Both the position numbers and the translations under genes were made by a program. A stretch of 64,000 bases of DNA, taken from positions 64,001-128,000 of IMG/VR virus record IMGVR_UViG_3300021400_001615. One strand, written 5' to 3'. Below, one piece after another: positions 1-64,000 of the stretch (its first letter is position 1; each line of letters opens with the position of its first letter). Source of the DNA: a virus (lineage: Duplodnaviria > Caudoviricetes). The notes below the pieces were generated by a model. That model made no database searches, was not told where the DNA came from, and was given only the letters and a program-made list of their open reading frames with translations.

Positions 1-1227
1 TACGCATTGTTGCTATATACTGTTGGGCAACCGTGGGAAGAAGATCCAACATTAAAGCCTGATGACGGTGTTATACAAATATATACTAAAAGGTTTGATG
101 ACGGCGAGTATTTGTGTGGTATACGAAATCCGCATAATAGTGCTAATAATATAGGTTATTTTAAGAACGTTAAACATCCATTAATGGAAAAATATTTCGA
201 TTTTAGCAATAATATTATGGCTGTTAATTGTATTCATACTGATGTTCAGGCTAGAATGAATGGAGAGGATTTTGATTCCGATTTTAATTTTGTTACTAAT
301 CAGCCACAAATGGTTGAAGCTGCCCGTATAGCATATAGAGACTATCCAACGGTTGTCAATGAAATTGGTGAAAGCGGAATGTCTTATGATAATACGATGG
401 CCGAATATGCCCGTATGGATTCTGCAATGCAAAGTGCGCAGAAAGCTATTGGCGGCTCCAGTGATACTGCCCAGCTTGCGCAGACTTATTATTGGACTAA
501 AGTTAATAAAAAGGAGTTTGACGATGACTGCAAACAGTATTACGAAAATACGGTTATACTTGCCGTCTGTGCGCAATTGGCCATTGATGGATGCAAACGT
601 GTGTTCGAGGTAAATGTTAACAATGATATTGCCAGGATACGTTCGCAGCCATGCATGAAAATGAAAAAAGATTACCCCGCTTTTATGAAATGGACCAAGG
701 AAATTCCGGTAACAAAGAATGGCAAAGATAGGTCTTATGCGGAAATTAAAAAGGACAAAGATAAACTAAAGGAAAGAATAAACGAGAATCTTCAATGTCC
801 TATGAATTGGTTACAAGATTGTTTTGATAAGCTGCAAGGAATTGATAAAAAAAGTGGCATTAAAACGATGTCATTTTTCATTAAGATTGAAGAAAAAAAA
901 CCGAATAATCGTCAAATGTCAAGAATTCGTAAATTAGTCGAGGAATATGACTATTTTATTAAAAGCCATTTAGACTATTTTGATACTTCAGATGGTTTTG
1001 AATTGTTGGTTAATTATCATAATAACCTTATGGAAAATATAAAGTTGAGACCGATTGGTCATCAAACAATGAATAGATTAATTGAGGCTTCACTTGGTTT
1101 ACTTGGCAGAGGTATAAGATATAAGAAAGCTACAAAATTTACAAGAAAAATGCTAAACGTGCTATATCAATATGATCATGAAAAATTTCTAAAAAATTTT
1201 GTCAAAAAATCGCAAATATTTAATTAA
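1..1227 (+). CDS. YonO-like single-subunit RNA polymerase, C-terminal part (5' end outside window)
   Basis: Frame open from base 1; catalytic-loop motif ARMNGEDFDSDF (DxDGD-like), RNPH motif, LAIDGCKR; precedes HU and the virion operon as SPbeta yonO does; no in-frame TAG. Confidence 0.8.
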   Translation, partial: YALLLYTVGQPWEEDPTLKPDDGVIQIYTKRFDDGEYLCGIRNPHNSANNIGYFKNVKHPLMEKYFDFSNNIMAVNCIHTDVQARMNGEDFDSDFNFVTNQPQMVEAARIAYRDYPTVVNEIGESGMSYDNTMAEYARMDSAMQSAQKAIGGSSDTAQLAQTYYWTKVNKKEFDDDCKQYYENTVILAVCAQLAIDGCKRVFEVNVNNDIARIRSQPCMKMKKDYPAFMKWTKEIPVTKNGKDRSYAEIKKDKDKLKERINENLQCPMNWLQDCFDKLQGIDKKSGIKTMSFFIKIEEKKPNNRQMSRIRKLVEEYDYFIKSHLDYFDTSDGFELLVNYHNNLMENIKLRPIGHQTMNRLIEASLGLLGRGIRYKKATKFTRKMLNVLYQYDHEKFLKNFVKKSQIFN

Positions 1228-1463
1228 AACTACTGACTTTTTTTAAAATCAATGTGCTTCAAAGAACTAAAATCTAGTGTTTAAATAGCGATTAATTCCT
1301 AAAGTCTTATATGAGGGAATTACATGTTCTCTCTACCGCTATTGCCGAGTGCGGTATATATAAATATGGATTCATGAATGCTTTGTACCTTCTGGGTGTT
1401 ATATAGGTTAAACATCCATTTTTCTACAAAAACATTTTAAGGATATAAAAGGAGATTATTATT

Positions 1464-1781
1464 ATGACGAAAAAGGATTTTATTGTAAAAGTTACAGCCG
1501 ATGCTAATAAAATTATGCAAGAGGACGATACTAAAGCTAAAGTTACGCAGAAGATTGCTGCTGCTGTAATTGATAGTGCATTTGAAGCCATTATTGATGG
1601 TATGAAGAATGGACAAAGGGTTATTCCGCATAGCGGCTTCATTTTTAGCTCCGTATGGAAAGAAGCGCATGTGGCAAAAAATAATTTATTTGGCGGTGGC
1701 GAGGTCGAAGTTCCCGGCAAATACATTCCCAAGATTAAGTTTGGTCCACACGTTAAAGAAGGTATTAACTCCGAAGATTGA
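1464..1781 (+). CDS. HU-like DNA-binding protein (YonN-like)
   Basis: MTKKDFI start, GFIFS..., VEVPGKYIPKIKFG resemble the HU fold; RBS AAAGGAG. Confidence 0.8.
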   Translation: MTKKDFIVKVTADANKIMQEDDTKAKVTQKIAAAVIDSAFEAIIDGMKNGQRVIPHSGFIFSSVWKEAHVAKNNLFGGGEVEVPGKYIPKIKFGPHVKEGINSED

Positions 1782-1853
1782 TTCATATACTTTTTTATTA
1801 TTCTAAATTCTTATTTCCTCCTCTCCCATTTCAAAATAGAATTTAGTTTTATG

Positions 1854-1880
1854 CCGGTAGCTATAATGCTACCGGTTTTT
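1854..1880 (+). terminator. Intrinsic terminator
   Basis: CCGGTAGC-tataat-GCTACCGG followed by TTTTT. Confidence 0.7.
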
Positions 1881-1885
1881 ATTTA

Positions 1886-1959
1886 TAGAGTATGTGGTGT
1901 AACAGTAACACGCCGATTTTGGGAGTCGGAGTATCCCGGGCGGCACGGGCATATTCTAC
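1886..1959 (+). tRNA. tRNA-Pro(TGG) with non-canonical T-loop
   Basis: Acceptor TAGAGTA/TATTCTA; anticodon arm CCGAT-tt TGG ga-GTCGG; T arm CCCG-ggcggca-CGGG; no encoded CCA. Confidence 0.7.
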
Positions 1960-2005
1960 TTGTGAATAATTTAATATTATTTTCAAAATATACTTATTAA
2001 AGGGG

Positions 2006-2203
2006 TTGAAATTATTGATTGCAATTTCTAGAGAAGAAGCTCGTATGATCAGAGAAGCTGGCAGAGGCGAAGATGTTCATATGAGTTCAAGAAGTAAAAA
2101 ATCTCGTGGAAAGAGATATTTTCTTACAGAGTCATATAAAAGTATGAAGCTGCTAAATGATTATAGAAATGAAAGAACTTCTGAAGTACACGAGAGGAGT
2201 TGA
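2006..2203 (+). CDS. Small basic hypothetical protein
   Basis: 65 aa ORF, TTG start after AAAGGGG, in operon. Confidence 0.6.
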   Translation: MKLLIAISREEARMIREAGRGEDVHMSSRSKKSRGKRYFLTESYKSMKLLNDYRNERTSEVHERS

Positions 2204-2209
2204 TATTAA

Positions 2210-3025
2210 TTGGGTCATGAATTCTATAAAGGTTATAAAGAAATAACCGGAAATACTTATGAAATAAATGAGTACATGGAGAACATCAATACGTCCATTT
2301 GGTATCCAAATGAGTATTTGATTATTAACAATATTGATGATGGAAGTACAAAAGAAATGCGCTGGGATGGAAACAGTTTTGTTCCATTAAGACTTCCAAA
2401 TTCTAAATTTATAAAAGGAAAGAATGCTCTGCAAAGATGCGCTCTTGATATGCTTAATAATAAGGATATTACTATTTGTGTAATACTTGGTACTTATGGC
2501 AGCGGAAAATCTTACCTTCTTACTAGAATGGCCGATTACTGTGTTAGGGAAAAAGGATGGCAATCCAAGATTTGTTTTATTCGTGAACCTTGGGGTGAAG
2601 GTCGTGAAGAGGGTTATTTAAAGGGGGATTTTTCGCAGAAGAATGAAATATGGACTCTTCCGATTAAACAGCAATTTGATGGTCAAGAGTATGAGGTTGA
2701 CCGAATGCAGGATCAGGGTCTCATTGAATTTAATATTCCTACTTATATGAAAGGGACCACCTATCCATATACCGTCATGGTCATCGATGAAGCGGAAGAT
2801 CTGACGGAAAAACAGATAAGACTTATTGGCACTAGAATAGGCGAGGGAGGAAGAACGTTCTGGGATGGCGATTATAGACAATCGCTGTTGGATGATTCTT
2901 ATGATAATCCTCTCTTAAAAATGTGTAATGAATTTAAAGGTTCAAAGCTATTTGGAGTTATCACTCTTGAAGAAGATGTTAGAAGCGAAACCAGTAGGTT
3001 ATTCGCTAATTTATTTAATGATTAA
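2210..3025 (+). CDS. phoH: PhoH-family ATPase
   Basis: KNALQ, Walker A GTYGSGKS, GYLKG, YMKGTT, Walker B VIDEAE, DGDYRQ, VRSETS. Confidence 0.9.
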   Translation: MGHEFYKGYKEITGNTYEINEYMENINTSIWYPNEYLIINNIDDGSTKEMRWDGNSFVPLRLPNSKFIKGKNALQRCALDMLNNKDITICVILGTYGSGKSYLLTRMADYCVREKGWQSKICFIREPWGEGREEGYLKGDFSQKNEIWTLPIKQQFDGQEYEVDRMQDQGLIEFNIPTYMKGTTYPYTVMVIDEAEDLTEKQIRLIGTRIGEGGRTFWDGDYRQSLLDDSYDNPLLKMCNEFKGSKLFGVITLEEDVRSETSRLFANLFND

Positions 3026-3038
3026 AAGGAGAAAAGAT

Positions 3039-3368
3039 ATGGAGATTCGCACATTAAAAAATGAAAACAAAGTAACAAATGCAGCCAATGTAAAGGGCAA
3101 GGTTATTCGTAAAGCACAAATTGCCCGGCAGTTAGTACAGCGTGGTCAGAGAATTATTGATATTAAGGCTGATAGAAATGATCCGGATGGCAAAAGATCA
3201 GTTTATGTATTTGAAGATAATGATGAATTTCAGAATGTGTTTTCATCTATTATTGAGGAAAACAAAAGAAACAGAGAGAATTCGGACATTGCCACGTTGA
3301 AAAGACAGGCTGAGGAAATGAGAAAGCAGATTGATGCACTTACAAAAAATGTAGACGAAAAGGAGTGA
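3039..3368 (+). CDS. Hypothetical protein (DUF5659-like) with C-terminal coiled coil
   Basis: RBS AAAGGAG before ATG 3039; IARQLVQRG..IIDIK...SVYVFE pattern. Confidence 0.6.
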   Translation: MEIRTLKNENKVTNAANVKGKVIRKAQIARQLVQRGQRIIDIKADRNDPDGKRSVYVFEDNDEFQNVFSSIIEENKRNRENSDIATLKRQAEEMRKQIDALTKNVDEKE

Positions 3369-3374
3369 TAGCTT

Positions 3375-4004
3375 ATGCAATTACTTGAACTACCCGTTAT
3401 TGAGAATATAAAATCCGATGGCTATCTTACGCCAGAGGAATATACATATTGGAAAGCAAGAGAAAGTAGAACTTTTATGATTGATTATGAAATTGACGAA
3501 GACTACTCTCTCATCGAATTAAGTAAAATTATCATTCAAATGAATATGGATGAAATGAATATACCAAAGGAAGAATTAAAGCCGATTTACATTTGGGTTC
3601 ATAGCTTTGGCGGTGATATGCAGCAGCAAAGATTTTTTTCTGATCTATTAATTTCAAGCCGCATCCCTATTGTCACAATTGCTATGGGCGCAGCCATGTC
3701 TGCTGGATTTTTAATTTTCCTGGCTGGTCATAAACGCTATGCTTTTCCACATTCCAAGTTATTGGTTCATGATGGATATGCCGGATTTGAGGGAACTGCA
3801 TCTGAGATGGAGGAATTTCAGAAAAATTACAAGAAAATGATTTCTGAAATGAAGGAATATGTACTTTCCAGAACCACGATAGATGAAAAGACATTTAAAA
3901 AATATCAAAATAAAGATTGGTATTTAACCTCCGAAGAATTATTGAAGTTTCATGTTGTTGATAAACTAATTGATAATATTGAGGATATTTTTAGTGGGGA
4001 ATAA
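3375..4004 (+). CDS. clpP: ClpP-like serine protease
   Basis: PIYIWVHSFGG, catalytic Ser in GAAMSAG, His in LLVHDG, DWYLTSEELLKFHVVD. Confidence 0.9.
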   Translation: MQLLELPVIENIKSDGYLTPEEYTYWKARESRTFMIDYEIDEDYSLIELSKIIIQMNMDEMNIPKEELKPIYIWVHSFGGDMQQQRFFSDLLISSRIPIVTIAMGAAMSAGFLIFLAGHKRYAFPHSKLLVHDGYAGFEGTASEMEEFQKNYKKMISEMKEYVLSRTTIDEKTFKKYQNKDWYLTSEELLKFHVVDKLIDNIEDIFSGE

Positions 4005-4083
4005 TTTTCCCCACATTTTAATTATATAAAAAACATCTCGTGCATTTGTAAGAGTTAAATGGTTAATAAAAGGAGAAAATAAT

Positions 4084-4305
4084 ATGGCTAAAAATTATAC
4101 ATACAATAGAGTTTTGACTGATAAGTTTAATATTAAAGGTGTTCTTTCCGAGGACTGCAAAACTATTACCTATGTAAATGGTGATAAGGAAGAACTGCAA
4201 ATTGATGTAGCTAAATGTTTCGAACCGTTTAAGGGCGAGGAAATTACTCTTGTTATTACTGTTAAGCAGGATCAGGATCTTTCGGATGAATTTGAGGAGG
4301 AATGA
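4084..4305 (+). CDS. YonK-like small protein
   Basis: FNIKGVL...FKGEEITLVITVK resembles SPbeta YonK; same position before the metallophosphoesterase. Confidence 0.6.
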   Translation: MAKNYTYNRVLTDKFNIKGVLSEDCKTITYVNGDKEELQIDVAKCFEPFKGEEITLVITVKQDQDLSDEFEEE

Positions 4306-4306
4306 T

Positions 4307-5512
4307 ATGGCCTCTGTAAATCTTAACAAAAGACCCGATGAATCTGAGCTTGGTTATATTAATAGGATAGGTAACTATAAGGTTTCCGGTATTATTGATA
4401 TGACCTGGACGGAATTGGCGGACTTATTTAATAAAAATTTACGTGAACCCGGCGAATGGTGGACTGAGTCTGCATATAGAAAGAAGTTCGCAAACATGCG
4501 ACGCTTCAAAGAGGAATTTGCCGGTGACACTACTGATATTAATGAAATTGATGAGCTTAAAGAACTTAAACGTGAGTTAGAAAAAGAGAAAGTCAAAGTT
4601 CGTGACGAGCGCAATGAATACCGCAAGCTGATCCGTGACGAGGCTAGGAAGGAGTCTTATCAGGATCAGTTTATTCGTTCCATTGAAGAAACAGCAGGAA
4701 AATACGCTCTTGATAATACTGTTAAATATCACATTCATACTGTTTCGGATAATGATATGATTATTTGTTTAACGGATATACATGCCGGTATAGAGGTCCA
4801 TAATTTCTGGAATAATTATGATAAAGATATACTTAAAGAACGTTTACAGCATTATCTTTCTAGAATACATGAAATTAGAGAAAGACATAAAGCTCAGAAT
4901 GCTTACCTTGTTATCTCTGAACTTTTGTCTGGTATAATTCATCCAACTCTTCGTATTCAAAATAACCAGGATCTTATAGATCAATTTTTAATGATCACAG
5001 ATTATCTTTGCGATTTCATTAAAGATCTGAGTACAGAATTTAATAATGTAAACGTGTATGTTGCTCCCGGAAATCATAGCAGAATAAATCCAAAGAAGGA
5101 TCAAGATCTTGCTCACGAAAATATGGATAATTTGGTTATTCCTTTTTTAAAAGCGAGATTGCAAAATTATTCCAATGTAAAATGCTGGGATAATCTTATA
5201 GAACAATCTATGGCTGTTTTTAACGTTAGGAAATTGACGGTTGTTGCTGTACATGGTGACAGGGATTCTTTTTCTTCCGTAGCTGATAATGTAAGTAAGA
5301 TGTTGGGTGCGAAGGTTGATTTGGTGATTACTGGTCATAAGCATACCAACAGAATGATGACAGATTCTGACGTGAAGGTTGTTCAAAGTGGGTGCTTATC
5401 TGGAAGTGATGAGTTTGCTATTAATAATAGGCTTAGGAACAGGCCGGAACAGGTTGTTTGCATTATATCTGAAGCAGAGGGACTTGATTGTATTTATGAT
5501 ATTAAGTTTTAA
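4307..5512 (+). CDS. Calcineurin-like metallophosphoesterase with N-terminal coiled coil (YonJ-like)
   Basis: LTDIHAG, PGNHSR, VHGD, TGHKH motifs; ATG 4307 after GAGGAGG. Confidence 0.85.
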   Translation: MASVNLNKRPDESELGYINRIGNYKVSGIIDMTWTELADLFNKNLREPGEWWTESAYRKKFANMRRFKEEFAGDTTDINEIDELKELKRELEKEKVKVRDERNEYRKLIRDEARKESYQDQFIRSIEETAGKYALDNTVKYHIHTVSDNDMIICLTDIHAGIEVHNFWNNYDKDILKERLQHYLSRIHEIRERHKAQNAYLVISELLSGIIHPTLRIQNNQDLIDQFLMITDYLCDFIKDLSTEFNNVNVYVAPGNHSRINPKKDQDLAHENMDNLVIPFLKARLQNYSNVKCWDNLIEQSMAVFNVRKLTVVAVHGDRDSFSSVADNVSKMLGAKVDLVITGHKHTNRMMTDSDVKVVQSGCLSGSDEFAINNRLRNRPEQVVCIISEAEGLDCIYDIKF

Positions 5513-5524
5513 AGGAGAAAAAGG

Positions 5525-6091
5525 ATGAATAAAATTATTATTAATGATGGCAATGATCTTGCCCGTGAGATTTTAGGATATTTATCCGATCATGAATGTA
5601 TTGATGATTTTGGTGTTGTTGCTGATTATTATACTATTTGTGATTTATTAAATGGACTTATTAAGGATGATAATAATTGTTATAATGCAGTTTCTGTCGA
5701 TCTTCATGATCCAGAATATGATAATTATGATGACGCATATTATCTTGAGGGTAATGTGAATACACAAGAGATATACGTTGGAAAGATGATTTGTGAGGGT
5801 CATGATGATTTTTTAATTATAATGGGCGATGTTATATTCATCGATCATATATATCTGGATCAGTATATGGAGTCGAAAAATTCTTCAAAGAATTTAAAAG
5901 TATTTGCTTATGCTGATGATGAATATGATCACGCTGATTATGCACCATGTTTTTGTTGGAAAGACGAAGATCACAAGGGGTTTTCATTTTGTGTTGATAA
6001 TGATCATGATCATGTAAGAATTAAATATGAAGGTACTAAGACGCTTACTACTGATGAAGCTTATAAGATTATTGATAGTTATTTTGATTAA
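5525..6091 (+). CDS. Acidic hypothetical protein
   Basis: 188 aa ORF with RBS AAAGGAG. Confidence 0.7.
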   Translation: MNKIIINDGNDLAREILGYLSDHECIDDFGVVADYYTICDLLNGLIKDDNNCYNAVSVDLHDPEYDNYDDAYYLEGNVNTQEIYVGKMICEGHDDFLIIMGDVIFIDHIYLDQYMESKNSSKNLKVFAYADDEYDHADYAPCFCWKDEDHKGFSFCVDNDHDHVRIKYEGTKTLTTDEAYKIIDSYFD

Positions 6092-6096
6092 GCGTT

Positions 6097-6124
6097 CGGG
6101 ATGGGTACTTGTCCCCTGTTTTTT
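6097..6124 (+). terminator. Intrinsic terminator
   Basis: CGGGGATGGG-tac-TTGTCCCCTG hairpin then T-run. Confidence 0.55.
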
Positions 6125-6149
6125 ATAAATGTAGATTATAATGTCTACA

Positions 6150-6207
6150 GTCGATGTGGCTAATGGAGTCGTGTTTTATACATGTGGTTCGAATCCGCAC
6201 ATCGGCT
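6150..6207 (+). ncRNA. Minimal or degenerate tRNA-like element
   Basis: 7-bp acceptor GTCGATG/CATCGGC and canonical T arm TGTGG-TTCGAAT-CCGCA, but only 26 nt between them. Confidence 0.55.
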
Positions 6208-6249
6208 TTATGCGTCAATCGCAAAAATGATTAAAAGGATGGTGAAATT

Positions 6250-7308
6250 ATGATTAGGTTAAAACCCGCTTTATCCGAGGAAGAGATTAGAAAAACTGGC
6301 GTTGCAGAAGTGCGTAAAGCCTATAACAATCTCGCAAAAGATTATAATCGTATACTTGATGGTAAGCTTTGCTATTGTCATAAATGCAATGAGTTTCGAA
6401 ACGCCGATGCTTTTTATTCGAATAAGAATTATGCAAGCGGAGCCTTTCCAATATGCAAAAAATGTTTAATGGAAATGGCTTGCGACTATGATAAAAAAAC
6501 AAATCAGTATACGGATAATCGTGAAAAAACTATGGAAGTGTTAAAAATGATGGATCTTCCATATATAGATTCATTATATCAATCCGCTCTTACTTCTACT
6601 AATGAGGACATTCAGGACAAGCACAGAAGTACTGCGTGGAGTCAGTATATAGTAATGATAAAAAGTTTGTTTCAATATAAAGATAAGAAATGGAAAGACT
6701 CAGAACTTCCGGTGGATTATTTGGATAAAGATGAAGAAGAAATAAATGAAAATTCCAGAATGCTTAAACAAGCAAAGAAGCGTTTTGGTGATGGTTATAC
6801 TAATTCCGATCTTTTGTTTCTAGAAACCGAATATAGAGATTGGATAAAACGTTATGCCTGTGAAAATAAAGCGCAGGAAATATTGTTCAAGAGGATTTGT
6901 TTTAAGGAGCTTGAGATAGATAAGGCGCAAAAATCAGGCAGAGACACAAAGGAATTGGATAAAACCTTGCAGGATTTGATGGGCAGTATGTCTTTGAAGC
7001 CAAATCAAAATAATTCAAATGCTCTTACAGAGGCAAAGACATTTGGCCAGTTAATTCAAAAATGGGAAAACGAAAAACCTATTCCTGAGCCAGAAGGCGA
7101 TTTTAAGGACGTTGATAAAATCGGCGTTTATCTTGATGTATTTTTTAAAGGTCATCTATCTAAGATGATGGGATTAAAAAATGCTTTCACGCCTTTATAT
7201 GATAGGTTTATGAAAAAGTATACGGTCAATAAGCCGCAGTATGATGAGGATTCCGATTCTGAAGCGTTATTTGACCAGATTTTTGGTACGAATTTGGATG
7301 ACGCATAA
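6250..7308 (+). CDS. Zn-finger protein preceding TerL (putative terminase small subunit)
   Basis: CHKC/CKKC pairs; TFGQLIQKWENEKPIPEP; TAA overlaps TerL ATG (TAATG); function inferred from position. Confidence 0.55.
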   Translation: MIRLKPALSEEEIRKTGVAEVRKAYNNLAKDYNRILDGKLCYCHKCNEFRNADAFYSNKNYASGAFPICKKCLMEMACDYDKKTNQYTDNREKTMEVLKMMDLPYIDSLYQSALTSTNEDIQDKHRSTAWSQYIVMIKSLFQYKDKKWKDSELPVDYLDKDEEEINENSRMLKQAKKRFGDGYTNSDLLFLETEYRDWIKRYACENKAQEILFKRICFKELEIDKAQKSGRDTKELDKTLQDLMGSMSLKPNQNNSNALTEAKTFGQLIQKWENEKPIPEPEGDFKDVDKIGVYLDVFFKGHLSKMMGLKNAFTPLYDRFMKKYTVNKPQYDEDSDSEALFDQIFGTNLDDA

Positions 7309-9059
7309 TGGCTGAAATAAAAAAAACTGTTCGTGAAATTGCTCAGGATAAAGAACAGAAAATAATGGAAACCGTTGCCTGGAGAGCTTCTTATTATAGA
7401 GCTAATCCACAAAGATATGTTGAAGAGGTTCTTGGTATTCACTTGAAGTTATTTCAGAAAATCCTTATATGGGCAATGATGTAGTATCACTATTTTATGT
7501 TTATTGCTGCTCGAGGAATGTCAAAAACATGGTTAACAGCATTGTTTTGTGTTGTAAGATGCATATTATATCCCGGTAGCAAAATAGTTGTATGCGCCGG
7601 TACATTAAAATAGGCCAATGGTGTTCTATTAAAAATACAAGATGAATTTATGAAACAATCGTCCATTTTGTGTAGTGAAATTGAGAGGTGTAATATTTCA
7701 TAGAATGAGGCGATTATCATGTTTAAAAATGGCTCTTGGATAACTACGAGGACAAGTACAGATAATGCTCGTGGTGCCAGGGCAAATATAATAGTTGTCG
7801 ATGAATTCCGGATGGTTGATGAGACAATTTTGAATATGGTTATAAGAAAATTCTTAACAAGTCCCAGACAGCCGAATTACTTAAATAAGCCTCAATATGC
7901 TCATTTACAAGAAAGAAATAAAGAAATATATATGTCTAGTGCATATTTTAAGTCTTCTTGGGCATGGAAAAAATTACAGGCTTATGTATTAAATTTCTTT
8001 GATGATACAAAAAAATATTTTGTCTGTGGATTGCCGTATCAATTAAGCATTAAAGAGGGACTACTATCTCGTGAGCAAATTAGAGATGAAATGAGCGAGT
8101 CAGACTTTAATGAACTTGCTTTTATTATGGAAATGGAAGCAATTTGGTTTGGTGATACGGGTGACAATTTATTCAGGTTTGAAGAAATAAATAAATGCAG
8201 AAAGATAAAGAATGCTTTATTACCTCTAAAGTTTTACAATGACAAAATAAAGGTTCCAGATTCGCTGCAAACCGAAAAGCGCATATTATCTGTTGACGTT
8301 GCTTTAATGGGATCGTCAAAGAAGAAAAAAAATGATGCTTCTGCACTATATATTAATAGTGCGATTTAGTCAGATAATGTAACATATCATTCTAACATTA
8401 TATATGGGGAAACTTTTGAGGGGTTAACAACTGATGAACTTGGAATTATTGTTATGAGATATTTTTATAAATACAAATGTACAGACTTGGTACTTGATAG
8501 TAACGGACTGGGCCTTGGTGTCGCCGATTTCATTTGTAAGGACCAATATGACTCAGAGACCGGTGAAACATACAAAGCCATATGTTGTTGTAATGATGAT
8601 GATATGGCGGCAAGGTGTAAAGTTAAAGATGCTGTAAAAGCAATGTGGTCAGTCAAGGCAACAAGCAACTTTAATAATGAAGTTTGTGTATTATTAAGGA
8701 CTGGAATACAAAATGGAAAAATTAGCTTTTTGGTTTCAGAGGAAGATTGCGATGAAAGTATATCCAAGATTTATAAATAGTATTCTAAATTAAGTCCAAC
8801 AGATCGAACTTATATCAAAATGCCGTATTTGCAAACAACAATGGCTGAGTATGAATTAATTAAGTTAGATCATGAGGTTAGAAATGGTAATATTAAAGTT
8901 AAAGAACAATCCGGTATGAGAAAAGACCGCTACTCTTCTATTGCTTATAATTATTGGTGTGCTTGTCAACTTGAGTTGAAACTGCGGCCAAAACAGAATG
9001 ATAATAATTTGGTGAACTATTTGCCAATTCGTCCGGCAAAAAGGTTCAGATCTATTTGA
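7308..9059 (+). CDS. terL: Terminase large subunit, 583 aa, 5 in-frame TAG read as Gln
   Basis: One frame with TAG at 7482, 7611, 7701, 8367, 8778; Walker A AARGMSKT, GTLK*AN (TxxQA), RGARANIIVVDE, LSVDVA, VLDSNGLG, RKDRYSS. Confidence 0.92.
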
Positions 9060-9073
9060 GGGGGTGTTTGCCA

Positions 9074-10594
9074 ATGGCAAATTCAAAAACGGTGTCTGCG
9101 GCTACACCGAGTGGTGACGAAAAAAGAAAAATATTAAAGAAATATTCTGATGAGTATTTAATGAAACGTTTTGCAGATTCCGAGGAAGCATTTAAGCGTC
9201 TGAGGGATTTTACTAAAAATTCAACTAGAAATGTTGGTACGTTTGATAAAGAAGTATTACGTGGTTATTTTCAAAATATAATTAGTAATGAGGCAAGGTT
9301 GAGAAATCTTTCCTGGTATTTATTTTACAGGTCTCAGGTATATGCAAGGCTTGTATTATTCTTTAGTAACATGTTTGTTTTATATGCAAGATCTATTATT
9401 CCAAATTATGATTTAACTAAAGAAAATAACCCAAAAAAGGTTTTAAAATCTTTTCAGGAAACAGTCGATGAAGTTGATAAGATGAGACTACAGCATGAAT
9501 TCTATCCAATATTTGTAACTAATTTCATTCAAGATGTTAGTTATAATGTATGGATTGAAGATGATGACGGCGTTTTTTGTTTTCCGTGGCCAGCAGATTC
9601 CGCCAGGATAACGGGGAAATATAGTGAAACGGGTGAATTTGCATATGCTGTTGATGCTACATATCTTAGAAGTCATCAAGAGTTAATAGAATATTTCCCC
9701 GAACCTTTTGAGGAAATATATAGACAGTATGAATCAACTGGTGAAAAATGGCAGCCTATGCCAGAGGAATTTAGTTTATGTACTAAATATAGAAGCGAGG
9801 ATATTGAAACTTGTCTTGGGCCATTAATGCCTATGGCTAATAGTCTTATTAACTTACTGGATCTTGAAGATATTCAGGCGGTTGCTGCCGAGCAGGAAAT
9901 ATATAAATTGATTTGGTATGAACTGGAGACACTTGACGGTACTGATACGCCAGATGATTGGAAGATAGACCCCTCTCTTGCGGTTGATTATTTTAATAAA
10001 ATGGTAGATGAGGCAATTCCGCCGAATATGTCTGCTGCAATTGTTCCCGGAAAATTGAATGAAATATCTTTCCCCGACAGTGCTGCTTCTGACACAACAA
10101 AAGTTGCAAAAGCAACTGAAACCGTATTGAATACCGCCGGTGGTGCTGAAGTATTGAATGGTTCTACTATTAATAATACATATGCCTTTAAGCTTGCAAC
10201 GCAAGTTAATACGGAATATGCTATCTCTTCTCTTCTGCCACAGGTACAAAGCTGGGTTAATCACAGGCTAAAGCTGTTATTGAGCGATCCTTGTAAGGTT
10301 AAGTTCTTCCCGGTAAGTGTGTACACTCTTCCCGATTATAAGGAGCAACTACTTACTGCTGCTCAAAACGGGTTCCCGTCAATATTGGCTTATGGCGCTT
10401 GCAATGGATATTCGGAGAAAGATACTCTTGCCTTAAATAATCTTGAGGCCAATATACTTGGATTAACCAATATTTTCAAACCACTTTCCACATCATATAC
10501 TCAATCTACAAATGACGTTGGAAGACCCAAAACGCCCGATGATGAATTAACTGATTCTGGTGATAGAACCAGGGATACAGCCGCCCCGGAATGA
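9074..10594 (+). CDS. Portal protein (YonE-like)
   Basis: About 506 aa between TerL and protease; LRNLSWYLFYRSQVYARLV, C-terminal PLSTSYTQS...VGRPK; no TAG. Confidence 0.8.
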   Translation: MANSKTVSAATPSGDEKRKILKKYSDEYLMKRFADSEEAFKRLRDFTKNSTRNVGTFDKEVLRGYFQNIISNEARLRNLSWYLFYRSQVYARLVLFFSNMFVLYARSIIPNYDLTKENNPKKVLKSFQETVDEVDKMRLQHEFYPIFVTNFIQDVSYNVWIEDDDGVFCFPWPADSARITGKYSETGEFAYAVDATYLRSHQELIEYFPEPFEEIYRQYESTGEKWQPMPEEFSLCTKYRSEDIETCLGPLMPMANSLINLLDLEDIQAVAAEQEIYKLIWYELETLDGTDTPDDWKIDPSLAVDYFNKMVDEAIPPNMSAAIVPGKLNEISFPDSAASDTTKVAKATETVLNTAGGAEVLNGSTINNTYAFKLATQVNTEYAISSLLPQVQSWVNHRLKLLLSDPCKVKFFPVSVYTLPDYKEQLLTAAQNGFPSILAYGACNGYSEKDTLALNNLEANILGLTNIFKPLSTSYTQSTNDVGRPKTPDDELTDSGDRTRDTAAPE

Positions 10595-10607
10595 TAGAGG
10601 TGAGAAA

Positions 10608-10784
10608 GTGAAGAATAAATTTATTAAAACAACAGATAAGGATACCGCAGATATTCTCCGAGAAGCTGGCTTTATTGAAGTTGGTAAAGAGGGGAATAAA
10701 TGGGTTTTTATTAATAATGATAAAATACAATTTTCAATGGATGAAATGAAGGATGTTCATATTACTGACATCCTTCATTTTTAA
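10608..10784 (+). CDS. Small hypothetical protein
   Basis: GTG start after GAGGTG; KFIKTTDKDTADILREAGF. Confidence 0.6.
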   Translation: MKNKFIKTTDKDTADILREAGFIEVGKEGNKWVFINNDKIQFSMDEMKDVHITDILHF

Positions 10785-10833
10785 TTAGTCTCCTCTCGGA
10801 GAAATTTTGAAGAAAGGAGGAATATAAAGAAAA

Positions 10834-12492
10834 ATGCATAAAAAGTTATTGACGATTGATGATCTTGTAAAATTCTGCGACTAGAACAATTTTGCAAAAT
10901 TTAGTTCTAAGGAATCTGGTTATCAAATTTGCATATAGACACCGGCAAAATTTGAAATGAGTAGCTCTGATGATCCAACTATGTTTTATGGAAATGTCTT
11001 AGTAATGCATTCTGGTAATAACAGGAATGGATCCTCTTTGACTGAAGATGCGGCGAAGAAGGCAATCAAAAATCTTGCTTATAAACCGGTATTGGCTAAT
11101 TTTTGCGAAATTGATGGTGTAAAGGATTTTACTAGTCATGATTTTGATATAGACGAGAATGGCGAATATGTTTATTACGAAAAGCAAATTGGCTGTTTTA
11201 CTGCTGATAAGGCTTATATGGAACAGGATAGTAATCATAGCGACCGTATGAATGTATTTGCAAAGGTTGCCATTCCCCGTGAATATACAGATGCAGCCGA
11301 AATAATTGAGAGAAAAAACGGCACAAAGGTATCTGTTGAGCTTGCCGTTAATGAACTATCTTATTCTGCTAAAGATCACGTTCTTTTACTTGAAGACGTT
11401 GATGTAATGGGTCTTACTTGTCTTGGAGTTAATCCAGACACCGGGGATCCCGTAAACGAGGGAATGGAGGGCGCTCATATCCAGATTGAGGATTTTAGTG
11501 CCGAAAATAATTCTCTTGTTTTTAATGCAGAGATTATTAATTCGATTGCTGATGCTGTTGCAAAACGGCTTAGTGATAAAAACGATAACCAAAGAAAGGA
11601 GGACGAAACAGTGGATTTCGAAGAAAAAAACGAAGAAGTTGTTGAAGAAACAGAGGTAATGTCTGAAGAAGTTGAAACCACTGAAGAGGAAGTTCGTGAG
11701 GTTGATACCGAGACATCTGAAGAGGTTGTTGATGATACTACTGAAGAAGTCGCTGATGAAACTCCTGAAGTGGTTGATAGTTTTGCCGATGATGATCCGG
11801 TCGATAATACGGATGATAATACGGATGAAAACACGGATGATAATACGGATGACGAAGAAGTTGTAATTGATGATGACACTTTACCGCCAACATATAAAAA
11901 GGTTGTTAATGGTATGGAGTTTGAATTATCTCTTTCCGACATTCAGAATGCTATGTATGATCTTGTCAATTCTACATATGCTGAATCTGATAACGATTAT
12001 TATGTGTGTGAAATTTATCAGGATTCTAAAAGCGTTGTAATGATTGGAATGTGGTCTGGTAAGGCATTCAAACAAAACTACAAAGTCCGCAATGATGTTT
12101 ATAGTCTTGTTGGTGACAGGGTTCCTGTAAGGGCTTCCTGGCTAACTGCCGACGAAGAGGCAGAACTTGACAGAATGAGAAGCAACTACTCTTCTGTCGT
12201 TGATAAGCTGGCTAAGTATGAATCCGAACCACAGAAAATGGACATTTTAAATTCCGATGACTATTCTCAGGTTGCAAACAGTAATGAGTTTATTGCACTT
12301 AAAGATGTTGATAAACATTTTGATATGACAATTGATGAGGTGCGTAGTGCAGCCGACAGTATTCTTCTTTCATATGCAAAAGGCAATAAGATTGATTTTG
12401 CTGAAAATGAAAAGAAACGTGATGGCGGCCTGAAACTGTTTGCTTCTAAGGATAAAAAGAAACCCGGTAGATACGGCAATTTATTTAAATGA
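10834..12492 (+). CDS. Prohead protease/scaffold (YonD-like), TAG at codons 17 and 35
   Basis: RBS AAAGGAGG; TAG at 10882 and 10936; MHSGNNRNGS and KVSVEL protease-like motifs; acidic scaffold-like C-terminal half. Confidence 0.8.
11803..11850 (+). repeat. 12-nt tandem repeat x4 (DNTD) in scaffold linker
   Basis: GATAATACGGAT GATAATACGGAT GAAAACACGGAT GATAATACGGAT. Confidence 0.9.
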
Positions 12493-12555
12493 TATTAATT
12501 GACGCTTGAGATTTGTGTTATAAATCAATAATTACAAGAAAGGAGAATAAGTATT

Positions 12556-13035
12556 ATGGCTTATGGAAAAATTAATATGACAAAGCATGCCATTTGTTTC
12601 CCGTCTAAAGTTCTTGCTGGAAACATGGGCGCTCATATTTTTAACGTAACACTTTCCACGGCTGCTGATAATGGCAACATTATTGGTCGTGGTGCATGGA
12701 ATTCTTTTGACAATTATGCAGAGGCTGCTTGCCCGAACGGATTTGCCGCAAAGATTGTTGATAAAGCTGCGAACGGACATTGGTATGTAGAGGTTACCGC
12801 TGTTCCTAGCACTGGCGAAGCTTTACTTGTTTACAATTCGCCGATTATCCCTTACGAATCTCCTCGTGAGCTTGCTGATCTTTCCAACTTCTGGAATGAC
12901 AAAGATGAGGTAGTAAAGGCTTATACTCTTACTGTCGGTGATATCTTTGAAGTATCCGATGAAGCGTTTACTGGTACGCCAGTAAAAGGTAAAGCTCTTA
13001 CTGTTGCTAGTAAAAAGCTTGTTGTTGGTGCTTAA
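12556..13035 (+). CDS. Head decoration/accessory capsid protein (YonC-like)
   Basis: Between scaffold and capsid; DNGNIIG, LTVGDIFEVSDEAF. Confidence 0.65.
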   Translation: MAYGKINMTKHAICFPSKVLAGNMGAHIFNVTLSTAADNGNIIGRGAWNSFDNYAEAACPNGFAAKIVDKAANGHWYVEVTAVPSTGEALLVYNSPIIPYESPRELADLSNFWNDKDEVVKAYTLTVGDIFEVSDEAFTGTPVKGKALTVASKKLVVGA

Positions 13036-13060
13036 TTTTTGAAGAAAGGAGGGAAATGAT

Positions 13061-14188
13061 ATGAAGAAATTTAATTTTTCTACGCATGTTAATAATGTGT
13101 TTTCTGAAATGGAAACCAATTATGATGAAGTAAGAAATCTGATGTTTGATCTTGCCATGGGAAATGAGATTTTTGATGGTGATCGTGTAGTGCCGAAGGC
13201 AGAGGCCGAAGCAAAGCTGCGTACTGTTTGCTAGAAAATCTTTGGGGTAACCGCCGATTCTTCTAAGCGTGAGCTTAAGAGAGCGTATAGAGAGCATGGC
13301 CGCGAATTCTTCGACATCATTGAAGAGGTTGTTGATGTGGTTATTAATAACGGCCTTAAGGACAATGAGTTCTTCAATCAATTTGTGGACTATAGAAATC
13401 TTGCCCTTGGTGATGCTTATGAGTTTTATAGTGAAGACGACGTAATTCTGTCTATTGCTGAAGTTGGTGTATCTCATCATGATTACATCCTTCAGAGACT
13501 TGGTAAGGGTCAGACAACGACCATTCCGTACAAGAGATATGGTGCTGCTGTTGGTGCTGATATCAACATGTACATGATCGGTCGTGAGGATTGGACGACA
13601 CTTTGTAATGCGATTGCTAAGGCTTTTGCAATTCAGATTCAGCAGGAAATCTATGGCGAAATGCTTTCTGCCGCCAATGCAATTCCGGCTGCTATTAGAA
13701 ATGGTTTTGTTGGCAGTGGCGCTCTGAGTTCTACAACCAAGGACGATTTCGACAAGATTATTGAAAATGTTGAGACGGCTAATGAGTCTTCTGTTGTTAT
13801 TCTTGGAACAAAGACTGCCCTTAAGAAACTGAATGCACTGTCTGATGTCAACTGGAGAGCGCAGTCTCTTAAAGAGGATGTTTCTCACAGTGGACGTATG
13901 GGAGATTATGAGGGTACTGTTCTTATGGAGCTTCCTCAGAGATTCACCAGCAAGACTGATCTTACACCGCTCATTGATAACACTAAACTGTGGATTCTTC
14001 CTGCCAGCCAGACTGATAAGTTCATTAAGATGGTAGATGTCGGGGAAACCGAAATCGATGAAATCACCGAGAAGGGTGAGGAGCATGGTCGTTGGGATGA
14101 TATCATGAAGTACGAAGTACAGCGTTCTTATGGTATTGCTACAATGCTTGGACGTTACTTCGGACAGTGGACTCTGCCCACAGCGTAA
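13061..14188 (+). CDS. Major capsid protein (YonB-like), 375 aa, single TAG at codon 58
   Basis: RBS AAAGGAGG; TAG 13232 in frame; FNQFVDYRNLALGD, HHDYILQRL, VILGTKTAL; position in head module. Confidence 0.85.
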
Positions 14189-14224
14189 TTGTTAATTATA
14201 TAAGGAATAAAAGGAGAAATAATA

Positions 14225-14812
14225 ATGGCTACAACAACTACTAGAAAAAAGACAACTACAAAAACGGCTGCTCCGAAAACCGAGACACAGAAAACTGTGC
14301 CTAGTCAGGACAGTGTAGATAAAGTTGTCAAAGAAGAGCCGAAGAAAGAAAAGAGGGTTTTTAGTCCAGACGATGGCGTTGTTTGTCGTTCTGTCACCCA
14401 GGGTGGACTTTATATGGAGGGACCAAAGACTAAAATGCACTATGAATGGGTTCAGTATGGTGATGTGACCGAGGTCGAATATGCAGACCTTGCCGCTCTT
14501 GTACGTGTAAAATCCCAATATGTATTTGGTCCATGGTTTATGATAGATGATGATGATTTTGTTGAAGAATTTCAGCAGTTAAAGAAGTTCTATACTGATA
14601 ATTATTCTTTGAGTGATCTTGAAAAGATTTTAACATATCCGGTTGATGATATGATGAATGAAATTAGATCTCTTCCAAAGACGGCCATTGAATCTATTAA
14701 AGTATTAGCCGCTTCTTCTATAACGGATGGCGACCTTGACAGTGTGGCAAAAATTAAAGCTCTCGACGATTTCTTTGGCACGAAACTTAGTATTCTTGCT
14801 GAATTTAAGTAA
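14225..14812 (+). CDS. Post-capsid hypothetical protein (YonA-like)
   Basis: 195 aa with RBS; synteny. Confidence 0.7.
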   Translation: MATTTTRKKTTTKTAAPKTETQKTVPSQDSVDKVVKEEPKKEKRVFSPDDGVVCRSVTQGGLYMEGPKTKMHYEWVQYGDVTEVEYADLAALVRVKSQYVFGPWFMIDDDDFVEEFQQLKKFYTDNYSLSDLEKILTYPVDDMMNEIRSLPKTAIESIKVLAASSITDGDLDSVAKIKALDDFFGTKLSILAEFK

Positions 14813-14830
14813 TTACACGGAGGTGATTAA

Positions 14831-15289
14831 ATGACCTCTGAATATGAAGATATCTATTCTCGTTTTTATGAACGAGTTGAAGATTATAATATTGTTGGAT
14901 TGAAAGAAAGATTAGTTAAATAGATGATGAATGGATGGATAAGATCAACGTTATCAAAGCCGTATATTAGGCGGCTTTTTGATACGTTGACTATAGATGA
15001 AGATTTGGAAGAATTAGATTATGAAATGAAATTACCGACTACGGATGATGCTGATCAAGATTTTGTAGAGGAAATGATTGCGTTGGGTATGGTCGTAGAA
15101 TGGGTAAAACCAAAATATTTTACGACGCTAAATACTTCTCAGCTATTTACAAATAGTGAACAGAAGTTTTATAGCCAAGCTAATCATATGTCTGAGCTAA
15201 AGGACATGTATCACAGAGCAAAGAATGATCTTCGTAAACACATCCGTGATCGTGGATACATTAATAATACCTATCTGGTCACAACATGA
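14831..15289 (+). CDS. Putative head-tail adaptor, TAG at codon 31
   Basis: RBS GGAGGTG; TAG 14921 in frame; EMIALGMVVEW, KFYSQANH. Confidence 0.7.
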
Positions 15290-15618
15290 AAACCAGGTAT
15301 GGCTATTATTCTTCCAATTAGATTAAATCAATTAAGTATCTCATTCGTAAATCCATATTTTTCTTACTTCTTTATGTTGATCCACAAACGAAAGACGAAT
15401 ATCCAAATATTAATGTTGGAGATGCCTTTCGTAGCTTATAGTACAGGCTTTCTGGTTTAAACAGTATATTAAACGAGCCTGTGGAAATTGTTGAAACAAT
15501 GATTTTGTTAGAATCTGCACTTGCAGAATACGAGAGTGAATGTTTTGATTGGTTGAAATACAGAAAGCTCATCCTCGACGCTGGGGCAAAGATAATGCAG
15601 ATAAAGGAGTGTGATTAA
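15286..15618 (+). CDS. Hypothetical neck-region protein, 2 TAG
   Basis: ATGA overlap with upstream gene; TAG at 15319 and 15439; ends TAA. Confidence 0.7.
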
Positions 15619-15619
15619 T

Positions 15620-18600
15620 ATGGCACTTTCTTTTAGAGATTTTAAAAATATGCATGGTATTAGTACTCCCGGAAGAGCAAGAAAAATGTAGAGTGATGTG
15701 ATTATGTTGAATACATGGTGGCAAGATATATAGGCGTAGAATGCTTATATTTATGATTATTACCATGATCAGCTATCTGACGAAGCCCGTCAGTTAAATG
15801 ATCTTCATCCATAGGATGATCCTTATAAAACAGTATTGCCAATTAAGTTTATTCGACATGCTAAATAGACATATGATAAAGACCAGGTAACTTTTTGGTT
15901 ACAAATGTAGCCGGGGCAAGAATGTAATTTAGATTATTATAATGAAATGTTTCGTGATCGTTATGATGCATTATTCCCTATTGGCCTTTTCGTGGATATA
16001 ATGCATGAAGATGGAACATATAATAAATGGCTTATTGTTGATAAGGCTAATTATAATGGGAATCAGTTTCCCACTTTTGAAATATTAAGATGTGATTTTG
16101 TAGCACAGTGGATTTATAACGGACACAAATATTAGTGTCCCGCCGTTTTAAGAAGTCAGAATTCGTAGATTGTGCGCTTCATAAAGGAAACTTTATGTCG
16201 AAAGTTCTCTAATTGCGGGAAACCCCTTAGAGCCAACATGCTAAAGCGGAAGAATGAAATAGGTCTAAACGTAAAAGCTATAAAAAGTTGTTGGATTGGG
16301 CAACCAACGCAGCGAAGTCCTGAACAGGGATGTGTTCAACGAGCAAAGTAAGACAAGTGTCTGAAAACGGGAACCACCTAAATCTATAAAGACATGGTGT
16401 TGATATGCTCTAACCTTATATGAAAATATAAGAAAATTATTTTATATGTTTGATAAGTGTTGCGATTATTATAATATATATAATTTTTCTACTGATTAAC
16501 GACCAGTAGATCATTTCCTGATAATTCTGGCCTCTGGTTGGACTTTAAAATTTAGAGCGTAGAGGATAAAAGCTTGTCCCTTATATCAGTAATGATATAA
16601 GAAAACTCCTTGAATTGCTGGAAATCCCTTAGAGCCGATATACCACAACATGACGTTGCGATTACGTGAGTGTGATGGTTAAAAAACATATTGGATTGGG
16701 TAATCAGCAGCCAAGCCCTGATGAGGGGAAGGTTCAACGACTATGTGACGCAAGTGCGTTCTGCGAGGAGGATCTCTTGGAGATTATGATATAGTCTGAA
16801 CTTTATGCGAAAGCATAAGAAAAATTGTTTATGTCGATTTGATAAAAGGATAGGACAGCGGGTTGCAAACCGTTTTATATTACCATAATAGTATAATTAC
16901 TATCTTTTTATATATATATATTACTTTTATGGAGGTAATTTATGGGTAAAAAATTGGTATTATCTACAGAAGAAAAAGAACTTATTGTATCAATGTATAA
17001 AAATGGAAGTAAGTTATCTGATATAGAAAATGCGATAGGTCATTGCGACAAATACATTTATGAAACATTAAATGAGTATGGCATTGAAAAAAATAGAAAA
17101 ACAAAACCAATTTCTTCGGAACAGCTTCAATTAATAATTGATTGTCATAGAGATGGTTTATCATATGAACAAATATCAGAGAAATTAGATAATTATATCT
17201 CATCTACTAGGGTATATGAGATATTAAAAGAAAATGGGGAAACTAACTCATTCTCAATTGATAAAGTTAATTCCATTATAGATTTTCAAAGTAAAGATAA
17301 TCATAGAAAATATTATTTTGATGAACATCTGCTTGATGTTGTTAACACTCCGGATAAGGCGTATTGTATTGGTTTGTTTATGGCAGACGGGTGCAATCAG
17401 TTAGATAAAAGTTATTTTTCTATTGTGTTACAAGCAAGAGATAGAGATATTCTCGACAAAATTAGCATAATGTTCTAGTCTGATTACCCGTTACATTTTC
17501 GTGATTCATCTAAATATGATTATATGGCGCAAGATGTATATACTATTCGTTGGAATTCAAAATATTTTTGTAAGAAATTAAATGAACTGGGAATTGTACC
17601 GAATAAGAGTCTTATATTAGAGTTTCCATACTGGTTGGATAGACATTTGATTCCATATTTGATTAAAGGCTACATAGATGGGGATGGATGGATAAATACA
17701 AATCAAATTGGATTTATGAGTACAGAAAAGTTTTGTATTGGTGTACAAGAATATTTAAATTCAATAGGTATATCTTCGTATATAATGGATATGAAAAGAC
17801 ATTATAGCAACCAGACAAAAGAGTTGCTTATAAGTGGCAGAAACAATATATGGCCATTAGCCAGAATAATGTTTTCACATGGAAATCTATACTTAAACCG
17901 AAAATATCAAAAATATATTGATTATAAGTTTATTGATATAAACAATTCTTTATTGAATTAACGACTCAATAGAGTAACATATTTGTAGCAGAAATTTGCT
18001 GTCCCGATGAACCGTGATACAGAAACACTATTTTATAATATTCGTATGATCATAGATTCTAAAGTAGAGACCGAGAAACGTGCATGGCTCATTTCAAAGG
18101 TAAATCGTATATCACCGAATGGTATATGTCGTGTCACATTAACTCAGGATACATATGATCAACATACTGATTATATAGAAAAAGATGAAGACGGTAATAT
18201 TATTGGAATGTGGGCAAATTACTTTAAGAGTAATGTAGAACCAACGCCGGTGGAAATTCAGGATGATACAGTACCACACTACTCTTCCATCACATCTAAA
18301 ATTACTTGCTCTGGCAAACCGCAATTTAAAATTGGTGGCTCAGCTAAAACATTCACAGTTACCTATTACGATTCTAATAATGAAGAACTATATGACCATA
18401 GCGTTGGCAATTGGTCGTTAACTATTGATAACGAATTGGTTGCGTCAGATGTCGTTTCTATTGAAGAAGTTGCTGATTCTTCAAATAAGATTAAGATTAA
18501 ATTTCTTGGTGACGATTCGTATATAGGCAAAGTATTAACTATAACTAATACTTCGGATGATGTAGTTTCATCTCTTGAAGTTGAAATTATTGCACTTTGA
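15620..18600 (+). CDS. Neck/head-closure-region protein, 3 exons (15620-16166, 16521-16567, 17986-18600), 402 aa, 9 TAG
   Basis: Exon lengths sum to 1209 nt (multiple of 3); spliced junctions read RSQNS/YNSGLWLDFKIQSVED/QQKFAVPMNRDTE; function from position only. Confidence 0.75.
16167..16520 (+). ncRNA. Group I intron (ORF-less)
   Basis: Exon ends U, intron ends G; AATTGCGGGAA, CGCAGCGAAG, GTTCAACGAGCA / GATATGCTCT (compensatory P7); IGS ATTGT-GCG pairs both exons. Confidence 0.88.
16568..17985 (+). mobile_element. Group I intron carrying LAGLIDADG homing endonuclease
   Basis: AATTGCTGGAA, AATCAGCAGCCAAG, GTTCAACGACTA, GATATAGTCT; P1 GGAT/GTCC; 3' site could alternatively be G17988. Confidence 0.9.
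16942..17961 (+). CDS. Intron-encoded double-motif LAGLIDADG endonuclease with N-terminal HTH-like region, 339 aa, 1 TAG
   Basis: AYCIGLFMADG and LIKGYIDGDG joined in frame across TAG 17476; RBS GGAGGT. Confidence 0.88.
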
Positions 18601-18615
18601 TTGGGGGTATGAATT

Positions 18616-19188
18616 ATGGAACTAACTTAGGATCAGATTCAAACCCTCCGTGATTTAAAAAAAAGGGTGGATTCTGATGACATCCATTATAAAGAAATTA
18701 TCAAACGTAATCTCATAAATAACGATTTAATCATTTATTTGTTAAATAATAAAGATCTTGAGAATATCGGGGCAGATCCGAGCGACTATCTCGGTGTTAA
18801 TATATTACCTTATTATTTAATCCATCCGACGCAACATAACGTTTAGAATTTTATATGTTATGATGTTGGATTTCGTGAGCTTGAACGCTATAATTCTAAA
18901 ATTAAGTTTTTACAAATAACTTTTAACATTTTGTGTGAGGAAAAAAATAATATTGAGAAAAAAACTGGTATAGCGAGACATGATTTAATTGGTGCTTTGA
19001 TATTGGATATATTCAATTGGAGTAACTTATTTGGTGAGCAAATTCATTGTGTGTCTGATGTGCCTGGAGTTACAGATAATGATTATTCTACTCGCACTAT
19101 TATATTTGAACAACGTACAGATAATAATTTAGCAAAAACTCGAAATGGTACGCCAATAATTATACCGAGGACTATTGATGCCTCGTAA
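18616..19188 (+). CDS. Putative tail completion/terminator protein, 2 TAG
   Basis: TAG at 18628 and 18844 in frame; GIARHDLIGALI..IFNWS; position. Confidence 0.65.
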
Positions 19189-19963
19189 TCCTAAAATTGA
19201 GTTTGATTTGTTACAAATGTATTTTGGGGAGCCGTATGTAATTGATTTGCCAGATGCACTTGGAAAGGTTACTGTATACTCCCCCACTATTGGTGACATT
19301 ATCGAGATTGGTGAGAAAAATTTTTATAAAACGTTAAATATTTTTATTTGTAATACTACTCAGTACCGTGTTGTTTTATGGGATCTTGGAATTGATTGGA
19401 ATACATATAGTGATTTCGAACTGTTCATAAATTTATTACCGGAGGCTGATCCAACTGCTTCCAAATTATTATTTGGCGATTTAGATTTTAGTAAGTTTGT
19501 TCCGATTTGGCGGAAGAAAACTATAGACGATGATCCTGAACTTGTACTTTGGGATGAAGAAGATGAAGTAGAAATTAATTATAATGTCTACAATCATTTT
19601 GCTTAGTATATAAGAACTATGTTTAATACTTTTCCAGAAGAAAAGATTACATAGGATAACACCTTAAAAAGCTGGTATATTACGAAAGATAAACGGGCTA
19701 TAGAAAATAAGAAAAAGCTTGCCGAAAAGGGCAAAGATGAATCATATAGTATTCAAACTCTTATTTCTTCATGTATTAATCATCCAGGTTTTAAGTATGG
19801 ACTGAAAGATTTAAAAAAGGTTGGTGTTGCTGAATTTTATGATTCTGTTAAGCGCCTTCAGGTTTATGAACAAAGTACGGCATTGATGAAAGGTATGTAT
19901 TCTGGTTTTATTGACGGTTCTAAAATTAAGCCAACGGATTATAATTTTATGAGAGAAATTTGA
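19178..19963 (+). CDS. Conserved pre-tail-tube protein (YomV-like), 2 TAG
   Basis: PTIGDIIEIGE ... LISSCINHPGFKY ... EFYDSVKRLQ ... GMYSGF in a single frame ending TGA. Confidence 0.75.
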
Positions 19964-20064
19964 TAATAATTATTGTTGTATATTCATATTTTTAGTATAA
20001 AAAATTGAGTCGGCGAATTCCTGCTCTTTTATTTTATAAATTTTCAAGAAAGGAGATTATTACT

Positions 20065-21347
20065 ATGGCTTTTAAACTTGGTAATCATTATATTGACGAA
20101 ATTCTTTATGGCGTAGCTGAGAAAAATGGCAACATTGAGTACGCTCTTGACTAGCTGAGTTCTGCTTCTATCGAGATCAGTGCCGAATCTACGGATATCA
20201 CTGATAAGAAGGGGAATATCATCCGTACAACATATCGTTCGAAGACTGGTACATTTACTGCGACGAACGCTCTGCTTCATCCTGCGGCTATTAATGCTCA
20301 GTCTGGTAGCCCGATTAAATACGCATCTGCTGGTGAGGGCGGCGCTATTGTAATGCCTAAGATCATGGTTGCTGCTGCTGGCGAGGAAGTCACCATTGGT
20401 GAATATACTCAGGGTAGCGTTCGTGTAATTGGTCTGTTTGGTAATGGCGCTAATGATGTTGCGCTTGATGCTGAGGCCGTTGCTGCTGCTATTACTGGTA
20501 CTGGTGCAAACACCAAACTTCAGCTTCCGAAGACCGATGGTGGCCCCACTCAGTATCTTGTTAAGTTCGAAAGAAGCGTCACCTCTGGTGCTATGCTTCA
20601 GAATACTACTGCTGTAAGCTCCGATCTGGTTAAGCTTACCCTGTTCTGTGCAATGGGCGATCCTTGTGAAGATTCTCTTCGTCCTTGCTATGTAGTAATT
20701 CCGAGATTTGCTGCCGATCCTTCCATGACCATCTCTCTTGATGCTGAGACTCAGGAAGTTGACTTCAGCGGTAACCTCAACGTGGATTATTGCGCAGGAA
20801 CTTCCAGTTTATATTACATTTATCAATATATTTGCATTTTTAATCGTTGTTTTCAGACAATTGATTAACAATACGGATGGTAAGCATATAGGGAAACTTG
20901 TATGTAATAGTGATTTTCACTGAATTAAGAAACTGAATTGCTGGGACATCCTAAAGACAATAGAACTACAACATAATGATGAAATATGCATAAGTGTGAA
21001 TGTTGCGAAAGCGGAAAAAATCTATTGTATGACATATGGTTAAATCCTAAGTGTTGTTAAAAATGGATAATCAGCAGCCAAGCTTTGAATAGAAGAAGGT
21101 TCAACGACTATCCCTCTTGAGGGGAGTAGGTCATAAGCGTTTGATGACCGAAGTGGTTTCGCCTAACCCGCAGCAATGCGGTATGGATAAGATATAGTCT
21201 GTGCTTACATGAAAATGTAAGAAGTTCTTTGGAGAACTGTATGAAGAGTAGCGTCTTCGTATGAACATATATTTAAAATAAGAAATTATTTTAAATTATA
21301 AGTATCCCGATGAAGATCTTGTTATTAGTGGCACCTCTGTTGCCTAA
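20065..21347 (+). CDS. Major tail tube protein, 2 exons (20065-~20820, 21303-21347), TAG at codon 30
   Basis: RBS AAAGGAG; LD*LSSASIEISAES; spliced end LYYI(Y)/YPDEDLVISGTSVA*; position. Confidence 0.75.
20821..21302 (+). ncRNA. Group I intron (ORF-less); 5' site uncertain by 3 nt
   Basis: AATTGCTGGGA, AATCAGCAGCCAAG, GTTCAACGACTA, AAGATATAGTCT; ends AAG before TAT CCC GAT. Confidence 0.85.
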
Positions 21348-21379
21348 TTTAACAAAACGATTTTTAGAAGATAATTTTA

Positions 21380-21413
21380 GCGCTCCACAACATTTAAATT
21401 GTGGGGCGCATTT
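21380..21413 (+). terminator. Stem-loop after tail tube gene
   Basis: GCGCTCCACAA-catttaaa-TTGTGGGGCGC then ATTT. Confidence 0.55.
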
Positions 21414-30601: not shown

Positions 30602-33600
30602 GTGGGTTTAGTAAATGAATTTAAGATAACTGTACCAATAGAGGTTGATACAAAACGAATGCGTTCCGATCTCAAAAGTCAGTTTACGCATATTAAAGAA
30701 GAATATGAGGGAGAGTTCATAAAAATAAGAATTACCGGTGATGAAAAGGATCTGGAGAAAATCAAACAGCAAATATCTCAAATGAATTCTAAAGATATTC
30801 CAAAAATAAAATTGGATATAGATCGTGCAAATTTTGATAAACACTTAAAAGATCTGGAAAATTCGGCGGGTAAATCTTCTAAGTAGATAGCGGATACTTT
30901 TAAAAGGAATATTGCGACGGGTTTTGAACCTTTAAGCATAGGCGATTTAATTAAGAAACAATTTGGTAATTCGAAAAGGTATTCTGGTACGGCAGCAAAA
31001 GAAACAATTGCAGCAATGGCACAACCGCTTTCTACGCCGCTTCCTGATGATGCAAGTTACATGGACATTGTAAGGAGGGCTGAGGCGTATGAACAGCTGG
31101 CAGCTGCCATAAAAGACGTACAATAGAATCACCCTAAAGATTTTAAGAAGCTTGGTATTGATCAAAATGAAGTCCAGGCTTCAATAGACCAGTTTTATCA
31201 ATAGATTGGCGCTAGAATTTCAAATGAGGCAAATCGCACTGATTTTATATCTCAAATATAGGCATCATTTGTTACATTGAGTTAGAACCTTGCCACGATG
31301 ATGCAATCTATTATTGATGATGTTAAAGCAAAAATAGGTGGTGGAACTGGAACCGGTACAGGAAGTGGAACCGGTTCTGGTGATGGATCTGGGACTGGTT
31401 CCGGTACGGGTGGTGGAACTGGTGCTGGTTCTGTAGAAATTCCCGGGGGATTTTAGTCGGACGAAATAAATGAATTGGATAATTAGATCGATAAATTGGC
31501 GCAAGATATAGAAAATGCAAAACAAAGATTGTAGGAATTACAAAATACGGGAAAGGATGCCAAAGCTTACGATATTAGGCAAATGATGAATGGTCTGTAC
31601 AAAGAAATTGACACTATATTGCAAGACCCCAATACAGATCCAGATGAAGCAGATAGAAAAGCTGAAGAATTAAAAAAGAGAATGCTAGATTTGTATGCTA
31701 CATATCAAAAGGTTGGTGGAAGCGATGGCGATTTAAATGAGACCATGTGGGAAGAAATGTATGACTGGATTGATGAGTATGGTGACGGCAAAGCAATCAA
31801 AGGGTTAAAAGTTGTAGATGAGGCTGCAATTGCTAATCAATAGTCCCTAATTCAAGGTCTTATTTCTACCCTCGATGCACTAAAAGCGAAACGGGAAGAG
31901 TTATTAAAGCAGCCATAGCCGTCGTCAACATAGCAAACCGGTTAGACTGGTTCTTCACCATCAAGTTCCGGTGATTAGTCTGGCACTCAATAGACTGGCG
32001 AAACAACGAAAATTCCCGTTGAGCCAGATGCAACTAATTTTATTGAAAAAATACAAGAATAGATTAGCGGACAAGCGGTTGATGTTGAGGTTAATCCCAT
32101 CGCCAACGATTTGAAGGAAAAAATTGAATCCTAGATACCAGAAATAGATATAAAATTGGGGAATATTTCTGGGGGAACCGTTAAGGGCAGTGATGCCTAT
32201 AATATAATAGAATCTTGGACTAAAAATAATAGAAAAGATATTTTTCAATCAAAGCCAGAACAAGGCATGGTAATGAATGATTCTACTGGTTATGCTTCTG
32301 AAATAGCCAATAGCACAGTTGCTGGATTAAGTACGGCCTTAATTAACTAGGCGATATAGAATGCGGAGGAAACAGTTAATAGCGTCGTGCATTCGCATCC
32401 AAATGAGTCTACTGCTGCTTTTAGTTTTGATGATATTCTTGCTGCTATTAATCAAAAGATTGAGGGCGTTGTTCATTAGTATGTTGTTTCCATTAATGAT
32501 GTTGCAGCTCTTGATGTTTCCAGTTTTTCACCTGTTGAATTAAAATAGATTTCTGACATCCTTAAATCTAAAATGGTCACTGTTGAGGGAAGTAATTTGC
32601 CCGTATGGGATGAAGAACAAGTATTTAGCGAAGTAATAAATAACAGCATTTAGGAATACATAAATAAAATATTAGTGTCGTTATAGAATTAGATGTTATC
32701 AGACGGATAGAATATTAATATTGTTCAAGATTTGATTGCCAGGGTTAATGAAAGCCTATCCAAAGTTCCATTATCTACAATGAATAACTGGGATAATTTT
32801 TATGATATAATACAACAGCATATAGATGAAGCGGCTAAATCGATGGATATTCCATAGTTTGATGCAAGTAGCATCGATGATCATATTTAGAGCGCGATGG
32901 CTCATGCAATATAGGTGTTTGCGGAAAACGCTCTTATGTCTGCGGTTAAACAAGTTAGACCGGATATCAATATTGGTGACGTTTACAAAAAAACTTCATT
33001 AGATAATTATTTTAGAGGAGAGAGTCTATTGCCGGGTGGTAAGGCAACCACTACTGTTTCTACTGAACCAACTTCTTCGGAACATACAGTCAAGGTTAAG
33101 ACCGATGTAAATTTTGACGATGTTCCCAGTAAACTTCAAGCCGCTATTGATTCAGGTAGTCCATATAAAGTTACTGTATCTACGGATGCATCTTCTATGA
33201 AAGAAATTATCTAGGGCGGCATTGACGCTGGGTCTCCGTATCAATTAACATCTATCCAACTTGGGCCAGATATGTAGATTGGTGAGCAAATACAACAGAA
33301 CATAGAATCTTTCGATTATCTTGTTAAACCAGATTTGGACCCATCTTCTGATTTGGCTGGTAAGGTAAGACAAGCGTTGGCTAGTGGCGAACCGTATAAG
33401 GTTATTTTGGAGGCCGATACTGGGAAGAATGGTTCTGGTGGTAAAACTGGTGAAAGTCCGATTTCATCGGGTAATGCACTTGGTGATTAGGTGGCCGAAA
33501 GCATGGATCGTGCTGCCAATTCAGCGGAAAACGCATCTAAGAAAATTGAAGAAGCAAATCAACGCATGAATTCCTATCGTGATGCATGGTAGAGAGAATC

Positions 33601-36600
33601 TATTTCCAGGACTTTGTCTGGTAATTATGAAGGGTATGGCGAGGGATATTCTAATAGAACTACTCTCTCACAACTTAAAAATGCGCATGAGGCTTATGAC
33701 ACTGCTGTTGCAAATGAATGGAATTGGGAAGATCAATATCAATGGGGAATAAAGTTTGTAAACCTATTTGAGCAATATCGCGACAATGGTGGAACACAAA
33801 AAAGCCTTGCTGCTCATGTTGAATTATATGAAAGGTTAAAACCACTTGCTGAGGGATATGCCGCCGAATTATAGAAAGTATTAAACTTTACGCCTGGCTC
33901 TACTACTGATCAAACTCAAAAACCGACACAACCATCGCAACAAACACAGCAAAGTCAATAGGGTACACCACGCCAACCAAATACTGCCGCATATAGGCAA
34001 GAACAGGAAGAAGTTAGTCATGTCGTAGAGGCGGAAGCTGCCGCATTCGATAGACTTAAGGAGAAGCTTACGTCTGAAATTCCCGCTGCTGTTGACACAA
34101 AGACATAGGCGTTTAGATCTGAACAGGTTGAGGTTGAAAATTTGATAGACCTAGAAATATCTAAACTGTCTGAATTATCAACTGCTCTTCAAAACGTGTT
34201 CAAGAATAATGGTTCTAATCCAGATTTTGGCCAATTAAAAGAACTGTTTGAAACAATAAAAACGCTCGGCGAGGGCGAAATAAAACTGCCAAATTTTGAT
34301 CAACTCTTTGAATCTGTTGGCAAACTTGCTTAGGTTTTTGAACAATTAAAAGGCGTTCAGCCTGGTTAGGATTTTGCAGATACTTTAAATTCTTTAAAAG
34401 TAACAAAGACCAATATTGATAATCTCGTTAATTTAGCTGCCGCCATTGAAATGCTTGGCGAGGCTTTTAAGAAATTGAATACGGATTCTATGTCGAATGA
34501 GGGTCTTTCTTCTATTTAGACTTTATTAGATCAGGCCGATGCTCTTAAAGATCTTGCTACTATCCTAACTAGTGATCAAGAAAAAATTAAGAAGGCAATG
34601 GACGCAACGAGCGGATCTGGTGGCGGAAATAAACAATCAGAGTTGAAAGAGCTTCGCGATTATAATAAGGCTGTCATAGATTATTATAATGCACAACAGA
34701 GATTACAGACAGGAAAAACGGAAACAAAATCTAGAGACGAGCTTATTTCTGCAAAAGCCTTCGATGTCATGACAGCATACGAAGAAAAAATGGCGGAATT
34801 GCAAAAGAAAGGTGTTCAATTGTCTGACGAACAAACATAGGCTTTGGAAAAAAGAAAACAAAAGCAAGAAGAGCTTAATAAATTGGTTGAAGATTATAAC
34901 CGCACAAGAAGCGAAAAGCAATCCAAGAGGATTAAGGACGAAGTAGATAAGGAAATGAAGGCTCTTGGTAATTAGATAGACAATGCCGCAAGGAATACAT
35001 AGGGCAAAAACGATGCCTACAAATAGCAAATAGGTGACATGAAAGATCAGTATGCCGATCTCGAGAAATTTATTTAGGGCATAGATTGGAATGGGAAAAG
35101 CGAACAGGAAGTAAACACATTAAATCAATAGCTGCAAGAAGTTATCACCCGAATTAATAAAATTAAAGACGGACTGGCACTTGCATCAAATAGTGGCGAT
35201 TTTAAATCAGCTAACGCAAATATGGTTTCTAGATTGAATTCTCAAATGGCTGCATGGATGGATAAAAATACCGCCGCCTCTTCTTATTTTCCAGCAATAA
35301 AACAACTTCAAGAGCAGTTGAAAAGTGTTGGCAGTTCCGAGTAGTTCAATGGTATTGTTTAGGGATTTGAACGCATCAAGGCAGAAGCAATTTAGGCTGG
35401 TTTGGCCGGTAAAAGTTTTGCCGATACTTTAAAAGGTAGTTTCGGTAACCTTGCTAGGTATCTTATGTCTTTTGCCAGTTTCTATAGAATAATCGGCACA
35501 ATAAAACAAGCCGTCTCTGTTGTTAGAGAACTTGATACTGCTTTAACTGAAATGAGAAAAGTATCAGATGAGTCCTTAACGTCTTTGAAGAATTATCAAA
35601 AAGAGACTTTTAATATGGCGAACCAGGTTGGTACTACTTCTGCTCAGATTCAGAGGTCTACTGCTGACTGGTTGCGACTTGGTCGTTCTTTCGACAATGC
35701 AAAGGAAATGGCTACATTATCTACGAAATTGTTGAATGTGTCCGAATTTGAAAATATTCAAGATGCCACTGATTCTCTTGTTTCTGCTACGCAAGCATTT
35801 ACTGAGGTTCAAGCACCCGCAATTGTTGATAAGCTTAATTTGATTGGTAATAACTTCGCTATTTCTACTGATGATCTTGCAAAAGGTCTTCAAAACGCTG
35901 GTGCTGTTCTTAAAACGCAAGGTAATGATCTTGATCAAACTCTCGCACTGTTGACTGCTGGTAACTTGATCGGTCAGGACATTTCTAAGGCAAGTGCTGG
36001 TGTTCGTACTATTGCATTAAGGATTGCTGGTACTGAGGAAGCTAAGGATGAAATAAAAGATCTTGGTGAGGATGTAGACGATTTTGTTGTGAGAACAAAG
36101 TCTAAGACTGATTCAATTATTAAGAATTATACAGCTGTTGCTTCCAATAACTATTAGGGCGTTTCGGTACTTGATGACAATGGCAATCTTCGTGATACAT
36201 ATGATATCTTGCTTGATATTTCGGAGATATATAAAGAGATACAGGAAGAAGATAAAAAAGTTGGTACAAATAGAGCTTAGGCTCTTGTAGAAACCTTAGC
36301 TGGTAAAAATAGATCAAATATTGTTGCAAGTATCTTGTAGAATGGCGATATATTAAAACAGGTTAGGGAGTCGTCTGCCAATGATTACTTTGGATCGTCC
36401 GATCAAGAATTAAGTAAATACCTTGATTCTATTGATGGTAAAATGGCTAAGTTAAAAAATAAACTGCAAGAATTAGCTTATTATACAATAAACTCTGATG
36501 GATTTAAAATATTACTTGATTTGGTTAATGGATTGATTACGGCAGTAAATACGCTTGCTAAATCATTGGGTGGATTAAATCTTGCTATAGGTGGTGTTGC

Positions 36601-39600
36601 CGGATTTTTCTTGAAAAAGAAAGGTTTTGCCGTTTTAGATTATGATAAACAAACAAGACAGTGGACTAATATTTTTCAGAAGATTGGCGGTCGTTCCGGT
36701 AAAACGTTTAGCATGGCTTATACTGATGAAGTAAAAGAGCAATTCAGCAAGTTTGACCCGAATGACACTTTGAAAAGTGCAATTGAAGTTAACGGTAATG
36801 TTGAGGGTCAACCAAAAGAATTACAGAATTATTATAATCAACTAAGTGAAACGCAAAAACAAACCATGTTGGTTAGTCAAGCTTAGGCTGAAATGCAAAA
36901 GCGTAGTACTCTTCTGGGAAATGCACTTGGCACTGCTTCTTCTTTCGGTAAGCAGTTTGTGTCTGTATTGAGCAGTATGGCAATTGCCACCATTGTATCC
37001 GCCGGAATTAGTTTGCTTATAAAAACCATTTATAACCTCATCACTTATGAACAAAGAATGATAGATAAGGGTAAGGAAGCTCAGAATGTTATAAAAGGTA
37101 TTAATGATAGCTATAATTCAAAGAAAACGTTTGTTGATGATAATTTATCCAGGTATTCCGAATTGAGGAAGGGTGTTTCTGTCACTGAAGATGATGGCGT
37201 ACAAAATAAATCTTTATCCAATGAAGAATTTAGCGAGTTCTTATCTTTGAATAAAGAAATGCAGGAGATGTTCCCGAGCTTAGTCACCGGTTTTGATGCT
37301 CAAGGAAACGCTATGTTGGATCTTTCCGCAGATGCCGACGATGCCAGTAAAAGTATGCAAACTCTTCTTGAACAAGAAAGGCAAATGGCCGATTTTAAAG
37401 TTGGCGAATAGCTTGGTGATGCGGTTAAAGGTTTTGCAATTAGGTATAAATAGTTATCAGATGATATTGATGAATAGGACCAAACAATAGAAGCTGCTCA
37501 ATCAATACAAGACATAATAAACGGGAAAACATAGGAGGGAATAGATCTTTCTAAATTTGGCTTTGACGATTATGGCAACTTACATTATGAATTTGACGTT
37601 AATGATGAAGCGGCCAAAGGTGTTGCACACATGATTGCTGATGCTTATAATGCTGCTGCCGGTGATCTTGGTGGAATAATAAATGACGATTCTGAAATCA
37701 CTGGTGTTTTATCTGGCGGGTTGTCTTACTTTGACGAGTCACAACTTGCAGATTTTAAAGATAACTTTCTTTCTAAGATAGCTGAGATGAAACTTGGCGA
37801 TGTGCCAGAAGCTGTTCTTGATGCTATGTCTATTAAAAACATAGATTTGGCGGAATAGAAAGCAGACTGGAACGCTCTTGTTCCGTCGATTTTGTCTCAA
37901 CTTAATTTTTACGAAGATTATCAAAAGCTTGGCGATTCAAAAATTGGCGAATAGTTGCAATAGATAATTGCGGACGATGTTTCTAATCTTGACCTTGATC
38001 ATTTAGAAGAAATATATGGCAAGGGAGCATGGACTAAGTTTTAGGATAATACAAGAGGTTTTATAAGAGAGAATTTCCTCGATCCAATTACCAAAACCTT
38101 AATTGAAGATGGTAAAATTTCTGATGAAAAGGTAAATTTATTAGATTAGCTTATAAACTTTGATGGTTCAGACTTAACAAATGAAGAATATAGAAGTCAG
38201 ATAAATGATATCGTAAATCAATTTTCAAAAGATGCTGAAGTTAGAGAAGATATAAAGGTTCTTCTCGGATTTAAGTATTATGACGAAGACGGAAATACTC
38301 ATTGGGATATAACAAAACAAAGAGACAAACTGTATGAGGCTCTTGGCGGTTTTGTCGGCGATGATGCAACTACCGGAAAGAAAACGCATCATGTAAGAAC
38401 CGGTATGAATATAAGCTGGGATAATTTCAAGAAATTGGATTAGTCTGAATTGAGCGCTATTAGTTATGCCGAATCAAATATGGGTGTTGATCTTGAAACG
38501 ATTGACGAATGGGATAAACTAAAAGAGGTTATTGCAGAAGCAAAAGAACAAATGGAGGAAGTGTCGGAAATTACCTCTGATGGTACTCTTGCCGATATAT
38601 TTAAGGATGAAACATACCAAGAATAGGCGGAGCAGTATAAAAAACAGTTAACCACCATTAATGACGCTTTGGAGAAATATAAAACTAATACAATGCTTAC
38701 CAATGACGAACAAGCTCAATTAATGGAAGAATTGTAGATATCTGATATTTCACCCGAAAATCTTTAGAATATGGGAGCAGAAACAATAAGTGGTTGGGTT
38801 GATCAGTTACATAAATTAGCCGATGAAATTGGTCTCACAAAAGATGAAATGCAAGGTCTTGAGGAGTATATTAAAAATATATATCTTTCATATGATTAGT
38901 TAGATATAGCTAATGATTAGGCTACTGGTATTAATTATATATCAAATAGAATTGCTAGTAAGAGTGGTTCAATCCCAACACGGGTTGTAAGTGAAAAAAC
39001 TTCAAACATTTATAATCAATTATCTAGTGAATTTGGTTAGGTTGATAATGAGATTGTTTATTATCTGTCGTTAAATCCGGAATCGGCCACTTGGACTGCC
39101 GAGCAATGGATTTCACATTATAAAGATACAAAAATAGATTTTTAGCTTACAGCAAACGACAAGGATTTGCAAAGAGTAAATAAGCTTGTTGAAAACAACC
39201 AAAAAGATATTGCTTAGGCAGAGGCTAATAATTCATTAAAAGAAGCGAATGGCGGCGTATTAAACCCCGAAGATTATAATGTAATTGTTGGTAAGCAGCA
39301 AGATAGCGCAAATGCATTGAGAAATCGTGCAACTGGTTTATATGAATAGTGGTAGAAATATAATCTAGAAAATCCATAGTATGACGCTTCATACAGTCAG
39401 AAATTGTGGGATGATTATGTTGTTGCCGACACAGAAGCTGCCAAAGCAGAGGCTGATCTGGCTGAAAAGCAAAAACAACAACGCGAAAGTTCTGTGAACG
39501 AAATCAATAAGCGAATAGAGGATGCCCAGGCTTCCGCTTCAGTATTTTAGGCAAACATTAAAAAGGCGGATGCGAATGGTAGACATGCATCTGATGAAAC

Positions 39601-42600
39601 GTACAGTATTCTTTCTGGGTATTTAAAAAAACAAGCCGACGATCAAAGAGAGCTTTATAATGAATATAAGGGATTGGTTACAACCAATCCAGAATTTGCA
39701 ACTTATTGGAATCAAAAAGCTTCTGATGCTTTGAATGCGTCTGTTGACTTAGATGAAGAGAGTTATAATACAAGGATTGCGCCAATAACAAATTATATTG
39801 ATGATTTAATAAATAAAGGTGTCGATGGCCACGAGGCATTATCCGATCTTTAGCGTGAGGCGACAGATTTGGAAAATGATCTTAACGAGGCTGATTCAAA
39901 GCATTTAAAAATCAGTGATAAGCTTTATAAAAATCTTATTAGCAATGGTGATAAACAGATACGTAATCTTGAGGAATAGAGAAAAAAACAGAGAGAGCTT
40001 CAATCTGAATTTGAGCATGGAACTTCCGATTGGCAAAAATATCAGCAGGAAATCGACAACATCAACTCTTCTATCGATTCTATGAGGCAGAATCAAATGG
40101 GTTGGACTGAAACTATGAATTCCTTAGTTTCTACCAATGCACAGCAACTTGCTTCTACCATCTCTTCTGCTTTTAGTGAAATGTCATCCGGCACTGGATT
40201 GACAATTGACACAATGAATGAGTTAGAGCGTCAGTTTAGTGATCTTGCTGGTCATGATGTGTCTGATATCTTCTATCAGTCTGCCGATGGCATGAAGTTT
40301 AATGCGGATGCTGCCGAGGCATTGGTTGATGCTGAGTATGAACTGTAGTCTACTAATCTTTCCAAAACTCTTACGGAGCAAAAGGACATTATTAAACAAT
40401 GCGGCGACGCTCAGGATGAAACTACCCAGAAAACCATTGCTGCCGCAAACGAACGTATTGTAGCCACTCAAAGAGAAATGGCAATGCTCCAGGCATGGTA
40501 TGATCAGCAAAAAGAGGCGTTTAGCGGTTTACAGAAATTCCAAACTGCGCAAAGCACTGCTAATGAGGGTGCCGACTATGAAACTATGCAAGGATATCTC
40601 AAAACTCAGCAGGAAAATAGAACGAAAGGCTTGACTGGCACCGATGAGTTTAGGGCGTATACGGAATACTTTGATCGTTGGGGTCTTGATACTGTTGCTG
40701 CATGGGATAGAAACAAGGAAAAAGTTCAAAGATATTTAACAGAAGACTTTTCTGGTATGAGACATTTCTTTGATGATCTTGTGACAAATGGGCTTGCTGA
40801 AAAAAATGGTGATGCTTACAACTTAGACATTGAAAATGTAAAAGATGCCGCTGAATAGATGGGTATGACCGTAGAATGGTTTATGGATATGCTCGGTCGC
40901 GCTGAGGATTATGGTCTCAGAAATGACTGGATTGAATCTGAAATTGATGGAAGAGAAAAAATACAGGAAGCCATTCATCAACAAATAGAAGCACAAAAGG
41001 AACTTACAAAAGCTCAACAAGAGGGTGCGCCAGAAGAGGTAATACAGGATGCTCAGAATGTATACGAAGATAGAACCGCTCACTTAAACAATCTCAGAGA
41101 TGAAGTTGAAACGATAACCTCTCGCCCAACAGAAATGACAAAAGATGAATTTTTAACTAATGTTGCCACATTTAAAGCTATTAGAAATGACTGGAAACAT
41201 GCCAAGACCGATGAGGAACGAGAAGCGTATGAACAGGAGCTTAATCGTCTTGCTGAGGAAACAGGTCTCGAGGTTGATTTGAAATTTAAGATTGATAAGG
41301 ATTCTTATAACGAATAGCTTGAAAAATACGGTGTAATGACAAATGATTAGATACCACAGGCTAGTGATTTAGGAATTGGTATAGAACGTGCGCCAGAATA
41401 TGAACAACTCTCTCAATCTTTGTATGATCTGAATCAAAATGCAGACAGTGATATTTAGGCCGCAATTAATACACTTGGTAATTATACTGCTGAACAATTG
41501 AAATCTCTCGATCTTATTAGTGGCGGATATGACGATACGTTTGAGGGTTCCATTGAAGCTGAAAAGGCAATGGATGCATTAAATTAGGCACTTGGTAATA
41601 CAGGTGAAAATGCAGATTTGCTGGCTTATGCGTTGGAAGCGCTTGGATTAACATAGCAGAAAGTTACAGAGGAAACCACAACTGAAGTTAGGAAGCCAAA
41701 GAAAATTGAGCCGGAAGAAAAATTGGACTTACCTACCAATTTAATTGATCTTGCTTTTAATAACGTCAAAGAAAAGGTAACAGAAAAGGGTTAGGGACTT
41801 TTTGAGACTGCGAAGACCTGGGCGCAAGAAGCAAACACAAAAATCTAGGAACGAGCTGTTGCACAAAGAGAGATCGACCAGAAACCAACCGTAGATAGTA
41901 TTAATAATATGGCTGATACCGTTGGTAATGCGATTGAGTCTGGATTAGAAAATCTCGGAACAACATTTGAGTCTGTTGGTGAATCTATTGTCGGCGCAAT
42001 TGAAGTCATAACAAATCCGGATTCTACGAACGGTAAAACGACTAAAACATCATAGTCTTAGATTTAGAAACCCGGGATTTCCGCTGCGTAGACTCAGCAA
42101 AATAAACTTGCTAATGATGAAAATGCTAGTTTCAGTTCTGGAAATACTGGTGTTACCGTTACTGCTACTGTTGTTCCCGAAGATACTTCACAGCTTCAAG
42201 GTTTGGAAGCGACGGCAAATGCAACCGTAGAAAATGCAAGTGTCCAAGATGGTGTTAAGGTTGAAGTTGAGGGTACAGCAAATGTTACAGAAGCGGAAAA
42301 TAATATTGTTAAACCGATGCAAATACAAGCGACCGCCAATGCCAATGTGGAAGTCGCCGATGGTGGGATGAAACAATCTGTTTCTGTTGACACAAATCAG
42401 GTAAGCGAAGCAAGCAGTGCCGTATCTGATCTTAGCTCTTAGGTAAGTAATATACCAGAGGGAAAAGCTCATGTAGACGCTGAAACATCTTCTGCAATGA
42501 GTGCGTTGCAATCTGTTGAAGATAAATTGTATGAAGTTGGTAATACGCCATCCAATCCGAGTGTAAATATCACAGTAAATGGTAAAACGGAATTAGATAG

Positions 42601-45600
42601 TGTAAAAAATACGATTGATAACTTAAAAGATAAAACCATAACGATTACCACTAAGCATGTAAGCACCGGTAGTTCTGGTAGTGGCAGCGGTCTTGGTGGT
42701 ATTAACAACGAAGGGTTTGCATTTGCTGGTGGCACAGAGAAAGATCGTGTTATCCCAACGACGCATGCTGGTGAAACTCTTGTTGGTGAAGAGGGCTATG
42801 AGATCCATGTGGATCGTGATGGTCGTCAATGGAATATTGTTGGCGAGAATGGTCCAGAGTTCCGCACTGATATCGCTCCTGGTGATATTGTATTTAATCA
42901 TGAATAGAGCAAAAAGCTTCTAAAGAATGGTTATACAACAAGTCGTGGTAAAGCACTTGCTAGTGGCAATGTAGAATGGCATGGTCCAGCATATGCGGAC
43001 GGAGATGGCAAAAATGATGCACCCGTTGTAAAAGCAAGTTTTGCGCCCACACAGCCATACGTTGCTCCCAAAACATTAACAAAAACTATAAGTGAAGGCA
43101 CTAGCTCTATTAAAGACCAGACCAAATCAAGCGATGATAACACAAAAGCCGTTCAGGACAACACTTCCAAACTCGACAAATTCCAACAATGGCTCGACTC
43201 TCTTAAGGATTGGATTGAAGTACGAATTGCCCGTCTCACATATAAGATGGAAATGGCAATTACTAAATCGGAAAATCTTGGTGGTAAAGGAAACAAAACA
43301 GAAACTGTTAATGGCGTGAAAAAGAAAAGGACGCAGAATTATGCCGATAGAAATGATTATATAAATGAGGCAATGTCTATTAATGATTAGCTTCGTAAAG
43401 ATAATAAGAGTGGAGCAAAGGAATACGGTAAATATGCTGCCAAAGTTGCAAGAAAGGCGCAAAAGGCTGGTTTAATTACAAAGGCTGAGAGAAAAGATTT
43501 GGTGCCAAAGATTCAAGATGGAGCGATAAGTATCGAAGATTTTAGCCGTGCTATAAGCAAAAAGAAAAATAAAAATGGTAGCGATTCTAAAAAGACTGAA
43601 AATACAATTAAAACATTTATTGATGCATATACTGAGTGGTATGAGAAAATGCTCGATTGTAAAAAAGCACAAGAAGAATGTATTGCCAAGCAGAAAGAAT
43701 TGCAGCAAACAAAGCTTGACAATATCACTGAACAATTTGAGGGATTAATAGAGGTGGCCACTTCATATCAAAATGTTTCTGATTCTATGATCCACATGCT
43801 TACCGCACAAGGCAGGACTGCTGTTAATGATGAAAAATTCCAGAAGCAATATGATAATTAGATTACTGAAGAACAAAACATATCTTCTTATTTAAAAATG
43901 GAACTCGACGCATATGACGCAGAGTTGGTAAATGCGAAGAAAGTTTTTGGTGAGAACAGTAATGAATATCGTGCTGCCATGGCACAAAGAAACGAAATAG
44001 AACAATCTTATAATGAAAGCATTGCAAAGATTGCCGAACTTCGTAAAGCAAAAGAAGAAATGGTATTTAAATCTATTAGTAATACTATTGAACGAATTAA
44101 GGGGATATCTTCACTTATTTCTGCCAGAATGTCTTTGAGCCAGAAACGTGGTAATAAGAATAATGAATATGACAAAGACAGTGAGGATCCGAATAGATAC
44201 ATCAAGATGAACGAGGGTCTTATGGCTCGTAATAATGATATGATCCTGATGTGGAATAAGCAACGTGAAGAAGCGGCGAGATGGATAGGTAAAAACAAAC
44301 ATCTGGAAGGTAGCGAAGAATATCAGGATTATTATAATCGTTATATCGAAGCCGAAGAGGAAATCCTCGGCCTTATGGAAAACCAAGAAGATATCAAAAA
44401 GAATATCCGCGATTATCGTTGGAAATCCTTCAATGATCTTCAATAGGAAGTAAAGAATACCATTACAGAAATAGATAATCTGCGTAGCACTATGAATGAA
44501 GCTGAATTCTTTGATGCAGAGTTTGGCATTAATATTACTGATAAAGGCTATGCAAATATTGCTCTTCTGCGTGATGGTATGATTGAAGCCGAGAAACAGG
44601 TAGCTGATTATCAAAAGGCGTTGGAAAAACTCGAAGAAGATTATGATAATGGTAATATAAGTGCCGACGAGTATAGGCAAGGTGTGGAAGAATATAGTAG
44701 TGCTATAAAAGAGGGTTCTGATGATATCAGGCAATATGAAGACGCTCTTGTTTCTATGTATAAGACGCAAATTCAAAATGAAAATGATTTACTTCAAAAA
44801 AATATCACAGCCAGAAAAAATGCTTTGACGGCTAAAAAAGCGTGTTTTTAAGAATGCGCTTATTCATTAAATTGCTGAAATACCCTTAGAGATTTATATA
44901 CCACAGCAAAATCATGAAACATGGATAATTGCGATGGTTTTAAAAATATAGATATTGGACAATCAGCAGCCAAGCGGCGAATAGCCGAAGGTTCAGAGAC
45001 TATGGGCTTTGTCGCCCAGTAGGACTGCAAGCGATTGGCAGTTCGAAAAAGTGAACTACTTTATTTGAAAAAGAAAGGTATTGTAAATATGTATGATAAA
45101 GATGAAATTGTAAAAATAAAATGGTCAAAGAAAAATAAAAAGTATTATGAAAATATTGGTTATAATTATACTAAGATTGGAGATAGTCTTGATGTTAGAG
45201 CTTGTGATTTACCATGGAATTCTCATGAAAAAATAACTGCCACCTGTGATTGTGATGGGTGTAGTAATACAACAAAAGTTCCTTACAGAAATTATAATAA
45301 AGCCCTTGAAAAGTATGGACACTATAGATGTAAATCTTGCGCTATTAAAGATTATGTAAGACAGAGAACAAAAAAGTCTCATGAAAGATTATATGAATTA
45401 TTTTTGGAAAAATGCAGAGAACATAATTGCATCCCAATAACAACGCTTGATACTTTTCATGGCGCGGATTCATTTGTTGAATATATATGCCCAGTTCATG
45501 GCATAATGAAAACTTATATGAGCAATATTAGAGGATCTAATGCCTGGTGTTATAAATGCGGAAAGGCATCTATGGCAAGTCAATGTAAATTAACTCCAGA

Positions 45601-48262
45601 TGAAGTGAAACGACGAGTTGAGAGTAAAAATAATAATATACTATTAAATCTCGAAGACTATATTAATACAAAAACAAAGAATCTTAGAGTAATATGTGGA
45701 ACTTGTCACGAAGAATTCATCACATCTCTTTCGTCCATGGATAATAGCGAAGGTCGTTGCTCAAAATGTGGATTAGAAAAATCATTTGAATATCATGATA
45801 ACAGGAAAATTATTTATTATAATAAGTTTGCTGAAATGTGTGATGAATCCGGATATACTCTCCTCTCTTCGTTTGAAGAATATAAAAATTGTTTTTCTAA
45901 ACTTAGATTTGTATGTCCAAAACATGGTGAGCAATCGGTGAACTATGTAAAATTTTATAGTGGTCAGAGGTGTCCATAGTGTGGTATAGAAAGTTCCCAT
46001 TTATCATCAATGTTGACTTAGGATGAAGTTGAAACAAGAATTAATTCCATAAATGACAATGTATTGTTAAATAAAGAAGATTATTGTGGCAATAGTATTG
46101 TTAATTTAAGGATACAATGCTCTTGCGGAAATGTTTATGTAACGAGTCTTGCTAATTATGAAAATCAAAGTGTAAATCGTTGTCCTCAATGTATAAAATC
46201 CATAAGCAAGGGCGAATTTAAAATCGCATCGGTATTAGATAAATACAAAATTCCCTATATACGTGAGTATAGATTTTTGGATTGTAAAGATAAAAGGCCA
46301 TTACCATTTGATTTTTATATAGAAGATTTTAATTGCATTATTGAATTCGATGGAATTTAGCATTTTGAACCCGTTTATGGACAAGAGCAGTTTGATTATA
46401 TTCTACGACATGATAATATTAAGAATAATTATTGTCATCAGAATAATATTAGAATTATTCGTATACCTTATTGGGATTATGATGCCATCGAAGATATAAT
46501 AACGCATGAGTTTAATATTAATAAAATAAAATATATTACTTATCCAATTAAATAATATAACTTTTCAAATAAAGTAGAAGATATAGTCCCCTCTCATGCG
46601 AAAGCATGAGCAGTGTGTAAAACACGGCATAGTGTAGCGAACTATGTGAAGATTTAGGATTACGATTATGACAAATCGATAAAAGATTCCAACAAAGACA
46701 TTACCAGTATCCAAGCACAGATTAATTCTCTGTAGAATGCAACTGACCAAGCATCTCGTGCTAAGTTGGTAAAACTTCAGCAACAGCTTAAAGATGCTCA
46801 GGATCAACAAGCAGATACTATGTACAATCATCAGATTGATGTCAGATAGGAAGGTTACGACAAATTAGCTGAGGATTCTACAAATGTACTGAATGATACA
46901 CTTAAGAAAATTGATGCTGACGAAGAAACCAGAAACGGTATAATTAAGTATCAACTTCAACAACTTGACGGCAATGAATAGAAAGCTCTGGAGGCGTTGA
47001 AATAGCAACAGCTTTCGTCTGGATTGGCGGTTCAAGGTGAGGTTTCTAAGTTTATTACCGATTACGACACCAAAGATGCGCAAAATAAAAATTGGCAAGA
47101 ACAAGTATCTGATGAGGCTAAAAATTTAAATACGTCAACTATCGAAACGCTTACACAAGAGGGTAAGAAAATTCAGGATGCAATTGATACGGATATAAAT
47201 ACTAGCTTAAAGGATATTGCTGGATCTGGCGACACTGGCATAGCTGGTATAAATACGAAGCTTGCCGGTATTTAGGCTGAGTTAGAAAAAAAGGATGGTA
47301 AATCTGGTTCTGATTCTAACAAGAAGACAGAATTAACTCCAGAACAATAGAAGGAACAGAATTGGGAGAACCTAAAGGGTCAATTAATAGCTCTTGGTAA
47401 TAAAAACGGTATAAGATATGAATTCGACGATAAAAATAAAACATACAGGGAATTCAAAAAAGAAAAAATTGGTACCCGTATGGAAAATGGCAAAATGGTC
47501 GATGTCTATGATTATGTAGATATGGGCAAAGGTGATATTGGCACAGCCGAAAAAAAGACAGTAAAAGCATCTGATAAGGCAGAAACTAAAAAAGAGGTTA
47601 AAAAAGTAAATAAGGATGTAAAGAAATAGAAAAATGATTAGGCAACAATAGCTAAAATCGCCACCTATTTGGCCAACAAAAATCTTAAGTCGAAAAATGG
47701 TAAGGTCACAGATAAATCCAAAAAGGAAGTATCCGATTCCATATATACTGCAATAGCAAAGATTCTTGATGTCAAAAACAAGAAGAAAACGATAAAAGCA
47801 GAATTAAAGAGGCTTGGATACCGCAAAGGTTCTCATTCTACCGATGACGAAATGAACTGGCTGCATGACTCCGAGGTAATTATTCGCAAATCTGATGGTG
47901 CGATCCTTCAACCGTTTAATTCCGGTGATATGGTATTCAATTCTAAGATGAGCGAAAATCTCTGGAAGATGGCGCAGATTCCAACAGAAACGGTTAAAGC
48001 AATGGTAGCGAACCCAGACATGAGTAAGTTCAACATGCCTGGTATTACTGATAGAATTAATAAGACAGAAAATAACAATCAGCAGATTCATATTGATTCT
48101 CTCATCACTATCAATGGCAATGCTGATCAGCAGACGGTTGCTGACATTAAACAGATTGCAAGAGAACTTACTAACAGCAGAGACTTTCAAAAGAATATGA
48201 CAAATATGGTAACTAAAGAGATGACTCGTGAGGCTGTTAAAGCTGGATATCGAGGTAAATAA
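30602..48262 (+). CDS. Giant tape measure protein, about 5280 aa, 2 exons (30602-44843, 46659-48262), many TAG
   Basis: About 20 ORF-track fragments share one frame and are separated by TAG; ELDTALTEMRKVSDE, LNLIGNNFAIST, AGKNRSNIVASIL*N, LVGEEGYE; spliced KKA/YYDYDKSIK; start +/-12 nt; gaps spot-checked, not exhaustively translated. Confidence 0.85.
31337..31432 (+). repeat. Gly-Thr/Ser linker in tape measure
   Basis: GGGTGTGTGSGTGSGDGSGTGSGTGGGTGAGS. Confidence 0.85.
44844..46658 (+). mobile_element. Group I intron with endonuclease ORF, in tape measure gene
   Basis: P1 AAGCGT/GCGCTT with U.G; AATTGCTGAAA, AATCAGCAGCCAAG, GTTCAGAGACTA, GAAGATATAGTCC; ends G. Confidence 0.9.
45089..46555 (+). 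CDS. Intron-encoded Zn-repeat + EDxHD/Vsr(DUF559)-like endonuclease, 488 aa, 3 TAG
   Basis: Repeated CPxHG/CxxC; SKGE, LPFDFY, IEFDGI*HF, HDNIKNNYC, IRIPYW; TAG at 45977, 46019, 46358. Confidence 0.88.
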
Positions 48263-48272
48263 TATTTTTTTA

Positions 48273-48306
48273 GAGGGGTGCGTGTAACAGCGCACTCTTC
48301 TATTTT
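48273..48306 (+). terminator. Stem-loop/terminator after tape measure
   Basis: GAGGGGTGCG-tgtaacag-CGCACTCTTC-TATTTT. Confidence 0.55.
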
Positions 48307-48329
48307 GTAAAGAAAGGAGGTGTTGGAGA

Positions 48330-49304
48330 ATGAGTGTCCATTACTTCGTATATGACGGAATATCTTCCGAAGACTTAAGTATTAATCCATACGAAAAAAT
48401 GGAACTTGCATTCGGATATTTCAATGCATCGGAAGTACCTCTCAATATGGAGAGAACTCAAATTGCTGGTTAGATAAATAGACACAGGCTGAGAAATCGT
48501 GCAATGGGCGCACAGTGGTCGAATGTATTAGTGTTTGATATCAGTATTATTAAATCGCCGTGTTATCATGCCAACGAGGATCTTATATTTACTGAGGACG
48601 AGGTGGATTACATTAACAAATGGTTAACTTCACCGGAGTATCCCACTCTGCTTCATATTTACGAAGCCGATGAAGATTTTTATCTGGATGATCCTATTAC
48701 ATATTCTAACTTGTTATATATGAAATATGATTATCACGGAATATTCACTAATGTAACGCCAATGTATGTTTCTGGGTAGATTGTCGGTCTTACTGCCACG
48801 TTTACGACAAATTCGCCGTTTGCGTGGACTGATGAAATTACCCATTCGTTTTCATGTCGTGGAACTACAGATATTTCTATTGATGTCAATAGTTCAGAAA
48901 AATACGGGGATATATATCCTCTGATTAAGGTAACTGGAATTAATGTCGATGCGGAATCTTCTTCCAGAGAAAGAATTAAAATAACAAATCAAAAGGATCT
49001 TGCGGTAGATATTTATTACGATCAATCAAATGGATATGAAACTACTTCTACCCCTCGTTCTCTTACATTGCAAGTACCACATACAGATATTTATATAGAT
49101 TGTGATAAGGCACGAATTTATGACATTATCAGTATACAGGCGCAAGGTTATCATCGCATTCTTGACTGGGACGATCTTGGTCTTACGGATGTGTCATATA
49201 TTTATTGGCCAAGACTATTTAATGGTGAAAACCAGTGGACTGTTGAGGGCGATTGTGATCTGGAAATTACATACCGTGAACCGAGGAAGGTGGGTGCATA
49301 TTAA
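48330..49304 (+). CDS. Distal tail protein, 2 TAG
   Basis: FVYDGISSED, INKWLTSPEYP, FTTNSPFAW, YWPRLFNGEN, YREPRKVG; follows tape measure. Confidence 0.8.
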
Positions 49305-52300
49305 TGGCAATCTACAAAGCCTTGGATAAGATGAAATTTGATTATACGAATATTCCGGCAAGTGTTCCATATCAGCGCATTAATGCTACTGAAATTTATC
49401 TGGCAAAGCCGGGAAAACGTATTATTGGTAATTTAAATGGTATTGATGAGGAGTCTTGCCATCTTGAGATAAATTTTTAGAACACATCTGTTCTGGAATT
49501 TACCGTTAATAGAATTATTGATGGCGAAATTTCGAACCATTATGATCTCATCTCTCAGCACTATGAACTTTATGTGAAGGGATTTGGCTGGTTCAAGATA
49601 AATGAAGAGCCTCAAGTTGATAATGATGGAACGAGTGAGACCAAGAGCGTCCGAGCCGAATCATTAGAAATCGAACTTCAGCAGTATGATCTGGTGTTGT
49701 TTGATATTAACACAGGTGAAAACTGGTCTAAGGAAATGATGGCTCCGGATAATACCTATACATATGTCGATGATTATAAACTTCAGTATGATAATGTCAA
49801 GTTCTACCGAGATCTGACGGATTGGGATAACCTTATAGCGCAATTCCCAGATGATGGTACTGAAGCAGATCTGATGAATTATGTTAGGGATGGTCAGCAT
49901 AATTTCCTGCTTGACTCGTGGCGTTTCAAGCTTGATCTTGATGAATTTGAAAATGGGGTCAATAAAGCAGCTGAGGAATACACGAAAGGTGGACTCAAGG
50001 ATGCTGCCAAGAGCATTATCACTCGTTGGGAAATGAGTAAGACGCAAGGAAACGCATTCAATATGTTGATCGCATATCCTCAGATTAAACAATATGTAAA
50101 TTACATTGGTGTTGACACTACTTACACTGATGAAAATGGAGACGAACAGACTGTTACTATCAAGGAGATCTTGATTAGGGAAAGGAACAGATTCCACGCT
50201 CTCTCATTCCTCGATCTCGTACTTGAGGGTACTGGTTGGAAACCCGGTTATATTGATCCTAATTATAATGCTCAGTCCGAAGATCCCGCCGAAAAAGAAA
50301 AACTTGCCGACAGGGTTGGTTATTTCCAAGTGGATTCTTAGGACGTTTATAGTTTTCTGACGCAGGAAGCTGCACCCTACTACCGCTGTATCTTTGATTT
50401 TGATACAGAGACATGTACTGTCAATGCTTACAAGATGGAAACGGTTGGTAAGGACACGAATATCTTCCTGAGTTTTCATAATATATAGAATTCGGTAACT
50501 AAAAGTTCTGATCGCCAATTCCACACGGTATACCATGTTGCCAATGGTACGGGTGATGACAGTATTGACATTCGACAAGCTAACTTTGGTTGGGATTCAA
50601 TTGAGGATCTTTCTTTCTTTATGAATCGGAAACATTTCCCGCAGTCTTTCATTGATCATTACAATGAATGGCTAGAATATAAGGAAGGTCACCGCCAGGA
50701 ATACATGGATCTTGCTGTTGAATGGCGTGACGCTAATGATGTGATGAGTGAGATTTATAACCGTGTTCCGGTTGATAGTGCGAAAGGTACACAGTACTCC
50801 TCTTTCACTGTTACTGAACTTGAAGCTGAAAGGGCAAACTGTCTCGCACAGCTTCGTGGCTATCAGGCTATGCACGTTGACGATGAGAATAAGTTTGATC
50901 TAAATGATCTGATGAATTCCCGGGACTGGGGACCATATCATACAATTGATACAGTTGTCCTCAGTACTCCTCATGATACTATCAATGTGGATGACGACAG
51001 CCAGCCAAAGACAGAGAATGCTCTCTGGGTAATGAACAATGATGCTACTGTTGGTAAGCTAATCAACGATCTGTATGATTTGAAAACCCAGATTGATAAA
51101 GAGAATGAGGAACTGGAACAGTTGTTGTTTGAGATTGATGTACTGGAACATGATACTATCCCATTCCTTCAGTAGAAGTTCAATGAGGCGAAAGCGGCTT
51201 CAGATGCAGATCCTGATAATCAAGATAAAAAGGCTGCTATGACTACTGCACAGAACGATCTTAAATCTGCGCAAGACAGACTGGCATCCAAGCGTACACA
51301 GGTAAGTCCGAAGCAAAACAGTATTTCCTCTAAGGAATCTGAAATAAGATCTAAGGAACCTACCATTGAAACGCATTATAAGAATAATAAATATGAAGGT
51401 ATTATTGACGAAGACACCATCAAAACTGTTTTGATGTACTGCCTGTATGATAATAAGCTGGGAACGATTGATACTGAATTATTCAACCGTTGGTTAGTTA
51501 ACATAAAGTCTATAGGTGATACCATAATAAAACGTGAATTTGATGATGACTATTTGTACGACTTCGCTGTTTATGGCCCCGCATACGGCCTTAAAGAACT
51601 TGAGACGCAACTTAAATCGCTTGAGGATAAAGTTTAGACGGAAAAGTAGTATGCGTCCAAATCTGGGCAATCTGACGAGTACCATAAAAAGCACAAGGAT
51701 CTGTATGAAAAATATCTGGATGCTTATAATGAGTGTAAAACCGTATATGATACCAGAAAGGCTGAATATGAGGCTGCCGAGGCTGAGGTTAAGAGAATAT
51801 CTGACGAGATGACGGCTTTGGCCAAGTCTGTTCAGTTGGAGAACTTCGTCGATAGTAAAGGTGTTAAATTTACCGAGAAGGAGTTAGAACTTCTTAAGAA
51901 ATATTATATTCACACAGATTATGTAAATGACAACATTGTCATTACAGAAATGTTTACAAATAAATAGATCGTGGATGCTGAGTATGATTTGATTAAGGAT
52001 GCTTATGAGGAATTATACGCAGACTCTCATCCACAGTGGAGCTTTCAGACAACGCAGGATAATCTCCTGCTGATGCCCGAACTCCAGGATTGGCATGGTG
52101 AACTTGAGGTTGGTAATTTCATCCGTGTTGGATTTCGTGATGATGATCCGTATTACATTTTTAGTAGCAATGAAGATAATCAGGTGAAACTCAGACTGAT
52201 TACAATTGGATTCAATCCATTTATGATTGAGCCGACCATTGATCTCACGTTTTCAAATATGATTCAGTATAAATCTAAGAGGAACGACTTTGTTGAGATT

Positions 52301-55300
52301 ATTGGCAGTGCTTCTGGAAGTAGCGGCAAGAATTAGATTACTGCAACTTATAATAGTTAGAGTAATGCTACTACTAATGTGACCACAGATTTCATCATGC
52401 AGTTATTAAACAGCACAACATTCAATAATGGAATGGCAAACAATATTGCAGCCGGAATTGTTGGTGGTGGTGTTATTACTGATGCTCTCAACAGCATGGA
52501 TCTGTCGGTTGATCAGATTTCGGATTTGACAACCAGGCTGAGTGATCTTGCTGATGGATATCTGGATGCCAATCTGATTGTTACTAAAATACTGAATGCT
52601 GAAGAAGCAAATATTCAGAGACTTATTACTAAGACGGTCAATGCTCAGTCTGTAATTGCCGGATTAGTAGATGCAGACTACGGTGATTTTGATAATCTCC
52701 ATGCCGACTCTGCATTTATTGAAAAGTTCAAAAGTGATTATATCAATACTGCCTATATCGAGAGTGAGGTTGCTGATCTTGATGTTGTTCATTCTCAGAT
52801 AATTACTGCTGATAGTGCGTTCGTAAAAAGTCTTGAGGCACTTTCAACAAATGTGATTAATTCTACTGTTAACTCAGAATTTGTTGTCAATTTAGTTGCC
52901 AATCATCTCACCGCAAATCAGCTTGCTGCCGGTGATTTGGTTCTTACTGATGGCATGAGGATTGTATCTAATAATGAGAACGGAGGCAATGTATTATTCA
53001 ATGGCTCCACTCTCCAGTTTTTAGATAGTGAGGGAAATGTTGGCATTCAAATTGGATACAATACAGAGTAGGATGCTACTCATCCGCATATTGTTATTAC
53101 GGATGATAATGGTTCGACTATTCTGACAAGTTCTGGTATTACTACTAATGCTGTTGCCGATTAGTTATTGGTCAACCGGATGTTTAAAGATAGTACAATT
53201 GAGAAGACAAAAATAAACTTCCCGATTTTTTAGCCCAATGATTATGGTGGCACTGATATTTATATACCACATGATCCAGAATCCGGTCAGGCTGGTCATG
53301 AGTATGTCAGCTTTATTAATGATTATCTTGGGGTTTCTCCGTATGTTGAATTAGACTAGCACAATATTGTTGTAACAGATCCGAATAATATTGTTCTTAC
53401 TGCTACTACACATTTTGGCGCAGTCATTGATAGATGGGAAATAGATGCTCTTGGATATCATAACTCTGTGGAGACAACTTCTACTACATATACAGTAGAT
53501 CCGGAAATTATTAATGATTATATGTATGTTAGGGTTAGGGTTGTGTGCAAAAATGGATTAAGTGCTGATATAAGTGATACTGCTTTTATTACGCTGAATA
53601 CTAGCGATAATTCTGTACGACAATATACGGAATACTGTCTGTATGATTCAAGTACTACAATTGATACATCTCAGGTAACTTGGTCAAAAGAAAGACCAGA
53701 CCCAGACAGAAGCAATATAGATTCAATCGAAGATATTAATAATAACTTTATCTGGCAAAGGGATGTAATTGAGGAATACGAAGAAGTTTCCTCTAATGAT
53801 AACGAGCAAACTACAGAGAGAATAATTTATCGCATTGAATTTGATCCGGTATGTTTTGTCGAGATTACAACAATGCAGTTTATTATGGATAAAGCAAAAA
53901 GGTCCATTCTTAGCAGATTAGCTGATCAAACTACTGCTACTATAAATGATTCAATTACCAGATTGACAACACGAGAAAGTGTTATGGAATAGACACTGGA
54001 TGGTGTTAAGAGTGCTGTATCTCGTAGTGATGTTGATTATATTACTCTCCCAGATGGGACTCAAATTCAGACAGTTGCTAAGTCCGTCAACACTGTTGCA
54101 GAACAGACTGCGGATACGTTTAGTTGGATAATCCAAAGAGAAAGAGACGACGAAGTGATGAGCAAAACGAATTTTGTTCTTACTCCAGACATGGCAAGTT
54201 TAGTCTCTAATCAATTGGTTATCACTGATCCAGATAATGATACATCCACTGTTATCTCAGGTGGTAAAATAAATGCAAATTCCATCACTACTAATATGTT
54301 AACGTCAGACATTATTAAATCTTATGATTTTCTAAAGAGATCATCTTTGCAGGAAAATTAGCAATTTTCTCTCATCGGTTCTTTCTTAGACTTAGAAAAT
54401 GGTAATTTTATAACTCCGTTTTTCGGTGTTATTAATGAAGCACCGGAGGGTTCGGGATTGACAGTCGGTGCTTATTTTGACGGTAACATTCACAGTATAA
54501 CTGGTGAAATTGGTGGTTGGAATATTGTAAAAAATGCAATTTACAGCAATCAAGATAATAATTATATTTCTTTGCGTAACCCATTTATTCCGGTAGTTAG
54601 AAAAGATTTTTCTGGCTATATTGCATCAACTTCTGGATGTGCTACTCGTATTACCAATCAAGGACTTGTAGTGACTATTACTGATAATACAAATCCAAGT
54701 TTGAGACTTGTGTTTAATAGCACTAACATAGATGGTTTTTCAGATACGTCTGGACTTAAATTTAAAATAAGTGGAGTTAAGGATCTTAATGCTGCATCAG
54801 ATTATAACTATTATAAAGATGGAACAAATGTCCATGTTTCTGTTAACCCTCTAAATGAGGATAATGAGAATACGGCCATTTGCGGTTCTCCTAATCGTAT
54901 TACTTTTGTTGAATATGATTCTGTAGAAACTGGAATAAGTATATTTTTCAAAACTCATTATCATACGCCTTTATTAAATGATGAATATATATTAAACGTT
55001 GTAGTATATGATGCTCATGGCGAAGAAATGCTTAATTTTAAGAATGATGTTTACATTGAAGATGAACTTACTATAGGTACTAATCATGTATTAACTGTTA
55101 CAACTCAAGTTGATGATGAAGCTACTACTCCATTCTATCTTACTAGCGATGGTTATCTCTATGCTCAGAATGCCAATATTAAAGGAAGCATTATAGCCGA
55201 CACTGGATATATTGGTGGAACAAATGGATGGGTAATCGAAGAAAGTAAAATTAAGAGCAACGTTGCTGCCAATCAGCCCGGGTTTGCTATGTTGTCAACG

Positions 55301-56767
55301 AGTGATTTTACTCATGCTATTAATGGTGTTCAACGTACTGGATTAAGGTTTGCCATAGGTTAGAAATTTGGTGTTGCTAATGATGGCACCGTATATGCTT
55401 CTGGCTCAATAAACGCAAGTGAATTGAATATATATAATGGCAGTAACACATATAATTTGTTAAATTATATTAAAGTAGATTCTGATGGATTAAAGATTAT
55501 ACATGATAATAATGTTGTTGCCACATATGGCTCAAATACCATTCTTGGTTCTGCTACTAATAATATAACGTTAACAGATAATTTTATAAATTTGAAGACT
55601 GATGGAATTGAAGTTGGCTACATTGCTCGTGGATATTTTTCCAAAGCGCCAAGTTAGTATGGTGTTACACTCAATTTGAATTACGGAGCGGAAGATGGCA
55701 AGATACCCGCATACGTTGGCCTTGTTGCCAGAACTGCCGATGATACAAACGAGATGCGATGGGTTTATGTATAGCCGAATGCTTCAATACCAGATTATAC
55801 TTCAGGTGCATTAAATGCCGGTGCAAATGTAGATATGAATAATTTTGATATTTCAGATGTTGGAAGTATATATGCGACTAATATATATGCGACTAATATT
55901 TATCCTGGGCAAAACACTCAAAAATATATAGGTTATAATGAAAATGGATCTATTATATGTACTGGTCCATTAATGGCAAATACAAGCGTACATTAGGAAA
56001 ACGTTGCATTTTATGCTGGTGGGAATATGGCTTGTAGTGGTTATCTATTTGTTGGCAATGTAAATCATGCAAGTAGCGGACATTATAAGCTTGATGTGAA
56101 CGGCAATAGTTATATATCTGGTATTCTCGAAGTATCTGAAAGCATTTCATTACATGGAGATATAATTATTAATAGAGGCAATGGTAGATTAAGTCTCAAT
56201 AATAATGACATTACGATAACTTCATTTACAGCATCCATGAAGCTTCATGCTATAGCTAGTGCTAATGATGATCCATCATTAACTCCAGGGGCAAATGGAA
56301 CATATTTATTGGGTGTAAATAGTGCTAAATGGAAAGCGGTTTATGCTACTAATGGAACAATTAATACATCCGACGAGAAAGAAAAGGATATTTATGGTGG
56401 AATAGAATACGCTAATGACCTCATTATGCAACTAGAACCTATTGAATATATGTGGAAATCCGGTCATCACAGAAGATATAGAATGGGATTTAGCGCACAA
56501 AAAACGGCCAAGCTATGCCAAGACTTAGGGAAAAATCTTGCCTTGGTAACTGCATCATATAAACCGGAAAATAATGAAATTGAAAATAAAAAAGAATACT
56601 TCGGTGAGGATGTAGACGATGAACTTTTGTCGTGGGGTATGTCTCGTGATGAATTAATAGCACCAATGGTAAAAGTTCTTCAATTATAGGACAAACGTAT
56701 TACTCAACTTGAAAATGAAATTTAGGATTTAAAGGAGAAATTAAATTATGAAATTACAAAACATTAA
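49304..56767 (+). CDS. Tail tip/fibre protein, about 2490 aa, C-terminal intramolecular chaperone (peptidase S74), many TAG
   Basis: All fragments in one frame; YLAKPGK, LEVGNFIRV; C-terminal TSDEKEKDI...LEPIEYMWK...GFSAQ...LIAPMVK. Confidence 0.8.
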
Positions 56768-57155
56768 TCTTATTAACTATAACACAACTCTTTCAAAATA
56801 TGCTGACAAGCGACTTCCGCAGAAAATCAGCTACGCCATTACTAAAAATATGATCGTGATTAGTAATGAACTTGAAACATATCAACAGGCACTGAAAAAG
56901 ATTCTTTCTAACTATGAGGAATATCAGGTTAAGAACGAAAAGGGTGAGGTTGAAAATCTCCCGATTGGTATTCCAAAAGTGGACGAAGAACACCTCCAGG
57001 ATTATCTGGGCGAGATCAACGATCTGCTCAATGTTGAGACTGAGGTGAATCTGCACACTATCCCAGAGGAAGCTTTTGATTATCCGGATAACGACAGATA
57101 TGATGCTATGACTGCTACGGATATCTTGACACTTCAGCAAATCCTGTGTGCATAA
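56748..57155 (+). CDS. Hypothetical tail-region protein
   Basis: RBS AAAGGAG; LPQKISYAITKN. Confidence 0.7.
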   Translation: MKLQNINLINYNTTLSKYADKRLPQKISYAITKNMIVISNELETYQQALKKILSNYEEYQVKNEKGEVENLPIGIPKVDEEHLQDYLGEINDLLNVETEVNLHTIPEEAFDYPDNDRYDAMTATDILTLQQILCA

Positions 57156-57167
57156 TAACTCGATGAC

Positions 57168-57198
57168 GGCGGTATCACTTCGGTGATACTGCTCTTTT
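57168..57198 (+). terminator. Intrinsic terminator
   Basis: GCGGTATCAC-TTCG-GTGATACTGC-TCTTTT. Confidence 0.75.
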
Positions 57199-57218
57199 AT
57201 TCGAAAGGAAAATAAGGT

Positions 57219-60200
57219 ATGAATATAGTTGTTAAAGTTGTCGGTCAGAGACTTGAGATGGCAACTAATCTAAAAAACTTGGTCGCTGGGACTTAGCAGT
57301 TTATACGATTCATATTCAAGCTTCCCAGCGATTGGAATGGACTCACTGTTCATGCGTAGTTCATTTAGAATGATGAGGTTGTCAATGCTTATCAAGACAC
57401 TCTTGACTCAGAAAATGCGATTTATTTACCGTCGGAAATTAAACCTGGGAATTGTATAATCGTATTATATGGCGAAGATAGTGGTGATGTACGTGCCGTA
57501 ACAGACTATCTCAATATCTATCTGAGTAGCAATATGATTGTTGCTGATGCTCGTGAGATCCGCATGACTGATACTGTTTATAATATGATTATTAAGGCGG
57601 TTACTGGTCAGGAACTCACTTCCGATCAGGTAGAAGCAATTATTAGCACTGATGTAGCTAATATCATGCAGAGGTATCTGGATGAAGGTGTCTTTGCGGA
57701 TATTATCATTGAAGATGGTTCTATTGCTAGGAAAAAGGTAGACGCAAATTTTGAAAATACTCTGAGGAAAGCTGATTCTGCTATTCAGGCTGGAGATTCT
57801 GGTGTGATTACTCGCCCCATGGTTGATAGCGAAATTGAGGGGATTTTTAATAGAGTAGAAAATTGGGAAGTTAATATTGAGGACGGCTCAATTACAAGGG
57901 CAAAGTTAGATGCAGATCTTGAGGCAACACTGGCTCATGCTGATAGTGCTATTACTCCATATGATGGAAGAGTTATCACTCTCAATATGTTAAATCAAAC
58001 TGTTGAGAACATGATTAGAAAAGCAGACAATGCTTTAATGGATACTGACGAAAGTGTTGCAAAGTCTAATCTTGCTCAAGATGTACAGGCTAGTTTGGCA
58101 AAAGCTGATAGTGCTATGCAAGGCATTGGTCCAAAGGCAGTCTCACGAGGAATGCTTGATGACTCTCTTAATGCCATTGCTACTAAAGCGGAAAACGCCA
58201 GTCAGACGATTGTCACTAATACTCTCCCATCATCTCCGGTTGAGGGTGCTGATTACATCCTTAATGAAGATGGTGTTTATATATATTATAAATACATTGA
58301 TGGTGCTTGGAAATTAATAGCAGGATCGCAGACGGTTATTGATACTCAGCTGCCGGATGAAGATGGTAATGCCAATACGGATTATTATATCCTTAATGAA
58401 ATGGGTACATATACTCATTACCGTTGGATTGACGGTGAATACAAACAGGTTGGCGGTGCTTCCACTACTATGGTAATTACCGAATTCCCAGAAACACCGA
58501 TTGAGAGCGTTGACTATATCTATGTACACAACGGTGAGTATGCTTACTATAAATACATTGATGGCGATTGGCGCAAAATTTCTGGTGCAAGCGGTGAAAT
58601 TGTTGAACATGATGACGGTATTGACTATTACATGAATGGTACACCGCAGTCTCACAGTTTAGCACCGGAAGACTATATGGGCAAATACTATCTGGATCTG
58701 GATACGCTGATGGTTTACACGCCCGAAGAAGTTGAGGGTGAAGAAATTACCGAACCAATTGTCTGGTCTGGTTCGCAGCTGATTGCAGAACCGAGCGACA
58801 CCAAGGATTATTATATTCCATTTGAGAACGGTTTCCTGCATTACAGATATCATAATAATGCATTCCATCAGGTTGGTAGTGTTTCTTATACTAGGGAACA
58901 GATTGATGGATTTGTTAATGGTATTGGTAATCGAATCTCCGGCGTTGCGTCAGATGTATCAGAATTGGAAAGTAAGGTTAATAATCTGTCCAACATGGTT
59001 AAGGATGTCACCATCAGCCAGGATAAGAAAACGCTGACGGTTACTTATGCTAATGATGCTACTTCCACGATTGAACTGGACACTGGCATTGACATTGATA
59101 CTACCAGATATAACGTGGATGACGATCATAAGCTGCACTTCTATGATTCCAATGGAAATGAACTTGAGGGTCTTGCCGTTGAAATCACAGGTGCCGGTGG
59201 CGGTGGCGTAATCTCCGGTAGTGTTACTATTGGTCGTGTTTCACCGGCGAATATCCAGAACATTTTCGGCAATGAGTGCTTCATTGATTATACGGTTATG
59301 GCGGTGGATGCAAGTGGCGAACGTGTTGGTGATGGTACTGGTACGTTGTATGTTAATAATGTTGCCGTGGCATCTGGATTCACTGTCTATACATCCGAGG
59401 AAGGTGCTGATAACAGAATTGATATCAGTAACTATCTGTCAGTTGGCACTAATACCGTCAAGATCAGTGTAAGCGTGGATACTGGCGGTGAATCTAATAC
59501 CGTTGCCACAAAGACATGGTCTGTTAATGCTATTAATATGTATCTGAATTGGGATTACACTGACAGTCAGATCAATACTTCTGCTGTTACTGATTACTAC
59601 ACACCTTATGGTGCGCTCAATAAGACTATTTACACGTTTATTGATGTAGAACCTGTTGGTTTCAATCCTAAGATCGTGGACGAATTACCTAGCACTACTG
59701 ACCAAGAATTTAATCCAGATGATGTTGTTGGTATTAACTATTTCGTAAGAAATGGTTCTAGCTACAGTCATTATGTGTATAGTACAGATGAATCAGCTTT
59801 TGTGGCTGGCGTTGGCAGAGTTATTGATGTTAATTCCACTACTCGTTCTGGCGTTATGCAATCTCTCAGTATCCCGATGCAGAGCCATGGATCTCACGCT
59901 GTTGTTAGATTTATGACTGGTGACGTTAATGGTGAGACTATCTCTACAGCGACACAGGTACATGATATGGTATTTGTGGTTGCTGGCGAAACTGCCCCCA
60001 TTGTTGCTACGTCATTCAATACTGCTTCGACCATTCAATATAATACTGTACAGATCCCGATTGTTGTCTATGATCCTAATCGTACTACTACAACAGTTAT
60101 TCTGTCGGAAAATGATCAGGTTGTATCTACGTGGAATGATGTTGATAGGACTGTACATTATTGGAACTATGCACCTACTACTGCCGGAACTAAGACGCTG

Positions 60201-63200
60201 ACGATTAGATGCGGTTCTACCACAAAGACAATTGTGATTGATGTAACTGAACTGGACATCACAGAGGAAGAAGTTCCCGGCTATGATTTCAGATTCAAGG
60301 CATCTGAGATGGCTACTAATTCCGCTGTCCAGGCATGGAGTAATTCTTACACTCCTGTTGGTCAGACGGATGCCAAGACGGTATCCATGCAGTTCTCCAG
60401 AAATTTCGACTGGGTAAATGGTGGTCTCCATACGGAATATGATGAGAACAATCATCTGCGCCAGTATTTCTGTGTACGTGCTGGTACGAGTGTAACCATT
60501 AATTATAACCTGTTTGGTAGAGATTATGACCCGAAGCAGTATGGTAAGAACTTCAAGTTTATTTTCAAGGCCGTAAACTGCCGTACATATGATGCCAATG
60601 TTCTTACATGTATGGATAGTGCTGATAATAATAACGGTGTTGGTCTTGTGATGACAGCCAATGAAGCTACTCTCACTACTGCTAATAACTCTCTGAAGAC
60701 TTATTATTATAAGGATTCCTATATTGAATTTGAGACAAATATTTATCCGAATACGAAGTATCCATATCTTCAGTTCTGGATGGATGGTTCTCATGATACT
60801 ACAAAACTTTATGACTCCAGTGATAGCATTCAGCAAGTAACTCCTACCGGAATTACTATTGGTTCGCCTAACTGTGATGTTTACATCTACATGATTAAGG
60901 CATACCCGATTTATATGTCTAATGATAATGAGATTTCCAACTTTATCATGGACTCTTCGAATGCTTATGACATGGTTGATAGATATAATAGAAATAATAT
61001 TCTTAACGCCAATGGCGAAATTGATTACCAGACATTGGCAACTCTTAATCCGAAACTTCATGTATTGTGTCTAGACATCAATCGAATGAGTACTGGTAAA
61101 AAGGATAACATTGTAGCATATTCTGTGCGACATATTTATAACCAGGGTGGATTAAGTCATTGTTTTACTGTTAATAATGCATGTGTGACGATTCAGGGTA
61201 CATCGTCTGTCGGTTATCTTGAATCTGCCGGTAACGTGGATATTAACTTCAAATATAATCGTAGCTTTACAAGTGATAACGTTTCCTATACAACTGGACA
61301 GGTTGAGTTTGATGATGGGACAACCTCGCAAAAGGGTTACTCTATGACCGACAATTCTATTCCGGTTGACTATATGAACGTTAAGGTAAACGTTGCTTCT
61401 TCTGAGAACGCTAACAATGCCAATAATGCTGATTGGTACAATACTTATCAGCCATGGCATTCACCGGCTCGTAGGAAGAACCCGAAAGCTCGTGACACTA
61501 TGGAATTTGTTCCAGGCGTTATCTTTATCAGAGATCGCTCTGGTGACCTGTTCTATACCGAACAGCAAGATCCTCAGACTGGTCAGACCGTAAAGATTCC
61601 GGATACGCAGAATTATCACATGTACGGTATTTGTGACATTGGTAACTCCAAGAAGAATACCAAAGTATTCCATGACACTAGCAATCCGATTGCTTGCTGT
61701 ATGGAAGTATCCAACAATACTTCTCTCCCGTGTCTGATGTCTTCTAAGGAATATGAGTGGAATGCTGATGATGACGCTACAGTTATGGAACGTGATCCGG
61801 AAACCGGGGAACTTAAGGAACAGAAGGTATTTGAATTCAGATATATTGACGATGATAATTCAGATACCGTAAAACTTGCGGAAAAGGCTTGGGACAGATT
61901 TGTGTCGTTCATGGTTGACTACAACCCGAACCTTGCCACAAATAAACCTCTTGCCCAACCTGTAACATTTGGCACTTATACATTTAAGGGTAGCGGTGAG
62001 TATGATACTAGCGCATTTGATAGTGAAGAATATAATGTTGTATATCTGTATGGATATGGTGATCCGGCAGAATTTGGTTATGCTGCTAGTAAATATGTGA
62101 CTGATACGAGTGCTGGTGCTACTTGTTATTATTACATTAACTATTCAAATGATCAGATCTATTCTAGTAATGGTACTGCATGGACTTCCGCTGGAAGCCT
62201 TGTATGGACTAGAGATCAGGATAGCGTACTTGGTGGTTTGAATATTAACACTTATGCCAAGACATATGATACTGACAGCGCAGAGTATCGTCTTGCCTAT
62301 ATGCTTAATCACTGCGAAGAATATATGATAATGGATCCCGTTGTGTATCATTTCGTATTTATCGAATCATTCCTGATGACTGATAGTGTAGCTAAGAATA
62401 CATTCTGGTCTAGTGATGATCTTGTTCATTGGGAACTTTCGAAGAATTATGATGACGACACTAGTCTGGGCAACGATGAATAACATTGTCGTTGTAAAAC
62501 TCTTTCTAATATACGGCGAACACCCAGAGATGGACAACGCCTTCCAACCGAATTTCGGGGGAACAACGACTGAATGAAAGAGGCGCAGTTTATCTGCGTA
62601 TGCAACAGTCTGAACTGCAACTATAATCTAAAAATGAAATTGCAGAGGGATGGTCAAGTGTAAAGACACTTTTGGAAGCACCACCCCCGCCTGTTGAAAA
62701 ACAGGTCATAAAAGTAACAGATTGAATGTTGGTGGCCTTTCGTTCACATACGGCTTGGAAACTGACGATACTGTTGGTTCAAGTTATGTATTTAATGCTC
62801 ATGATGCATCCTGGATTACTTTCTGCCGTGGCATATTTGTCGCATGTCAGACAATGTACCGCAATAGAGAAAGCGCAGGATGTTTCAACTCGGCTAATTA
62901 TCTTAAAAAGGTAAAGGCTTGGCAGGATGCCAGACCAGAGCGTGTATGGGTAGCAGACGCACAGCGGAAATATCTGCGCCCATTTGAGGACAATGGAACC
63001 AGAACGTATCTTCCGATGCTTGCCGGACGAAAGACTCATCAGAGAGAACAGGTTAAAACCTATAATGAGTATTACTATGCATCAAAATATGTGAGTGATC
63101 TTTGTACCGCTCAGAATATCATGGTACGTGGTAATACGCCAACTGAATGGCAAGGTGTTGCACCGGCAAATACCGCAACGTTGTCAATGTACATTAACTG

Positions 63201-64000
63201 CTATATTGTTGTTGCTTCTACTAGCTATAACGTTGTTGCTAAGACAAGGGCTGTTCGTGGACAGTCTTATGTCATGGACTTCTCCACTATTGGTTCAATG
63301 GGTGAAACAGAATTGTACTTCTGCTCTGCTCCGATGATTACCGAACTTAGTGGATTAGCGCATCTGTATTTCAAGCAGAACAACTTTGCAATGGGTACGA
63401 ATTTGCAGCGTCTTGAGGTTGGTTCGAATGTGGAAGGTTATTCAAACCAGAACCTTGAGAGCTTAACAATTGGTAACAATAAGATGCTTGAATACTTAGA
63501 TGTTAGAAATTGCCCGAATGCAACTGGCGCACTTGATCTGTCTGGATGCTTATCTCTGAGAGAATTATATCTTGATAATACCGCATTTACTGGTATTACA
63601 TTCGCAACTGGTGGACTTCTTGAAGTTGCCCATCTTCCACATCCGACAGTAATAACAATGCGTGAACTTATTTATCTCCAGAAACTTCTGCTTGAAGGTT
63701 CTGATAACATAACAACTCTGAGGATTGAGGATTGTGATTTTGATGATGCTACCGAGTTAACAATCGGTGACACTACTACTCCGCAATCCACAATGGATAT
63801 CACGTTAAATCTTGTCAATTCCTCGCCATTACTTAACAGAGTAAGGTTAATAGGTCTTGACTGGATTGTACCAGAAACAAAAGTACTAAACAGGTTGATT
63901 GGATTTGCCGGTATTGGAGATAACGGATATGATTCTGCTCAATCAATATTAACTGGTAAAACTTACGTCAACGGTTCTATCCGTGTAAGAGAGATCAATG
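57219..64000 (+). CDS. Giant multidomain protein (repeats, CotH-kinase-like region, LRR); exons 57219-62477 and 62725->64000; 3' truncated
   Basis: TAG only at codons 26, 47, 50; IQGTSS, DSVAKNTF, NYDDDTSLGND/NVGGL..YGLE; LRR LEYLDVRNCP..LDLSGCLSLRELYL. Confidence 0.75.
62478..62724 (+). ncRNA. Group I intron (247 nt, ORF-less)
   Basis: Perfect P1 CAACGAT/GTCGTTG, P10 CATT/AATG; TATACGGCGAA..CAACGCC, CAACGACTG / CAACAGTCT; ends G. Confidence 0.88.

Follow-up and report, generated by a model that had tools for sequence, protein, structure and literature searches.

A TAG-free gene leader with a YonO-family RNA polymerase precedes TAG-recoded late genes in an SPbeta-like gut phage

The 160.9 kb genome of this SPbeta-like phage from the gut uses TAG as a glutamine codon, judging from alignments with its relatives, in the late virion genes only, and these genes are preceded by a row of genes, including that of a phage RNA polymerase, in which TAG is absent. 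The best explanation, and one that we consider probable, is that a phage polymerase made in the standard code drives a late operon, of which the first genes are TAG-free and which supplies a suppressor tRNA needed to complete the TAG-containing genes. Coordinates refer to the window, the 64,000-nucleotide stretch that was analysed (genome positions 64,001 to 128,000), unless the genome is named.

Ten consecutive plus-strand genes fill window positions 1-7308 and contain no in-frame TAG, as sense codon or as stop, in ~2,160 visible codons; the first in-frame TAG of the plus-strand array is codon 59 of the large terminase gene (TerL). Both observations had been made in an earlier sequence-only reading and hold. 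The stops of the twelve plus-strand genes at genome 59.7-71.3 kb are TAA (7) or TGA (5), a tabulation that took in nine of the window's ten genes and left out the ORF at 4084-4305. The features are as follows.

1..1227, + strand: 3' part of a YonO-like single-chain RNA polymerase gene (PHROG 8308; BLASTP and hhalign to YonO)
1464..1781, + strand: HU-like DNA-binding protein at the SPbeta yonN position, TAG-free (Pfam PF00216, E 9e-10; synteny)
1853..1876, + strand: terminator-like hairpin after the HU gene, 9 bp with 6 GC, then a T run
1886..1974, + strand: tRNA-Pro(UGG)-like gene with a GC hairpin in place of its T arm (ARAGORN, lowered threshold)
2006..2203, + strand: small ORF of 65 aa, TAG-free
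2210..3025, + strand: PhoH-like ATPase, TAG-free here (Pfam PF02562, E 8e-26)
2928..3368, + strand: ORF of unknown function, TAG-free
3375..4004, + strand: ClpP-family protease, TAG-free here (Pfam PF00574, E 2e-23)
3994-4014: terminator-like hairpin
4084..4305, + strand: small ORF of 73 aa, TAG-free, kept in relatives
4250..5512, + strand: YonJ-like exonuclease/phosphoesterase, TAG-free (PHROG 284, E 1e-58; Pfam PF12850)
5525..6091, + strand: ORF of unknown function, TAG-free here
6098..6115, + strand: terminator-like hairpin after orf5525
6150..6206, + strand: short tRNA-like remnant of ~57 nt with a 7-bp acceptor stem and a canonical T arm (read from the sequence)
6250..7308, + strand: YonG-like protein, the last TAG-free gene (BLASTP to SPbeta YonG, 36% identity, E 1e-58)
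7308..9059, + strand: TerL, YonF-like, with in-frame TAGs at codons 59, 102, 132, 354 and 491
7482..7484, + strand: TerL codon 59, the first in-frame TAG of the array

The leader genes, from the polymerase to the YonG-like gene, whose stop overlaps the TerL start, yield the same proteins with or without TAG suppression, in agreement with the earlier claim that they are readable under either code, and the late genes from TerL codon 59 on need a TAG reader. The exonuclease probably starts near 4300. An in-frame TAG would enter it only through an extension of the ORF upstream to 4178, which was ruled out since relatives start this gene after orf4084, so that the TAG near 4178 falls outside it.

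The late block extends from TerL to about genome 151 kb and comprises 58 genes with 24,288 codons and 226 TAGs, which occupy 21.8% of its glutamine positions (TAG/(TAG+CAA+CAG) = 0.218). Outside this plus-strand block all genes are TAG-free, those of the minus-strand blocks too, apart from doubtful short ORFs, and TAG stops are limited to at most five such ORFs against 151 with TAA or TGA ends. The proposed border is thus real in this genome, but genes other than those ahead of the terminase lack TAG as well. Where the late genes have TAG, relatives carry a genuine CAA or CAG glutamine codon in 76/150 and 54/105 aligned cells (Gln-Gln background, 0.60), serine, leucine and tyrosine are rare, and TerL codon 102 stands opposite a glutamine of SPbeta YonF; by these alignments TAG is predicted to be read as glutamine in the late genes. 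The portal gene and nine other late genes, with 0-16 glutamine codons each, also lack TAG, as had been cautioned, and each lies within or near the chance spread.

The depletion of TAG was evaluated statistically. The twelve TAG-free plus-strand genes have no TAG in 3,494 codons, compared with 226 in the 24,288 late codons, an absence with a probability of ~1e-9 at the late-block rate under a beta-binomial model that lets the TAG rate spread between genes; for orf2006 to the YonG-like gene alone the value is 5e-5, and permutation of the gene order produces a TAG-free run of this length with P = 7e-5. The two sides of the border have out-of-frame TAG equally often (11-14 versus 13-16 per 1000 codons), so the gap concerns the reading frame alone. 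The TAG split between leader and late block is thereby confirmed as real and far beyond chance.

The polymerase gene begins upstream of the window, in a part that the earlier reading had singled out for inspection, and is TAG-free over its whole length (genome 62516-65227, 903 codons, 30 of them for glutamine), which supports the view that the standard code suffices for making the enzyme. It matches SPbeta YonO by BLASTP (E 8e-7 over 391 residues) and by hhalign (probability 94.7%, E 5.6e-8, 384 columns) at an identity of only ~21-25%. Its motif EDFDSD, whose aspartates D585, D587 and D589 do not vary among 22 homologues, aligns on DNDGD of YonO, with serine in place of the glycine of the DxDGD-type motif; a profile search of solved structures returned no match. 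By these comparisons the polymerase is a distant YonO homologue among the YonO-family single-chain, two-barrel RNA polymerases, with a presumed barrel fold. The gene is also without stops in the relatives G001, G002 and G003 and in the visible part of L008, whereas L120 has a TAG at codon 31, within the conserved, coding N-terminus, so that a TAG-free polymerase is the rule and not a necessity.

A candidate TAG reader is encoded inside the late block and in the same orientation, 15.9 kb downstream of the first TAG.

23246..23550, + strand: suppressor tRNA(CUA) gene (blastn and nhmmer to the intronless suppressors of relatives)
23246-23281, + strand: exon 1
23282-23493, + strand: group I intron between anticodon bases 35 and 36 (Rfam RF00028)
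23494-23550, + strand: exon 2

In-silico splicing yields a tRNA(CUA) of 93 nt, and over its 3' part (56 nt) the gene shares 91% identity with the suppressor of L008, which has no intron. The intron scores 50.5 bits against RF00028 (gathering score 50; E 7e-12) in a 600-nt search and went unreported in a whole-window run with default filters; a U precedes its 5' splice site and its last base is G. The suppressor is thus split in its anticodon by a group I intron that is predicted to be spliced, and because of this split standard tRNA finders miss the gene. No second tRNA(CUA) turned up in the genome with ARAGORN, Rfam or a pattern scan. About 28 in-frame TAGs stand ahead of the suppressor gene.

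Comparison with related phages revealed that the border is not placed uniformly. TAGs occur in PhoH of L008 (4), L027 (5) and L026 (1), in the orf5525-like gene of L009 (4) and L027 (3), and in the YonG-like gene of recoded relatives as well; the numbers per gene among relatives range from 0 to 5 for PhoH, 0 to 8 for the YonG-like gene, 0 to 7 for the portal and 4 to 14 for TerL. Because of these TAGs, and that in the polymerase of one relative, the sharp border at TerL is not common to related phages and is particular to this genome and its nearest kin; the border conserved in the phage group is that between the polymerase and HU genes and the presumed late operon. ClpP is TAG-free here and in six recoded relatives and has one TAG in L120; outside L120, none of 33 glutamine positions in ClpP and none of 36 in the exonuclease of relatives is TAG. 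PhoH contains TAGs in all three relatives whose suppressor directly precedes the YonG-like gene, and in none of the three genomes that lack one at that site (this genome and G002, where the suppressor is distal, and G001, where none was located). G002, a complete genome of 185 kb with terminal repeats, has a TAG-free leader from the polymerase to orf5525 and an intronless suppressor ~20 kb after TerL. The position of the border shifts among close relatives, so its sharpness in a single genome does not have to reflect a conserved design.

The late genes of SPbeta form a single operon, beginning upstream of yonK, that is transcribed by YonO (PMC5467207). Given the TAG-free polymerase, its kinship to YonO and the co-oriented suppressor in the late block, a cascade from polymerase to late RNA and suppressor and on to the TAG genes can reasonably be inferred. 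The phage polymerase would be made by the host polymerase and standard translation, and would then transcribe a long late operon from just after the HU gene, as in SPbeta; the first genes of this operon (PhoH, ClpP, exonuclease, YonG-like) would be translated at once, the pre-tRNA would be made ~21 kb into the operon, splice itself and be loaded with glutamine, and until then translation of TerL and of the proteins for virion, tail and lysis would stay unfinished. By position only, since orf2006 has no detectable similarity to SPbeta YonK, the operon start may be placed upstream of the yonK position at about window 1.9-2.0 kb, in which case the presumed polymerase-dependent operon, too, has a TAG-free part of ~5.3 kb. 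The feed-forward cascade of the earlier reading is thus retained as regards the polymerase and the orientation of the suppressor, but the suppressor does not lie ahead of the TAG genes and needs intron removal; its distance from the first TAG and the ~28 TAGs before it speak against the cascade, in that operon order alone does not put the suppressor first. Tentatively, and as a rather unlikely extension, the late operon may be a built-in delay line, in which the polymerase is followed by a leader translated as soon as it is transcribed and by TAG-gated packaging, virion and lysis genes awaiting the distal self-splicing suppressor, the upstream reach of TAG following the suppressor position.

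A plain early/late split, in which the phage polymerase plays no part in recoding, would also account for the border: the genes of the TAG-free part, the YonG-like one included, would be early or middle and transcribed by the host polymerase, the suppressor would have its own promoter and the border would be the start of the virion genes. This is the published general pattern of recoded phages (bioRxiv 10.1101/2021.08.26.457843), and PhoH, ClpP and the exonuclease are non-virion proteins; the hairpins at 1853-1876, 3994-4014 and 6098-6115 could split the array into separate units, whose borders are possibly marked by the first and last of these and by the tRNA remnant at 6150-6206. Nevertheless we regard it as unlikely: the YonO operon of SPbeta starts upstream of yonK-yonJ-yonG-yonF, and the yonJ and yonG homologues are TAG-free here; the TAGs of relatives in PhoH, the orf5525-like gene and the YonG-like gene indicate that these genes are expressed while suppression is active; and a scan for sigma-70-like promoters gave 36 sites, fewer than the 44 in shuffled sequence.

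Alternatively, the border may record history and have no regulatory meaning, with CAG-to-TAG drift proceeding gene by gene after the gain of a suppressor and the genes from PhoH to YonG not yet hit or recently replaced from a standard-code relative. Relatives differ widely in how many TAGs each gene carries, as in PhoH, this genome is recoded less than its kin (5 TAGs in TerL versus 7-14), many relatives use the standard code (87/97 loci, two of these with a tRNA(CUA)), and PhoH, orf2928, ClpP and orf4084 are missing from SPbeta at this place. Yet the lack of TAG from orf2006 to YonG is improbable at the late-gene rate even with spread between genes, the TAG-free state of ClpP and the exonuclease in all relatives but L120 suggests selection on particular genes, and G002 has the same TAG-free leader, which together leave a purely historical border with a low probability.

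The general pattern of late-restricted recoding is already published: in the TAG-to-Gln ('code 15') gut phages, recoding affects only late, structural and lysis genes (Borges et al., bioRxiv 10.1101/2021.08.26.457843; Yutin et al. 2021, PMC7886860; Peters et al. 2022, PMC9523058). Here as there, TAG is found in virion, tail and lysis genes only, replication and early genes keep the standard code, a suppressor tRNA(CUA) is encoded by the phage itself, genes hardly ever end in TAG, and the role proposed for recoding is the timing of late proteins. Unlike those phages, the present lineage is SPbeta-like and not crAss-like, Lak or of the named clades checked, a YonO-type polymerase lies upstream of the recoded block, and a group I intron interrupts the suppressor. 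[quoted passage not shown] Both arrangements place standard-code genes directly upstream of recoded ones in one array, with the upstream part read as a switch; our leader instead holds polymerase, PhoH, ClpP and exonuclease and has neither synthetase nor release factor, the first recoded genes come before the suppressor, and the codon is TAG, not TGA.

A further close counterpart is the SPbeta late operon (Forrest et al. 2017, PMC5467207), with yonO, yonN (HU), yonJ (exonuclease), yonG, yonF (TerL) and yonE (portal) in the same order; TerL is 44% identical to YonF, and portal and exonuclease have PHROG matches. The polymerases are homologous, both with the three-Asp motif, and in both phages the gene lies directly upstream of the genes that YonO transcribes in SPbeta. 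SPbeta differs in its standard code without suppressor and lacks the inserted PhoH, orf2928, ClpP and orf4084; late transcription by the polymerase is known there, and here we infer it. Late-gene stop-codon recoding is extended to SPbeta-like phages, the only group for which experiments are known to have shown a phage polymerase (YonO) driving the late operon; since its type phage can be grown in a laboratory host, recoding as a means of timing late proteins becomes testable by ordinary genetics.

Group I introns interrupt tRNA genes such as cyanobacterial tRNA-Leu(UAA) and Azoarcus tRNA-Ile, and in bacteria they occur in tRNA anticodon loops (review PMC3984707). The 212-nt intron described here resembles them in its shortness, its place within the anticodon loop, the U before its 5' site and its terminal G, and differs in its host gene, a phage amber suppressor, and in its insertion between anticodon bases 35 and 36; the relatives' version of the suppressor is intronless. 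No intron in a suppressor tRNA is described in the recoded-phage texts searched for 'intron' or in the titles and abstracts of a further literature search. Suppressor tRNAs were detected in only 40% of recoded phage genomes (Borges et al.), and an anticodon intron provides one concrete cause of such misses. Among the other tRNA-like elements, the acceptor, D and anticodon arms of the tRNA-Pro(UGG)-like gene align with the tRNA-Pro of relatives, and it sits at the late-operon start as placed by analogy with SPbeta; at the place of the remnant (6150..6206) relatives have tRNA genes, the suppressor included.

The window covers bases 64001-128000 of a single phage contig of 160,883 bp, in which genes were called as the longest open reading frames (ORFs), with no trained gene finder; genome coordinates below refer to the whole contig. 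The ten plus-strand genes at window positions 1-7308, which the sequence-only reading had described as free of TAG, carry no in-frame TAG over about 2,160 visible codons, and they are identical under table 11 and under a code reading TAG as Gln, except for an upstream extension of the exonuclease ORF that is absent from relatives. The 5′ part of the polymerase gene, which that reading had singled out for inspection, conforms: the whole gene (genome 62516-65227, 903 codons) has 30 Gln codons and no TAG, and the three plus-strand genes preceding it also lack TAG. All twelve plus-strand genes at genome 59.7-71.3 kb end in TAA (seven) or TGA (five). TerL starts at 7308, where it overlaps the stop codon of the YonG-like gene; codon 59 was confirmed as the first TAG, with further ones at codons 102, 132, 354 and 491. 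The observation of TAG-free genes before a recoded TerL thus stands.

The late block, from TerL to genome 151.1 kb, comprises 58 ORFs and 24,288 codons with 226 in-frame TAGs, corresponding to 21.8% of the Gln-plus-TAG positions. Relative to this block the gap in the leader exceeded chance: a beta-binomial model fitted to the late genes gave P=1 × 10−9 for all twelve TAG-free plus-strand genes and P=5 × 10−5 for orf2006 (named by its window start) to YonG only, and gene-order shuffling produced a TAG-free run of such length in 7 of 100,000 trials. Off-frame TAGs were equally frequent on either side of the border, so base composition cannot account for the gap. For a standard-code gene the lack of in-frame TAG follows from the definition; what carries information is the change of regime between co-oriented, abutting genes and the near absence of TAG as a stop: outside the late block, 151 ORFs terminate in TAA or TGA, versus no more than five, all short and doubtful, in TAG. 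The caveat that the portal and some later genes also lack TAG was borne out, as ten late genes do, the portal with its 16 Gln codons among them; each is either too small or too near the expected spread to stand out, and in relatives the portal bears TAGs.

Genome-wide, TAG-bearing genes were confined to the plus-strand block at 71.3-151.1 kb, while TAG was absent from the plus-strand genes at 59.7-71.3 kb and from two minus-strand blocks, one running from 151 kb to the end of the contig and the other covering its first 57 kb. The border at TerL is therefore the left-hand limit of the single recoded block: the change there is as abrupt as originally proposed, but it is not peculiar to the genes that precede the terminase. 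Four short plus-strand ORFs outside the window (genome 158286-160037), each with one or two in-frame TAGs, lie within the minus-strand early block and could be artefacts or form a second, small island of recoding. The heaviest TAG load of the genome is found in a single 4,753-codon ORF at window 30590-44851, with 92 in-frame TAGs (27% of Gln positions).

To assign the meaning of TAG, orthologues from 28 related loci were aligned with TAG marked separately from CAA and CAG. TAGs of the present phage were aligned with genuine Gln codons in 76 of 150 cells; the reverse comparison, TAGs of relatives against Gln of the present phage, gave 54 of 105, and the Gln-Gln background was 0.60. Ser, Leu and Tyr, each suggested as a meaning by the long extra arm of the suppressor tRNA, were rare opposite TAG and were ruled out by these alignments.

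ARAGORN and Rfam found no tRNA(CUA), only four tRNAs (Thr, Gln-UUG, Met and Leu) at genome 28.9-30.3 kb. Recoded relatives have tRNA(CUA) genes of roughly 90 nt, which, used as queries, matched genome 87494-87549 at 91% identity from anticodon base 36 onwards. The 5′ half ends at genome 87281; joined in silico, the halves form a canonical 93-nt tRNA(CUA), and the intervening 212 nt reach the curated score of the group I intron model (RF00028, 50.5 bits, E=7 × 10−12). This split explains why the tRNA finders missed the gene:

Window 23246-23550, plus strand: suppressor tRNA(CUA) gene, two halves with a predicted group I intron between them

Among contigs of four DNA runs, those of a second sample of the same study contained identical sequence over 22122-23361, which takes in exon 1 of the tRNA and the first part of the intron; no intron-less DNA form was seen in the contigs of the four runs, whose many short 'joints' were due to repeats or to other organisms. 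Viral contigs scanned by exact pattern gave no match to the exon-intron junction, and a scan for the 3′ exon preceded by G gave three chance matches only, none of them a tRNA. At genome 27.9 kb, a CTA loop on a wobble stem falls within a coding region and was discarded as a candidate. Three more group I introns were detected in the late block, at window 16154-16432, 16557-16819 and 20880-21221 (RF00028; 60.7, 100.9 and 65.7 bits, respectively); an ORF at 15611-16351 with eight 'TAGs' extends into the first of these, so that the gene at this site probably consists of separate exons.

The gene order yonO, yonN (HU), yonJ (exonuclease), yonG, yonF (TerL) and yonE (portal) is common to SPbeta and the present phage, whose TerL is 44% identical to SPbeta YonF; compared with SPbeta, the present phage has PhoH, an unknown ORF, ClpP and a small ORF inserted before the exonuclease. 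The polymerase belongs to no family in Pfam or NCBIfam, and its family profile matched no solved structure. SPbeta YonO was, however, matched directly by the polymerase protein (E=8 × 10−7) and by the 22-member family profile (hhalign 94.7%, E=5.6 × 10−8), with the family-invariant D585, D587 and D589 falling on the DNDGD of YonO. On this direct match, profile and aspartate alignment, the polymerase is classed by sequence as YonO-like. A strong terminator-like hairpin lies 3′ of the HU gene (1853-1876). We can only infer from position that the late operon starts between this hairpin and orf2006, because orf2006, at the yonK position, is not recognisably YonK (similarity to SPbeta YonK was undetectable). 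If the SPbeta analogy holds, about 5.3 kb of the presumed polymerase-dependent operon would be TAG-free. Screening 25 plus-strand intergenic regions for a common late-promoter motif returned only AT-rich words and ribosome-binding sites, and a sigma-70-type scan showed no excess of promoter-like sites. One further element lies between the HU terminator and orf2006:

Window 1886-1974: tRNA-Pro(UGG)-like gene, T arm replaced by a GC hairpin

In its acceptor, D and anticodon arms this gene matches the tRNA-Pro adjoining the suppressor in relatives; SPbeta has an unannotated RNA at the YonO start site.

It had been proposed that the polymerase can be made first and then transcribe the operon containing the suppressor, making the TAG genes readable. 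This putative cascade fits the anatomy and the SPbeta precedent; the suppressor does not stand ahead of the TAG genes, however, but 15.9 kb downstream of the first TAG.

The position of the border was compared among related IMG/VR loci other than the nearest kin (TerL identity 85-89%; contigs as long as 164 kb). Ten of 97 loci had at least two in-frame TAGs in TerL, nine with 7-14 and one (L116) with only 2, and several recoded relatives carried TAGs in leader genes.

In-frame TAGs in leader genes of recoded relatives (L numbers denote loci)
PhoH: L008, 4; L027, 5; L026, 1
orf5525-like: L009, 4; L027, 3
YonG-like: L027, 5; L009, 3; L035, 2; L010, 1; L120, 8
ClpP and exonuclease: none, save one each in L120

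Relatives thus do not share the border at TerL as a conserved feature. The polymerase was stop-free in three related genomes (G001, G002 and G003) and in the visible part of L008; in L120 it has a TAG at codon 31, within the conserved N-terminus and just before a Met at codon 33. The YonO-like polymerase gene of L120, a strongly recoded relative, is in three pieces (1352-4681) and is probably interrupted by introns; that of G002 is in two. G002, a complete 185-kb relative with terminal repeats, mirrors the layout of the present genome: its leader is TAG-free from the polymerase to orf5525, TAGs begin in the YonG-like gene, and the suppressor, which has no intron, follows TerL at a distance of about 20 kb. 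PhoH carried TAGs in all three loci with the suppressor between the exonuclease/orf5525 region and the YonG-like gene (L008, L026 and L027) versus none of three others (the present genome, G002 and G001), a hint, and no more than a hint given so few genomes and their kinship, that suppressor position is tied to TAGs in PhoH. In L040 (4061-4147) and L042 (503-575) a tRNA(CUA) is present although TerL has no in-frame TAG, which fits the published idea that the suppressor was gained before recoding.

The general design, with standard-code early genes, recoded late genes and the suppressor as switch, is already published; the present locus adds the SPbeta/YonO setting for late-gene recoding, a TAG-free leader within the presumed late operon, a border that varies among kin and an intron-split suppressor.

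Other RNA elements were also observed. A tRNA-like remnant of about 57 nt at window 6150-6206, with a 7-bp acceptor stem and a canonical GTTCGAATC T arm but lacking proper D and anticodon arms, occupies the place of tRNA genes, including the suppressor, in L008, L026 and L027. An HDV-like ribozyme (RF02682, 46.4 bits) lies on the minus strand between two minus-strand ORFs at genome 57582-57652 (L004 1582-1652, L004 being a piece of this genome), in a GC-rich 2.4-kb stretch (57.3-59.7 kb) that also holds a weak twister-P1-like match (L004 2351-2405); a search near it found no tRNA(CUA), and it differs from published theta ribozymes in having no adjoining tRNA. Several tRNA-like pieces occur among the four true tRNAs at genome 29.2-29.9 kb (minus strand; 10200-10880 of L002, another piece of this genome), among them a sequence that matches YrlA (Y RNA-like) in part (L002 10347-10422) and a tRNA-shaped gene whose anticodon loop has 6 nt (L002 10805-10876).
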